Assembly (NCBI RefSeq): GCF_003367375.1
Contig: NZ_CP031416.1
Coordinates: 3,900,674 to 3,940,673 of the forward strand
Origin: Gallaecimonas mangrovi
GTDB taxonomy: Bacteria; Pseudomonadota; Gammaproteobacteria; Enterobacterales; Gallaecimonadaceae
Reading direction: 5' to 3'
DNA: 40,000 nucleotides
Positions 1-40,000 of this stretch are shown one piece after another. A model generated the notes under the pieces. The model was not told the origin of the DNA and did no database searches. It was given only the letters and a program-made list of their open reading frames with translations. Both the position numbers and the translations under genes were made by a program. Every line of letters starts with the position of its first letter. Position 1 is the stretch's first letter.

Positions 1-1
1 C

Positions 2-481
2 TTTCGCCGCAACGGTTATATCAGCGCCTTTGGCGAAGGTTGGGCGCTGTATTGTGAATACCTGGGCGAAGAAGCCGGTTTCTACCAAACCCCCTACGAG
101 CATTTTGCCCGGCTGATTTTTGATGCCTGGCGCGCCGCCCGTTTAGTGGTCGATACCGGTATTCACTGGGACGGATGGAGCCGCGAGCGCGCTCAGCGCT
201 ACATGGCCGACAATACCGGCTTGTCGCTGCATAACGTGCAAACCGAAACCGACCGCTATATCACCTGGCCGGGCCAAGCCCTTTCCTACAAAATGGGTGA
301 ACTGACCATTCTCAGGTTGCGCCACAAGGCCGAAAAAGCCTTGGGTGATAAATTTGATATTCGCCGCTTCCACGACGCCGTATTGGCCAACGGCGCCGTG
401 CCACTGAAAGTCTTAGAGCAACAAATAGACCGCTTTATTTCCGAAGAAAAAGCCCGCACGGCGATGCCAGCGAAAGGATAA
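2..481 (+). CDS. DUF885 family protein, C-terminal part (5' end outside window)
   Basis: The open frame runs from the window edge to a stop at 481. It contains GEGWALYCEYLG and VDTGIHW...YITWPGQALSYKMGE, typical of DUF885. A hairpin terminator follows. Confidence 0.7.
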   Translation, partial: FRRNGYISAFGEGWALYCEYLGEEAGFYQTPYEHFARLIFDAWRAARLVVDTGIHWDGWSRERAQRYMADNTGLSLHNVQTETDRYITWPGQALSYKMGELTILRLRHKAEKALGDKFDIRRFHDAVLANGAVPLKVLEQQIDRFISEEKARTAMPAKG

Positions 482-493
482 AGCAGACGAAAT

Positions 494-520
494 AAAAAGC
501 CCCGCAATGCGGGGCTTTTT
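494..520 (+). terminator. Rho-independent terminator (GCCCCGCAATGCGGGGC hairpin plus T-run)
   Basis: A GC hairpin flanked by an A-run and a T-run lies directly after the stop at 481. Nearly the same hairpin recurs at 5176 and 6271. Confidence 0.8.
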
Positions 521-1046
521 ATTGCAAACATTATTTTACAGTTGGTAAGTTCGTATGCTTTACACACCGACATAACGAATAAAAAACAGCCAGCGATGAG
601 AAATAATTAATCTCTTTGCACCATTCTTAACTTTTTTAAGTCACCAACGATTTTAAATAATAAAAATGCAGCTAACTGTCATTATTTTATTACGAATACG
701 GAAAAGCTAATTTACATTAACCCATAAAATAACCCGTGATTAAAATCACGAAAAGACAGTGTAATGAGATCCGCATCATAAAAATCAAGCCATTGTTTTA
801 TATGACAAATGTGGCATACACAAACTTACCCACCAGCGGCAAAGGCTGCTTTTAACAGCCCATCTTTACAAACCCCATCAAAAATGACATTAGTGTTTTA
901 CAAAAACATTTGTGGTGATAAACACTTTGTTTAATCTCATTACCACCAGCAAAAAAATATCACCAGAATTCCTACAAAGCCTAATCCACATCGCGCTAAC
1001 ACCTTCTGAAACTTGACGAAGGCAATTTATTTTCGGGGAATAACAG

Positions 1047-3275
1047 ATGCACCATAAAAAGAACTTTCCGCTTTCTTGCGTTTGCTTAGCCTTGTTATCG
1101 GCGAGCACCACCTTTTCGGCATTTGCGGCCAATAGCGACTCGCAAAATACCAACGCAACCCAAAAACAAAGTCACCTTAAAAAGAAAAGAGACGACGTTG
1201 AAAAAATTGTGGTTACCGCCACTAAACGTAAAGAAGACCGGGGTGATATTGCCGGCACCGTTGATGCCATATCTCAAGACAAATTAGAGTCAATGGCCGC
1301 CCAAAGCCTGTCGGATTACATTACCCAGGTGCCGGGCGTGGCATTCAACAATCTGATACCCGGCGTCTCGGAAGTGGTACTGCGTGGTATGGCTACCACC
1401 ACTTACCACGAGCAAAACCAAACCACCACCGGTTATTACCTCAACCAAATCCCGTTAAGTGAGCCCGGTTGGCCGATTGTTATTCCCGATATCGACACCT
1501 TCGATTTGCAACGGGTAGAGGTACTGCGTGGCCCGCAGGGCACCTTGTTTGGCTCTTCATCCTTAGGCGGCTTGATTAACTATGTTGCCAATGAAGCCTC
1601 TACCGATGGTTTTGACGCCGCAATAGAAGCCGGCATGACCAATGTCGCCCACTCCAGCGACACCGGCTATAGCGTCAAAGGGATGTTCAATATTCCCATC
1701 ACCGACACTTTCGCCGCACGTTTGGTTGCGGTGCACCACAAACGCGCCGGTTACCTTGATAACATCGGTACCGGTAAGGATGATGCCAACAAGTCCTACA
1801 CCGACGGCGGCCGCCTGTCCTTGGTGTGGGATCCCACCGACAGCACCCACATCAGCTGGCTGTCGATGAGCCAGGAAATCGATACCAAAGATCAGTCTTA
1901 CATCAGCACCGGCTACCAGCGCGATTCGCTTATTCCGGAAGAAACCAAACCGAAAATCACCCTGCATAGCCTGCATGTTGACCAAGACCTCGGCTTTGCA
2001 ACCCTTACCGTACAAGGCTCCTATGCCCACAAAGTGGCAGATAACACCCTCGACTACACCGGCGCTTACGGCCAAGGTTTCTTGGGTACCGATGACATTC
2101 CCACCACCGGCCACTACACCACCGACAGCTACAATGGCGAGGTGCGCCTGACCTCACCAGATGCCCAGTCACTGCGCTGGATTGTGGGCACCATGTATAG
2201 CCACAACGACGAGCACATGGTTGACCGAGACCATGCCAAGGGCGCGGTGGATTACATTAACGACCATCCCGATGACTACGGCGACGACATGGGTGAAACC
2301 CTGGCCGGTGGCGACCTGCTGTACGACTACCATGTTCACCAGAAATTTACCGAAAAGGCGCTGTTTGGCGAGTTGAACTACGACTTTGACCCGCAATGGA
2401 CCCTGACGCTGGGTGGCCGTTACTTCCACACCACCAACAACAGTGAACTGCACAACTATTACAAAATCGGTTATCCGCTGGCTTTTGACTACGACGAAGG
2501 CGCCAGCGATACCGGCTTCACTCCTAAGGTCAGCCTACGCTACAAACTGAACGATAACCTGATGACCTACGCCCTTTATTCTGAGGGCTACCGGGTGGGT
2601 GGTGCCAATGCCATGCCGCCGTCTACCGAGTACAACTCGCCCCTGACTTACGGCAGCGATTCGGATAAAAACTACGAATTGGGTTTGCGCTCTGACTGGT
2701 TAAGCCATCTTTTGTCGCTCGATTTCACGGTTTACCGGGTCGACTGGGATAACATTCAGGTGCAAATGTCCCGCGGTGACGGCTTTAGCTACACCACTAA
2801 CGCCGGTGGTGCCCGTAACCAAGGCGCCGAATTGTCCTTTACTCTGCGGCCTACCGACGAGCTAAGCTGGCAGAGCAATGTGACTTATCTTGACTCCAAG
2901 CTCACCTCCGATCTGCCTTCCTATTCGAGCACGGTGCCGTCGGGCAGTCGCCTGCCGGGTGCGTCAAAATGGACCATCAACAACATTATTACCTGGGATC
3001 TGGACCTGCCCTATAGCCCCCGTTTGATGCTAACCCAGCACTACGTATCAAAAGCGCCGGTGGCATTTAATGCCGAAATGCAGCGCGGCGGCTATACCAC
3101 TTACGATCTGAAAACCAGCGTGGTTAAGGGCAATTATCAGCTCAACTTCTACGTCAACAACCTCTTTGATAAATACGGCATTGTTGACTCGCCCTACGTG
3201 GGTACCAATGGTTATCGCTCCACCACTATTTTGCAGCCTCGCACCATTGGTCTGACCCTAAGTTGGAAGTATTAA
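1047..3275 (+). CDS. TonB-dependent outer-membrane receptor
   Basis: 742 aa with a signal peptide (LALLSASTTFSAFA). Plug region motifs IVVTATKRKE and QRVEVLRGPQGTLFGSSSLGG are present. The long beta-barrel ends in an aromatic residue (LSWKY). Confidence 0.85.
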   Translation: MHHKKNFPLSCVCLALLSASTTFSAFAANSDSQNTNATQKQSHLKKKRDDVEKIVVTATKRKEDRGDIAGTVDAISQDKLESMAAQSLSDYITQVPGVAFNNLIPGVSEVVLRGMATTTYHEQNQTTTGYYLNQIPLSEPGWPIVIPDIDTFDLQRVEVLRGPQGTLFGSSSLGGLINYVANEASTDGFDAAIEAGMTNVAHSSDTGYSVKGMFNIPITDTFAARLVAVHHKRAGYLDNIGTGKDDANKSYTDGGRLSLVWDPTDSTHISWLSMSQEIDTKDQSYISTGYQRDSLIPEETKPKITLHSLHVDQDLGFATLTVQGSYAHKVADNTLDYTGAYGQGFLGTDDIPTTGHYTTDSYNGEVRLTSPDAQSLRWIVGTMYSHNDEHMVDRDHAKGAVDYINDHPDDYGDDMGETLAGGDLLYDYHVHQKFTEKALFGELNYDFDPQWTLTLGGRYFHTTNNSELHNYYKIGYPLAFDYDEGASDTGFTPKVSLRYKLNDNLMTYALYSEGYRVGGANAMPPSTEYNSPLTYGSDSDKNYELGLRSDWLSHLLSLDFTVYRVDWDNIQVQMSRGDGFSYTTNAGGARNQGAELSFTLRPTDELSWQSNVTYLDSKLTSDLPSYSSTVPSGSRLPGASKWTINNIITWDLDLPYSPRLMLTQHYVSKAPVAFNAEMQRGGYTTYDLKTSVVKGNYQLNFYVNNLFDKYGIVDSPYVGTNGYRSTTILQPRTIGLTLSWKY

Positions 3276-3276
3276 T

Positions 3277-5169
3277 ATGAAGTTTTTGCCAATCAGCCTG
3301 CTGGCGACGTTGGCCGTTGCTGGGTGCGCAAGCACCCAGCCAACGTCAGCCACGACACCGGTTTACGACGCCACCGCCATTTTTAACACCATTAGTTATA
3401 AAAACCTGTCGTTATCAGCCAATGGCCAACAAGCACTACTGAGCAGCGACCAATCTGGCCAATTTAATGTTTACGCCAAGCCCTTATCCGGCGGCCCGGC
3501 CAAGCCGCTGCTGAAAAACAGCAAAGGTACCCGCTACGCCGTGAGTTGGTTTCCGCATTCAACACGGTTCTTGTTTGAGCAAGATGGCGGCGGTAACGAG
3601 CTTTTTCATATCTACGTCAAAGACAGCACCGGCCAGCACGACCTAATAAAAGGCAAACAAGCCAGGGGGGAATTCCACGGTTTTAGTGGTGACGGCAAAG
3701 CCTTTTTTATGCTCACCAACGAGCGTGACCCGCGGCAAATGGACCTTTACCGCTACGACGCTAAAACCTACCAGCGCCGGTTAGTGTTTAAAAACACCAA
3801 GGCGTTTGCGATTGATGCCATCAGTGCCGACGGCCACTATGCGGCATTGTCAAAAATCAATAATAACGCCGATACCGACCTGTACTTGGTCAACCTCACG
3901 GTCAAAAACCCTGTACCAAGGTTAATTGGCAATCAGCCCGGTATCGCCGCTAACTTTGTTGGCAAAAGCTTTGGGCCAAAAAGCCAGCAGCTTTACTACA
4001 CCTCTGATGCCAATAGCGACCTGGCCGAGCTTTGGTCTTATAACCTTGCTACCGGCGCTAAGCACAAAGTTGCCACCGCCCCTGGCGATATTGTGAGTTT
4101 TGCCTTTTCAAATACCGGCCGTTACCAGGTGATAGGTTACAACGCCCACGAACGCATTGGCCTTGAGCTCATTGATACACAAAGCCAGCAACAGGTTAAG
4201 ATAAAAGGCCTGCCTACAGGTGATATCGACTCGGTGCAATTTAGCCATGACGACGCCTTAATGGCCTTTTACCAAACCAGCGACACGTCGCCGGCCAACC
4301 TCTATAGCTACCGCTTTAAAGACCAGCGGTTAACAGCCCTGACCTCGGCGCTAAACCCTCATATTAACCCGGCTGATTTGGTCAAGGCCCAGTCGGTGCA
4401 CTTTGCAAGCTTTGACGGGTTAAGCATCCCAGCCTTGCTTTATAAGCCCCATAACGCCTCGCCTACCCATAAAACGCCGGTAGTACTTTGGATCCACGGC
4501 GGCCCGGGCGGACAAAGCCGCCACGGTTATCGCGCCACCATTCAGTATTTGGTGAATAACGGCTACGCCATTTTGGCGGTTAATAACCGCGGCTCAGAGG
4601 GTTACGGTAAACGCTTTTATCACCTTGATGATCGCCGCCACGGTGAAGACGATCTGATGGATTTGGTGAAAGCCAAAGACTACCTGACCACACTACCGTG
4701 GGTAGACAGCCAGCACATTGGCATTCTGGGCGGCAGCTATGGTGGCTACTTGGCGGTAGCGGCGCTGGCCTTTCACCCCAACGTCTTTGCAGCCGGTATT
4801 GATATTTTTGGCGTAACCAACTGGCCGCGTACCCTGGCGTCCATTCCGCCTTGGTGGGAAGTGGCAAAAAACTATCTCTACAGCGAGATGGGTGACCCCT
4901 TTAACCCCAAAGACAAGGCAAGGCTGGAGCGCATTTCACCGCTAATGCATTCGCAAGGTATCAATAAGCCGTTATTGGTGATGCAAGGCGCTAATGACCC
5001 ACGGGTACTGCCACGTGAAAGCAAAGAGCTGGTGGCCGAACTTCAAAAACGCCAAGTACCGGTGGAATACGTGGAACTGGCAGGTGAGGGCCACGGCTTT
5101 AAAAAGACCGCCGACCGCATTAAGGCAGCGCAAACCTATCTGCACTTCTTGCAGCGCTATCTGCCCTGA
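3277..5169 (+). CDS. S9 family serine peptidase (prolyl oligopeptidase/dipeptidyl aminopeptidase type), predicted lipoprotein
   Basis: The ATG starts 1 nt after the receptor stop, which suggests an operon. It has a lipobox (LAVAGCAS), WIHGGPGGQ, the nucleophile elbow GGSYGGY, and C-terminal QGANDPRV...GEGHGF. Confidence 0.85.
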   Translation: MKFLPISLLATLAVAGCASTQPTSATTPVYDATAIFNTISYKNLSLSANGQQALLSSDQSGQFNVYAKPLSGGPAKPLLKNSKGTRYAVSWFPHSTRFLFEQDGGGNELFHIYVKDSTGQHDLIKGKQARGEFHGFSGDGKAFFMLTNERDPRQMDLYRYDAKTYQRRLVFKNTKAFAIDAISADGHYAALSKINNNADTDLYLVNLTVKNPVPRLIGNQPGIAANFVGKSFGPKSQQLYYTSDANSDLAELWSYNLATGAKHKVATAPGDIVSFAFSNTGRYQVIGYNAHERIGLELIDTQSQQQVKIKGLPTGDIDSVQFSHDDALMAFYQTSDTSPANLYSYRFKDQRLTALTSALNPHINPADLVKAQSVHFASFDGLSIPALLYKPHNASPTHKTPVVLWIHGGPGGQSRHGYRATIQYLVNNGYAILAVNNRGSEGYGKRFYHLDDRRHGEDDLMDLVKAKDYLTTLPWVDSQHIGILGGSYGGYLAVAALAFHPNVFAAGIDIFGVTNWPRTLASIPPWWEVAKNYLYSEMGDPFNPKDKARLERISPLMHSQGINKPLLVMQGANDPRVLPRESKELVAELQKRQVPVEYVELAGEGHGFKKTADRIKAAQTYLHFLQRYLP

Positions 5170-5170
5170 T

Positions 5171-5265
5171 AAAAAGCCCCGCATTGCGGGGCTTTTTTTT
5201 GCTCCGGCGCCACTAAAAAAGCAAACGACATTGCTGTTTTTTAAGGCAATATAGCCAAAGCGTCG
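5171..5265. repeat. Intergenic module copy A (terminator hairpin plus 55-nt core 5201-5255)
   Basis: Near-identical to 6266-6358. The 55-nt core GCTCCGGCGCCACTAAAAAAGCAAACGACATTGCTGTTTTTTAAGGCAATATAGC is identical in both copies. Confidence 0.9.
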
Positions 5266-5302
5266 TATAGCGAAAAAGCCAACAACAATGAAAGGGGGAG
5301 AG

Positions 5303-6178
5303 ATGCAACAATCTATGTTTAAGGGGCTGGTGTTTGCGTTGGCACTGGTTGCCTCGGCACCGGCCTTCTCGCAAAGCTGTGAAGTCATGTTACCGGTCAG
5401 CATCGAGCGCAACACGCCTTTTCTGGCCTTAACTATCGGCAAACAAACGGTTACGGCAGAACTTGATTTAGGGGCGAGAACAGCGCTGCATCTGCCAAGC
5501 ACGCTGATTAAAACCCTGCCGGGTGTGCATTACAGCAACAAAAGCCTTCGCAGCATGAACGCCGAAGGTAAAGTGCAGCAAAATAAACTTTTTACCCTCG
5601 ACAGCCTTTCCTTAGGCTGCCTGACCCTTACCCAGCTTAGCGGCGTTGAATTCCAGCCCTGGGAAGTGAACATGGGCGATGCATCCAAAGCGCCCAAACA
5701 GCCAAAAGCAGTAATAGGCCGTGACTTTTTTAAAGGCCAGATACTGCACCTTGATTTAGCCCACCAGCGCCTGACCATAACGCCAAGCAAGGCACCACTG
5801 GTGGGCTCGAGTCGTTACCAAAATACAGCCGAGGGCCTGACCATAGTGGCCACAAACCATGGCCACCCTTATCACTTGGTGCTAGATACCGGCGCCACCA
5901 ACTCGGTATTGGCAACAGCGAAAGTTGCCAAAGACGCGGTCATTGACCATTGCAGCTTTAATCTTGGCAACAACATTCCCTGCCAAACCTTGGCTGGGGG
6001 CCTTACTGTCCAGAGCCATACCTTTGCCTTGTCACCGCTGCTAATAATCCCCTTCGATCCGCGCTTTCAACAAGACGGCCTGCTGGGCTACGACTTTTTT
6101 AGCCAAGCGGTAGTCGATATCGATTTTGGCCACCAGCAATGGCGTTTGGCGGCCAAGGCCCAACCGAGCCGACAATAG
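5303..6178 (+). CDS. Secreted bilobed retropepsin-like aspartic protease family protein (paralog 1)
   Basis: A strong SD (GGGGGAG) precedes the ATG at 5303, and a signal peptide is present (ALALVASAPAFS). The second lobe has LVLDTGATNSVL and the first has ELDLGARTAL. IGRDFFKG and GLLGYDFF are flap/dimer-type motifs. Confidence 0.55.
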   Translation: MQQSMFKGLVFALALVASAPAFSQSCEVMLPVSIERNTPFLALTIGKQTVTAELDLGARTALHLPSTLIKTLPGVHYSNKSLRSMNAEGKVQQNKLFTLDSLSLGCLTLTQLSGVEFQPWEVNMGDASKAPKQPKAVIGRDFFKGQILHLDLAHQRLTITPSKAPLVGSSRYQNTAEGLTIVATNHGHPYHLVLDTGATNSVLATAKVAKDAVIDHCSFNLGNNIPCQTLAGGLTVQSHTFALSPLLIIPFDPRFQQDGLLGYDFFSQAVVDIDFGHQQWRLAAKAQPSRQ

Positions 6179-6265
6179 CCAGCGCCTTGCTCAGCATTAG
6201 CCCTTGTCAGCAACGCCACCGGAACAATCAGGCGCTGCTGGCAACAGCATAAAGCCCGCCAATAT

Positions 6266-6358
6266 AAAGGCCCTGCAATGCGGGGCTTTTTTTGCTCCGG
6301 CGCCACTAAAAAAGCAAACGACATTGCTGTTTTTTAAGGCAATATAGCTAAAGCGTCG
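6266..6358. repeat. Intergenic module copy B (terminator hairpin plus 55-nt core 6294-6348)
   Basis: Second copy of the module at 5171-5265, in the same position relative to the next protease paralog. Confidence 0.9.
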
Positions 6359-6418
6359 CTTAGTTATTGCATGGCAATATCATCGATATTTTCTCGCCTA
6401 AAGGATGCCTAAAAAAGC

Positions 6419-7291
6419 ATGGAAGCGTTATTGAGCCGCCCCCTTATAAAAATCGTTTTCAGCCTGTTCGTGGCGCTGCTGGCTGCCGGGCCTGCCAAAG
6501 CGGCATCAACCTGTGACCATGTCACGCTGCCTCTTAATTTCGACAGCTTAGGGTTACCGCATATTGACCTCGAAATTGCTGGTCACAGCCAGTCGGCGCT
6601 ACTGGACTTAGGGGTAGAGTCTGCCCTGTATTTGACCCGGGATATGGTTATCAAAAGCCACGCCCTAACCTACACCGGCGATGCGCAGCTCCAAGAAGAC
6701 TTAGCCGGGCACCAGCAAGTGCCTTGGCTGTTTACCATCAAGCATTTTCAGATTGAATGCATGAGCTTTAATCAGATAAGCGGTGCCGAATTGCTGCCTT
6801 GGGGCCTGACCATTGGCCAAGTAAAACTGCCGGACGAAAAAATCATCATCGGCCGTGACTTTTTTAAAGGTAAGGTGCTGGAAATAAGCTACCTGTTTTC
6901 CAGCCTGACTATCCGCCAGCCTAAAGCCGCCCCCGGCCCCGAATTTGAACCAATGAAAATGGACGCCAACGGCATTGCCGTCACGGCTAAAACCTTGTCA
7001 AAAACCTACCAATTGGTGCTGGACACCGGGGCAAGCTTTAGCTTTATCCGCCCCAAGAGCGTGCCTAAAGGCGAGCAAATTCGCCCCTGTCATTACCCCT
7101 TGGGCAAGGTGCAATGCCGGTTATTGGACAGGCCATTGCTGGTGGGCCACAAGGCGTTTTCGTCGCAATTTCTCATTTATCCAGTGTCACCAAGCTTTCA
7201 GCGCGACGGCATTTTAGGGGCCGATTTTTTCAAGCAATACGATGTGGATATCGACTTTAAACACCGTGCCATCAGACTAATTAAAACCTGA
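6419..7291 (+). CDS. Secreted bilobed retropepsin-like aspartic protease family protein (paralog 2)
   Basis: Signal peptide (LLAAGPAKA), LLDLGVESAL in the first lobe, LVLDTGASFSFI in the second, plus IIGRDFFKG and GILGADFF. It is collinear with paralog 1. Confidence 0.55.
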   Translation: MEALLSRPLIKIVFSLFVALLAAGPAKAASTCDHVTLPLNFDSLGLPHIDLEIAGHSQSALLDLGVESALYLTRDMVIKSHALTYTGDAQLQEDLAGHQQVPWLFTIKHFQIECMSFNQISGAELLPWGLTIGQVKLPDEKIIIGRDFFKGKVLEISYLFSSLTIRQPKAAPGPEFEPMKMDANGIAVTAKTLSKTYQLVLDTGASFSFIRPKSVPKGEQIRPCHYPLGKVQCRLLDRPLLVGHKAFSSQFLIYPVSPSFQRDGILGADFFKQYDVDIDFKHRAIRLIKT

Positions 7292-7327
7292 GCACCACCC
7301 CGGTAGTCGTTAAAAAGGAGCAGCGCC

Positions 7328-7810
7328 TTGCTAAGCATTAGCCCTTATCAACCCAGCCACCGCAATGGCGTTATTCGTTTGATATTGCCCATTCAGCAGC
7401 ACGAATTTGAGCTGGATATTGATATCGCCCGCCAACCAGACCTGATGGATATTGCCGGCTATTACCAACAAAACCGTGGCAATTTTTGGGTAGCGTTGGA
7501 CGGCGCCAGTGTCGTGGGTTCAATTTCCCTATTAGATATCGGCAACGGCCAAGGAGCGCTGCGCAAGATGTTTGTCAAAGCCAGCCACAGAGGCAGCGAT
7601 AAGGCAGTAGCCGCAACCTTGCTCACCACACTGATTGATTGGTGCCACAAAAAAGGAATTAACGAGATCTTTCTTGGCACCACGGCGCAATTTTTAGCGG
7701 CACACCGCTTTTATGAAAAGCATAATTTTCAATTGGTTAGTAAAGAATCCTTACCCGGTGCCTTTCCTGTCATGCAGGTCGACAGCCGCTTCTACCGCTT
7801 GTCGCTCTGA
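7328..7810 (+). CDS. GNAT family N-acetyltransferase
   Basis: 160 aa with a TTG start. The acetyl-CoA binding type segment is LRKMFVKASHRGSDKAVAATLL, and the size and layout are typical of GNAT. Confidence 0.6.
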   Translation: MLSISPYQPSHRNGVIRLILPIQQHEFELDIDIARQPDLMDIAGYYQQNRGNFWVALDGASVVGSISLLDIGNGQGALRKMFVKASHRGSDKAVAATLLTTLIDWCHKKGINEIFLGTTAQFLAAHRFYEKHNFQLVSKESLPGAFPVMQVDSRFYRLSL

Positions 7811-7917
7811 GCAGAGTGCGCCAGTTGAGCCAAGATAAATTGAAACACAAAGTCGTTTGATCCAAGCCCCCACTCCCTGTTGTACTGGTAACAACGCTTG
7901 AATGAATAGGAGATACC

Positions 7918-8565
7918 ATGCAGGTATTGCTGATTGGTGCCACCGGCGGCGTTGGCCGGTTACTGGTGCCCATGCTGCAAGACAGCCCCCGCCATCAATT
8001 GCGCGTCATTGCCCGTAAGGCCGAACAGGTCGCCGACTTTAAAGCCAAGGGTATTGACGCTGTACAAGCATCGCTAGAAGGCAGCGTTGATGCCTTGGCC
8101 GACGCCATGGCAGGCGTTGATGCGGTGATTTTTTCCGCCGGCTCCGGCGGCAGCACCAGTAGCGACAAAACCTTGCTGGTGGACTTAGACGGTGCGGTAA
8201 AAGCCATGGAAGCGGCCGAACAAGCCGATGTAAGCCAGTTTTTAATGGTGAGCGCCATTCAAGCCCACCACCGCGAAAACTGGCATGAAAGCCTGCTGCC
8301 CTATTATGCCGCCAAGCATTACGCCGACCGGTTGCTGATCGCCAGCGACTTGGACTACACCATAGTGCGCCCCGGCACCCTGACCAACGATGCCGGAACC
8401 GGCAAGGTGAAAGTTGCCACCAACATCACCGGTGGCGGCACCATCGCCCGTGAAGACGTCGCTAAAGTCTTACTGGCCTGCCTGGACAACCCGCAAAGTT
8501 CACGTCAGGCCTTTGACTTGGTCAGTGGCGACACGCCCATTGCTGACGCCCTGAACAACCTCTAA
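7918..8565 (+). CDS. NAD(P)H-binding atypical SDR family oxidoreductase
   Basis: N-terminal Rossmann motif VLLIGATGGVGR. At 215 aa its length and layout match NmrA/YhfK-like proteins. Confidence 0.7.
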   Translation: MQVLLIGATGGVGRLLVPMLQDSPRHQLRVIARKAEQVADFKAKGIDAVQASLEGSVDALADAMAGVDAVIFSAGSGGSTSSDKTLLVDLDGAVKAMEAAEQADVSQFLMVSAIQAHHRENWHESLLPYYAAKHYADRLLIASDLDYTIVRPGTLTNDAGTGKVKVATNITGGGTIAREDVAKVLLACLDNPQSSRQAFDLVSGDTPIADALNNL

Positions 8566-8570
8566 CAAGC

Positions 8571-8598
8571 AAAAAGCCCTCGCAAGAGGGCTTTTTTT
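8571..8598. terminator. Bidirectional hairpin terminator between convergent genes
   Basis: AAAAAGCCCTCGCAAGAGGGCTTTTTTT lies between the stops at 8565 (+) and 8601 (-). Confidence 0.8.
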
Positions 8599-8600
8599 CA

Positions 8601-8990
8601 TCAGGCCGCAAAGCGCTGGTGGAGATACTGGTTGATGTCGTTCGATTCATACATCCATTCGACTTTGCCATCGTCGTGGGTAATTTTAAGGCAAGGCACC
8701 TTCACCCGGCCGCCACCCGCTTCCAGCGCCTGCCGGGCTTTAGGGTCGCGCTGCACATTGGCCATGGCCACCGGTAAAGCCAGGCGATGCACTTCTTTTT
8801 TGACCTTGATGCAAAAAGGGCAGGTATTAAATTGATACAGCTCCAGCTGCTTACAGGCTTCGTCTACCTTGGCTTGGGCGTCGGCACTGCGGCTAATGGG
8901 CTTGGGTTTGGAAACAGCGGCATAAATCAGCATAAAAGGCATCAAAACGCGGCGTAGGACTTTGAAAAACAAACGGATAACGAGTCTCAC
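8601..8990 (-). CDS. Glutaredoxin-family protein with N-terminal membrane anchor
   Basis: GTG start with an AGGAGA SD. It has a hydrophobic N-terminus, the CPFC active-site motif, and the downstream VPCL...G pattern of the thioredoxin fold. Confidence 0.65.
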   Translation of the reverse strand: MRLVIRLFFKVLRRVLMPFMLIYAAVSKPKPISRSADAQAKVDEACKQLELYQFNTCPFCIKVKKEVHRLALPVAMANVQRDPKARQALEAGGGRVKVPCLKITHDDGKVEWMYESNDINQYLHQRFAA

Positions 8991-9108
8991 GGCCTCTCCT
9001 TCTTACCCGGTTTCGGGCAGACAACATTGCTAGGAAAGTGACCAGTTTAACAGGCTAACCTCAAGGCGGCGACTGCTAGCCAACCGCTAGCAGCCACCGA
9101 TGAAGGCT

Positions 9109-9588
9109 TTAGTTGCGCTCAGGTGGCGGCGGCATTTTCATTTCGTCTTTACTCAGCACGCCATCGCCATTGGTGTCGAGCTTATCGAACATCTTCGACA
9201 GCATCGGGTCGCTGGCCGCTTCGTCTTTGGAGATAACACCGTCACCGTTGCTATCAAGGCTTTCAAAGCTGGGCGGGCCGCCTCGGCCACCCTTCATGCC
9301 CCCACCCATGCCGCCGCCAGGGCCATGCTGCATGGCGGCATTAAATTCCGACTCACTGATCTCGCCGTCGCCATTGCTGTCGATACGGCTAAACATCTGT
9401 GACAGCATAGGGTCTTTACTGGCTTCATCTTTAGAGATAACGCCGTCGCTATTGGTATCGAGGCTGTCAAAAGACGGCGGGCCGCCCATGGGGCCACCCC
9501 GGTTGTTGTCGTCAGCCTGAGCCCAGGTGCTCGCACCCAGCAGAACAGCTAAGGCAAGCAGCGTTTTTTTGTACATAAGGGTATCCAT
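9109..9588 (-). CDS. Periplasmic EF-hand calcium-binding protein (four EF loops)
   Basis: It has a signal peptide (LLGASTWAQA). Four canonical loops are present: DTNSDGVISKDE, DSNGDGEISESE, DSNGDGVISKDE and DTNGDGVLSKDE. They are arranged as an internal duplication. Confidence 0.8.
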   Translation of the reverse strand: MDTLMYKKTLLALAVLLGASTWAQADDNNRGGPMGGPPSFDSLDTNSDGVISKDEASKDPMLSQMFSRIDSNGDGEISESEFNAAMQHGPGGGMGGGMKGGRGGPPSFESLDSNGDGVISKDEAASDPMLSKMFDKLDTNGDGVLSKDEMKMPPPPERN

Positions 9589-9678
9589 CCTTTAGCAATA
9601 AGCGCTTAGCTAGGAACCTTTGAAGGTAGACTCGGTTCAGCAGGGCTTTGGTAAAGATTTGCAAAGGAAATTCAATAA

Positions 9679-9927
9679 ATGAGCAACAAAAAGCCATCGT
9701 CAGCGCTGGAGCTGCCACTACAGCAGCGCCAAGAGCTAGGTCTGGCCTTACAACGTTTTTTGGATAAGGAACTGGAGATCGAACTGGAGCAATTCGATAC
9801 CGAAGCACTGCTGGACTTTATTAGCCAACACATTGGCCCGCACTTTTACAACAAGGCGCTGATGGATGCGCAAACGCTATTAACCTTACGCCTGGAAGAC
9901 AGCTTTATGGAACTCGAACAGGCTTAA
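9679..9927 (+). CDS. DUF2164 family protein
   Basis: 82 aa. The pattern LLDFISQHIGPHFYNKALMDAQ matches my recollection of DUF2164. Confidence 0.5.
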   Translation: MSNKKPSSALELPLQQRQELGLALQRFLDKELEIELEQFDTEALLDFISQHIGPHFYNKALMDAQTLLTLRLEDSFMELEQA

Positions 9928-10984
9928 TGTCGGCCAATTGGCAAAGCACCGTTAAAAAGGCCCGGCAGGCACTAATGGCCGCGGTTTCTTCCATGGTGTG
10001 ATAGCCGGTGGTGGGAATTTGTAAGGTGGTCCCGGTTACCATGCCATTAGAGGCCGCCACTATCCGCCCCATTTCGGTACTGCCAAGGGATTGTGCTTCC
10101 TGGCCACTGGCCGCCAGCGCCTGGTTTTGCTGCTCGATAAACTGGTCTTTAAAGCTGCTGGTAATGCCGTTTTCCTGGCAAATGGCAGCCAGCCGTTCGG
10201 TCATGGTCTTGTCAAAGCAGGCGTTGGCGTCTTTGTTACGCAGCACCAATTGCTGCAGCTCGGCGGCCTGGCGGTCAGGGTAGGGGCTGGTATCCACCAC
10301 CACCAAGCGGTTAGTGGTATTGCCAAAGCGGCGAAACCATTCCAGCAAATAACGCCAGCTTTTACCGGCTTCTTCCTGGGCGGTAAAAAAGGCCGTGCCT
10401 TCAAACCCCAAGCTAAAAAGGTGTACCAAAAACGCCGCCGTTAGCACGTTATCGAGCTGGCCACTGAGGGTATCGCTGGCCACCGTTAAGCGGTCGGCAA
10501 AGGCGACCGGGGTACCGGCCACCAGATGCTCCAAGCCTTCAAGGGTAAAAATCAGGTTGTTGCGGCGCTCACAAACATGGGCAGAACCAATATGGCCCTG
10601 GCCACGGTAAGCCCCGGACCACGGCTCGTAAGCCATAACCGGCGTTGCATCAAAGCGGTCAACGATTTTGGCCATCAGCTGCTCTGATACCGAATTACCC
10701 AACAGATCCGAGCGATTACCGGCCACAAAGGCCGCGTATTGAAATTCATTGGGGCCGGTGCAAATCAGGCCATGGCGGTCAATGTGCGCCGAGAACATCA
10801 TCGACTGCGGTTTTGCCCCCTGCGCCACCAGCAGCCCTTCATACCAGGTGACCTTGGCGCCACGCTCTTCTAATTCCCGCTGCAAGACCCTGAAAAACCC
10901 GTGCTCGGCCCCCACCACACTCGGCTGGCGAATAAGCACTTTAAGTAAATCAACAACATCGTTCAGTTCAGCAGGTAAGGGCAC
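9905..10984 (-). CDS. M42-type metallo-aminopeptidase family protein
   Basis: SAHIDRHGLI (compare AHMDEIG), TAQEEAG (compare QEEVG) and C-terminal TGYHTMEE are in M42-like order. It is 359 aa. Confidence 0.55.
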   Translation of the reverse strand: MPLPAELNDVVDLLKVLIRQPSVVGAEHGFFRVLQRELEERGAKVTWYEGLLVAQGAKPQSMMFSAHIDRHGLICTGPNEFQYAAFVAGNRSDLLGNSVSEQLMAKIVDRFDATPVMAYEPWSGAYRGQGHIGSAHVCERRNNLIFTLEGLEHLVAGTPVAFADRLTVASDTLSGQLDNVLTAAFLVHLFSLGFEGTAFFTAQEEAGKSWRYLLEWFRRFGNTTNRLVVVDTSPYPDRQAAELQQLVLRNKDANACFDKTMTERLAAICQENGITSSFKDQFIEQQNQALAASGQEAQSLGSTEMGRIVAASNGMVTGTTLQIPTTGYHTMEETAAISACRAFLTVLCQLADIKPVRVP

Positions 10985-11054
10985 GGCAAGGTCCTCAGCA
11001 AGAAGGTGTTTCTAGCATAGAAAGTGGCTGCTTTTTTACCAACAGTTATCAAGC

Positions 11055-12254
11055 TTAGGAAAGCACTTTTTGCGGGTCTTTACCGGCGTTAACCACGGGC
11101 CTGGTTTTCAGCCCAAACAGCAGCCTTAGCCAGCCAAACCGGCGCACCACTTCATAGCCGCCAGCGCAGCCGATAACGGTGAGCAGCAGCATCAAAATGG
11201 CCTCCAAAGCGGCAGGCAAATGCAGGGGCCTAAGTGCCACTGCCGCCAGAATGATCAGGGTTTGGTGCAGCATGTACCAGGGCAATACCGCCTTATTGGC
11301 ATAGCGTAGCCATGGCGCGTCCCGGTTTAAGTGGCGCCCGGCAAAACCGATTGCGGAGAGCAACCAACACCAGGGATTAAGGCTAAAAGCCAACGTATAA
11401 AGGCCAATTGCCCAGCTTTGCTGCTGCTGAAAAGCCGCAATTAAACCGGGTAGCCAATGCTGGTGGTCGATAATGGTAAAGGCATAGCAAAGCACCGCCA
11501 CCACCAGCAGCGGCCAACGTTTATCAATGATCCGCTGCCAAAGCGCTGGCAGACCCGCCAGCAAAAATCCCGCCACCATCGCCAATAAATAACGGCCATG
11601 GTTATACCAGTCGGCTACCAACGCATGATTGCTGGGGTAGCGGCCATGAAAGGCAAGGTAATTGGCCACTAACAGCAGCGCCAGGCCCAGCACCGCCAGC
11701 CAAAGCGGTAGCCGCTGCAGCCAGCGGCGCGCCAGCAACCAGGCCAGTGGCTTTTTGAGCGCCAGCAGAATAAGCGTGTAGCAAAACAGATACGGTAAAT
11801 ACCAAAGGTGGTTCCAGGTCAGTAAACCAATGGCGGTTTGGTATTGGGGAAAAAGAGCGGTTGCCGGGTTCAGATATTGCGGCCAAAACTGCCAAAAGCT
11901 CTGGCTGTAACCTTCAGCGAACACCAGTTGCCAATAAAGCTGCGGCGCACAAATTACCGCCATGCCAAAGGCCAGTGGTATCAGTAACCGCTTGGCACGC
12001 AGTGCAATCAGGGCGCGGGCGCTATAGCGTTTGGCCACCAGCGCCAAGGCAATGCCACTAACAAAAAACAGCAGCGACATCCGCCAGGGGTTGGTTAGCA
12101 GCATGGCATCTTGTAGCAGCGTTGACTGTTCGGCACTTTTTATGTGCCAATGCCAGTCGGCAACGTAATACATGCCGATGTGATAAAGGATAAGCACTCC
12201 AAAGGCCAGTACCCGCAGGGCATCAATATCAAAGCGTCGTGATGTTTGGTTCAT
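11055..12254 (-). CDS. Acyltransferase 3 family integral membrane protein
   Basis: About 10 hydrophobic segments, with the N-terminal DALRVLAFGVLILYHIGMYY signature. I chose the start at the MNQTS methionine (12254) rather than the longest ORF. Confidence 0.7.
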   Translation of the reverse strand: MNQTSRRFDIDALRVLAFGVLILYHIGMYYVADWHWHIKSAEQSTLLQDAMLLTNPWRMSLLFFVSGIALALVAKRYSARALIALRAKRLLIPLAFGMAVICAPQLYWQLVFAEGYSQSFWQFWPQYLNPATALFPQYQTAIGLLTWNHLWYLPYLFCYTLILLALKKPLAWLLARRWLQRLPLWLAVLGLALLLVANYLAFHGRYPSNHALVADWYNHGRYLLAMVAGFLLAGLPALWQRIIDKRWPLLVVAVLCYAFTIIDHQHWLPGLIAAFQQQQSWAIGLYTLAFSLNPWCWLLSAIGFAGRHLNRDAPWLRYANKAVLPWYMLHQTLIILAAVALRPLHLPAALEAILMLLLTVIGCAGGYEVVRRFGWLRLLFGLKTRPVVNAGKDPQKVLS

Positions 12255-12359
12255 GATGGCATCTACCGTTATGTTGGAGTCATCAGTGTTCAAACACCGC
12301 AAGCGCAACACCAGCGCCAAGGGTTTACTGGCCAAGGCTTAGGGATAAGAGGTGACAGG

Positions 12360-13217
12360 GTGGGACAAGCTGTTTTTGCTATCTTTGACCGGCATAAAAA
12401 GCGCAATCTGGGGTTATTGATAACCCTGTACCTGCTGATAGGGGATTCCATCAATGCCACCACGGTATGGATGGATGCCAGCCGCAATGGCCAACCGAAA
12501 ATGGCCTTTTGGGAACCCTTTTGCTGGGAATACACCAGCATGGCGGCGGTGCTGCTTATGCTACCGCTGGTGTTTTTTATGGCCCGCCACCTGCCGCCAA
12601 CCTTCAGCGGCTGGGGGCGGTTTTTATTGCTGCACTTACTGGGTTCGGTGCTGTTTTGCCTGGGCCATGTGCTGCTGATGGTGGCCTTTCGCCACGGCTT
12701 CTACCGTTTGGCCGGTGGCCATTACGATTTTGGTCACTGGCCACGTGAGCTGTTTTATGAGTATCGCAAGGATGCCTGGGGCTACATCTGCTGGTACCTG
12801 GCCTATCAGGTTTTCGAGGCCATTTACCGGCGCTTAAAAGGCGAAGCGGCACTGATCGCCGACGCCGACAGTGATAGCAGCCCCGCACCGGCACCAAGCC
12901 ATCTGTTGGTGAAAAAGCTCGACCGCGAGTATTTAGTCAAAGTGGCTGATATTGAATGGATGCAAGCCTCGGCAAATTACGTCAACCTCCATAGCAAAGG
13001 CCGGGTTTACCCACTGCGCTCCACCCTAACTAACCTCCTTGAAAAACTCGCCCCCGAAGGCTTTATTCGCGTGCACCGCAGCCATGCCGTAAACCCCAGC
13101 GCCATCGACAATATGCGCTACTACGACAGTGGTGACGGCGAGATAACCTTAAAAAGTGGTACCACCGTTGCCCTTTCTCGCCGCTATAAGGAAGCATTTA
13201 AGGCCAAATTTCAGTAA
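12360..13217 (+). CDS. Membrane-anchored LytTR DNA-binding domain protein
   Basis: An N-terminal hydrophobic region is followed by a C-terminal LytTR domain (LVKVADIEWMQASANYVNLHSKGRVYPLRSTL...FIRVHRSHAVN). The start is uncertain: GTG 12360 or ATG 12471. The 12246 start would overlap the divergent gene. Confidence 0.7.
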   Translation: MGQAVFAIFDRHKKRNLGLLITLYLLIGDSINATTVWMDASRNGQPKMAFWEPFCWEYTSMAAVLLMLPLVFFMARHLPPTFSGWGRFLLLHLLGSVLFCLGHVLLMVAFRHGFYRLAGGHYDFGHWPRELFYEYRKDAWGYICWYLAYQVFEAIYRRLKGEAALIADADSDSSPAPAPSHLLVKKLDREYLVKVADIEWMQASANYVNLHSKGRVYPLRSTLTNLLEKLAPEGFIRVHRSHAVNPSAIDNMRYYDSGDGEITLKSGTTVALSRRYKEAFKAKFQ

Positions 13218-13392
13218 CATAGCAAAAAAGTAACAGCCTAGACGAACGCAAAAGGCATAGAAAAGTGTATGCCTACCAGCAAATCGCGGTTTAGTTCGTT
13301 CACTTTTTGGCCGTTGTTTGATAAATCAATCACATGTGTCTGTAGCAATAGCTGCAATACCCTTAGCAGCAATCAGTAGAGAACCATTACCA

Positions 13393-14136
13393 ATGCGTGC
13401 AGCGTCGTTAGCGAACAATCACAGTCGGTTTACTGCGCCAAGACAGGAAGTCGCCACCATTTCCAACCTCAACAGCACCGATGCCCTAGCGATGATAGAG
13501 CACGGTAGCGAGCTGGTTTTAAACGTCACCACCCCGGTTGGCGCCCGCTTTAGCTGTAAAACCGCCTTTATCGGTACCCATTCCACCCACTATTTACTGG
13601 TGGAAGCGCCCAAGGTCAGGCCAGACTATTTTGAGCACTATTTTCAGGAAGGGTTTTGGGTCAACATCCGCGCCATATCTCCCCGCGGTGAAGGGGCAGA
13701 GCTTTACTTTCGTAGCCAACTGCTGCACCTATTAACTGACCCGCTGCCGGTTATGGCGCTGTCTATTCCCCACATGATGAAGGTGGCGCAGCTTCGCCGC
13801 GAGGCGCGCTATGACGTGAAGCTGGCCGGGAAAATTGTTACCGATACCCACAAAAACGAGTGCGAGCTGCGCGACTTGTCGAAAAGCGGCTGCCGTTTTG
13901 TTACCCATCCCCTTGGCAAGGGCTACCAACTGGATGAACCCCTTAGCATTAATTTGTACCGCGACGACAACCAAAACCAGCAGTTTCCGGCCCTAACCGG
14001 CACCGTTTGTAATCTGCAGCGCTCTTTGCATTACTCCATTTATGGCCTCAAGTTCGACCCGCTCGGCTCTGCCAACGCGGCCAGCATTCTTGAACAGCTC
14101 ACCTTTGACGGCAGCAAACTGGCATTGCCGGAGTAA
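13393..14136 (+). CDS. PilZ domain protein, YcgR-like (c-di-GMP receptor)
   Basis: The PilZ signature is RREAR ... DLSKSGCRF (RxxxR and DxSxxG), preceded by a YcgR-N-like domain. The start is taken at the ATG at 13393. Confidence 0.7.
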   Translation: MRAASLANNHSRFTAPRQEVATISNLNSTDALAMIEHGSELVLNVTTPVGARFSCKTAFIGTHSTHYLLVEAPKVRPDYFEHYFQEGFWVNIRAISPRGEGAELYFRSQLLHLLTDPLPVMALSIPHMMKVAQLRREARYDVKLAGKIVTDTHKNECELRDLSKSGCRFVTHPLGKGYQLDEPLSINLYRDDNQNQQFPALTGTVCNLQRSLHYSIYGLKFDPLGSANAASILEQLTFDGSKLALPE

Positions 14137-14224
14137 TGCCATCGCAATTGGCCCTGCCAGCATTTGCTTGAAACTGCTAAGCTGCCGCTTTCAATGGAAT
14201 GAGTAGCCGCAGACAAGGACAGTA

Positions 14225-15352
14225 ATGAGTAAGTTATTACGCGACAAATACGAAGATGTCGACCTCACCCCTGGGCAAGGTAAAGGCAGCGCGGCACTGT
14301 CGCTGTTTTTCTCCAGCCTATCCCTGTTGGCCGCCTTGTGTTTTTGGGTGCCAGCACTGTTTACCACCCCTGAATTTCGCGGTTTTTATAACCCGGCGCT
14401 TTTAAAGCCGCTGTTGCAACTGGCCATCGCTATTGGTTTTGGCTTTGGGCTGTATGCCATGCTGCGCCATCCGTCACCGGGTTATGGCCTGACCGGCATG
14501 CTACTGGCCATACTGGCGGCGCTTATTGGCTCTGGCCACATCGAAGCGCCCAACATTGCCAGCCGTAACCTCTATGTGGGCCTGGACTATTTTGTGCTGA
14601 CCCTGGTGATCCTGGCCCTGGTGTTTATTCCCCTAGAGCGCGCCTTTGCCAAAGATCCAACCCAAAACATTCTGCGCAAGGGTTGGATAACCGACCTTAA
14701 ATATTTCATGTTCAGCCACATGGGCGTGCAGCTCATCAGCTTTTTTACGGTGATCCCCATTCAGGTATTTTTGCACCAGGTAACCACCTGGTCGTTTCAG
14801 CTGTGGGTAGCCGCGCAACCGATTTGGCTGCAATTTATTGAGCTGTTACTGGTGGTGGATTTTGGTACCTACTGGATACACAGAGCCATGCATGAAATTC
14901 CGGCGCTGTGGAAAATTCACGCCATTCACCATTCCACCGAACAAATGAACTGGCTGGCCTCAAGCCGGCTGCATCTGTTTGAAATTTTGGTAAACCGCTT
15001 TGCCGGTTATCTGCCCATTTTTGTGCTGGGCTTTGCCCCTTCGGCGGTTTATGCCTACTTGGTGTTTATTTCTTTTCACGCCATCTTCATTCACGCCAAC
15101 CTGCGCTTTCGTTTTCCGCTGCTGCGCTGGGTACTGGCCACCCCCGAATACCACCACTGGCACCACTCGTCAGAAGACGAAGCCATTGATAAAAACTACG
15201 CCGGCTTTTTGCCGCTCTATGACGTGCTCTTTGGCACACTTTTTATGCCAAAGCACCTGGCAAGCCGCTACGGCACTGTGTCAGATCCGGTGCCAGACGG
15301 CATTGTTGGCCAGTTCCTCTATCCCTTTAAAAGCTGGCTAAAGCGCCAATAA
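14225..15352 (+). CDS. Fatty acid hydroxylase / sterol desaturase family membrane protein
   Basis: Histidine boxes HRAMHE, HAIHHS and HHWHH lie after several TM segments. Confidence 0.75.
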   Translation: MSKLLRDKYEDVDLTPGQGKGSAALSLFFSSLSLLAALCFWVPALFTTPEFRGFYNPALLKPLLQLAIAIGFGFGLYAMLRHPSPGYGLTGMLLAILAALIGSGHIEAPNIASRNLYVGLDYFVLTLVILALVFIPLERAFAKDPTQNILRKGWITDLKYFMFSHMGVQLISFFTVIPIQVFLHQVTTWSFQLWVAAQPIWLQFIELLLVVDFGTYWIHRAMHEIPALWKIHAIHHSTEQMNWLASSRLHLFEILVNRFAGYLPIFVLGFAPSAVYAYLVFISFHAIFIHANLRFRFPLLRWVLATPEYHHWHHSSEDEAIDKNYAGFLPLYDVLFGTLFMPKHLASRYGTVSDPVPDGIVGQFLYPFKSWLKRQ

Positions 15353-15360
15353 CCGCCACA

Positions 15361-15390
15361 AAAAAGGCCTCCCACCGGAGGCCTTTTTTA
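15361..15390. terminator. Bidirectional hairpin terminator
   Basis: AAAAAAGGCCTCCCACCGGAGGCCTTTTTT lies between convergent genes. Confidence 0.8.
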
Positions 15391-15400
15391 TCAGCACTGC

Positions 15401-15961
15401 TTACAAGCTAAAGCAGTAGTTCAAGCGGTAGTCTTCACCATTTTTGGCGGTGTAGTCTTTGTCTTCGACGCAGGCTTCGGGCTTGTCGCCTTTCACCAGG
15501 CTTATCCAGTGGCGCATACCAGCGGTAGGGGTGTCTTGGTCAGCCATTTGCGTAAAAGTGGTGCAGGTTTCCAGCTGCACGTCGTCAATAAAGGCCAGCG
15601 CTACATTGCCCGAACCCTGGTGGCAACCGAATGCCACGTCTACATGGCCGCCGCTACCGTCGCGAAACAAAATAGAGCAGGGCGACTCTTTTTCCCCTTC
15701 ATAAGCCACGAACTGGCAAGGGTGCTTGAGGCCACTGTGGCTGCCATCTTTGAAGTAGGCCAGCAGGTGGTGATAGTCGATAACATAGCTGGTCACGTCT
15801 TGATGGGAACCGGCTTCAAGGGGGAACAAGTTATCTAAAAGCTGTTTGGCTTTGACCTGCTTTTCGCATTGCAGGCTGGCTTCCACCGCAAAAATGGCTT
15901 CGGCAATAAAGGGCTTTTGTTGTTCCTGGATCTCGGTTCTATCAAAAGTCAGCATGTTCAT
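15401..15961 (-). CDS. Hypothetical Cys/His-rich protein, divergent from the XRE/DUF2083 regulator
   Basis: The start at MNMLTF (15961) has a GAGGT SD. I recognise no family. Scattered Cys/His include HPCQF, FGCHQGSG, ETC, EAC and NYC. Confidence 0.5.
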   Translation of the reverse strand: MNMLTFDRTEIQEQQKPFIAEAIFAVEASLQCEKQVKAKQLLDNLFPLEAGSHQDVTSYVIDYHHLLAYFKDGSHSGLKHPCQFVAYEGEKESPCSILFRDGSGGHVDVAFGCHQGSGNVALAFIDDVQLETCTTFTQMADQDTPTAGMRHWISLVKGDKPEACVEDKDYTAKNGEDYRLNYCFSL

Positions 15962-16116
15962 GTTATCTACCTCGTTGGTGATTCGGTCTCTTGCCAGTGC
16001 ATGGTGTTTAACCTTAAGTGTGCTGCTGGTTAAGTGTTCACGGTGTTCGATAAGTAGACTAGCCAAAAGTTGACTATAATTTCACAACAAAAATTTTACA
16101 GTGTGAATTTTACAAA

Positions 16117-17640
16117 ATGGCAGTGTCAAAAAGCTTGGTCAGACAATCCCATTTTCTTGGCACCAAAGTCAGGAATTTGCGAAAACGTAACCACCTCACC
16201 ATGGAGGACTTGTCGTCCCGTTGCGTGCGCATCAACCCCGAAAACGCCCCGTCGGTGTCGTACCTGTCGATGATAGAAAGGGGCAAGCGGGTGCCCAGCG
16301 TCGAGATGCTGGAAGTGATTGCCGAGGTCTTTCAAAAAGACGTTAAATGGTTTTTGGACGACGAGCCGGAACAAGCGGAAATTACCCCCGACAAGGGTAA
16401 CCGCGGCGGCATTAGCGGCATGGCGCTGGAACCAGGCTTTTTGTTTTCAAACGAAATACTGCAAATTGCCATTCCAGAAATGCTGTCGCAAACCGGCATC
16501 ACCGGCCGCCAGTTTGCGCACCTATTGATACGTGCCCACCAGGAAAACCTGCAAAACCATTTTCCCAACCTGGAAAGGGCCGCCGAAGAAATCGGCCTAA
16601 AGCGCCTTAACCTGGCGGTGGAAGATTTGGTGGCTATCGCCAGCGACCTTGGCCTTAACATCAAGTGGGTAAAACGCACCCCAAAAGAGGTGGTAGACGA
16701 GCTTGGTATTAGCGCCAAACAGCTAGTGACCTCCTTTTTTGAACCGCCCGGCACCCTTTATTTAAACGAGATGCTGCGCCAATTTCCCACACGCCTGAAA
16801 TACGACCTTGCCGTCTACATTGGCCACAAGGTCTTGCATGGCACCGACGGCGTAAAAGGGGTGCTGACCATCGGCCACACCCAGCCCTGGGAAGAAGACA
16901 ACGCCGCCCCCACCGATGCCCTAAACGCCCAAGACATTTTGCAGGCCTGGCGCGATTTTGAATCGAGCTTTTTTGCCGGCGCGCTGCTCTGCCCCAAGGT
17001 GCCCTTTCGCCAACTGTTAGACAGCAACGGTTATGAAATTGCCGTACACAAAAAGGCCGGAGTGTCGCCGTCGGTGGCCATGCGGCGGATGACGGTGGTG
17101 TCGCCCTACCCGCACTGGCACTACTTCGACGCCTACGGCGAAGGCAAGCTCAAGGCGGTATATCGCGGTAACGGCATTCCGCTACCCTGGGGCAATATGC
17201 GCAAGGTCAAAGACCCTTGCCAGCACTGGGCGGTGTTTCGCCGCCTCTCGCAAGCACAGGCAGGCAACCCCAGCTCAGCGCAAATCTCCATTCTCAATGT
17301 CGGCGACAAGCCGCGTATTTATTGCTGCGAGTCGGTCAATATTCTCGACGCCGCCGGTAACGACCGGGTGCTTTGCGCCGGTATCGACCTTATTCCCGCC
17401 ATTACCGCCCAAGGCGTAGACGCCGACGCCATTGCCAGCGAACTCAAAGCCAGCTGCGTAAAAAGCGGCGGCGCCGCTGCCATCCCTAATGCCATTAAAA
17501 AGGAGCTGCGCACCATCGCCAAAATTCTCAATATCAACTGGATAGAGCGCGGCATCGAAAGCGACGCCCGGCTGATTTGCTCGCGGGGGGCGGTATGCCC
17601 CAGAAAGCCGAGTTGTTATGGGGGTTGCAGTGGCGAGTGA
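16117..17640 (+). CDS. XRE-family HTH regulator with ImmA/IrrE-like and DUF2083 regions (ScfR/RamB/PrpR-like)
   Basis: The N-terminal HTH is LGTKVRNLRKRNHLTMEDLS...VSYLSMIERGKRVPSVEMLEVIAEVF. The 507 aa length and Cys-rich C-terminal end fit the short-chain fatty acyl-CoA regulator family. Confidence 0.6.
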   Translation: MAVSKSLVRQSHFLGTKVRNLRKRNHLTMEDLSSRCVRINPENAPSVSYLSMIERGKRVPSVEMLEVIAEVFQKDVKWFLDDEPEQAEITPDKGNRGGISGMALEPGFLFSNEILQIAIPEMLSQTGITGRQFAHLLIRAHQENLQNHFPNLERAAEEIGLKRLNLAVEDLVAIASDLGLNIKWVKRTPKEVVDELGISAKQLVTSFFEPPGTLYLNEMLRQFPTRLKYDLAVYIGHKVLHGTDGVKGVLTIGHTQPWEEDNAAPTDALNAQDILQAWRDFESSFFAGALLCPKVPFRQLLDSNGYEIAVHKKAGVSPSVAMRRMTVVSPYPHWHYFDAYGEGKLKAVYRGNGIPLPWGNMRKVKDPCQHWAVFRRLSQAQAGNPSSAQISILNVGDKPRIYCCESVNILDAAGNDRVLCAGIDLIPAITAQGVDADAIASELKASCVKSGGAAAIPNAIKKELRTIAKILNINWIERGIESDARLICSRGAVCPRKPSCYGGCSGE

Positions 17641-17939
17641 GCTTTTACTCCCTGGCGGGATACCAGCACCTATTCCTATAACAGCCAAGTTAGGCATATC
17701 CACTTCTTTCACATTTTTAATGCTTAGCCGTTTACCCAGTGTTTTGATGTGGTTATGGTTGTTTAGGTTGGGTTTAACAAATGGATTTGGTGATAGGGAA
17801 GGCTGTCAGCTCAGGATGAGAAAGGGAGATTGGGAACCGCACCCAAGGGCGGTAGCGTCGATTGAGCCTTTTACTACCTAATCAATAACAAACTGATAAT
17901 TAATAGTTTTTCACTCTTACCCTGGTTTCACTGACGGCT

Positions 17940-18146
17940 CCTCTATACGCCGGGTCTCGCCCCGGCAGGCGAGGTACTTTGTTTTCGCACAAAGTACCCA
18001 AAGGCACCGCCCAGACGCTACGCGATGTCCTTACCTCTAGTCGCTTGCCGCTGACCGCTGCGTACGGTTCCCGACGCGTCCTCCGCTCGCTCGACATCCC
18101 TGTCTCGCGTCAGCTCACGCTCCCGACGGTAAGGCGCTCCACTTAA
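17940..18146 (-). repeat. E-family structured element, copy E1 (inverted relative to the other copies)
   Basis: The reverse complement aligns with E2/E3. It has the TTTAAGTGGAGCGCC start, the CCTTACC/GGTAAGG long-range stem, GACA-GGGA-TGTC, GAGCGGAGGA, the GGTACTTTGT/ACAAAGTACC hairpin, and a CCCGGC end. Confidence 0.7.
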
Positions 18147-18523
18147 ATGGGCTCCAAAAGCGGCGTTAGTAACACGTATGGGTGATAGAACTGTCTCAGC
18201 TGCCCCTACACTCCCATCAGCAAAGCGCTGCACTTAACGGGCAATAAGAGCGGTGACAGCAATGCCTTTGGTTGAAAAGACTGACCAAAGCTATTCCATC
18301 AAACCGCGAAGGGAAACAGATGATGTATCGCTTGTGCTATCAAATGACAACAAGCACTTATCTCGCTTTAAAACGATACCGCCCGATTTTATCACGCCAC
18401 AAACTGTGTTTTTGGCAAAAGTAATCATGAATATCATTTAGTTATTTCAATACCAACCAACTGGTCAAGTGAGCAAATGCGAGCACGATCGCTAATAAAA
18501 CTGTTATGCGCTATGGAGAATTC

Positions 18524-18771
18524 ATGAGTAATCTGGAGTTAGAGAAAAAATTCAGCAAACTATTATTAATGCTAGTCCTGGCCAGAAAATCGCACTGAAC
18601 TTCAGTGGTATTCCATTAATAATAGATATAAAAATGGAATTTAAAGGTGGCTGGGAAGTAACACAAACAATTATTCCCGGCAGAGCTTTTGAGTTCACCA
18701 AGGGCGAAGGAGACTTTTTAGTCAGCATTGACATAACGATGAATCCTTATGAAGGGCTTGCGAGCGCATAA
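18524..18771 (+). pseudogene. Small cassette ORF interrupted by a 1-nt frameshift in an A6 run (18545-18550)
   Basis: The ATG at 18524 reads MSNLELEKK and then leaves frame. The +1-shifted frame continues IQQTIINASPGQKIALNFSG...EGLASA to a TAA at 18769-18771, which lies inside the attC 5' box. Confidence 0.45.
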
Positions 18772-18865
18772 CAAACCAAGGCAGTGGGACGATTACATGC
18801 AGGCTCCCGTCACTTCGTTCCGTATTTTAGCCTGCATGTACTTGCCCCTGCTTGGGGCGTTAGGG
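18766..18865 (+). repeat. attC-like recombination site (classical type)
   Basis: The 5' box is GCATAAC and the 3' box GTTAGGG. The arms CCAAGGCAGTGGG / CCCCTGCTTGG pair, with an extra unpaired base in the 5' arm. There is a perfect 12-bp inner inverted repeat, TACATGCAGGCT (18794-18805) / AGCCTGCATGTA (18829-18840). Confidence 0.65.
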
Positions 18866-18904
18866 CTACCACATCGTTAAAATAACCAGCATAACGAATA
18901 AACC

Positions 18905-19891
18905 ATGAAGGTTAACTATTTCGGTTACTGTATAAGAAACCATGTAACAGGTCAGAAAATGCTATTTGACCTTAGAGATTTTTTGAAGGCATATTGCCGC
19001 CATGCCAGTACAGCATTTAAAAACAACTTTTTCCATAATGATGAGCATGTGTATCTTATTCATCATTTTGGAGATACTTTCCTTTTCTTAATTACAAGAA
19101 GCCATGAACTGATTAAGAAAGTGAATACTAATAATGTTTCCGTTGGTGAGATTAATTCGCTACTTGAACAAGATGAGCAACTTGGGTTCGCATCTTACTT
19201 ACATATAAAAGAGGATCATTTCGGGTTTGCATCTACATTGCTCGCGCCTAGAGTGGATGTTTTTACAACACACATAAATAACCTCCTTGAATCACTTGGA
19301 ATCCCTAATTTAAATTTCTTGCCACAAGCCTTGCTTTATCAAGCAACAAAAGAAGAAGCATTGTCGCTGCCACATATTGGGAGGACTACCATTGAACTGT
19401 CCAAGGAAAACTCATTTGTACAGGACATACTTGCGTCAATTTCCGCAAACACGACCGATACAATTGAACTTGATGGCATTGAGATCGTAATAAAGCCTAA
19501 GTCAAGAAAGAACATAAAGCCTACTGTTAGTAAGTTTCTATCATCTATCCCTGATGATGGCGTCGAGCGGATGATTATGAAAGCGAGAAATGAAGGTGCT
19601 TCTCAGATGACTGATTTATATCTGGTTGGTCGTGGAGCCATTTCAGATAGCGTGGATAAATCACAAGAAACTCGTATACCATCTCTATTAGAAGAGAAGA
19701 TGAATAGAAATAGATTTTTACAAGACAAGTTAACGGAGTACAGGGCTGATGAAGGTTTCGAGGAAAATTCTCTTGATGTTATTGTTCGGTTTACTGACGC
19801 TAGTGCCTGGGCCGATCTTTTATCTGATGTATTGCAAGATAGTAGCGATAGACCCGAGTTGGTCGATGAGCCTGATAGAACAGAAGAATAA
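18905..19891 (+). CDS. RexA-like abortive-infection protein
   Basis: The gene is AT-rich. By recollection it is collinear with lambda RexA. HVYLIHHFGDTFLFLITR matches NYLYIHKIDGKTFLFTKT, and EQDEQLGFASYLHI matches ADDESLGFPSFLFV. HIGRTTIEL matches FIGRTTVKV, and IEIVIKPKSRKNIK matches LDIVIKPKFKRDIK. Confidence 0.6.
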   Translation: MKVNYFGYCIRNHVTGQKMLFDLRDFLKAYCRHASTAFKNNFFHNDEHVYLIHHFGDTFLFLITRSHELIKKVNTNNVSVGEINSLLEQDEQLGFASYLHIKEDHFGFASTLLAPRVDVFTTHINNLLESLGIPNLNFLPQALLYQATKEEALSLPHIGRTTIELSKENSFVQDILASISANTTDTIELDGIEIVIKPKSRKNIKPTVSKFLSSIPDDGVERMIMKARNEGASQMTDLYLVGRGAISDSVDKSQETRIPSLLEEKMNRNRFLQDKLTEYRADEGFEENSLDVIVRFTDASAWADLLSDVLQDSSDRPELVDEPDRTEE

Positions 19892-20216
19892 TCTTGCTGT
19901 AATTGTAGCGACATTTGCATTTACTATGCTTGGATTTTTGGCAGCAGTGATAACAATCCTATTCTCTTTTTCTCGGTCTAGCACATTTAAAAAGTACAAG
20001 CGCAAAGGGCATTTAGATGTATTCTTCTTTGTCTACTATTTTGCGATAGTAAGCCTTGTTGTTACTTTTGTACTCGCTTTATTAACATTGGCTAGTGGTA
20101 ATGGATTATGGGCAATGCGAGGTGGACTGATGTCGACAGTCAATAATTTGGCTCAAATCACTTTACTGACTGTAATCATTGTAAATCTAAGCCGTAGGGC
20201 AATGAACGAGCCCTAA
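19749..20216 (+). CDS. RexB-like small membrane protein (4 TM from ATG 19749; 3 TM if ATG 19866)
   Basis: Its size and hydrophobicity pattern resemble lambda RexB, with a central basic loop (SRSSTFKKYKRKG vs GSRTRRLAKIRE). GGAG lies 10 nt before the ATG at 19749. The TAA stop is inside the CCCTAAC box of the next attC-like site. Confidence 0.55.
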   Translation: MKVSRKILLMLLFGLLTLVPGPIFYLMYCKIVAIDPSWSMSLIEQKNNLAVIVATFAFTMLGFLAAVITILFSFSRSSTFKKYKRKGHLDVFFFVYYFAIVSLVVTFVLALLTLASGNGLWAMRGGLMSTVNNLAQITLLTVIIVNLSRRAMNEP

Positions 20217-20354
20217 CAAGCGGCAGCAATCGGACTTACAAAACTGTCACTTGTTTTGCCAAAAAAGTGGCAAGAAAAACGTGGGACACCCACTTCTATA
20301 TCCCAATAAAATCAAATGGTAACGAAGCCACCTGCTTTTGGGGCCCCTTTAAGT
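20211..20354 (+). repeat. attC-like site, large conserved type (B-type), copy 1
   Basis: It starts with CCCTAACAAGCGGCAGCAATCGG. The conserved centre is ACCCACTTCTATATCCCAATAAAATCAAATGGTAACGAAGCCACC. It ends CTGCTTTTGGGGCCCCTTTAAGT. Confidence 0.5.
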
Positions 20355-20560
20355 GAAGCGCTGAGTGGAAAGGAACGTGAGTGGGCACGAGGCATGGACG
20401 CCGAGTGAGCGGAAGAAGGGCAGGATGCCCGTGTGCAGCGACCGCGGTAAGTGACTGGAAGCGAAGCAATAGCGTAACGCCGGGGTGTCGTTCTTTGCTT
20501 ACTTTCTTGGACAAGCAAGAAAGTAAGTCGCCCGCCGGGGCGAGTCCCGGCATTAACACA
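20349..20560 (+). repeat. E-family structured element, copy E2 (possible ncRNA)
   Basis: It begins at the TTAAGTG box and has GAGCGGAAGA and the GGGC-AGGAT-GCCC hairpin. A 12-bp hairpin CTTACTTTCTTG/CAAGAAAGTAAG follows. The GCCGGG/CCCGGC arms close the 3' domain. Confidence 0.7.
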
Positions 20561-20650
20561 CCAACCAGCGAATGAGGAAACTGAAGGTATAGCCATCTTT
20601 TTTATTAGTTTTCTCTAGAATTGACCTTTGTTTAAAAATGGTAAGACCCG

Positions 20651-21391
20651 ATGTTAAGACCAGAAATATTAAAAAGAGTAAAAGAAGAAATAGATCCATC
20701 ACTTTCTATTACGAAAAGAACAACTCCAGTTCCATACTTTGGGGATTATGATAATGCAAGAGCTTGTACTATCTCATTAAACCCAAGCGACCGAGAGTTT
20801 TGTGATAAAAATGGTGAAATTCTAATTCCAGAAAAAACAAGACTATGTTCAAGACAAGAACTTGAAAGAGAAGATTCTCAAGAGTTAACAGATTCAGAGG
20901 CAATAAAGGTAATCGATAATTGTAAAAATTATTTTAGAAAAAATCCTTATAAGTTATGGTTCAATAAATATGAAGAGTTCCTAAAGCAGTTTGAACTTTC
21001 ATACTATGATGGGTCGGCTGTACATCTTGATATTGTTCAATGGGCAACGACACCTTTTTGGAATAAGCTAAGTTCAGATACAAAAAGTATCCTTTTAAAA
21101 AAAGACCTACCTTTTTTAAAGCTGCTATTAGAAAAGAATTTTGATTTTATATTTCTAAATGGATTAACAGCTGTGACTGAAACAGCAAATGTTTTAGATA
21201 TCAGTCTGAATGCTATTCCATCAGAACTAATAGATGGTAAAGTCTCCCAAGTTTTTCTAGGGTGGTACAATAATTCTAGAGTAATAGGATGGTCTCCATA
21301 TATTCAGTCAGCATCAGTTGGCGGTTATAATAAAATAAGAAAAATTGCAGAAAAAATTATATCTGAAAATAGAAAAGACCTCATAAAATAA
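20651..21391 (+). CDS. Hypothetical cassette protein (very weak resemblance to UDG-superfamily motif order)
   Basis: An AT-rich 246-aa ORF followed immediately by an attC-like site. The order ACTISLNPSDRE ... IFLNG ... GWSPY loosely recalls UDG/MUG folds. This is speculative. Confidence 0.5.
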   Translation: MLRPEILKRVKEEIDPSLSITKRTTPVPYFGDYDNARACTISLNPSDREFCDKNGEILIPEKTRLCSRQELEREDSQELTDSEAIKVIDNCKNYFRKNPYKLWFNKYEEFLKQFELSYYDGSAVHLDIVQWATTPFWNKLSSDTKSILLKKDLPFLKLLLEKNFDFIFLNGLTAVTETANVLDISLNAIPSELIDGKVSQVFLGWYNNSRVIGWSPYIQSASVGGYNKIRKIAEKIISENRKDLIK

Positions 21392-21497
21392 TTTAGCGGA
21401 TCTTGAAATTTACTGGTTTTGCAAAACGTAGAATACCCACCTTTATATTCAAATAAAATCAAAAGTTAACGAAGCCACCAGCCTTCGCCCGTTAAGT
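21389..21497 (+). repeat. attC-like site, B-type, copy 2
   Basis: It starts at the stop codon (TAATTTAGCGG). The centre is ACCCACCTTTATATTCAAATAAAATCAAAAGTTAACGAAGCCACC. It ends with a canonical GTTAAGT (21491-21497). Confidence 0.5.
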
Positions 21498-21711
21498 GCA
21501 GCGCCTCGCGGGAAGGAGTGGGAGCTGACTTGAGGCAAGGATGCCGAAAGAGCGGAAGACGCGTCGGGAACGCGTGTGCAGCGGTCAGCGGTAAATGACT
21601 GGTAGCGAGGAAATCGCGGAACGTGGGTTGTGCTTTTGGTTGGGCAGCCCCGCTGACTTTTGGCGTAACAAAAGTAACCCGGCTGCCGGGCCGGAACCCG
21701 GCGTGTAACGG
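21492..21711 (+). repeat. E-family structured element, copy E3 (possible ncRNA)
   Basis: Paired helices are CCTCGC 21504-21509 with GCGAGG 21605-21610, GCTGAC 21523-21528 with GTCAGC 21584-21589, and GGCA-AGGA-TGCC. Further helices are ACGCG-TCGGGAA-CGCGT and ACTTTTG-GCGTAA-CAAAAGT. Confidence 0.7.
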
Positions 21712-21761
21712 AACCAGCAAGTATCATCAGGCAAGCAACTGACGCCCAATAACACAGACCA

Positions 21762-22553
21762 TCAACCCCAACCCTCCAAAACCTCCCCCAACACCTTCGC
21801 CAGCCCCTGTGGATTCTCCCACGCCATTGAATGCCCAGCGTCTTCCACCAAGGCGATATCAATGCCTTGAGCGGCCAGGATGTCAGTATCCGGGTCCGGC
21901 AGCGAATGCACACCAAACACAAAAGCTTTGGGGACCGGCAGCGCATAAAAGCGTTGCCGCCAGGATGGGCTGCCACCGGCGATAAGAGACACCGCCTCGC
22001 GATGCACTGCCTGGGGTAGACAAAGGCGCATACTGGCGGCCCACAGCTTGCCGCTGGGGTCGGCGCTGTCAACACTGCGGGCAATAACCTGCTGGTGACC
22101 GCAGTGAACGTAGTCTTGCTCGCTGATGGCGGCGATTTGTTTACTGAACATGCCGCCACCGGCATCGAGGTTGGCTTCACTCAAAACAAGGCCCGCCAGT
22201 TGCTCGGTAATAAGGCCCGTAAGCTCAATGGCCACAGAGCCGCCGCGGCTATGGCCGTACAGGTAGCAGCGACCCAGTTGCAAGCTTCGGATAAAGTCGG
22301 CCAGATACTGTGCGTGGGCGCTGATGCTGTAAGCAAACGCCTCGGGCTTGTCGCTAAAACCCGCCCCTAACAAATCCACCAGAATGCAGCGGTGGCCTTT
22401 GTGCGCCAAGCGGGTAGCCACTTCGGGGTAATCAAAGGAAGAGGCGCAGCCGATACCGTGAATAAAGACGATAGGCGTATTATCGCCGGGCAAGTCGTGA
22501 TAGCGCACATAAGCGCCTGCTGACGATACGAAAAATCCTTTCACCCTTACCAC
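21762..22553 (-). CDS. Alpha/beta-fold hydrolase
   Basis: It has IVFIHGIGCASS (oxyanion region), the nucleophile elbow YGHSRGG, and a C-terminal DAGH catalytic-His region. The start is GTG. The gene is antisense to the attC polarity. Confidence 0.75.
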   Translation of the reverse strand: MVRVKGFFVSSAGAYVRYHDLPGDNTPIVFIHGIGCASSFDYPEVATRLAHKGHRCILVDLLGAGFSDKPEAFAYSISAHAQYLADFIRSLQLGRCYLYGHSRGGSVAIELTGLITEQLAGLVLSEANLDAGGGMFSKQIAAISEQDYVHCGHQQVIARSVDSADPSGKLWAASMRLCLPQAVHREAVSLIAGGSPSWRQRFYALPVPKAFVFGVHSLPDPDTDILAAQGIDIALVEDAGHSMAWENPQGLAKVLGEVLEGWG

Positions 22554-22591
22554 CCCGTTTGTAGTCCACGTTTTTGCGGCGGTGATATTAC

Positions 22592-22690
22592 CTGAACAAA
22601 GTCAGATCTCTAACGAAGCTAGCTGCTTTTGGGCCCCAATAGCGTAACGCCCGGCGGATAGAGAAACCGAGTGGCATCACACCAATAAAA
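22592..22690 (+). repeat. Degenerate junction: internally deleted attC-like site fused to a deleted E element (mini copy E4)
   Basis: CTGAACAAAGTCAG...TCTAACGAAGCTAGCTGCTTTTGGGCCCC runs directly into AATAGCGTAACGCC and then CCCGGCGGATAGAG. The TTAAGT box and both E domains are missing. Confidence 0.55.
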
Positions 22691-22732
22691 AAAGCAATTC
22701 TTCCCTTTATAACCAAACTAAAAAAGCCGACC

Positions 22733-23479
22733 TCACCCCGGCTGCGCCACCAATACTCCCTCAACGGCAAGCACATCTTGCAAGTGTTTAATAAGCAGCC
22801 CTGAGTAGGTTGCGTCATCATAATGATGGTCGCAGGGATCTTTGTTCAAAAGATAAGGGGCAACCAGACCATCTGGCCCTAAAGACTCGTTGTCTAACCA
22901 AAGGTAGTGGTGTCCCTGCTGTTGGCAGTAGCTTGCCATTTGTTTGTTAAAGGCCAGAGTCAGTGCGGTTCTTTGCTGTTGGGTGGCATTGATGTCGTTG
23001 CGGATATTCGCAATTTCGCCCCAGTCGTTATCATCCCTGATAGTTGGCATTGGCGTAGAGATACAGATAACCGGCGCTAAGGCGGCCACCTCGGCAATAA
23101 AGGCCTGATAGTTATTGACGGCTTTTTCCAGCATCTCAGCGACTGGAGCCTGGTATTTCTCGGCCCGATACCAAATGACAAACCCGGTATCGACCTCACC
23201 GAGCAGCAGCACAATATAGGCTGGGCGAGCCGACTTTAACGCCTTGCGGAATTTATCCAGCGCCTTGGTCTTGGAGTTCGGGTTTTCCAGGCCAGAAATG
23301 GTTGCGCCGCCCACGGCGCAGGTTGAAACAAAAAAGCCTGGGAACGCTTTTTTTAGAAGCTCTTTTTTAAAGACACTGGCATGAGAGTCCCCCAACACCA
23401 ACACCTCTTGCAAATAAAAACGCTTAAAATACTTCAGTACGCGCTGAATACTTTTTCGCTTTAGAAATTTTACTGCCAT
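22733..23479 (-). CDS. SGNH/GDSL-like hydrolase-type protein (tentative)
   Basis: VLVLGDSHASVF resembles SGNH block I, and a DHH lies near the C-terminus. The start is taken at MAVKF (23479). The gene is antisense to the attC polarity. Confidence 0.4.
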   Translation of the reverse strand: MAVKFLKRKSIQRVLKYFKRFYLQEVLVLGDSHASVFKKELLKKAFPGFFVSTCAVGGATISGLENPNSKTKALDKFRKALKSARPAYIVLLLGEVDTGFVIWYRAEKYQAPVAEMLEKAVNNYQAFIAEVAALAPVICISTPMPTIRDDNDWGEIANIRNDINATQQQRTALTLAFNKQMASYCQQQGHHYLWLDNESLGPDGLVAPYLLNKDPCDHHYDDATYSGLLIKHLQDVLAVEGVLVAQPG

Positions 23480-23616
23480 TGCACCGCTTCTTTTCGAACA
23501 GCTGCCCATTTTTAGCTCGCCGCAGCCAACATTAACTTTCACTAAAATAATGAGGCGGCCATAGAAAAAGCCGTCTTTAGCGGTCTGTATTTTTTCGTGA
23601 AAACATGACCTTGTTT

Positions 23617-23767
23617 GTTAAACAATCGTGCAGCAAATCACCCGCACAGTCGCAAGGCCATTAGCGTGCTGATGGCACTATTAGCAAATAGACGTGGGGC
23701 ACCCACTTCTACATCCCAATAGAATCAAAAGTTAACAAAGCCACCTGCTTTTGGGGCCCCTTTAAGT
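23617..23767 (+). repeat. attC-like site, B-type, copy 3
   Basis: The 5' arm GTTAAACAATCGTGCAGCAAATC parallels CCCTAACAAGCGGCAGCAATCGG of copy 1. The centre and 3' end are nearly identical to copy 1 and end in TTTAAGT (23761-23767). Confidence 0.5.
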
Positions 23768-24141
23768 GAAGCGCCTTACTGGCGGGAGTGGGAGCTGATG
23801 CGAGTCAGGGATGAGAGGCGGCCAGCTTGGTCAAACTGAACACGCGTCGGGGCGAAGCTTGCGCATCAAAGTGCTGCTTTGATGCTGCTGAGCGCGAGCA
23901 CAGGACGTGGCGAGCCGGAATGCTAGCAACACGGGATTCAATCAGGACACCGCGACAAATTTGCCAGGAGCAAATTTGAATATCGGCGCTTGCGACGATT
24001 ACCCGTTAGGGCGAAGACCGTGGATGGTCTGAGTAAACGTGGGCAGTGCTTTTGGTTGGGCAGCCCCACTAACTTTTGACGTAATGTATACAACGTAACA
24101 AAAGTAACCCGGCTGCCGGGCCGGGACCCGGCATTAAAAAC
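23762..24141 (+). repeat. E-family structured element, copy E5 (expanded first domain)
   Basis: It has the same start and the same 3' domain as E3. About 0.2 kb of extra hairpins sit in the first domain, for example CATCAAAG-TGCTG-CTTTGATG and CAAATTTG-CCAGGAG-CAAATTTG. Confidence 0.65.
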
Positions 24142-24202
24142 CCGGCGGATAAAGGGATCACCCGTTTCAACAAACCCCAAAATCCACTAAACCCAACCCA
24201 CA

Positions 24203-24230
24203 AAAAAGCCGCCCTAGGGCGGCTTTTTTT
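24203..24230. terminator. Hairpin terminator at the right array/core boundary
   Basis: AAAAAAGCCGCCCTAGGGCGGCTTTTTTT lies just downstream of the minus-strand peptidase gene. Confidence 0.8.
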
Positions 24231-24247
24231 ATTCGCTAACTACACCG

Positions 24248-26134
24248 TTACTCAGGCAACACATTAAAGGTCACCGAGCTCGGATACTGCTCAGAGTGGT
24301 ACACCTTGTGGGTCGCACGTTCAAAGTCGGCTTTTTTGGCCTCAAAAATATTCGGTACATATTTTTGCGGGTTCAAATCGAGGAACGGGAACATGGTGCT
24401 TTGAATTTCTATTTCCAGTTTGTGGCCACGTTTAATGTTGTGGAACACGTCGTAGAGGTCGAATTTCACTTCAGTAGGCTTATTGGGCACAAAGGGCTCA
24501 GGCTTGGAGAAGCTATTGCGGAAACGGCCGCGAATAACGCCCCAGCGCACCAGTTCATGGCGATTGCCGGTGTCATCATCTTTAAGGCCGGTGTTCTCGT
24601 CGGTGCCGGGGAACACATCCACCAGCTTAACGATAATGTCGGCGGCGGTGTGGTCGGTCGAGAACCACAAGTTGACCTTAAGGCGGCCAGCAATGGTCAT
24701 GTCGTGCTTGGCAACCGGGGTATCAAATACCAGCACGTCGGGGCGACGGGCGGCAAAGCGCTGGTCAGCGGCCATGTACTCACGGGCCCAGCCACGGGTA
24801 ATGCTGGTGGACTGCGGTACCGGTTTATTGGGGTCAGAAACGTAGTCGCTAAAGCCGCCTTTAGGGTCTTTGTGGTCCAGCAGCTTTTCACCGCCGCCTA
24901 AATACAGGGTTTTAGACTCGGTGTGCTTGGGCGGCCAGCTGTCAAAGGTACGCCAGCGGTTAGCACCGGTTTCAAAAACAATGGCTTTGGCCAGTTCAGG
25001 CTCTTTTTTCCCTTTCAGATAATGCTCGAAGAACGGCAGTTGCACGTGGTCTTGGTACCACTTGGTGGTGTCAAAACCGAACTGGGCGGTGCCCATGTGC
25101 GAGCCGTCGGCGCGGTTCCATTGGCCGTGGAACCAGGGGCCCATTACTAGGCGAACGTTACTTTTCTTGTTGCCATGGGACATGGTGGCGTAGGTAGACA
25201 GCGCGCCGTACAGGTCTTCGGTGTCGTACCAGCCGCCCACCACCAGGGTTTCAGGCTTGGTGTTTTTCAGGTGCGGCAACACATTACGGGCCTGCCAGTA
25301 GGCGTCGTAGTTGGGGTGCTCGGTAATTTCGTCCCAGAACGGGCGCTTATGGTGGAAGTATTCCTTGTTGGCGTTGCTCAAGGGGCCCAATTCTTTAAAG
25401 AACTGGTAGCCGTCTGGGGTGTAGAGCTTGTGCCCTTCCGGCCAAACGCTAATGGGGCCCTTGCGGGGCTTGTCAAAGGTGTCGAGGAACAAAAACGCCA
25501 TGGGGGTAACGAAGGTGCCGCGGCGGTGGAAGTCGTCTCGGAACCAGTTGGCGATGGGCGCCTGCGGGGAAATGGCTTTTAGCGCCGGGTGGGCGTGAAT
25601 AGACGACACCGAGGTGTAATAACCCGGGTAAGAAATGCCCCACTGGCCCACTTTGCCGTTGTTATCGGGAATGTGTTTTACCAGCCAGTCGATGGTGTCA
25701 TAGGCGTCGGTGGCATCATCGGTGGCCTTGCCACCTTTTTCGGCTGCGTCTTGCGGGCGCATGTTGACGAACTTGCCTTCAGACATAAAGCGGCCGCGAA
25801 TGTCCTGGAATACAAAGATATAACCGGCTTTTTCAAAGCTTTCGCTTGGCCCTAAGCGGGTTTTGTATTTGTCGGCTCCGTACGGCGCAACCTGGTAAGG
25901 GGTGCGCTGCATCAAAATGGGGTATTTCTTGGAGCGATCGTAGGGAATGTAAACCGAGGTAAAGAGCTTAACACCGTCGCGCATCGGGATTTGGTATTCA
26001 AACTTGGCATAGTGGCTACGAATGTAGTCAGCCCGCTCTTTATCGGCCTTGGCAGGCTCGGCGGCAAAGGCCGTGCTGACCAACAGCAGCGCCGCCAATG
26101 CTGCCGCGAAGCCGCGCATCATTATGGTTTTCAT
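24248..26134 (-). CDS. CocE/NonD family hydrolase (S15 Xaa-Pro dipeptidyl-peptidase type), secreted
   Basis: 628 aa with a signal peptide (LLVSTAFAAEP) and the nucleophile segment WGISYPGYY. A large C-terminal beta-sandwich region is typical of the family. Confidence 0.8.
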   Translation of the reverse strand: MKTIMMRGFAAALAALLLVSTAFAAEPAKADKERADYIRSHYAKFEYQIPMRDGVKLFTSVYIPYDRSKKYPILMQRTPYQVAPYGADKYKTRLGPSESFEKAGYIFVFQDIRGRFMSEGKFVNMRPQDAAEKGGKATDDATDAYDTIDWLVKHIPDNNGKVGQWGISYPGYYTSVSSIHAHPALKAISPQAPIANWFRDDFHRRGTFVTPMAFLFLDTFDKPRKGPISVWPEGHKLYTPDGYQFFKELGPLSNANKEYFHHKRPFWDEITEHPNYDAYWQARNVLPHLKNTKPETLVVGGWYDTEDLYGALSTYATMSHGNKKSNVRLVMGPWFHGQWNRADGSHMGTAQFGFDTTKWYQDHVQLPFFEHYLKGKKEPELAKAIVFETGANRWRTFDSWPPKHTESKTLYLGGGEKLLDHKDPKGGFSDYVSDPNKPVPQSTSITRGWAREYMAADQRFAARRPDVLVFDTPVAKHDMTIAGRLKVNLWFSTDHTAADIIVKLVDVFPGTDENTGLKDDDTGNRHELVRWGVIRGRFRNSFSKPEPFVPNKPTEVKFDLYDVFHNIKRGHKLEIEIQSTMFPFLDLNPQKYVPNIFEAKKADFERATHKVYHSEQYPSSVTFNVLPE

Positions 26135-26244
26135 GACATTTCCTTAAAATTTTTTACATAGCTTCCCGTTTGTTGGGTAGCGGTACAAGGGCGCAACGGC
26201 AGAGGGCAGGGGTTTCGGGGTAAGCGGTTGTTAAACTGTGATCT

Positions 26245-27129
26245 TTAGCGCACTACGCCTTGGCGCAACTGGCAGGTATCACGCCGCGGCGGCGCGCCAA
26301 AAAAACGTGCGTATTCGCGGCTAAATTGTGAGGCGCTTTCATACCCTACCCGCAGGGCAGCGCTGCCGGCGTCCATGGCCTCGTTCAGCATCAATTGCCG
26401 GGCCTCAATAAGCCTGACCTCTTTTATGTATTGCAGCGGGCTTGTGCCAGTGACATTGCGAAAATGCTGGCGAAACGACGAAGGGCTCATATTAGCCATG
26501 GCAGCTAAGTCGTCTACCGCCGTGTTCTCGGCAAAGTGCGCTTTCATCCAGGCGATAACCTTGGCCACCCTTTGTACCGGCGAACCTAATGACACCAGCT
26601 CCCTTAACATTGCACCACCCGGGCCGCAAAGCAGCCGCACCATGATCTCTTGGTGAATTAGCGGGGCGAGCTGTGCTACCAGAGCGGGCTGCTTGGGCAA
26701 CGATAACAACCGCACCAGAGCCGCTTCAATATCGCTATCGCCGCTAAAAACCCGCATGCAGCGGCAGCCCCCGGCTGGTGTTAAATTCATTGGCAGCTGC
26801 GTGGCTAACTGGGTTAACAGTAATACATCTAGTTCCAACCACACTCCCAGAAAAGGCGTCTGGATGCTTGCCTCGGTCACTTGGTTGGTGATGGGTAAGT
26901 CGGCGTTAGTAATCACCATGGTGCCGGCACTAACCTGAAAATGCTCGCGCCCCACCATCAGGCTTTTCCCGCCCTGCACCGTGATGCCAATGCCGAACAG
27001 AAACATGCAAGGAAAGGGCGGCGTTTTTTGCTGGTAACGATGCAGCCTGACCCCCGGTACCGGCGAAGATGACTCACCGTCGCTTTCAATCAATTCGGTC
27101 AGTAGCTGCACTAGCGACGTTGTGGCCAT
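26245..27129 (-). CDS. AraC family transcriptional regulator
   Basis: The C-terminal double HTH is LAAMANMSPSSFRQHFRNVTGTSPLQYIKEVRLIEARQLM...VGYESASQFSREYARFFG. It is divergent from the mdaB-like gene. The start is either 27129 or 27168. Confidence 0.8.
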   Translation of the reverse strand: MATTSLVQLLTELIESDGESSSPVPGVRLHRYQQKTPPFPCMFLFGIGITVQGGKSLMVGREHFQVSAGTMVITNADLPITNQVTEASIQTPFLGVWLELDVLLLTQLATQLPMNLTPAGGCRCMRVFSGDSDIEAALVRLLSLPKQPALVAQLAPLIHQEIMVRLLCGPGGAMLRELVSLGSPVQRVAKVIAWMKAHFAENTAVDDLAAMANMSPSSFRQHFRNVTGTSPLQYIKEVRLIEARQLMLNEAMDAGSAALRVGYESASQFSREYARFFGAPPRRDTCQLRQGVVR

Positions 27130-27309
27130 GTTAAGTCCGGCATGCAAAGACAGAATTGACTCTAGCATAGGCAGGCTAGAGCTTTACCCAAAGCAAGGTA
27201 GTGTTGTTGGTTTAGGCAAAAATATGCTCGCTTTTGACAACCGCTTTCAGAGCCAAGCGCGCCATGATGAATACCTACTCCCCCTCTGGCCGATAGCCAA
27301 GGAACCGTT

Positions 27310-27930
27310 ATGAAAAATGTATTGATCATCAACGCCCACCAGCATTATCCGGATATCTCGCCAGGCCGGTTAACGCGCTACCTGGTTGAGGTTATTGCAG
27401 ACACTCTGCAAGGCCAGGGCTTTGCAGTGCGTCACAGCCATATCGACAGCGGTTATGACGTGCAAGAAGAGCTGGATAAACACCTGTGGGCAGACGTTAT
27501 TATTCTGCAGGCGCCCGTTAACTGGTTTGGCGCGCCCTGGAAGCACAAAAAGTACCTAGATGAAGTATTTAACGCCGGCCTTGCCCAGCAGAGCCTGATA
27601 GCAACCGATGGCCGCAGCCGCCATGATCCCAGCCGCCAATACGGCACCGGCGGCCTGATGCAGGGCAAATCCTTTATGATGTCACTCACCTGGAATGCCC
27701 CCGCTGCCGCCTTTGGTGACCCAAACCAGGTGCTTTACCAGGGTAAAACCGACCACGACGCCTTTTTGCATATCGCCGCTTGTTACCGCTTTTGTGGCGC
27801 GGCCATCGTACCCACCCACTCGTGCTTTGATGTAATGAAAAACCCTGACATTGCCGCGGATGTAAAACGGCTCAAGGCGCACTTAGCAACGCATTTTGCT
27901 GCCTCAAACATCACTACCCAGGCGGGCTAG
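27310..27930 (+). CDS. mdaB: NADPH:quinone oxidoreductase MdaB (flavodoxin-like fold)
   Basis: It is collinear with E. coli MdaB as I recall it. LWADVIILQAPVNWFGAPWKHKKYLDEVF matches LWADVVIWQMPGWWMGAPWTVKKYIDDVF. The segments DGRSRHDPSRQYGTGGLMQGK and MSLTWNAP also match. Confidence 0.8.
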   Translation: MKNVLIINAHQHYPDISPGRLTRYLVEVIADTLQGQGFAVRHSHIDSGYDVQEELDKHLWADVIILQAPVNWFGAPWKHKKYLDEVFNAGLAQQSLIATDGRSRHDPSRQYGTGGLMQGKSFMMSLTWNAPAAAFGDPNQVLYQGKTDHDAFLHIAACYRFCGAAIVPTHSCFDVMKNPDIAADVKRLKAHLATHFAASNITTQAG

Positions 27931-29427
27931 TTAGAGCTGGCTACGCACCGGCAGCCAGGACAAAACATGGGCCATAAAGCGCCGCCACACCGTGGCTTGC
28001 GGTTCGGTGGACTCGGTCCATACTTGGCCGGCAATTTGCCGGCGCCAGACCAGCTTTTGCCCGCAAAAGGTTGGCTGCCAGCTTTGACTGCCGCTGATAT
28101 AAGGCGTCAGTAATTGCTGCAGCTGCGCCGCCAGCTCAGGGCTGTCTATCAGCAAGCCCATCTCGGTATTGATAAAAATCGAGCGCGGGTCAAGGTTGAA
28201 GGTGCCAACAAAAAAGCGGTGGTCATCGTAGCTGATGAGCTTGGCGTGCAGCCCCGACAGGCTGCCGCTTTCCTTGCCGCCGGGCAGTTCAGCATCAACC
28301 GCCAGTTCCGATAGCGCAATGTCGGCACTGAGCATGGCTTCACGCTGGGCGGCGTAACCGGTATGGGCCAGTACCACATCATTGGCCGCCAGGCTGTTGG
28401 TCAGAATGTGGGTTTCAACGCCGCTGCCTTCCAACATGCCCATCTGCGCCAAAATCTCATTAGAGGGCACCAGATAGGGGCTGACCACCGTCAGCTTGTG
28501 GCGAGTATTACGGGCCTCACGGGCCAGGGCCAGGGCGGTGTGCGAGCCCATTTTACGGTGACTTTTTCGCAGCGGATGCACCTTGGAAGGCAGGTCATAC
28601 AACACCTGCATCTCGGCGCTAACCAGCGGCTTTTCCAGCACATTTTTGGGAAGGCTATCTAACAGTGCCTGGCAGTGCGGCTGGTCCCAAAAGGCGTTGA
28701 GCTTTTTAAAGGCCTGCCGGGCTTCGCGCCTGAGTGGCCTAAGGGTGATTAGCTGCGACACCGGCACCGACCATTCGGCGTTGTAGAACAGGTCAAAGGC
28801 CTCAGCGACCTCTTGGGCGATGTCGCCCACCGCCAGCACGTCCATGTCTAAAAAGTTGCGCCTGGGGTGCAGGCCAAAATATTCATCGCCAACATTGCGC
28901 CCCCCCAGCACCACCGCTTCACCGTCGACGATCAGCGCTTTGTTGTGCATGCGGTGGTTAGCACGGGAAAAGTCCCACAGCCATTCCAGGGGGCGAGTAA
29001 TGGGGGTAAGCACCCGGCTGCCAAAGGGGTTAAATAGGCGAATGGCCACATTGGCATGCACATTCAGGCGGGCGATCAGCGGGTCGTCCTCGGTGTGCAC
29101 ATCGTCAATTAACATCCGCACCTGCACCCCTTTGTCGGCCGCACTTAACAGCGCCGCCAGCAACAATTTCCCCGAGGTGTCGCCCCGCCATTGATAGTAC
29201 TGGGCATCAATACTGATCTCGGCGCGGCGAATAAGCGCCAGCCGCACCGCCAGGGCGTCTTTGTTGTCGGCCAACAGCCTGGCGCCCTTACCCAGTTGCT
29301 GCTGCCAGGGGCGGTTAGCGGCAGGGGGCAGACGGTTTGACAGCACCCTGGCAAAACGCGGCACCCGGTTGACGGCGCCAGCCACCAACAACGACAGCGA
29401 CGTTAACCACCAGCGCAAGCCGCTCAA
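27931..29427 (-). CDS. Phospholipase D family protein (two HKD motifs)
   Basis: HRMHNKALIVDGEAVVLGGRNVGDEY and GLHAKLISYDDHRFFVGTFNLDPRS are both present, after an N-terminal hydrophobic segment. Confidence 0.8.
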   Translation of the reverse strand: MSGLRWWLTSLSLLVAGAVNRVPRFARVLSNRLPPAANRPWQQQLGKGARLLADNKDALAVRLALIRRAEISIDAQYYQWRGDTSGKLLLAALLSAADKGVQVRMLIDDVHTEDDPLIARLNVHANVAIRLFNPFGSRVLTPITRPLEWLWDFSRANHRMHNKALIVDGEAVVLGGRNVGDEYFGLHPRRNFLDMDVLAVGDIAQEVAEAFDLFYNAEWSVPVSQLITLRPLRREARQAFKKLNAFWDQPHCQALLDSLPKNVLEKPLVSAEMQVLYDLPSKVHPLRKSHRKMGSHTALALAREARNTRHKLTVVSPYLVPSNEILAQMGMLEGSGVETHILTNSLAANDVVLAHTGYAAQREAMLSADIALSELAVDAELPGGKESGSLSGLHAKLISYDDHRFFVGTFNLDPRSIFINTEMGLLIDSPELAAQLQQLLTPYISGSQSWQPTFCGQKLVWRRQIAGQVWTESTEPQATVWRRFMAHVLSWLPVRSQL

Positions 29428-29645
29428 GCGCCTTCCTCAACCTTTGCCACACCGTCACCCCAATAGCATCTGCTCTGCAACATCATGAGATATAACATAA
29501 ACAACTAACTGCTTGTTCATTTCTCCTTAAAGTACATAGGGCAACCTTTAGGAAGTCTGTCAGCGCAGCAAAAAGGAGCTGCTAAGCTGAGCTGGCACCG
29601 ACAGGGTTCCTGTTGTAAGGAAAATGACGTATCCAAGGAGTGGAC

Positions 29646-30299
29646 ATGAAAAAAGCACTTTGCGTGTTGGCGCTGCTGCTGTGCAGCTGTGCCCAAACCC
29701 CGAATAAAGCCAACCAACCTCAATTCGATGCCGTGGTCACCCAAGACCAATTGGATAACAGCCCGGTAAAATCGCCGGTTCTGCATCGCGTGCAAAGTAT
29801 TGCCATTGCAGACCTTTCAGCCTTTTTGGTGAATACACCGCTGGAAAATCAGCGCCTGTACGATGCCATGGTCAAAGAAACCACAGCGCTACTGGCCGAC
29901 GACACCCGCTACCGCCTGGTTGGCCCGGCGATGTTTGCCAAACAGCTTAGAGACATGAAAGTGTCGCTGGACCTTGGCAGCATGAGTGAAGACGAAATTA
30001 ATCAAATCTTGGCCAAAGCCGGCTACGCCTTGGGCGTGCATGCGGTGGTGGTGGTAAACCTTAAAGACGGCGACCAAGACACCCACTGGTTGCAGGTGCC
30101 GCAGCAAGCCAAGGTTACCGCCGCCATGACGCTGCTGCGCACCCGCATCTATATGCCGCTTTGGCAGCAACGCGAAGCCATTGCCTGGAACGATAGCAAC
30201 CATGGGCTGGCCGAAGTGGCGCAAGATAACCTTGATAGCGAAGTCAAAACCGTGCTGCAGCCGCTGGTGCAGGCGTTTCGCCACGATTACCAGAACTAA
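29646..30299 (+). CDS. Hypothetical lipoprotein
   Basis: AAGGAG lies 5 nt before the ATG at 29646. The lipobox is LLLCSCAQ. I recognise no family. Confidence 0.55.
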   Translation: MKKALCVLALLLCSCAQTPNKANQPQFDAVVTQDQLDNSPVKSPVLHRVQSIAIADLSAFLVNTPLENQRLYDAMVKETTALLADDTRYRLVGPAMFAKQLRDMKVSLDLGSMSEDEINQILAKAGYALGVHAVVVVNLKDGDQDTHWLQVPQQAKVTAAMTLLRTRIYMPLWQQREAIAWNDSNHGLAEVAQDNLDSEVKTVLQPLVQAFRHDYQN

Positions 30300-30369
30300 G
30301 CAGCTCATTACTAAGGCCAAACCAGAACAAATTAATAAATGCGTTACAATGTGATAACAATATCGACGA

Positions 30370-31962
30370 TTGCAGGTGTACTCCTTGCGGCAATTGAGTC
30401 TGCGCGTACAAATCGCCATTGTTATCACCGTTATGGCCATTGCACTGGCTTGGCTTTTTACCGTTTTTACTGCCTACCAGAGCCGGCATGCGCTGGAGCG
30501 TTTATCCGGCCACTTGCTGGCGCAAGATGCGCAAATTCTGGTGGACCAGCTCGACCAGGACCTTGACACCCAACTGCAACTTTTTGACTTTGCTGCCGCC
30601 CTGCCCGGCCTGCACGCGCCGTTAAAAGAGGATGTTGTCCGCCAAGTATTAAAGGCACTGGCGCAGCAGCTACCCAAGCTGCAATGGCTGGGGCTTATGG
30701 ACAGTAGCGGCAAGGTGCTCTATGCCGCCGACGGCAGCTTGGAAGGCCGCTCCCTGGCCGACCATACGCTGTTTTTACAGGCCAAAAACCAAAAAAGTGG
30801 CGTCGACAATGTTGCGGTGATTGGCGCTGCGATTTCCAAGGCTCACATCCAAGGTGCGCAGTCGCAAATGGATATCTCGGTGGCGCTGTTTAATACCGAT
30901 GGCCAGCTTAGCGCCGTGCTGGCAGGCCAGCTGTCTTGGAGCTGGACTCACCAAGTATTCCAAGCCTTAACCCTGCCAGAGCAAGACTTTAGCAACCTGG
31001 ATTTGTTGTTGATGGATAAAAGCGGCCTGGTGTTGCTGGGGCCGGAACCCTGGTTGGGTAATACCTTTTCGCCAGCCAACCTAACCACCTTGTCACAGCA
31101 CCGCTGGGCAACCTTGGCAGAGGGCGATAAGTCCTATTTGAGCGCCCTTGCCAAAAGCCGCCACAGTGAACCCGGCTGGCAAATTGTGCTGCGCCAACCC
31201 GCTGATAGCAGTGCCCAGGCCGCCTCGCCCTTTATTGGCCGTTTGGTTTGGCTAAGTGTGGTGATAAGCCTTATCACCGCCGGCCTTGGCTGGTGGCTGT
31301 CGGGGCGCATTAGCCGCCCTATTGCCCGTATTGCCCGCGCCGCTGACCGCCTGGCCGCAGGCATTCCCAGCCGCATTCCCAACGCCAAAGGCTCACGGGA
31401 AATTGAGGTACTGAGTCAATCCATTACTGAACTGGTAGCAAGCTTAACCCAGCACCAGTCGGCGCTGGGCGCCATGGAGTCGCTGGCATTAAAAGACACC
31501 CTAACCGGCCTTCCCAACCGCAGCGCCTTAATGAAATTCATGAACGGCCAGCATGAGCCGGTGGTGATGTTTTACATGGACCTAGACGGCTTTAAAGGCA
31601 TTAACGACAGCTTTGGCCACCAAGCCGGTGACTTGGTACTAAAAGAGGTGGCCAAACGGCTTAATCACAACATTCGCGAGGGCGATATTGCGGTGCGCTT
31701 AGGGGGCGACGAGTTTTTGGTGGTGCTTCAGCTCAGTGCCCATAGCCAACCCGAACAGGTGGCGCAGCGTATCCTCACCGCGGTGGCTAGCCCCATGGCC
31801 AGCCACTGGGGCGAATTAGCGGTGGGTTGCAGCATTGGCGGTGCCTTTTGGCCTAAAGACCATGACGACCCGAAAACTGTGATCGCCATGGCCGACCAGG
31901 CGCTCTATATGGCCAAATCGGCTGGCAAGGGCCAAGTGGCCTTTTATCAGAACCAGTTATGA
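30370..31962 (+). CDS. Diguanylate cyclase with periplasmic sensor, TM/HAMP and GGDEF domains
   Basis: It has two TM segments, a HAMP-like segment (RISRPIARIARAADRLAAG), and GGDEF domain motifs YMDLDGFKGINDSFGH and RLGGDEFLVVL. The start is TTG. Confidence 0.8.
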   Translation: MQVYSLRQLSLRVQIAIVITVMAIALAWLFTVFTAYQSRHALERLSGHLLAQDAQILVDQLDQDLDTQLQLFDFAAALPGLHAPLKEDVVRQVLKALAQQLPKLQWLGLMDSSGKVLYAADGSLEGRSLADHTLFLQAKNQKSGVDNVAVIGAAISKAHIQGAQSQMDISVALFNTDGQLSAVLAGQLSWSWTHQVFQALTLPEQDFSNLDLLLMDKSGLVLLGPEPWLGNTFSPANLTTLSQHRWATLAEGDKSYLSALAKSRHSEPGWQIVLRQPADSSAQAASPFIGRLVWLSVVISLITAGLGWWLSGRISRPIARIARAADRLAAGIPSRIPNAKGSREIEVLSQSITELVASLTQHQSALGAMESLALKDTLTGLPNRSALMKFMNGQHEPVVMFYMDLDGFKGINDSFGHQAGDLVLKEVAKRLNHNIREGDIAVRLGGDEFLVVLQLSAHSQPEQVAQRILTAVASPMASHWGELAVGCSIGGAFWPKDHDDPKTVIAMADQALYMAKSAGKGQVAFYQNQL

Positions 31963-33830
31963 GGCTTAACATGCTTGTTTAAGAAGTCGAGATAAGCCTT
32001 AGCCGCCTTAATACGATTGGCTTTTTTAGTAAAGCCATGGCCTTCATCAGCAAAGGTGAGGTATTGCACCGCCACTTTGCGCTTTTTAAGGGCCGCCACC
32101 AGTTGCTGACTTTCCACCGGCAACACCCTGGGGTCGTTCATGCCTTGCAGCACCAATAACGGTTTGGTGATGTTATCGGTATGAAAGAGTGGCGATATAC
32201 GCTCCAGGCGGGCTTTGTCGGCCACAGGGTCGCCCATTTCTGAATACAAGTAGGCTTTGTAGCTTTGCCACCAGGGCGGAATGGAAGCCAAGGTGCGCAC
32301 CCAATTGGTGACACCAAATAAATCAATACCCGCGCTGAAGGTGTCGGGGTGAAAAGCCAGCGCCGCCACCGCTAAGTAGCCGCCATAACTGCCGCCCATT
32401 ACCGCCACATGCTCGCCGTCTGCCCAGGGCAGGGTTTTTACGTAGTCGCGGGCACTCACCACATCGGCCAAATCGCCTTCACCGTGCTGCTTGTCGTCCA
32501 AGTGGAAGAAGGGTTTGCCGTAGCCAGAAGAGCCGCGATTATTGACCGCCAGCACCCCATAGCCATGATTCACCAGATACTGAATAACGGCATTGTAACC
32601 ATGGCGGCTTTGGCCGCCGGGGCCGCCATGCAGCCACAGCACCATCGGTACTTTATCGCTGCTTGATGCGGTTTGCGGCTTGTATAACAGCGCCGGAATG
32701 GTGAGGTTGTCGGTGCTTTGAAAGCGCACCACCTTGGCGGCGACCAAGCGGTTTTTATCGATACCCGCGCCCAGGGCATGGGTTAGCTGGCGCAGCTTGC
32801 CAGAGGGTAAGTCCAGTGCATAAAGGTCGGCCGGGCTGGTGTCAGAGTCGAGGTAAAACAGCAAGGTTTTATCGTCATTGCTGAAGGTCACATCACTGAT
32901 ATCGCCCTTGGGCAGCGCCGGCAGCTGCAGACGCTTACCGGTAAAACGCTGATAAATCTCTAAGCGGCTATGGCCGTCTTCATTAAAAGATTGAATGCGA
33001 TAACGCCCTGAATGGGAAAAGGAAAAATGGCTGATATCCCAATGGTCACTGGCCACCTGTTCCTGGTTGCCGGTGAGTAAATGGTGCGACCACACCTGCT
33101 TAAAGTTGCTAAAGGCGTCGGTAGCAAAATACAGGTAATGGTTGTAAGGGCCGAAGGTTAAGGCATTAAAGTTGGCCTTTTCACCGGGCAGGTCGCCAAT
33201 GAGCTGCGGCGTTTTATCGGCAGATTCTAAATCCACCAGATACAAGTCGCTGTCGGCGTTGTTATTGATGCGGCTGAGGGCCAAAAAGCGGCCATTACCG
33301 CTAATGCTGCTGATAGCAAAGGCCTGAGTGTTGTCAAAGATCCGCTGGCGCTGGTAGCTACTGGCATCGTAGCGGTAGAGATCCATGACGTTTGGGTCGC
33401 GCTCGTTACTCAGTACATAGAAGCTGCGGCCATCCTGGCTGAAGGCTAAAAATTCGGCGCGGGCATTGGGGTCGGGTATCAAGTCATGTTGGCCAGCATC
33501 GTCATCAACATAGAGGTGGTAAATCTCGTTGCCACCCTTGTCACGGGTAAAGAGGAAACGGTTGTCACCTGGAAACCAGCTTACCGCATAGGTAGATTGC
33601 TGGCTTTGGGTGAGGGCCTTGTCGGTGCCGTCGGCAACGTTAATGGCATGCACATTAAACACACCGTTTTTGTCGCTGCTCACCAGCGCTTGCTTGCCAT
33701 CTTCTGACAGTGACAGGTTCTGGTAGTTAACGCTGTCAAAAAAGGCGTTGGCATCATAGCTGGCAGGCTTATCGCCATGGCAGCCGGCCAGCATCAAGCT
33801 CGATACCACGAACAGCAACAAAGAACGCAT
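31947..33830 (-). CDS. S9 family serine peptidase, lipoprotein (paralog of 3277-5169)
   Basis: It is collinear with the first S9 gene: lipobox LMLAGCHG, WLHGGPGGQSRHGY, GGSYGGYLAVAALAFHP, QGMNDPRV and DEGHGF. Its 3' end overlaps the cyclase gene by 16 nt. Confidence 0.85.
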   Translation of the reverse strand: MRSLLLFVVSSLMLAGCHGDKPASYDANAFFDSVNYQNLSLSEDGKQALVSSDKNGVFNVHAINVADGTDKALTQSQQSTYAVSWFPGDNRFLFTRDKGGNEIYHLYVDDDAGQHDLIPDPNARAEFLAFSQDGRSFYVLSNERDPNVMDLYRYDASSYQRQRIFDNTQAFAISSISGNGRFLALSRINNNADSDLYLVDLESADKTPQLIGDLPGEKANFNALTFGPYNHYLYFATDAFSNFKQVWSHHLLTGNQEQVASDHWDISHFSFSHSGRYRIQSFNEDGHSRLEIYQRFTGKRLQLPALPKGDISDVTFSNDDKTLLFYLDSDTSPADLYALDLPSGKLRQLTHALGAGIDKNRLVAAKVVRFQSTDNLTIPALLYKPQTASSSDKVPMVLWLHGGPGGQSRHGYNAVIQYLVNHGYGVLAVNNRGSSGYGKPFFHLDDKQHGEGDLADVVSARDYVKTLPWADGEHVAVMGGSYGGYLAVAALAFHPDTFSAGIDLFGVTNWVRTLASIPPWWQSYKAYLYSEMGDPVADKARLERISPLFHTDNITKPLLVLQGMNDPRVLPVESQQLVAALKKRKVAVQYLTFADEGHGFTKKANRIKAAKAYLDFLNKHVKPHNWF

Positions 33831-33935
33831 CGAGAGGCTCCATTTTAAAAAGGGCAGCCAAAGAAGGTGTATGAAGGCTAACGGTCTGTCAAGAAAGGGA
33901 AACTAAGGCCTCAGCAAGCCAAGGCCTTAAGGTAA

Positions 33936-34592
33936 TTAACACACCTGGGTGTGAGTATCGAGTTTGTCTTCTAGCACCAGCCGCAGTTTGTCGCCCTTGT
34001 TGAGCACGCCAACGCCTTTAGGGGTGCCGGTTAGCACCAGATCGCCCGGCTCTAAGGTGAAGGTTTGGCTTATCAGTGCCAACAAGCTGAGAATTGGGGT
34101 GATCATTTGGCTGGAATGGCCGTCTTGGCGCAACTCGTCGTTTTGATAGAACTGGTAGTGAATGGCGCCAAGGTCGTCAAAGCCTTCGGTGCCTACCAGT
34201 TCGGTTACCACACAGCTGCCGTCAAAGGCTTTGGCCAGCTCCCAAGGGTGACCCTTTTGTTTAAGCTCGCTTTGCAGTTCGCGCAGGGTTAAATCTAACG
34301 CCAAACCGTAGCCGGCAATGGCGTCTTTGGCCTCGGCTTCAGAAGCCTTGGTAAGCGGCTTACCAATTACTACCGCCAGCTCGCACTCGTAATGCACCGG
34401 GCCACGACTTTCGTCCAGGGTAAAAGCATCGTCAGCCGGGACAATGGCGCTGGCCGGTTTCATAAACAGTAATGGCCGCTCAGGCACGGCATTACCCAGC
34501 TCTTTTGCGTGCTCGGCATAGTTACGGCCTACACAGACCACCTTACCCCTGGGCCAAGCCAGCGGTTCACCGGATTTCCACTTAAGCTGCAT
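33936..34592 (-). CDS. Fumarylacetoacetate hydrolase family protein (YcgM-like)
   Basis: The start at MQLKW (34592) has a GGAGGA SD. Family motifs are GRNYAEHAKELGN, PLLFMKP, ECELAVVIG and GDLVLTGTPKGVG. Confidence 0.75.
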   Translation of the reverse strand: MQLKWKSGEPLAWPRGKVVCVGRNYAEHAKELGNAVPERPLLFMKPASAIVPADDAFTLDESRGPVHYECELAVVIGKPLTKASEAEAKDAIAGYGLALDLTLRELQSELKQKGHPWELAKAFDGSCVVTELVGTEGFDDLGAIHYQFYQNDELRQDGHSSQMITPILSLLALISQTFTLEPGDLVLTGTPKGVGVLNKGDKLRLVLEDKLDTHTQVC

Positions 34593-34787
34593 TTCGGGTT
34601 CCTCCCACAATAAGAGCAGTTGTTGTACTACGGCCTCTGTTCCGGCACAAGCTAACTGAATCGCTGCTGAGCGGCCTTTGGGGCCCTGGGAAGCAATTAC
34701 CGAAACGCCGGTAATTTTTTCATGGCGGCCGCTCGCGCCGCCACCCATGAAAACGTTAACCAATTGATTTTAAATCATTTAAAAAGT

Positions 34788-34803
34788 TGGCACAGCTCTG
34801 GCA
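34788..34803 (+). promoter_or_regulatory. Sigma-54 (-24/-12) promoter candidate upstream of the BON-domain gene
   Basis: TGGCACAGCTCTGGCA matches TGGCAC-N5-TTGCW at 10 of the 11 specified positions. It lies 43 nt upstream of the ATG at 34846. Confidence 0.6.
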
Positions 34804-34845
34804 ATAGCTAAAGCGACAACGTTCGCAGATCCCAAGGAGGAGCTT

Positions 34846-35406
34846 ATGCGTTTTAAGAAAACTGTACTGACTGCTATCACCCTGACCACTTTAGCTGCTG
34901 CCCCTGCGATGGCCGCCGGTAACTGGAAAGGCGAAGCCAAGGATGCCTGGTTGGACGGTAAGCTGGAAACCGCGCTGATGCTCAACACCGAGCTTAACGC
35001 CTTTACCATCGACACCAAGGTTTCCCATGGCGAGGCAACACTGAGCGGTACTGTGGGTAGCGACGTCGAGAAAGAATTAGCCGGTCAAATTGCCGAAAAT
35101 GTTGATGGCGTCAGCGATGTCGACAACAACATCAAGGTAAAAGATGGCTACAAGGGCGACAGCCACAGCGATGGCAAAAGCTTTTCACGCACCTGGCATG
35201 ACGCCACCATCACTGCGGGCCTGAACATGAAGTACGCCGCCAGTGACAACTTGAGCGCCATGGATATTAATGTCGACACCGACAACGGCGTAGTCACCCT
35301 GAAAGGGACCGTGAAAAACGACGCCGCCCGTGACCTTGCGGTAGCCATGGCCAAGGGCTACGACAATGTGGTCGACGTCAAGGATGACCTGAAGGTCACC
35401 CAGTAA
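34846..35406 (+). CDS. Periplasmic BON-domain protein (OsmY-like)
   Basis: It has a signal peptide (LAAAPAMAAG). Two BON-type repeats are present: ATLSGTVGSDVEKELAGQIAENVDGVSDVDNNIKV and VTLKGTVKNDAARDLAVAMAKGYDNVVDVKDDLKV. Confidence 0.8.
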   Translation: MRFKKTVLTAITLTTLAAAPAMAAGNWKGEAKDAWLDGKLETALMLNTELNAFTIDTKVSHGEATLSGTVGSDVEKELAGQIAENVDGVSDVDNNIKVKDGYKGDSHSDGKSFSRTWHDATITAGLNMKYAASDNLSAMDINVDTDNGVVTLKGTVKNDAARDLAVAMAKGYDNVVDVKDDLKVTQ

Positions 35407-35419
35407 CCGGTGCATCGCC

Positions 35420-35875
35420 ATGTTTGGTACTCATGACTCGCGGTTGGTAAATGAATTAATTGCCGTCTGTGTCGACGGACGGCAGTTTTACCAATATGCC
35501 GCCAAGCAAGTCGATGACAGTGACCTGAAATCTCTGTTTCGCGACATGGCCCATATCCGCGCGGATATTGTGCGTGACTTGAGTAGTAAGGTCGAAGACA
35601 TGGGCGAAAAGGCCGACCACCGCGGTACCTTAGCGGGCAGCATGCAAACGGTGTATACCGAGCTTCGGGCGCAACTGAGTGACGATGCGAAGTTTCAATA
35701 CGTCACTGAGCTCGAAGAAGCCGAAAACCGCACCCTGTGCCGCTTTAAGGAAGGGGTTAGAGAACTGGAAAGCAAGCCGTTGGCAAGGGATGTTGCCGAC
35801 TGCCTAGCCACCATTCAACTGACCCACGACCGTATGAAGGCCATTAAAGACGGCCTGTCGGCCCGCAAACACTGA
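35420..35875 (+). CDS. DUF2383 / PA2169-like four-helix-bundle protein
   Basis: 151 aa. LIAVCVDGRQFYQYAAKQVDD and the later EEAENRTL pattern are typical of the ferritin-like DUF2383 family. Confidence 0.6.
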   Translation: MFGTHDSRLVNELIAVCVDGRQFYQYAAKQVDDSDLKSLFRDMAHIRADIVRDLSSKVEDMGEKADHRGTLAGSMQTVYTELRAQLSDDAKFQYVTELEEAENRTLCRFKEGVRELESKPLARDVADCLATIQLTHDRMKAIKDGLSARKH

Positions 35876-35888
35876 GGTGTTACCCGGT

Positions 35889-35916
35889 AAAAGCGCAGCG
35901 TAAAGCTGCGCTTTTT
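35889..35916 (+). terminator. Rho-independent terminator
   Basis: AAAAGCGCAGCGTAAAGCTGCGCTTTTT lies after the stop at 35875. Confidence 0.75.
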
Positions 35917-36005
35917 GCGTTTTTGCTGATAAAGCGCCAGCGGTTAATCGCTGGATCATCGCCACTTTGTTTTACTACTTACCCGACACGGAAGAGGACA
36001 GCGAT

Positions 36006-37331
36006 ATGGCGCGCCTGCATCTGGTTACCGACGATTTGTCTTTGGCTCAGCAACTGGCCGAGCCCTTGCGCCAAGCCGGTTATCACCTTAGCCAAAGCAC
36101 CAGCCTGGATGAGCCCTTTCGGGCCGACTTGGTGATTTATGGCCCCAGCCGTTTTGACGAAGCCGACTACCGGCTGTTTCGCGCGCACCCGCTTGCCCAC
36201 CAAGCCGACTGGTTGTTAGTGAGCGACGGCGCCCCGAATCCCTGGCTGGATAAGCTAATGCGCCGCGGCGTGGCCTATCACTTTCGTAAGCCCTTGGACA
36301 TTAACCACCTCACCGAGGTGCTGGGGGAATTTAAGGAAGAACTGGCGCTGCAACAAGAAACCCCTACCAGGGCGCCCTTAAGCTCGAACCTTGACCAATT
36401 TGGCTTATTGCTAGGGTCAAGTGAAGTGATGCGCCGCCTGTATCGGCTTATTCGCCGGGTGTCGCAAACCGAAGCCAACGTGCTTTTGGTTGGCGAAAGC
36501 GGCAGTGGTAAAGAACTGGCCGCCCGCACCATTCACCAGCAAAGCCCCCGCGCCACCGACCCTTTTGTTGCCGTTAACTGCGCCGCGCTTTCGGCCGAGC
36601 TGGTTGAAAGCGAACTCTTTGGCCATGTCAAAGGCGCCTTTACCGGCGCTCTTAAAGACCACATTGGCTTTTTCGAGCGAGCCAGCGAGGGCACCTTGTT
36701 TTTGGACGAAGTCACCGAGATGCCGCTGGAGCTGCAAAGCAAATTACTGCGGGTCCTGGAAACCGGTGAATTTCGCCGGGTTGGCAGTGACCAGGTGCAA
36801 CACACCAAGGTGAGGATAGTTGCCGCCACCAATCGCAGCCCTGACGATGCCATTGATGGCGGTTACCTGCGTGAAGATCTTTACTTTCGCCTGGCACATT
36901 TTCCCATTCAGCTACCGGCGCTGCGCGAACGGGGCGATGACATTGTTGAACTGGCCCGCCATTTTCTGGCCTATCGCAATGTCGAAACCGGCACCGATAA
37001 AGCCTTTACCCAAGGCGCTTTAGATGCCATCGCCCGTTATTCTTGGCCTGGTAATGTGCGCCAATTAAAGCACTGCGTTGAGCGGGCCCATATTCTGGCG
37101 GCAAATGAAATTGGCCTGGCCGAATTACCCGACCTCACCGAAAAGACACAAACACCCAAAGACATTGCCCCTGGCACTTCGTTGAAAGACGCCGAGCGCA
37201 CCCTGATTTTGGCGACGTTAGAGGCCTGCCAGCAAAATAAAACCCAAGCCGCCGAGCAACTGGGGGTAAGTGTTAAAACCCTCTACAACAAGCTTGAGCG
37301 CTACCAAACGCAGCCCAGTTCTCAAGAATAA
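36006..37331 (+). CDS. Sigma-54-dependent transcriptional activator (bEBP) with atypical receiver-like N-domain and Fis-type HTH
   Basis: It has Walker A GESGSGKE, GAFTGA, Walker B FLDEV, and the C-terminal HTH QNKTQAAEQLGVSVKTLYNKL. The start is taken at MARLHL (36006). Confidence 0.85.
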   Translation: MARLHLVTDDLSLAQQLAEPLRQAGYHLSQSTSLDEPFRADLVIYGPSRFDEADYRLFRAHPLAHQADWLLVSDGAPNPWLDKLMRRGVAYHFRKPLDINHLTEVLGEFKEELALQQETPTRAPLSSNLDQFGLLLGSSEVMRRLYRLIRRVSQTEANVLLVGESGSGKELAARTIHQQSPRATDPFVAVNCAALSAELVESELFGHVKGAFTGALKDHIGFFERASEGTLFLDEVTEMPLELQSKLLRVLETGEFRRVGSDQVQHTKVRIVAATNRSPDDAIDGGYLREDLYFRLAHFPIQLPALRERGDDIVELARHFLAYRNVETGTDKAFTQGALDAIARYSWPGNVRQLKHCVERAHILAANEIGLAELPDLTEKTQTPKDIAPGTSLKDAERTLILATLEACQQNKTQAAEQLGVSVKTLYNKLERYQTQPSSQE

Positions 37332-37359
37332 AAAAGCCCGGCACCCGCCGGGCTTTTTT
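37331..37359 (+). terminator. Rho-independent terminator
   Basis: AAAAAGCCCGGCACCCGCCGGGCTTTTTT lies directly after the activator stop. Confidence 0.8.
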
Positions 37360-37465
37360 ATGGCTTCACGCCATTGGGAACTTTTTTCAAAACCGTCTGT
37401 GCTTTTTGCAGATACCGCCCAGCCCAAAAAACACAGCAACCAAATAAAATCAATAACTTAAAAAC

Positions 37466-37481
37466 TGGCACACATGCTGCA
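37466..37481 (+). promoter_or_regulatory. Sigma-54 (-24/-12) promoter candidate upstream of the DUF1328/CsbD genes
   Basis: TGGCACACATGCTGCA matches TGGCAC-N5-TTGCW at 10 of the 11 specified positions. It lies 37 nt upstream of the ATG at 37518. Confidence 0.65.
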
Positions 37482-37517
37482 ACTTATGTTGTGAACCCCC
37501 AAAATTCAGGAGGAAGC

Positions 37518-37694
37518 ATGTTACGTTGGGCATTGATATTTTTGATTGTTGCACTGGTAGCAGCCGCTTTTGGTTTCGGTGGTATTGCTGGCGCCGCAGC
37601 CGGTATTGCCAAGATCCTGTTCTTTGTCTTTATCGTGCTGCTGGTGATTTCGCTGCTGGTACATGTGGTGCGGGGCGGCAGTCCCAGAGTTTAG
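37518..37694 (+). CDS. DUF1328 (YtjA-like) small membrane protein
   Basis: AGGAGGA SD. The 58-aa product [47 protein letters not shown] is typical of UPF0391/DUF1328. Confidence 0.75.
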
Positions 37695-37746
37695 GTAAGC
37701 CAGCGTTCGGGCGGCCTGGCCGCCTTCATTCCACTGAAGGAGATGA

Positions 37747-37941
37747 ATGATGAATCGCGACATTACAGCCGGTAAATGGCGCCAGTTTAAAGGTAAGGTC
37801 AAAGCCCAGTGGGGCAAGCTCACCGATGATGACATCGAGCAAATAGACGGCCACTCGGAACGCCTTATCGGTAAGTTGCAAGAGCGCTACGGTATGGCAA
37901 GAGATGAAGCCGAAAAGGCGCTGCAGCGACTGTCAAAATAG
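37747..37941 (+). CDS. CsbD-family stress protein
   Basis: GKWRQFKGKVKAQWGKLTDDDIEQIDG...LIGKLQERYG is the CsbD/YjbJ signature. Confidence 0.8.
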   Translation: MMNRDITAGKWRQFKGKVKAQWGKLTDDDIEQIDGHSERLIGKLQERYGMARDEAEKALQRLSK

Positions 37942-37943
37942 CT

Positions 37944-37970
37944 AAAACCGGCCTAAGGCCGGTTTTTTTT
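37944..37970. terminator. Bidirectional hairpin terminator
   Basis: AAAACCGGCCTAAGGCCGGTTTTTTTT. The stop of the minus-strand gene lies in its loop. Confidence 0.75.
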
Positions 37971-38888
37971 AGTGCTGCTTTCGGTGGGCACCGCCACATT
38001 CATGCGGCCATTTTTATAGTCGATGGTCAGTACAAAATGCTTAATAACATCAAAACCTAACAGCCCCCTGACCCGAGCATTATCAATGCGGGTAAGGGCG
38101 GAGCCATCGTTAAGACTGTCGGTGGCGTCATAGCGGCCGTCGGTCGGTACCGTCACAGCCACATTCTCAACCTGGTAGGGCCCGAAAGTCAGTACCGGTA
38201 GCCGAAAGGTGTCATTAAGCACTTTGTTGTTAACCCCTTGCGCTACCACCTGCTGGCTGGCAAAGGTTTTTAGCCAGCCTTGCGCTTGCACTAAAGAGTG
38301 CGACAACAATAAGCCGCCGCTATTGCCGGTATCCAGCACCAGCCACACCGACTTTTGATCATTGAGTTTGGTTTTGACAATAGGAAAGCCACCGGCGGCA
38401 GTACGCATCTCTATATTGCTGTACCGATTCATATCCAATGAATCTCGTGTGATAAGGCGCATACGCTGGTTGGGGTAATCAATTTGAAAGATAAATTTGT
38501 CGAAAAAGCCCGCACCCAATAACAGCCCCAGGTTTTTATCTCCTAAAGCGACAGAAACGAGATGATCCATCTGCCAATGCGCGCCCATTAACTCAACACC
38601 AACATCGTTAAAGCTCTGTTGGCGCTTAGTGCCAAAGGCGCCTTTGACTAAAACCGCAGAGCCTTTGGAAAGCTGCATATGGTTCGCTTTGATAAAAGCC
38701 GTATTAATGCCGTTGATCATGGCTCCGGAATCTAAAACCACGTTGGTTTTGATGCCGTTAACCGTTACCGGCAAGGTAATGTGGCCGTTATAAAGCGTGA
38801 AGGAAAACCAAGGGGTAACCGCAGCGGAGGCAAAAGCCGAAAAAAGGAGGAAACACAAGGCAGTAAAGCGTAACCATAGCACCATCAT
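37953..38888 (-). CDS. Secreted bilobed retropepsin-like aspartic protease family protein (paralog 3, both lobes with D[ST]G)
   Basis: It has a signal peptide (LLFSAFASAAV). The motifs VVLDSGAMINGI and LVLDTGNSGGLL are present, along with LLLGAGFFDKF and GLLGFDVIKHF. Confidence 0.55.
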   Translation of the reverse strand: MMVLWLRFTALCFLLFSAFASAAVTPWFSFTLYNGHITLPVTVNGIKTNVVLDSGAMINGINTAFIKANHMQLSKGSAVLVKGAFGTKRQQSFNDVGVELMGAHWQMDHLVSVALGDKNLGLLLGAGFFDKFIFQIDYPNQRMRLITRDSLDMNRYSNIEMRTAAGGFPIVKTKLNDQKSVWLVLDTGNSGGLLLSHSLVQAQGWLKTFASQQVVAQGVNNKVLNDTFRLPVLTFGPYQVENVAVTVPTDGRYDATDSLNDGSALTRIDNARVRGLLGFDVIKHFVLTIDYKNGRMNVAVPTESSTKKNRP

Positions 38889-39035
38889 CTTGTCCTTAAG
38901 AATTGCTTGGGTTTACTCATAATAAGCTGATTAAAAAAATAAATTTATCGATTTATACACAATATGCTGCGCTAATCATGGTTTCGCTTATGCTGGGCGG
39001 TAGCCTATTGAGGCCTTTCACTCATCAAGGGTTAT

Positions 39036-39646
39036 ATGGACCTTTTTCTTGCCACATTGCTATTTGCCCTTTCCGCGTCCATTACCCCTGGGCCTAACAA
39101 TGTCATGCTGATGTCGTCGGGCATGAATTACGGCGTGCGGGCAAGCCTTGGCCACTTGTGCGGTGTGTGCTTGGGGTTTCCGGTGATGTTGGTGCTGGTT
39201 GGTTTTGGCTTTGGTTTTATCTTTGAACGTTTTTCGCACTTGCACCAATTAGTGAAATTACTGGGCACCCTTTATCTGCTGTGGCTGGCCTGGAGGATAG
39301 CCAGCCAAACACCGAAAGCCATTAAGGCGGGCCATGCCAAACCGCTGGGGTTTTGGCAAGGTGCTGCCTTTCAGTGGATCAATGGCAAGGCTTGGGTGGT
39401 TGCTTCTAGCGCCATTGCCGCCTTTACCTCCAGCGAAGGTGCCATTGGCTGGCAGGTATTGGCGATCACCCTGGCCTTTTTCCTGGTGTCTTTTCCCTGC
39501 GCCGGATTTTGGCTACTGGGGGCGCGGGCCTTAGCCGGGTGCTAAAAAATCCCCATGCCCACCGCCTCTTTAACGTAGCAATGGGCTTACTGCTCGCGGT
39601 ATCGGTGGTGCCACCCCTCATCGAGCTGTGGCACTTTTACTTTTAA
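39036..39646 (+). pseudogene. LysE/RhtB family amino-acid exporter with an apparent frameshift near 39520-39530
   Basis: The N-terminal signature is ASITPGPNNVML. The frame stops at 39545, after 169 codons. The family-typical C-terminus LSRVLKNPHAHRLFNVAMGLLLAVSVV continues in another frame to a TAA at 39644-39646. Confidence 0.6.
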
Positions 39647-39999
39647 TCTTTGGCCGGCTCTGCCGCTAACCGCCCCGTGGCAAGGCCGATAACAAAAGCG
39701 AAGTCGCGGGCCGTTTCCTTAAAGCGCAAATAGCGGCCGGATAAGCCGCCATGGCCTACCTCAAGTTCGGTTTCCAGCAGCAGCAGATGCTGATCGGTTT
39801 TTAGCTCGCGCAATCTGGCAACCCATTTGGCCGGTTCCCAATAGGCCACTTGCGAATCGTGCAGGCCGGTGCGCACATAAATGTGCGGGTAGGACTGTTG
39901 GCGTACGTTGTCATAAGGGCTGTAGGAGAGCATTAAGAAGTAGTCAGACGGGTTGTTGGGGTTACCCCATTCGTCGTACTCGCCGGTGGTCAGCGGCAA
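39643..39999 (-). CDS. ptrB: Oligopeptidase B / protease II type S9 peptidase, C-terminal part (5' end outside window)
   Basis: EWGNP...YSPYDNV...[28 protein letters not shown]...GHGG matches the C-terminal catalytic region of PtrB-like enzymes. Confidence 0.7.
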
Positions 40000-40000
40000 G

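Follow-up and report, generated by a model that had tools for sequence, protein, structure and literature searches.

What kind of locus lies between the XRE-DUF3612 gene and the CocE gene in the chromosome of Gallaecimonas mangrovi? A preliminary description of the 40,000-nucleotide stretch analyzed here (the window, from whose first letter all positions are counted) had proposed a cluster of attC sites lacking an integrase. This proposal held in part: no integrase was found, the content varies among relatives and one attC site is present, but the three larger sites that it listed did not pass our tests. We observed that this stretch is a variable island combining one genuine attC site, a RexAB anti-phage module and repeats of E, an undescribed folded element of ~230–300 bases that marks the module boundaries. 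The evidence supports an integrase-less, variable interval built from cassette-like modules. The broader reading that we favor, to which we give about half of our confidence, is that integron activity in Gallaecimonas left this interval behind as an island that varies by lineage and has no integrase, and that E is a separate repeat.

The attC-like palindrome at 18766–18865 (+ strand) agreed with its earlier description in every element. Its R'' box, GCATAAC (18766–18772), includes the TAA (18769–18771) that ends the ORF at 18634–18771; its R' box is GTTAGGG (18859–18865), and the next ATG, at 18905, lies 40 nt past R'. A perfect 12-bp inner inverted repeat (18794–18805/18829–18840) is present, and the 5' arm has, by eye, a single additional base. 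The site folds into an end-to-end hairpin on either strand (bottom strand, −21.8 kcal/mol, z −3.3; top strand, −23.8 kcal/mol, z −4.0), a fold that 0 of 200 shuffles reached; R'' and R' pair via TAAC/GTTA, followed by a 2 × 2 internal loop and a long stem. With a profile built from only five attC sites, all from other genomes (the arrays of Gallaecimonas sp. GXIMD1310 and the integron of the relative L012), this was the sole significant match in the 40 kb (E 0.0015), and its pairwise similarity to attC sites of the GXIMD1310 arrays reached z values of 7.0, 5.0 and 3.3. The sequence at 18766–18865 is thus a bona fide attC site, as its end-to-end fold and profile match indicate.

Directly after the attC lies a predicted RexAB abortive-infection module, AT-rich and promoterless, in which homologues of rexA (abortive-infection sensor, 18905–19891, +; Pfam RexA 7e-67, PADLOC RexA 5.5e-66) and rexB (membrane component, 19749–20216, +; PADLOC RexB 2e-24, Pfam RexB 2e-4) are adjacent. 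The rexB ORF overlaps rexA, and its true start is uncertain. Further one-gene modules come after this one. They comprise a 246-aa ORF (ORF246, 20651–21391, +) of a rare, patchily distributed family carrying no annotation, an alpha/beta-hydrolase gene (21762–22553, −; Pfam Abhydrolase_1 2e-17; GC ~0.59) running opposite to rexAB, and a GDSL-like hydrolase gene (22733–23542, −; Pfam Lipase_GDSL_2 2.9e-05, short of the curated cutoff), also reversed. ORF246 had no match in Pfam, NCBIfam or PADLOC; its homologues number 51, some of them beside DNA methyltransferases and a PhD/PIN toxin–antitoxin pair. The AT richness noted for the ORFs at 18905–21391 was borne out by a GC content of 0.33–0.47 over 18501–21500, against 0.50–0.60 in the flanks. 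Ahead of the attC, the AT-rich stretch at 18253–18771 (+) contains short ORFs only (62 and 45 aa) and gave no Pfam or PADLOC match; it is possibly a decayed cassette ending in the attC.

The view of the left flank as a core gene with its own terminator was not borne out: the XRE-DUF3612 protein has its best homologues in Vibrio (86%), and no terminator was found after its gene. At 17830–17858 (+), an element resembling JUMPstart/ops (a hairpin plus GGGCGGTAGCGT) points into the island. We took as the criterion for JUMPstart/ops (RfaH recruitment) a match to RF01707 that includes GGCGGTAGCGTG; the element in the window carries GGCGGTAGCGTC and scores 22.6 bits (local E 0.008), whereas gathering requires 35. 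At the equivalent position before a cassette array, locus L004 of GXIMD1310 has a full RF01707 match (4368–4405, 49 bits). An RfaH ops leader directed inward from the left edge of the island is probable. The other end of the island shares with the CocE gene a bidirectional intrinsic terminator, AAAAAAGCCGCCCTAGGGCGGCTTTTTTT (24201–24228).

The earlier statement that the window encodes no tyrosine recombinase was confirmed: no Phage_integrase Pfam match was obtained among all of its ORFs of 250–450 aa, and six-frame tblastn over the 40 kb with IntI1, XerD, VchIntIA and the N-terminus of a relative's IntI returned nothing better than E 0.27. A complete integron, with intI beside attI and cassettes, is accordingly absent within the window; an integrase encoded elsewhere in the genome could still act on the single attC. 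The CocE protein of the window is 100% identical to that of G. mangrovi. Comparison with relatives showed that the gene content of the interval differs. Different genes follow CocE in G. pentaromativorans, and in L012 the genes directly after CocE are ArsP and DUF885, homology with the window stopping at 24197. L012 also carries intI fragments (TIGR02249, 2.5e-21), a cassette and an attC ~8–9.5 kb from its CocE gene, and loci L003 and L004 hold co-oriented cassette arrays with attC sites. These findings support the presence of chromosomal integrons (L012) and scattered cassette arrays (L003, L004) in the clade to which the island belongs.

These data also bear on whether the island has anything to do with integrons. 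It could be a hotspot of the usual defence or accessory kind that carries REP-like repeats, its attC being a stray relic: just one attC was validated, and the authors of IntegronFinder regard single attC sites as possible false positives (PMC4889954). The reversed hydrolase genes, with their host-like GC, and the homologues of ORF246 in defence-type, non-integron neighborhoods would fit such a hotspot. However, the attC is homologous to sites of real arrays, the stop within R'' and the ATG 40 nt past R' follow the classic cassette geometry, the E family brackets those arrays in the relative as well, and intI remnants persist near the CocE gene of L012. We consider a hotspot unrelated to integrons quite improbable.

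The three larger sites proposed as attC (A, 20211–20354; B, 21389–21497; C, 23617–23767) do have the features ascribed to them. They share a conserved centre and end in (G/T)TTAAGT, as TTTAAGT (20348–20354), GTTAAGT (21491–21497) and TTTAAGT (23761–23767), and two of them start at the stop of the preceding ORF: CCCTAAC (20211–20217) includes the rexB stop, and the stop of ORF246 is at 21389–21391. As attC sites they nevertheless found no support. The family profile had no match at any of the three, their similarity to the validated attC family was not significant (z 1.7, −0.4 and 1.7, respectively), and end-to-end folding was absent (z −1.6, −0.8 and −0.9), the ends being unpaired in the minimum free energy structures; the R''/R' complementarity of site A, judged by eye, is 4/7. 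With the attC family they share only the stretch GCC(A)CCTGC(TT)TTGGGGC, and beyond (G/T)TTAAGT their conservation extends another 200–380 nt; they are the upstream, 5' flanks of the longer repeat E. The folding z-scores are poor discriminators of attC, since those of the relative's accepted attC sites are likewise poor. The upstream flanks of E copies A and C, bounded by TAAC-AAGCG and CCTGCTTTTGGGGC, have ends that weakly resemble attC halves and could therefore be degenerate or atypical attC sites. A short imperfect palindrome read from the sequence at 20211–20259 (+), CCCTAACAAGCGGCAG...CTGTCACTTGTTTTGCC, is possibly an attC remnant; its fold is not significant (z −0.25, −0.67).

Because a CALIN requires at least two attC sites (PMC4889954), and this island has no intI nearby but only one site that passes and three candidates that fail the tests applied, the CALIN reading is not supported by these tests. 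The likeness to CALINs and sedentary chromosomal integrons is still considerable: no integrase lies nearby, the modules are promoterless and AT-rich, the attC has a stop in R'' and an ATG soon after R', the content differs from relative to relative, and the attC family is specific to the genus. Defence genes, which the island likewise has, are reported as integron cassette cargo (bioRxiv 10.1101/2024.07.02.601719). The island departs from a CALIN not only in its number of validated attC sites but also in that its boundaries are mostly held by a multi-helix element of 230–300 nt, two modules are reversed with host-like GC, and an ops-type leader stands in place of Pc/attI.

Alternatively, all four sites could be functional attC sites of an unusually long type specific to the genus, which would make the interval a true CALIN and the body of E merely a conserved 5' leader of some cassettes, starting from the G|TT crossover. 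Each E copy indeed begins exactly at an R'-like (G/T)TTAAGT, sites A and B have the rexB and ORF246 stops at their 5' ends, and sites A and C run TAAC-AAGCG-GCAGCAA ... CCTGCTTTTGGGGC, like the halves of the validated attC; the relative's accepted attC sites fold poorly too. A precedent exists in the DUF1874 motif, a complex multi-stem structure that is repeated from one intergenic region to the next between ORFs, in runs whose end carries no integrase, and that its authors discuss as a possible complex attC acting as single-stranded DNA (PMC5737381). E shares with this motif the multi-stem structure in consecutive, integrase-less intergenic regions; unlike it, E is larger, has a probable pseudoknot, occurs also inverted at array ends and gave no match at the Rfam gathering score. 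Against four functional sites, the larger ones have no profile match, significant similarity or end-to-end fold, the box is TTTAAGT in copies A, C and D and so lacks the G of G|TT, most cassettes of the GXIMD1310 arrays have no E, and a cassette leader misfits both the inverted E copies and copy C, which has no downstream gene. We therefore regard this alternative as rather unlikely, and treat E as a separate repeat.

E is present in six copies in the island and in none elsewhere in the 40 kb. Copy D is inverted at the left edge (17945–18153, −; nhmmer E 1e-78; covariance model R1, 161.9 bits), with its core at 18008–18152, H1 at 17974–17997, the predicted 3' pseudoknot at ~17945–17975 and the box TTAAGTGGAGCGC at 18146–18134. 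Beside it is a fragment of a second inverted copy (18205–18237, −; nhmmer E 9e-06 and box match), consisting of the box GTTAAGTGCAGCGC and ~20 nt. Copy A (20279–20556, +; 1.6e-84; 150.4 bits) comprises an upstream flank (20279–20348), box (20349), core (20343–20487), H1 (20498–20527) and predicted pseudoknot (20528–20551), and copy B (21426–21708, +; 8.8e-88; 163.5 bits) a box (21492), core (21486–21631), H1 (21657–21675) and predicted pseudoknot (21676–21702). The doubly deleted copy E' (22574–22676, +; 1e-4 and repeat comparison) retains its upstream flank, both strands of the outer helix and its 3' tail. In copy C (23692–24137, +; 4.6e-75; 26.7 bits; alignment with G. pentaromativorans L005), with its box at 23762 and predicted pseudoknot at 24106–24132, an extra domain of ~200 nt replaces the inner helices; a diverged copy occupies the same place in G. 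pentaromativorans. The copies are 61–93% identical over the upstream flank and box, and some members of the family have internal deletions. The start of E is an invariant (G/T)TTAAGTGNAGCGC box, 5–10 nt past a small hairpin that ends in GCTTT and whose fold is significant (z −2.75, −2.9). The islands in the window, L003 and L004 are all bracketed by inverted E copies.

As a single strand, E folds into a 146-nt multi-helix core plus a covarying hairpin, and probably a 3' pseudoknot. The structure was derived from three copies of the window and holds in five copies of another species: a model made from the window copies only recovered five full copies of GXIMD1310 at 79–98 bits. Compensatory, both-sided changes were found in 22 of the 41 core pairs, and 91.7% of cells were paired, compared with 74.5% after shuffling (none of 500 shuffles reached it) and 24–44% in slid controls; these pair counts are biased upward because the alignment used to assess covariation had been fitted to the modelled structure. 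Four sequence classes all preserve both helices of the predicted pseudoknot (90.9% paired, a level seen in 0 of 500 shuffles), and the excess of G-U over A-C pairs (20 versus 9) favors the box strand. The entire window had no family match in Rfam 15 at gathering thresholds, and lenient Rfam searches on the E copies gave nothing meaningful, the best being TwoAYGGAY at 19.2 of 43 bits. A search across 185,579 species genomes located E in one other Gallaecimonas only; it was not found in plasmids, viral contigs or metagenomes. In these searches E is thus restricted to the genus Gallaecimonas and matches no Rfam family. Its copies were inspected in the window and in ~24 kb of the only other genome in which full copies were found.

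An RNA-like architecture of this kind, with a multi-helix junction, pseudoknot, covariation and a G-U bias on the box strand, raises the possibility that E is a functional noncoding RNA family, either a protein-binding RNA of Csr/Rsm type or a 3'-UTR/boundary element, and neither a mobile element nor a recombination site. As a boundary element, it would stabilize the upstream cassette mRNA and stop incoming transcription; the antisense strand of every E 3' end resembles an outward-facing terminator, and copy C, conserved in two species, is followed by a same-strand terminator. The P7 hairpin (ACA-RGGA-UGU) and the P9 loop (CGGGA or CAGGA) carry motifs that we take to resemble CsrA sites. E has in common with Csr/Rsm RNAs and TwoAYGGAY (RF01731) two hairpins with GGA loops, one of them ACA-RGGA-UGU, but has only 2–3 GGA sites, a large extra structure and no terminator of its own, and the weak TwoAYGGAY match is far under the gathering score. 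Most copies also lack a conserved promoter, and diverged and deleted copies crowded into one island in both orientations would be unusual for an sRNA gene. We judge a noncoding RNA family to be unlikely.

In our view, E most likely represents a non-autonomous repeat element that depends on its structure. Elements that home to attC sites include IS1111-attC insertion sequences and group IIC-attC introns. Like them, E sits precisely and in a specific orientation beside a cassette boundary hairpin, is a structured nucleic acid, and reaches multiple copies only in cassette arrays; unlike them, it is ~230–300 nt long, has no transposase or reverse-transcriptase ORF, and shows no Rfam group II intron match or recognizable subterminal inverted repeats. 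REP/BIME/REPIN and the IS200/IS605-derived PATE elements (omega-RNA) offer another class for comparison. E resembles REP and PATE in being noncoding and intergenic, with a strand-specific fold, deletion derivatives, a fixed 5' junction motif, neither terminal inverted repeats nor a clear target duplication, convergent inverted pairs (in GXIMD1310) and a structured 3' end with a pseudoknot. However, it far exceeds REP in length and complexity, its inverted pairs have arms that are only ~65% alike and each fold alone, and no RAYT, TnpA, TnpB or IscB gene was present in the DNA inspected. In the GXIMD1310 copy examined (L002), the cassette stop lies ~5 nt before the small hairpin, and E therefore occupies the position expected for an attC. 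A TTAA duplication fits copies A and C only, and the retention of copy C at the same site in two species would also fit a host function. No transposase, target-site duplication or empty site of E was found in the loci examined, so that E is only putatively mobile. It would have spread by settling on the 3' side of cassette boundary hairpins, in a manner comparable to IS1111-attC elements and group IIC-attC introns. Its copies would now punctuate the island, supplying homology for rearrangement and outward-facing, terminator-like hairpins.

The interval between the gene of an XRE-HTH/M78/DUF3612 regulator (16117-17640) at its left border and the CocE/S15 peptidase gene (24248-26134, minus strand) at its right border, hereafter the island, had been proposed to be a cassette array without an integrase. 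All the coordinates and motifs quoted in that preliminary description are present in the window sequence, and the AT-richness of the region was confirmed (GC 0.33-0.47 across 18501-21500). The absence of a tyrosine recombinase from the window also stood, since Pfam searches on all mid-sized ORFs and a six-frame tblastn with four integrase queries were negative. No integrase remnants were detected by tblastn in the window or in the related loci L002-L004 (Gallaecimonas sp. GXIMD1310) and L005 (G. pentaromativorans). The CocE/S15 peptidase shows 100% identity to its G. mangrovi counterpart. The closest homologues of the regulator come from Vibrio (86%), with no other Gallaecimonas among the best 120, and the adjacent 221-aa ORF (15401-16066) has no match beyond the insertion domain of malate synthase G. 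This ORF may be a gene fragment, and the left flank itself may be acquired DNA. The window also encodes three paralogues of ~300 aa, each with retropepsin-like aspartyl-protease domains in tandem (5288-6178, 6419-7291 and 37953-38888).

The site at 18766-18865 is a real attC, as had been proposed: end-to-end folding, similarity to array sites and a profile match all agree. Its GCATAAC (18766-18772) includes the TAA stop of the ORF at 18634-18771, its GTTAGGG (18859-18865) is followed by an ATG at 18905, and its 12-bp inner inverted repeat is perfect. Both strands fold end to end, forming a TAAC/GTTA R box, then a small internal loop and then a long stem; equally good folds were found in 0/200 shuffles. 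Comparison with GXIMD1310 sites that separate co-oriented small ORFs gave z values of 7.0 and 5.0 (0/500 shuffles), and of 3.3. The attC profile drew its five sites exclusively from other genomes, with four in GXIMD1310 arrays and a fifth beside the integron-integrase fragments of L012 (a relative's scaffold). In the 40 kb, its sole significant match was 18765-18865 on the plus strand (E-value 0.0015; runner-up, 5.6). Our own scan for R''/R' plus a hairpin was dropped as unspecific, given its many matches within coding DNA, and profiles of attC half-sites lacked the power to discriminate. The signature TAACAAR...GNGTTA also matched at 994-1097 (minus strand), overlapping the beginning of a TonB-receptor gene; we attribute this match to chance.

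The three larger sites that had also been taken for attC (20211-20354, 21389-21497 and 23617-23767) fared differently: they had no match to the attC profile, their similarity to real attC sites was not significant, and their ends are unpaired. Pairing of the ends was absent in the folds (z −0.8 to −1.6), although folding z-scores are weak evidence, as accepted attC sites of the relative score poorly too. The rexB stop codon falls within the CCCTAAC that opens the first larger site, the second opens with the stop codon of a 246-aa ORF, and the three end in TTTAAGT, GTTAAGT and TTTAAGT. Sites A and C (the first and third) have TAAC-AAGCG at one end and CCTGCTTTTGGGGC at the other, so they may be degenerate or atypical attC; taken with the stop codons, this speaks for long attC sites of an atypical kind followed by a cassette leader, a reading that the profile and the unpaired ends make unlikely in our view. 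The idea of a cluster of attC sites without an integrase (CALIN) thus holds insofar as this is cassette DNA of integron origin with no integrase, but its single provable attC would place the region outside the CALIN definition.

Conservation among the larger sites runs well beyond (G/T)TTAAGT, indicating that these repeats belong to a longer element. This element, E (~230-300 nt), starts at the (G/T)TTAAGT box, and a profile of its copies detected four long and two partial ones, every one within the island. Copy D (17945-18153) and a fragment (18205-18237) are on the minus strand, D lying inverted at the left side; the others are A (20279-20556), B (21426-21708), E' (22574-22676), which has two internal deletions, and C (23692-24137), which has an extra domain. 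This domain (~200 nt, 23814-24035) has its own hairpin (GCATCAAAG...CTTTGATGC) and shows about 82% identity in G. pentaromativorans (L005 12222-12291). A target duplication of TTAA would fit copies A and C only, and the reconstructed empty site (GCCCGTTAAAGGGGCC) was not found in searches.

A covariance model of the 146-nt core of E, built solely from copies A, B and D of the window, recovered five full GXIMD1310 copies with 79-98 bits. In the alignment, 91.7% of cells were paired versus 74.5% in shuffles (reached by 0/500), and both-sided changes were observed in 22 of the 41 core pairs, figures that are somewhat inflated because the sequences had been aligned to the model. When the 3' partners were slid as a control, pairing fell to 24-44%. 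The excess of G-U over A-C (20 vs 9) favours folding of the box-bearing strand. The hairpin 3' of the core has a stem that is wholly different between classes with its complementarity kept, and past it two interleaved helices, both retained in four sequence classes, are consistent with an H-type pseudoknot. Short forms retain the outer helix and the 3' domain. According to this model, E is a folded single strand. It was rejected as a small protein gene (base pairing is conserved and internal ORFs are not), as a group II intron (5' end GUGNA and not GUGYG, domain V absent, Rfam negative) and as a retron, having no reverse transcriptase; a sigma-70 promoter in its upstream flank was likewise discarded, as the match is weak and non-conserved.

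Rfam contained no family for E at gathering or lenient thresholds, BLAST against plasmids gave no match, and pattern-based scanning revealed nothing similar in viral contigs or metagenomes. Among 185,579 species genomes scanned, GXIMD1310 was the only match besides one chance match. From these searches, E appears to be restricted to the genus Gallaecimonas and to resemble nothing known. The intergenic stretch at 540-1046 (500 bp), which precedes a TonB-dependent receptor gene, is AT-rich (GC 0.35) and yielded neither an E copy nor a convincing attC. A functional RNA family, such as a CsrA-binding or a boundary or stabiliser element, would agree with the favoured folding of one strand; we rate it slightly below the atypical-attC reading. 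An ACA-RGGA-UGU hairpin and a second one with a CGGGA or CAGGA loop resemble CsrA-binding sites (for example, 18095-18108, minus, and 21531-21544, plus, in the window, and L003 972-1093, minus), and a TwoAYGGAY match is weak (19.2 bits vs a gathering score of 43). Opposite the 3' end of each copy, the other strand carries a GC-rich hairpin and then a T-rich run, terminator-like sites (17954-17975, plus; 20543-20528, 21692-21676 and 24125-24108, minus) that face transcription coming into the island from outside.

In GXIMD1310, AT-rich cassette arrays between core genes are bracketed by E copies in at least three chromosomal places, one class lying inverted at the upstream end of the array and another directly after the last cassette. 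At the L002 copy examined in detail, a stop codon precedes a small hairpin by ~5 nt, and the box lies 5-10 nt past the hairpin. The window has the same layout, with D inverted at the left and A, B, E' and C direct, after modules. That the interval is instead a hotspot unrelated to integrons, its attC a stray relic, as a lone provable site might suggest, is improbable. Adjacent GXIMD1310 arrays produce conserved convergent E pairs; two classes and a ~45-nt spacer are kept as a unit in four places (L003 646-1113; L004 548-1026 and 4007-4327; L002 6990-7312), two with extra spacer inserts. A giant attC formed by such pairs was rejected, as the boxes are wrongly ordered (GTT...AAC).

The content of the interval varies between relatives. 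In G. pentaromativorans other genes follow CocE, yet a diverged copy C with the extra domain occupies the same place; in L012, ArsP and DUF885 directly follow CocE and E is absent. The DUF885 gene (L012 13307-13747; window 2-442) is 1.4 kb from CocE in L012 versus 23.7 kb in the window; the bulk of window 500-24200 is therefore missing or rearranged in L012. About 8-9.5 kb from CocE, L012 carries a pair of integron-integrase fragments (TIGR02249, 2.5e-21) together with a cassette and an attC (19529-19780, minus; 21064-21381, minus; 19980-20951, plus; 20985-21052). The fragments share identical N-termini, the cassette is of the TraB/GumN family, and this metagenome scaffold, whose CocE is 83% identical, ends just past the remnants. 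These remnants and the relatives' differing genes indicate that the clade has chromosomal integrons and that the neighbourhood is variable.

The island encodes clear RexA and RexB homologues. The 246-aa ORF (20651-21391) belongs to a rare, patchy family, some members of which lie beside methyltransferases and a toxin-antitoxin pair. In metagenome contigs L010 and L011, homologues adjoin DNA methyltransferases, DUF5677 and a PhD/PIN pair, which makes the ORF a candidate for a role in defence. Two reversed hydrolase genes have GC values (0.58-0.60 and about 0.49) in or near the range of the flanks (0.50-0.60). Between the regulator gene and the array, a JUMPstart/ops-like element (17830-17858, plus; 22.6 bits, below the Rfam threshold) is directed into the island, and GXIMD1310 has a full match (L004 4368-4405, minus; 49 bits) in the same position before a cassette array. 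Together, they suggest that the AT-rich modules may be read through in an RfaH-dependent manner.

The preliminary description was therefore half right: the DNA is integron-derived and integrase-less, but its dominant repeats are a different element. We favour integron-derived, integrase-less DNA in which E would be a non-autonomous, structure-dependent repeat settled beside boundary hairpins, its mobility being the inferred part; as a whole, this statement has about an even chance of being correct. A bolder proposal, no more probable than that of atypical attC sites, is that E is a new structured element replacing attC at boundaries and defining a variant cassette system at several chromosomal sites, with an RfaH/ops leader instead of Pc. 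E would then either serve an integron-type or other recombinase as a complex single-stranded site of recombination or a landing pad, or act as a guide-type RNA for a mobile element homing to attC hairpins at their G|TT end.

Cassette clusters that lack an integrase occur widely, and little is understood of their origin, expression and rearrangement. In the present array, a defence module accompanies a validated attC, and the boundaries carry the conserved multi-helix E, which also brackets cassette arrays at several chromosomal sites of a second species, with an RfaH-type leader directed into arrays. If E acts in recombination or mobility, cassette arrays would have a second kind of boundary element; if it is an RNA, it would represent an undescribed family associated with pools of mobile genes. 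In both cases, E shows concretely that attC-like end motifs can mislead, and the output of attC finders needs to be checked against longer repeats.

Follow-up and report, generated by a model that had tools for sequence, protein, structure and literature searches.

A family of structured ~310-nt units between cassette-like genes of Gallaecimonas mangrovi and its possible role as a junction module

Integron attC sites (59-base elements) separate gene cassettes and keep a single polarity throughout the array, conserve their fold over their sequence, and act as single strands, of which the bottom strand is used; each is one imperfect hairpin of 57–141 nt with its end 6 nt past the crossover. A folded single strand also creates the recombination substrate of CTX-phi attP(+), and in tandem IMEX arrays at dif, elements pile up at one chromosomal site via a recombinase that the host encodes at another locus. 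IS200/IS605 ends and PATE elements insert 3' of TTTAA, with TTTAA(C) preceding the IS605 insertion point, and carry strand-specific hairpins without inverted repeats or target duplication. The multi-stem DUF1874 motif recurs in successive intergenic regions, in alternation with ORFs, and its arrays do not end in an integrase gene; its authors suggested that it might be an attC of unusual type or an ssDNA structure (Weinberg et al. 2017, PMC5737381). In IS110/IS1111 elements, the right end–core–left end junction encodes a guide RNA, the bridge (seek) RNA (PMC11187229).

Here, we analyzed a family of ~310-nt non-coding units clustered within 6.3 kb of the G. mangrovi chromosome, in a 40-kb window (the whole stretch of DNA analyzed, 40,000 nucleotides). 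The family comprises four full-length copies, a fifth with two deletions, and one 5' fragment. Each unit is laid out as an upstream part (U, 75–83 nt) conserved in primary sequence only, without a conserved fold, then a 13-mer box (TTAAGTGNAGCGC), a G-rich body of ~210 nt, and a tail of ~25 nt that closes the fold. The box occurs five times without mismatch, compared to 0.35 expected occurrences and 0 of 100 shuffles reaching five; outside this invariant 13-mer, copies are 71–94% identical. A sequence-only reading of this DNA had placed the start of the element at the box, but sequence conservation begins 75–83 nt upstream of it.

The five copies reported in that reading are all present: E1 (17925–18208, minus strand; tail 17925–17939, body 17940–18133, box 18134–18146, U 18147–18208), E2 (20275–20585, plus strand; U 20275–20348, box 20349–20361, body to 20560, tail to ~20585), E3 (21422–21735, plus strand; U 21422–21491, box 21492–21504, body to 21711, tail to ~21735), a mini unit (22595–22690, plus strand), and E5, a long form (23688–24170, plus strand; U 23688–23761, box 23762–23774). 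A sixth piece had been overlooked: the partial unit E1' (18193–18284, minus strand; box match, inverted repeat I6, nhmmer E = 1.3e-5), in which a U-like part, a second box (18225–18237), and ~50 nt of body are joined to the U of E1. E1 itself is delineated by nhmmer (18191–17926, E = 6e-79), a CM match (18008–18150), and inverted repeats I1–I5. The mini unit, identified from repeat families D4 and D11, nhmmer (E = 4e-4), and alignment, retains the 3' part of U and the tail GGATAGAGAAACC, and carries two internal deletions, one that starts at the box and reaches the 3' strand of P1, and another that takes out most of the 3' domain. E5 is homologous to E1–E3 in its first ~55 nt and last ~110 nt only; its central block of ~190 nt (23823–24011) differs from theirs, and its CCCGGC end is present twice (duplicate at 24127–24150). 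E2, E3, the mini unit, and E5 share one orientation whatever the strand of the cargo (+, −, −), while E1 is inverted. Beyond this cluster, nhmmer and CM searches found no further copies in the window's remaining 34 kb or, except for an orthologous copy, in 22 kb of G. pentaromativorans, and no unit was found outside Gallaecimonas in the sequences searched. The family sample amounts to only ~7 copies from two species.

The closest relative of a unit depends on the segment considered: E2/E5 are the closest pair for U (91%), E1/E3 for the middle segment (87%), and E3/E5 for the 3' domain (94%). The units are thus mosaic, which indicates exchange between them. Gene conversion among neighbors could also yield this mosaicism.

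The conserved structure of the unit body is well supported. For E1/E2/E3, RNAalifold predicted 59 pairs, 18 of them changed on both sides, with a consensus energy of −63.9 against a column-shuffle null of −38.9 ± 4.2 (z = −6.0) and 18 compensatory pairs against a null of 6.2 ± 2.1 (maximum 12 in 300 column shuffles). By pair counting, 92.5% of cells were paired, and 18 double-sided pairs compared with 7.3 ± 2.0 (0 of 500 shuffles) and with 0–3 in slid-alignment controls. Hence, the helices named from the sequence exist and covary, with 18 compensatory pairs vs 6–7 expected. The 3' hairpins also covary with E5 added; neither the central block of E5 nor the long form of G. pentaromativorans yielded a supported structure (z = −1.25). 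Overall, the fold has 12 helices, a large internal loop that separates P1 from P3, and a tandem GA/GA internal loop kept between covarying stems. Its outermost helix (CCC/GGG) begins upstream of the box, which places the box within an internal loop, and the closing helix reaches ~25 nt beyond CCCGGC. The sense strand folds better than the antisense strand (−63.9 kcal/mol, z = −6.0 vs −45.0, z = −4.4) and is G-rich (76–85 G vs 46–49 C); this G-richness and the many helices lean toward RNA rather than ssDNA. As had been proposed, the family falls outside known RNA families (no Rfam match at gathering score or at E ≤ 5), reading frames are not conserved (1-nt indels between copies break the frames, and there is no conserved ORF), and an ORF on the same strand comes after E2 alone, so that the unit is not a consistent 5' UTR.

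Units alternate with AT-rich, foreign and mutually unrelated cargo segments of 836–1342 nt, each holding one gene or operon with minimal flanks, and cargo GC ranges from 31 to 58%, compared to 57–61% for unit bodies. The first cargo is the abortive-infection pair RexA (18905–19891) and RexB (19749–20216; pair at 18905–20216, plus strand, GC 38%, Pfam and PADLOC), located behind an integron attC hairpin (ATAAC...GTTAGGG; 18773–18870, plus strand) within which a 45-aa ORF terminates. This is the sole true attC of the region, folding as ssDNA into a long imperfect hairpin with bulged bases (z = −3.3/−3.4). An R''-L''-like half site, GCCCTAACAAGCGGCAGC (20213–20230, plus strand), lies at the end of rexB. 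Read as its complement, it agrees with the first bases of the rexAB cassette (TTAGGGC), and the search for a partner arm gave no convincing candidate. The next segment (GC 31%) carries ORF246 (20651–21391, plus strand), to which no function is assigned and whose homologue in another contig (L097) is flanked by canonical attC sites, i.e., is a canonical integron cassette elsewhere. It is followed on the minus strand by an alpha/beta hydrolase (21762–22553, Pfam; closest homologues ≤59% identical) and a GDSL-like hydrolase (22733–23542, weak Pfam match). The surroundings of the units are therefore cassette-like, given the canonical attC with RexAB and the ORF246 homologues found as cassettes. 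The proposed link between units and cassette boundaries holds, but not the claim that each box closes a large attC-like hairpin: sites upstream of the boxes displayed ssDNA z values of −1.6 to +0.7, i.e., no attC fold, and no significant similarity to the genuine attC. Likewise, an ORF-less cassette is not a tenable reading because no attC parts a unit from the following cargo, while the other two suggestions, a cassette-borne ncRNA or a folded extension of the recombination site, may each still apply.

On its downstream side, the array stops at a conserved gene. The terminal unit E5 adjoins an S15/CocE-NonD peptidase gene (24248–26134, minus strand; product at 100% identity with the G. mangrovi protein) at the edge of conserved synteny, which starts at a perfect 14+14 palindrome flanked on either side by A/T runs (24202–24229, inverted repeat I11), a predicted bidirectional terminator of the peptidase gene that is conserved in G. 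pentaromativorans. In that species, an orthologous long-form copy sits at this spot and points the same way, and the DNA past it differs. A related MAG (L094) has neither the unit nor the insert. In a related genome, fragments of intI and canonical cassettes are found on this flank of the S15 gene.

Given this setting, we tentatively favor, at less than even confidence, a reading of the unit as a module that acts in cis, as junction or in recombination, within an array that accretes mobile single-gene cassettes. Growth of this array would take place at a chromosomal hot spot for site-specific recombination immediately downstream of the S15 peptidase gene. Recognition of U and of the invariant core would be at the DNA level, and the crossover would fall in or beside the 7-bp TTAAGTG. 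The body would work single-stranded in sense orientation, as a transcript or as folded ssDNA, with selection keeping its fold in copies from different donors, and a recombinase encoded elsewhere would act in trans. Recombination at the core, the choice of strand or molecule, and both the existence and the identity of the recombinase are what we infer from several observations: units of steady GC separate unrelated single-gene cargo of varying GC and of integron-cassette type; four of five units share a polarity irrespective of cargo strand; the terminal unit marks the synteny edge in two species, with neither unit nor insert in the MAG; the core is invariant in five copies while the segments are mosaic; the fold is maintained by compensatory change across diverged copies; and intI fragments and canonical cassettes lie beside the S15 gene in a related genome. 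The deletion and fusion derivatives (mini unit, E1') and the inverted copy are also as expected from a recombination-prone site. Against it, no integrase, transposase, or other recombinase is encoded in the 40-kb window, nor any recombinase within 10 kb of the G. pentaromativorans copy, and U is neither attC-like in fold nor similar to the local attC. In addition, the conserved fold lies wholly on one side of the supposed crossover, the 12 helices, tandem GA/GA loop, and G-rich sense strand are more RNA-like than expected of a DNA site, and the few copies come from two species, with mosaicism explicable by neighbor gene conversion.

None of the closest systems matches the units throughout. Like attC, units sit between gene cassettes with one polarity, conserve fold over sequence, and would act as single strands; their array also carries a true attC and cassette-type cargo, and the box GTTAAGT fits the attC R' consensus GTTRRRY in two of five copies. 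Unlike attC, they have ~230 nt of conserved multi-helix structure after the box, a pre-box part that does not form a hairpin, a cassette top strand that folds better, and no intI within 40 kb. In its published description, the DUF1874 motif resembles them (several stems, alternation with ORFs, arrays not ending in an integrase), and it mostly occupies 5' UTRs, which the units do not. The succession of U, invariant core, and ~200-nt structured body recalls the IS110/IS1111 junction, and the large internal loop between P1 and P3 recalls bridge (seek) RNAs; however, no DEDD recombinase is present, and unit loops showed no conserved complementarity to the junction, only 7–9-mer matches that differ in each copy. 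IS110 elements are not known to carry passenger genes. A folded-ssDNA substrate and tandem accumulation at one chromosomal site would be shared with CTX-phi attP(+) and IMEX arrays, but the fold is far larger than that of attP(+), without a forked hairpin, and comparison with dif by eye revealed no XerC/XerD-type 11-6-11 site at the box.

The main rival, a free-standing family of structured ncRNA genes in which U is a promoter, the body an RNA whose own function is unrelated to recombination, and the copies paralogues in a flexible island, seems to us rather unlikely. It would account for the multi-helix fold with its strong covariation, better and G-rich sense strand, and conserved GA/GA loop, as well as for the promoter-like, sequence-only conservation of U, where E2 has a weak sigma-70-like site (GGGACA-18-TAAAAT), and the long forms (E5, G. 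pentaromativorans) resemble expansions of a variable domain. Yet these long forms lack supported structure, two copies have internal deletions, promoter-like hexamers are poor and not a conserved feature in G. pentaromativorans or E1, and the sense strand has no intrinsic terminator after the body. This explanation also leaves unaccounted for the alternation of diverged paralogues with unrelated foreign single genes and the position of one of them right on the synteny boundary in both species. An expression or insulation module, in which one strand would supply a structured leader with a promoter and the opposite strand a terminator-like hairpin, so as to let foreign genes of the array be transcribed independently, is distinctly improbable. 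The antisense strand is terminator-like in every full copy (a GCCGGG/CCCGGC hairpin, then a run such as TTACTTTTGTT), this side of E1, E3, and E5 faces a convergent gene 3' end (DUF3612 regulator, hydrolase, and S15 peptidase), and E2 lies 90 nt ahead of ORF246; but four of five units facing a convergent gene is not significant (p ~0.19), the GDSL hydrolase and S15 peptidase genes have strong terminators of their own, ~30 nt would suffice for a terminator compared to a conserved 210-nt multi-helix fold, and covariation favors the sense strand.

A non-autonomous MITE- or PATE-like element, perhaps derived from an IS200/IS605-type ssDNA transposon and inserting 3' of TTTAA with strand-specific hairpins, is improbable as well. 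In every copy, (T/G)TTAA directly precedes the body, and ATTAA stands at the end of E2 and E5. Strand-specific structure without TIRs or target duplications is compatible with IS200/IS605 biology, and together with insertion 3' of TTTAA it would be shared with IS200/IS605 ends and PATE elements. Conservation, however, runs across the supposed ends, 75–83 nt upstream and ~25 nt downstream, the hairpin near one end does not resemble that near the other, copies are clustered in 6.3 kb rather than dispersed and are not near-identical (71–94%), and no TnpA or TnpB is encoded nearby. Finally, the mini unit and E1' as deletion products, together with the restriction to one genus among the sequences searched, are consistent with decaying, functionless leftovers of a duplicated ancestral locus, but this is very improbable: neutral decay would yield neither 18 compensatory pairs where 6–7 are expected nor 92.5% paired cells at 71–87% identity. 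Taken together, the junction-module reading remains our tentative choice, and the unit may be novel, either as a junction between cassettes or as a site of recombination.

All copies listed in the sequence-only reading were present at their reported places in the window by sequence reading, repeat search and alignment, i.e., the full units E1 (minus strand), E2, E3 and E5 (a long form), and a doubly deleted mini copy. One further copy had been overlooked: E1′, on the minus strand with its box at 18225-18237, comprises a stretch resembling the upstream part of a unit, the box and ~50 nt of body, and has become fused with the upstream part of E1. The box, a 13-mer core (TTAAGTGNAGCGC), occurs five times in the window with 0 mismatches, compared to 0.35 occurrences expected. 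The 7-bp TTAAGTG within it is identical in 5/5 window copies, the core reading GTTAAGT in E3 and E1′ and TTTAAGT in E1, E2 and E5, and the bases flanking TTAAGTG covary as a pair across copies (G..C, T..A and T..G). The element had been proposed to begin at the box, a boundary that has to be moved: sequence conservation already starts 75–83 nt upstream, in a part designated U (for example, 20279-20361 and 23692-23774 share 93% identity), and reaches ~25 nt past CCCGGC at the 3′ limit. The unit is accordingly ~310 nt long (483 nt for E5) and consists of U, the box, a folded body of ~210 nt and a tail of ~25 nt. Neither an nhmmer profile nor a covariance model identified further copies in the window. 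Within U, the motif AATCAAA(A/T)G(T/G)TAA is found 30–42 nt upstream of the box at 20306-20318, 21453-21465 and 23719-23731 and corresponds to a near-IHF site (AATCAAAAGTTAA) with one mismatch to the IHF consensus WATCAANNNNTTR, and an AAAGT(T)AAC motif recurs in the 3′ domain immediately before a GC-rich hairpin.

The copies are clustered and 71–94% identical to each other, and their closest relationships change along the unit. The nearest relative for U pairs E2 with E5 (91% identity), the first 55 nt of E1 and E2 are each 85% identical to E5, the middle segment of E1 is closest to that of E3 (87%), and the 3′ domain of E3 is closest to that of E5 (94%), indicating that units exchanged segments. 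The mini copy carries two internal deletions, and E1′ represents a fusion. At the end of E5 (24127-24165), two CCCGGC tails follow in succession, the first E2-like (CCCGGCATTAAAAA) and the second E1/mini-like (CCCGGCGGATAAAGGG), as though an older unit had left its end behind E5.

Between the units lie short cargo segments of diverse composition (31% to 58% GC, with unit bodies at 57–61%). From left to right, these comprise a small-ORF cassette ending in a true attC, RexA/RexB, ORF246, an alpha/beta hydrolase and a GDSL-like hydrolase. One orientation is common to E2, E3, the mini copy and E5, while the cargo genes run +, − and −; E1 is inverted. The RexA/RexB abortive-infection pair (18773-20216, GC 38%), a phage-defence system in the form of an integron-type cassette, lies directly behind the canonical attC and has on its 3′ side an R″-L″-like half site only (20213-20230). 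ORF246 matched nothing in Pfam or PADLOC and no other family. Its 58% identical homologue on a metagenome contig (L097, 3890-5800) is a textbook integron cassette with a ~120-nt attC on both sides, and is followed there by a PhdYeFM-PIN toxin-antitoxin cassette. Left of the array, 15401-17640 encodes a 221-aa fragment with the malate-synthase-G insertion domain only, adjoining a DUF3612/HTH regulator. Both show 62–86% protein identity to a gene pair that is conserved in Vibrio, with several of the matching records coming from chromosome 2, while the rest of the window is not syntenic with Vibrio; the segment looks like a horizontally acquired piece of Vibrio DNA with a truncated malate synthase. 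We also compared the flanks of E1 and E5 beyond their tails, where homology was not significant (z 2.6).

The right end of the array coincides with a boundary between conserved and variable sequence. E5, the last unit, is flanked by the array on one side and on the other by the bidirectional terminator of an S15/CocE-NonD peptidase gene (24248-26134, minus strand; 100% identical to a G. mangrovi protein). To the right of ~24200, gene order matches that of G. pentaromativorans and nucleotide identity is 70–81%; to the left, neither order nor sequence is conserved. Three G. pentaromativorans assemblies carry a long-form copy that is located and oriented as E5 is, with unrelated genes beyond it; U, the box region (TTTAAGCAGCGCGC), the initial ~45 nt and a central island of 60 nt are shared. 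A structure common to E5 and this long form was unsupported (z = −1.25; 15 compensatory pairs vs 16.4 expected). The island (23862-23925 here, and ~12230-12290 on the minus strand of the G. pentaromativorans contig L091) can be read from the alignment in one sense frame as ..LA(H/Y)QSAA(L/V)MLLSAST.., with three of five differences synonymous and no conserved start codon, and may be either an RNA motif or a very small ORF. The same contig has repeats of its own between cassette-like genes (SUKH/SMI1, DUF6438 and PIN-DUF4325; 15800-19750), including one 85-nt pair and others with CATCTTCTGAGT.. and GGACACCCATC.. motifs. As distant relatives of the unit these were rejected, local alignment giving nothing above z = 4 relative to shuffles and the covariance model likewise returning no match. 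A contig from a Gallaecimonas-related MAG (L094) has neither unit nor insert at the S15 position, and carries intI fragments and a canonical cassette 8–10 kb away on the same side of the S15 gene. Specifically, two copies of one intI 5′ fragment with its upstream region occur at 19525-21447 of L094 with a TraB/GumN cassette and attC between them, i.e., a rearranged or decaying integron 8–10 kb from the S15 peptidase gene.

The proposal that the predicted helices are conserved through compensatory changes was borne out. For E1, E2 and E3, RNAalifold predicted 59 pairs in 12 helices, with 18 pairs changed on both sides (vs 6.2 ± 2.1, maximum 12, in 300 column-shuffled alignments) and a consensus energy of −63.9 kcal/mol (vs −38.9 ± 4.2; z = −6.0), the structure being derived from the same three sequences that tested it. 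Independent pair counting found 92.5% of cells paired, with 0 of 500 shuffles matching the observed covariation and slid controls yielding 0–3 double-sided pairs; single-sequence folds had modest z-scores (−0.5, −1.5 and −2.5). With E5 added, both 3′ hairpins covary, i.e., ACTTT../..AAAGT and the GC-rich hairpin, the arms of the latter being TCGCC/GGCGA in E1 and E2 and CCGGC/GCCGG in E3 and E5, with overlapping invariant GCCGG/CCGGC arms. A tandem GA/GA internal loop is kept across the four copies between stems reading CTT/AAG, CGC/GCG, CAC/GTG and TGC/GCG, and a closing helix forms between the tail and the beginning of the 3′ domain. Since the outer helix (CCC/GGG) begins upstream of the box, the box is placed in an internal loop and not at the 5′ end.

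The sense strand, i.e., the unit's own orientation from U to tail, folds better than its complement (antisense −45.0 kcal/mol, z = −4.4), and a reading of both predicted folds gave a ratio of ~4 to 1 in favor of the sense strand for wobble-compatible changes in shared helices. Bodies are also G-rich on this strand (76–85 G vs 46–49 C), a bias that, read by eye and not by count, apparently tracks element orientation in the inverted E1 too. Together, the better sense fold, the wobble changes and the G-rich sense bodies lean towards a transcript, with folded ssDNA as the alternative. The 3′ domain of each full copy, read on the antisense strand, scores as intrinsic-terminator-like (17954-17985, 20528-20543, 21676-21695 and 24106-24125), and this site faces a convergent gene in E1, E3 and E5.

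We then compared the unit with known attC sites. An attC is a single imperfect-palindrome ssDNA hairpin of 57–141 nt in which R″/L″ pair with L′/R′, with an R′ core GTTRRRY at the 3′ end, the complementary RYYYAAC at the 5′ end, and conservation stopping ~6 nt past the crossover. The genuine attC at 18773-18870 formed the expected long imperfect hairpin (ssDNA z −3.3/−3.4). The stretches upstream of the boxes folded in ssDNA as their shuffles did (z −1.6 to +0.7), contrary to the earlier suggestion that each box closes a large attC-like site. From an AGTTAAC near the box, only a mini-palindrome of ~40 nt lacking bulged bases can be formed, R″ is missing at attC distance, and the similarity of the U 3′ end to the L′-R′ half of the local attC was not significant (z < 2.2). 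Unlike an attC, the unit's conservation of sequence and structure runs ~230 nt beyond the box. The unit resembles an attC in its position between genes, but three of the four attC features tested are lacking, and it is therefore not filed as one. No further attC was found between 17612 and 17945, and in the window one canonical attC only and no integrase were found, where an attC array would have an adjacent integrase or, as a CALIN (a cluster of attC sites lacking an integrase), at least two attC sites. The arrangement is reminiscent of the DUF1874 motif, which likewise occupies consecutive intergenic regions without an integrase and was suspected by its authors to be an unusual attC or ssDNA structure (PMC5737381).

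Conventional identities were likewise set aside. Across the 40 kb, no Rfam 15 family matched at gathering score, including riboswitches, ribozymes, group II intron domains, HEARO and STAXI. At E ≤ 5 over 17600-24300, none fell in a unit body and nearly all matches were driven by the terminator at ~24200, so that the initial impression of no known RNA family holds. A 5′ UTR or riboswitch was rejected, as anticipated, because only E2 precedes a same-strand ORF while E1, E3 and E5 face convergent genes. The lack of conserved reading frames was also confirmed: 1-nt indels between copies switch frames and six-frame translations have common features only as DNA similarity dictates, which excludes a small protein gene. 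Possible integration targets in the form of tRNA genes, tmRNA genes or tandem repeats were not found, nor did tblastn with IntI1 and Pfam scans of large ORFs detect an integrase, transposase or other recombinase in the 40 kb.

Searches for relatives found units in one genus only. A genome-collection scan with TTAAGTGNAGCGC-N40-50-GAGCGGARGA returned 0 matches; this strict pattern also did not recover the source genome, which thus seems absent from that collection. Viral contigs yielded 0 matches with either a 3′ or a 5′ pattern, the 10 metagenome matches to the 5′ pattern were all due to chance (no similarity beyond the pattern), and blastn against plasmids and phages returned nothing relevant. 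Eighty Vibrio loci fetched via the DUF3612 regulator contained no unit by BLASTN or nhmmer. Homologues of the hydrolase and ORF246 were ≤61% identical and from unrelated taxa, and hence offered no lead to further units. Judging from these sequence searches, the family is confined to Gallaecimonas within the collections reached.

Overall, the units form a real, statistically supported and previously undescribed structured family, tied to cassette junctions and narrowly distributed. As to function, we tentatively favor a junction module in the site-specific accretion of small cassettes, a reading whose probability we nevertheless place below even. It is favored because polarity is uniform regardless of cargo orientation, unrelated and compositionally foreign single genes are tightly bracketed by units, a unit sits at the conserved/variable boundary in two species, the core is invariant while copies have otherwise diverged, and deletion, fusion and inversion derivatives occur. 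Crossover would take place at TTAAGTG, the body would work as RNA or ssDNA, and a recombinase would be supplied in trans. The main rival is a free-standing ncRNA family, since the fold looks more like that of an RNA than that of any known DNA site; it would, however, leave the genomic arrangement unexplained, and we consider it rather doubtful. A MITE- or IS200/IS605-like element fits less well and is improbable: in the window, no TIR or TSD is visible and the copies are clustered and not near-identical, arguing against a MITE- or IS-derived repeat, and of the features of IS200/IS605-type elements (PATE), the TTTAA at the left junction fits, the hairpins at the two ends differ, and neither TnpA nor TnpB is encoded in the window. 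An expression or insulator module also fits less well and seems decidedly improbable, and neutral decay, fitting less well too, is very improbable.

A more ambitious form of the accretion reading, which we regard as unlikely, would make the units cassette recombination sites of a new class: composites of ~310 nt, each with an invariant crossover core and, beside it, a structured RNA or folded strand that helps or directs the gain and loss of single-gene cassettes. This would be integron-like capture without attC hairpins or a neighboring IntI, and it might be guided by RNA, as with bridge RNAs. The layout of conserved end, invariant core and ~200-nt structured non-coding body does resemble an IS110/IS1111 junction with its bridge or seek RNA, but the units come without a recombinase and without guide-like complementarity. 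An IS110/IS1111 bridge RNA itself was rejected, no DEDD recombinase ORF being present in the window, and bridge-RNA-style complementarity between body and junction had no positionally conserved pattern. A tyrosine-recombinase attP-type complex site would have an identical overlap of 6–8 bp flanked by inverted core sites, arm sites and sites for bending proteins, together with an integrase gene; the units show the identical 7 bp and the near-IHF site, while no integrase and no arm repeats were identified in the window.

One of the main ways in which bacteria gain defence and adaptive genes is through gene-cassette arrays, and to our knowledge the only junction element that is well understood within them is the simple attC hairpin recognized by IntI. 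Here, the cargo is of cassette type (an abortive-infection pair, for instance, and a gene found elsewhere as a canonical integron cassette), yet what separates the genes is a much larger element with several helices and an invariant core, and no integrase is nearby. On either reading, the family is narrow, with one genus so far, which for now limits its general weight. If the units are RNAs, they would add a new class of ncRNA, one borne by flexible islands. If they are recombination sites, they would constitute a second, more complex way to build cassette arrays, and a concrete case for the earlier idea that complex motifs such as DUF1874 are unusual recombination sites.

What the first reader, a model, noticed from the sequence alone, without database searches (positions are those of the whole stretch)
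18905..20216. Lambda RexA/RexB-like abortive-infection pair carried as a single integron-type cassette
The 328-aa ORF is collinear with phage lambda RexA as I remember that sequence. Matching blocks are YLIHHFGDTFLFLITR, DEQLGFASYL, HIGRTTIEL and IEIVIKPKSRKNIK. The downstream ORF is a small polytopic membrane protein with a central basic loop, like RexB. Here the pair is not in a prophage. It sits between two attC-like sites, with its stop codon inside the downstream site. That would make it a promoterless, mobilisable defence cassette. Recent work reported anti-phage systems in sedentary integron cassettes, and a Rex-type pair would fit that picture.
Basis: partly seen in the sequence, partly recalled or inferred. 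Interest (0 to 1): 0.65.

Follow-up and report, generated by a model that had tools for sequence, protein, structure and literature searches.

The report
Stranded RexAB anti-phage integron cassette
The two genes are true relatives of the phage lambda RexA/RexB "suicide on infection" defence pair and began as a mobile integron gene cassette, but in this Gallaecimonas chromosome the cassette has lost half of its downstream recombination site and has no integrase nearby, so it is probably a stranded copy of an already known kind of element.

Summary
ORF 18905-19891 is RexA: Pfam PF15969 at 7e-67 over the full profile, 30% identity to lambda RexA, and PDB 8TWQ as top hit by sequence and by fold. 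ORF 19749-20216 is a four-helix membrane RexB: PADLOC 2e-24, and hhalign 95% against lambda RexB.

The cassette origin is shown. The same 1.4-kb unit, 96% identical, occurs in four metagenome contigs with different neighbours each time. Its boundaries fall exactly at G|TTAGGGC. In one contig it lies behind a true integron integrase. Its attC is homologous over its whole length to the dfrA15 attC of class 1 integrons.

Only the upstream attC (18766-18865) is intact. The downstream attC is cut after its apical loop at about 20273 and cannot fold. No IntI lies within the 40 kb. The two-cassette fragment sits between inverted copies of a roughly 330-nt structured repeat that is confined to a 6.5-kb strain-specific island.

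A RexAB-like integron cassette (Sucellos, Vibrio cholerae) has already been published and tested. This is therefore a new member of a known kind, here as an immobilised relic whose genes are still under purifying selection. Interest is moderate to low.

The parts
18246..18765 (+). Low-GC remnant of the preceding (upstream) cassette. It holds only short ORFs, for example 18634-18771, whose stop lies in the R'' box of the attC that follows.
   Evidence: GC drops from about 0.50-0.59 to about 0.41. ORF list. No Pfam family. No homology to the arrays L001-L004 upstream of 18844.
18766..18865 (+). Complete attC site of the upstream cassette (R'' GCATAAC ... R' GTTAGGG). The cassette junction G|TT is at 18859|18860.
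   Evidence: The bottom strand folds as DNA at -20.6 kcal/mol, z -3.5, with the AAC/GTT boxes paired and extrahelical bases. The arrays L001-L004 diverge from the window just 5' of GCGTTAGGGC.
18860..20273 (+). The rexAB integron cassette. It runs from TTAGGGC... to the break inside its own attC, so about 1414 of the 1451 bp of the intact cassette are kept.
   Evidence: 95.7-96.3% DNA identity to L001, L002, L003 and L004, with different neighbours on both sides in each. GC 0.37-0.41 against about 0.53 in the flanks.
18905..19891 (+). rexA, 328 aa. It encodes the cytoplasmic DNA-binding sensor component. The start is at M1 (MKVNYFGYC), which is conserved in homologues.
   Evidence: Pfam PF15969 7e-67 over 1-235/235. 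PADLOC RexA 5.5e-66. BLASTP to lambda RexA E 1e-26. PDB 8TWQ 4.6e-24. AlphaFold model pLDDT 79.8, with Foldseek top hit 8TWQ at E 2.5e-14. dN/dS 0.19 against the L001 copy.
19749..20216 (+). rexB, 155 aa, a four-transmembrane-helix effector. It overlaps the 3' end of rexA by 143 nt in another frame. Its stop codon lies in the attC R'' box.
   Evidence: PADLOC RexB 2e-24 over 10-140/141. A profile of 9 homologues against lambda RexB gives hhalign 95.2%, E 2.5e-8, 130 columns, including TM1. Hydropathy peaks at 7-25, 50-68, 91-109 and 127-145. The ATG and an upstream GGAG are conserved in 7 loci. dN/dS 0.07.
20211..20273 (+). Truncated attC of the rexAB cassette. R'' (CCCTAAC), L'' and the apical hairpin are kept. 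L' and R' are lost.
   Evidence: Aligned with the intact 106-nt attC of L001, L003 and L004 and with attC of dfrA15 on pKP13f. Homology ends after GCCAAAAAA. The R'' box has no partner and the attC hairpin cannot form.
17900..18245 (-). Structured GC-rich repeat el1, in inverted orientation. It forms the left flank of the integron fragment.
   Evidence: Repeat search and blastn, alignment, nhmmer 2.4e-85.
20279..20600 (+). Structured GC-rich repeat el2. It replaces the 3' half of the attC and forms the right flank of the integron fragment. Further copies lie at 21426-21745 (+), 22611-22660 (partial) and 23692-24230 (+).
   Evidence: RNAalifold finds 21 of 76 pairs with compensatory changes among 3 copies. 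GGA occurs 9-12 times against TCC 0-2 times per copy. No Rfam family matches.

Best explanation
Window 18860-20273 is a two-gene RexAB-type abortive-infection module that was packaged as one integron gene cassette. It now sits, with the 3' part of the preceding cassette, as a stranded fragment of a cassette array in a strain-specific island of a Gallaecimonas chromosome.

The mechanism is inferred from homology to lambda and Pseudomonas putida RexAB. [quoted passage not shown] RexB would be a four-helix inner-membrane protein that damages or depolarises the membrane, stopping growth before the phage completes its cycle.

rexB starts 143 nt inside rexA in another frame. Its GGAG Shine-Dalgarno sequence and its ATG are conserved across the subfamily.

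In intact copies the cassette can be moved by an integron integrase through an attC of the dfrA15 type. In this window the attC is cut in its middle and no integrase is near, so the local copy is probably fixed in place. Its expression would depend on unknown outside transcription.
For: RexA identity. RexB identity and topology. Conserved overlap, SD and start.

Cassette nature. A 96% identical unit occurs in four contigs with different neighbours, and its boundaries fall at G|TTAGGGC and GCG|TTA. L002 carries an integron integrase (TIGR02249, 461 bits) followed by five small cassettes and then rexAB. The intact attC folds at -35.1 kcal/mol with z -6.9. It aligns over its full length with the dfrA15 attC, which lies directly behind dfrA15 in an intI1-dfrA15-cmlA4 integron. 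An 85% identical version in L142 has the same attC type and lies next to a TIR-domain gene.

Stranding. There is one complete attC and one half attC. No IntI is found by tblastn. The low-GC fragment is flanked by inverted el repeats. The island is absent from G. pentaromativorans.

Genes still constrained. Both ORFs are intact, and dN/dS against the L001 copy is 0.19 for rexA and 0.07 for rexB.

Mechanistic precedent: P. putida RexAB (PMC12894663), lambda RexA structure and DNA binding (PMC11077077), and Sucellos, where both genes are required and the outcome is cell death.
Against: No functional data exist for this protein pair, so defence activity, trigger and membrane effect are all inferred. 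The RexB match to Pfam PF15968 is below the gathering score (22.3 against 27 bits), and direct BLASTP to lambda RexB is not significant. No promoter was found upstream, so the pair may be silent here. Only 40 kb were seen, so an integron integrase elsewhere on the 4.07-Mb chromosome is not excluded. A distant integrase could still act on the one intact attC. How the fragment arrived and how its attC was cut are not explained.
Confidence: 0.85

Rival explanations
1. The pair is an intact, mobilisable cassette inside a working sedentary chromosomal integron, or inside an attC cluster without integrase (CALIN), of this genome.
For: The upstream attC is intact and folds well. The cassette boundary sequence is canonical. 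The ORFs are intact and under purifying selection. The rest of the chromosome was not seen.
Against: The downstream attC lacks L' and R' and cannot fold. Only one complete attC was found in 40 kb. No IntI was found. The neighbouring modules are bounded by el repeats, not by attC sites.
Confidence: 0.07
2. The pair is a leftover accessory gene (moron) of a decayed prophage, as with lambda rexAB, and the attC-like sequences are incidental.
For: The same RexA subfamily lies at the edge of prophage tail and lysis modules in L012 (72% identity) and in phage-like regulatory regions in L013-L018 (63% identity).
Against: No phage genes flank the pair in the window. The unit is bounded exactly as an integron cassette and recurs in different arrays, one with IntI. 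Its attC is homologous to a known functional attC.
Confidence: 0.03
3. The genes are true RexAB homologues but do not act in defence here. Either they are silent, with no promoter, or RexA serves another DNA-binding or regulatory role, as lambda RexA does in the lysis-lysogeny switch.
For: No promoter-like site lies between 18246 and 18904. The upstream el1 repeat is oriented away and carries a terminator-like hairpin on the + strand. Lambda RexA has a RexB-independent role (PMC11077077).
Against: Low dN/dS in both genes since divergence from the metagenomic copies. However, most of that divergence may pre-date the stranding. The conserved two-gene architecture with overlapping reading frames argues for joint function.
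Confidence: 0.2
4. The integron fragment was captured and moved by the el repeats. On this reading, el1(-) and el2(+) act as the ends of a composite or MITE-pair mobile unit, comparable to integron mobilisation units.
For: Inverted el copies flank exactly the 2-kb foreign fragment. Relatives of the el core form a dispersed, MITE-like family of about 360 nt with 17-nt terminal inverted repeats in metagenomes.
Against: The window el copies lack those terminal inverted repeats, and no target-site duplication was seen. el2-el5 are in direct orientation around other genes. One el copy (el5) is at a conserved position next to the peptidase gene in another Gallaecimonas species, so it looks like a resident gene or element rather than a transposon end.
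Confidence: 0.08

Closest known systems
Phage lambda RexA/RexB exclusion system (PF15969/PF15968; PDB 8TWQ)
   Same: The gene order is the same, rexA then rexB. RexA is collinear over the whole Pfam profile and has the same fold. RexB has the same four-helix topology and basic central loop.
   Different: RexA is 328 aa against 279 aa in lambda. It has an extra C-terminal helical stretch and a disordered acidic tail (pLDDT below 50 for 308-328). rexB starts 143 nt inside rexA, whereas in lambda the genes are separated by 15 nt. The carrier is an integron cassette, not the immunity region of a prophage next to cI.
Sucellos (sclA/sclB), the RexAB-like two-gene cassette of the Vibrio cholerae N16961 chromosomal integron (Darracq et al. 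2024, bioRxiv 10.1101/2024.07.02.601686)
   Same: It is a two-gene RexAB-type abortive-infection pair in a single integron cassette. In Sucellos both genes are needed and infected cells die.
   Different: Sucellos is reported as not matched by the RexA Pfam domain and as having its own promoter. The present RexA scores 226 bits on PF15969, and no promoter was found. No Sucellos sequence was available here, so no direct comparison was made.
RexAB of Pseudomonas putida prophage P1 (PP_5643/PP_5644; PMC12894663)
   Same: It has a long RexA (about 37 kDa) plus a four-helix RexB. RexA binds DNA, and RexA overexpression triggers RexB-dependent membrane damage. Pseudomonas members of the present subfamily exist (L007, 39% identity; L009).
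   Different: It is prophage-borne. It was detectable against lambda RexA only by HHpred, so it is probably more divergent than the protein here. No direct comparison was made.
dfrA15 cassette attC of class 1 integrons (for example pKP13f, NZ_CP004000.1)
   Same: The attC of the intact rexAB cassette aligns with it over its whole length, including R'', the apical hairpin TTTTGCCAAAAA..GGCAAAA, and R'.
   Different: The cargo differs (trimethoprim resistance against phage defence). In the window only the 5' half survives.

Membership tests
RexA (Pfam PF15969) | Whole-protein score above the Pfam gathering score, with full-length profile coverage | tested here: met
   225.9 bits against a cut-off of 25. 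Residues 1-235 match profile positions 1-235/235. PADLOC RexA 5.5e-66.
RexA (Pfam PF15969) | Direct sequence and fold similarity to lambda RexA (PDB 8TWQ) | tested here: met
   BLASTP 30% identity, E 1e-26. phmmer against PDB 4.6e-24. Foldseek top hit 8TWQ, E 2.5e-14, probability 1.00. TM is only 0.41-0.48, which may reflect a different domain orientation.
RexA (Pfam PF15969) | Dimeric, non-specific DNA binding | not testable with these tools
   Known for lambda, actinophage and P. putida homologues. Not measured here.
RexB (Pfam PF15968) | Score above the Pfam gathering score | tested here: not met
   22.3 bits against a cut-off of 27, E 2e-4. Direct BLASTP to lambda RexB is not significant.
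RexB (Pfam PF15968) | Profile-level homology to RexB over the whole protein | tested here: met
   PADLOC RexB PDLC02340 2e-24, profile positions 10-140/141. hhalign of a 9-sequence profile against lambda RexB gives 95.2%, E 2.5e-8, 130 aligned columns.
RexB (Pfam PF15968) | Small inner-membrane protein with four transmembrane helices, encoded directly downstream of rexA | tested here: met
   There are four hydropathy peaks, matching those of lambda RexB in position. The gene lies directly after rexA and overlaps it.
RexAB abortive-infection system | Phage-triggered, RexA-dependent activation of RexB with loss of membrane potential and aborted infection | not testable with these tools
   Inferred from homology only.
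Integron gene cassette | The unit ends in an attC with paired R''/R' boxes and extrahelical bases. Its boundaries lie at G|TT of R' | tested here: inconclusive
   Met for the intact copies in L001, L003 and L004 (106-nt attC, -35.1 kcal/mol, z -6.9). Met for the 5' boundary in the window (18859|18860). Not met for the window's own attC, which is cut after the apical loop.
Integron gene cassette | The same unit is found in different arrays with different neighbours, that is, evidence of independent movement | tested here: met
   There are four contexts at 96% identity and a fifth at 85%.
Integron gene cassette | Association with an integron integrase (IntI) | tested here: met
   L002 carries a divergently oriented integrase matching TIGR02249 at 461 bits (cut-off 265), then five small ORFs, then rexAB. 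This is not met in the window itself.
Complete integron or CALIN at this locus | IntI plus attI, or at least two attC sites in an array | tested here: not met
   No IntI was found by tblastn (best E 5.1). The window holds one complete attC and one half attC. Other regex and fold candidates lie inside coding regions.
Sucellos (sclAB) | Sequence homology to V. cholerae SclA/SclB | not tested
The paper states that Sucellos is not matched by the RexA Pfam model, so it is at most a distant relative.

The most novel reading that the evidence does not exclude
The roughly 330-nt structured el repeats are not mere bystanders. On this reading they mark a previously undescribed kind of single-gene module array or insertion hot spot. 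In it, gene-sized pieces of foreign DNA with very different GC content (0.33 to 0.59) are each bounded by a copy of a conserved structured element that is rich in GGA loops. The rexAB integron fragment would be one captured module. The repeats could act as recombination sites, or as paralogous CsrA/RsmA-sponge-like sRNA genes that attract insertions.
Probability: 0.08. Interest if true: 0.7.

Novelty: new member of a known kind. Interest (0 to 1): 0.35.

Why it matters
It adds a Pfam-level RexAB system to the anti-phage systems known to travel as integron cassettes. Until now only the distant, structure-level relative Sucellos had been reported.

Its attC belongs to the same family as that of a clinical class 1 integron cassette (dfrA15). 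Intact copies could therefore in principle enter mobile integrons.

The same RexAB subfamily is found in prophages and in cassettes, with a conserved rexA/rexB overlap. This gives a concrete pair of contexts for asking how phage accessory genes and integron cassettes exchange cargo.

The local copy shows how cassettes can leave integrons and become fixed in chromosomal islands. None of this changes current concepts.

Tried and rejected
- Exact look-ups of the window's RexA, both the 328-aa form and the 310-aa form, found no contig on record.
- The genome-contig scan returned only distant RexA loci and not the source genome.
- The host genus was instead inferred from the peptidase S15 neighbour, which is 83% identical to that of G. 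pentaromativorans.
- Megablast of the flank against E. coli genomes gave no match.
- My first two attC scans (regex plus fold) were either too strict, missing the real site, or too loose, giving many hits inside coding regions. A tighter pattern left a single credible intergenic attC in the window.
- I looked for the missing 3' half of the attC elsewhere in the window. There is no second GGGCGTTA-type R', so a simple insertion of el2 into the attC is not supported.
- BLASTP of RexB against lambda RexB was not significant. Profile methods were needed.
- Rfam at gathering threshold and at E-values up to 10 gave no family for the el repeats. It gave only terminator look-alikes and a weak TwoAYGGAY hit (18 bits, E 3.7).
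- blastn of el5 against plasmids matched only the terminator.
- A full-text search for the repeat's sequence strings found nothing relevant.
- The downstream region of the prophage copy L012 begins with CCCTAAC and ends with GTTATG but does not fold better than shuffles (z -0.7 and +0.5). I therefore do not call it an attC.
- PADLOC, Pfam and NCBIfam found no defence family for the other island genes.
Full report
**The ORFs and their families**

The window holds a 328-aa ORF at 18905-19891. A 155-aa ORF at 19749-20216 overlaps its end in another frame. This stretch is low in GC (0.37-0.41) against about 0.53 in the flanks.

The first ORF is RexA:
- Pfam PF15969 scores 225.9 bits (E 7e-67) over the whole profile.
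- PADLOC RexA scores 5.5e-66.
- PHROG 12654, 'RexA-like exclusion protein', scores 6.7e-36.
- Direct BLASTP against lambda RexA from NC_001416 gives 30% identity over 233 residues, E 1e-26.
- The only PDB sequence match is lambda RexA 8TWQ (4.6e-24).
- An AlphaFold model built on 22 homologues has mean pLDDT 79.8. Its top Foldseek hit is 8TWQ (E 2.5e-14, probability 1.00). The modest TM-score (0.41-0.48) may reflect a different relative domain orientation.
- Residues 308-328, an acidic tail, are predicted disordered.

The second ORF is RexB:
- Pfam RexB is below its cut-off (22.3 against 27 bits).
- BLASTP against lambda RexB is not significant.
- The PADLOC RexB model scores 2e-24 over positions 10-140 of 141.
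- A profile of nine subfamily members aligns to lambda RexB with hhalign probability 95.2% (E 2.5e-8) over 130 columns.
- Hydropathy shows four membrane segments and a basic central loop, at positions that mirror lambda RexB.

**The rexB start lies inside rexA**

The homology to lambda RexB includes the first membrane helix. That helix is encoded inside the 3' end of rexA. In seven loci of the subfamily the rexB frame opens with an ATG at the same place. In six of the seven a GGAG lies about 10 nt upstream of that ATG. The overlap ranges from 98 to 143 nt. The gene callers used on the metagenome contigs picked a later ATG, giving 116 aa. That choice would remove the first helix. In lambda the two genes do not overlap.

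**Cassette origin**

The RexA cluster at 90% identity has members on several metagenome contigs. Four contigs (L001-L004) carry DNA that is 95.7-96.3% identical to window 18844/18852-20266 and unrelated DNA on both sides.

The breakpoints are exact:
- Upstream, all copies diverge just before GCGTTAGGGC.
- Downstream, L001, L003 and L004 diverge just after GGGCGTTA.

These are the G|TT crossover points of attC sites.

L002 has a divergently oriented integron integrase (TIGR02249, 461 bits against a cut-off of 265). Five small ORFs follow it, and then rexAB. In the other contigs the neighbours are ParDE toxin-antitoxin pairs, a NYN-domain gene and similar small genes. An 85%-identical version lies next to a TIR-domain gene.

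The intact attC of the cassette is 106 nt long. Its bottom strand folds at -35.1 kcal/mol (z -6.9). It aligns over its whole length with the attC that follows dfrA15 in class 1 integrons such as intI1-dfrA15-cmlA4 on pKP13f. The unit is therefore a true, independently mobile integron cassette of about 1451 bp.

**The local context**

The upstream attC (18766-18865) is complete. It folds at -20.6 kcal/mol with z -3.5. The downstream attC keeps R'' (which holds the rexB stop codon), L'' and the apical hairpin. It then loses homology at about 20267-20275, so L' and R' are absent and the hairpin cannot form.

A tblastn search with the L002 integrase finds nothing in the 40 kb. Pattern-plus-fold scans leave no other credible intergenic attC. 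The missing half is not elsewhere in the window. This locus is therefore neither an integron nor a CALIN. The local cassette should not be excisable by attC x attC recombination.

No sigma-70-like promoter was found between 18246 and 18904. The leader is only 45 nt long.

Both ORFs are intact. dN/dS against the L001 copy is 0.19 for rexA and 0.07 for rexB. This shows purifying selection in the lineage as a whole. It does not necessarily reflect the period since stranding.

**Host and island**

The flanking peptidase S15 gene is 83% identical to that of Gallaecimonas pentaromativorans. The window's proteins come from one 4.07-Mb NCBI contig.

In G. pentaromativorans, synteny with the window holds on the peptidase side and stops at the peptidase gene. 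Everything from 17.6 to 23.7 kb is absent there.

Within this island, five copies of a GC-rich repeat of about 330 nt ('el') occur and nowhere else in the window:
- 17900-18245 (-)
- 20279-20600 (+)
- 21426-21745 (+)
- a fragment at 22611-22660
- 23692-24230 (+)

The integron fragment, made of the upstream cassette remnant plus rexAB, lies exactly between the first two copies, which are inverted relative to each other. The other copies separate single genes of very different GC content: an unknown 246-aa ORF, an alpha/beta hydrolase and a GDSL-like hydrolase.

The last copy has a counterpart next to the peptidase gene in G. pentaromativorans. At least that one therefore looks resident.

**Other contexts of the subfamily**

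- A 72%-identical pair lies at the end of a prophage tail and lysis module (L012).
- A 63%-identical pair lies in a phage-like regulatory region on twelve contigs (L013-L018).
- A 68%-identical pair in Microbulbifer lies beside tgt/queA and small ORFs. It has no attC, but its 5' leader is homologous to that of the cassette.
- More distant members in Vibrio cortegadensis, Methylophaga, Pseudomonas and Methylovulum show no attC.

The module thus moves between prophages, islands and integron cassettes.

**Mechanism (inferred)**

By homology with lambda RexAB, RexA is a dimeric, non-specific DNA-binding protein with an RdgC-like fold (PMC11077077). By homology with P. putida RexAB, RexA overexpression triggers RexB-dependent growth arrest and membrane damage (PMC12894663). 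By homology with Sucellos, both genes are required and infected cells die.

The most likely function is therefore abortive infection. RexA senses infection and activates RexB. RexB damages or depolarises the membrane.

- Shown here: family membership, topology, gene architecture, cassette structure and selection.
- Inferred: the trigger, the membrane effect, and whether the local copy is expressed.

**Novelty**

Anti-phage systems in integron cassettes are established. A RexAB-like two-gene cassette (Sucellos) has been tested in V. cholerae, and it was reported as not matched by the RexA Pfam model. A full-text search for integron, cassettes and RexAB together returned only that work and reviews.

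The present cassette is thus a closer, Pfam-level RexAB in cassette form. The local copy is a stranded relic. I rate it as a new member of a known kind, with moderate to low interest. The el repeats are the least explained feature of the region.

Noticed in passing
window 17900-18245 (-), 20279-20600 (+), 21426-21745 (+), 22611-22660 (partial), 23692-24230 (+): Five copies of a GC-rich repeat of about 330 nt occur, 61-93% identical to one another, and only inside the 6.5-kb island. Each copy separates a gene-sized module. Among three copies, 21 of 76 predicted base pairs show compensatory changes. GGA occurs 9-12 times per copy against TCC 0-2 times, often in hairpin loops such as GGCAUGGACGCC and GGGCAGGAUGCCC. 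A promoter-like GGGACA-18-TAAAAT lies at the 5' edge. No Rfam family matches. One possibility is a CsrA/RsmA-sponge-like sRNA gene family. The strand and the function are unproven.
   Followed up: partly
L022-L141 (metagenome contigs); L010 2150-2480: The 3' module of the el repeat (AGAAAGTA..TCGCC...GCGAG..CCCG) matches more than 120 metagenome stretches, with several copies per contig. The shared unit is about 360 nt and has no conserved flanking gene. It has 17-nt terminal inverted repeats, TAACTGATGTTACGCAG ... CTGCGTAACATCAGTTA. This is a dispersed, MITE-like structured element, and I found no published description of it.
   Followed up: partly
window 19749-19891; L005, L006, L007, L012, L013, L019: rexB starts inside rexA in another frame, with an overlap of 98-143 nt. 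A conserved GGAG lies about 10 nt upstream of a conserved ATG. The invariant RexA residue W302 (the SAW motif) is encoded by the same bases as the invariant RexB P-G-P motif. Gene callers chose a later start, which drops the first membrane helix.
   Followed up: yes
window 18905 vs 18959: The NCBI record appears to annotate RexA as 310 aa starting at M19 (cluster member P0051). The Pfam profile and the homologues support M1 (MKVNYFGYC) at 18905.
   Followed up: partly
L012 7001-8404: A 72%-identical rexAB lies at the end of a prophage tail and lysis module. It is followed by a stretch that starts with CCCTAAC and ends with GTTATG but does not fold like an attC. It may be a decayed attC. That would suggest transfer of the cassette into a phage, but this is not shown.
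   Followed up: partly
L142 595-1488; L001 1478-2016; L004 2243-2874: Neighbours of the rexAB cassette in other arrays include a CAP12-PCTIR TIR-domain gene and ParE/ParD toxin-antitoxin cassettes. This fits defence-rich and addiction-rich chromosomal integrons.
   Followed up: no
window 20651-21391 (+): A 246-aa ORF with very low GC (about 0.33) lies between el2 and el3. It has no Pfam, PADLOC or NCBIfam match and is alone in its 90% cluster. Its function is unknown.
   Followed up: partly
L020 15868-19698 (G. pentaromativorans, downstream of the peptidase S15 gene): The equivalent locus in the related species is also a variable region. It has its own repeated intergenic sequences (85-nt and 31-nt families). 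It also has tandem copies of a GGGACACCC-type motif that resembles the GTGGGACACCCAC palindrome at the 5' edge of the el copies.
   Followed up: no
L002 4731-4782: In the contig that carries the integrase, homology to the cassette stops inside rexB (window 20018) 50 nt before the contig end. rexB is truncated there. This may be an assembly artefact or an insertion.
   Followed up: no
window 16117-17640 (+): The gene just left of the island encodes an HTH_3 plus Peptidase_M78 (ImmA/IrrE-like) plus DUF3612 regulator. This architecture is often linked to mobile elements. Its PADLOC hits are confined to the HTH region, residues 7-88.
   Followed up: no
window 24202-24229: A perfect GC-rich hairpin with A and T runs on both sides (AAAAAAGCCGCCCTAGGGCGGCTTTTTTT) lies between el5 and the converging peptidase gene. 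It is a probable bidirectional terminator, and it is conserved in G. pentaromativorans.
   Followed up: no
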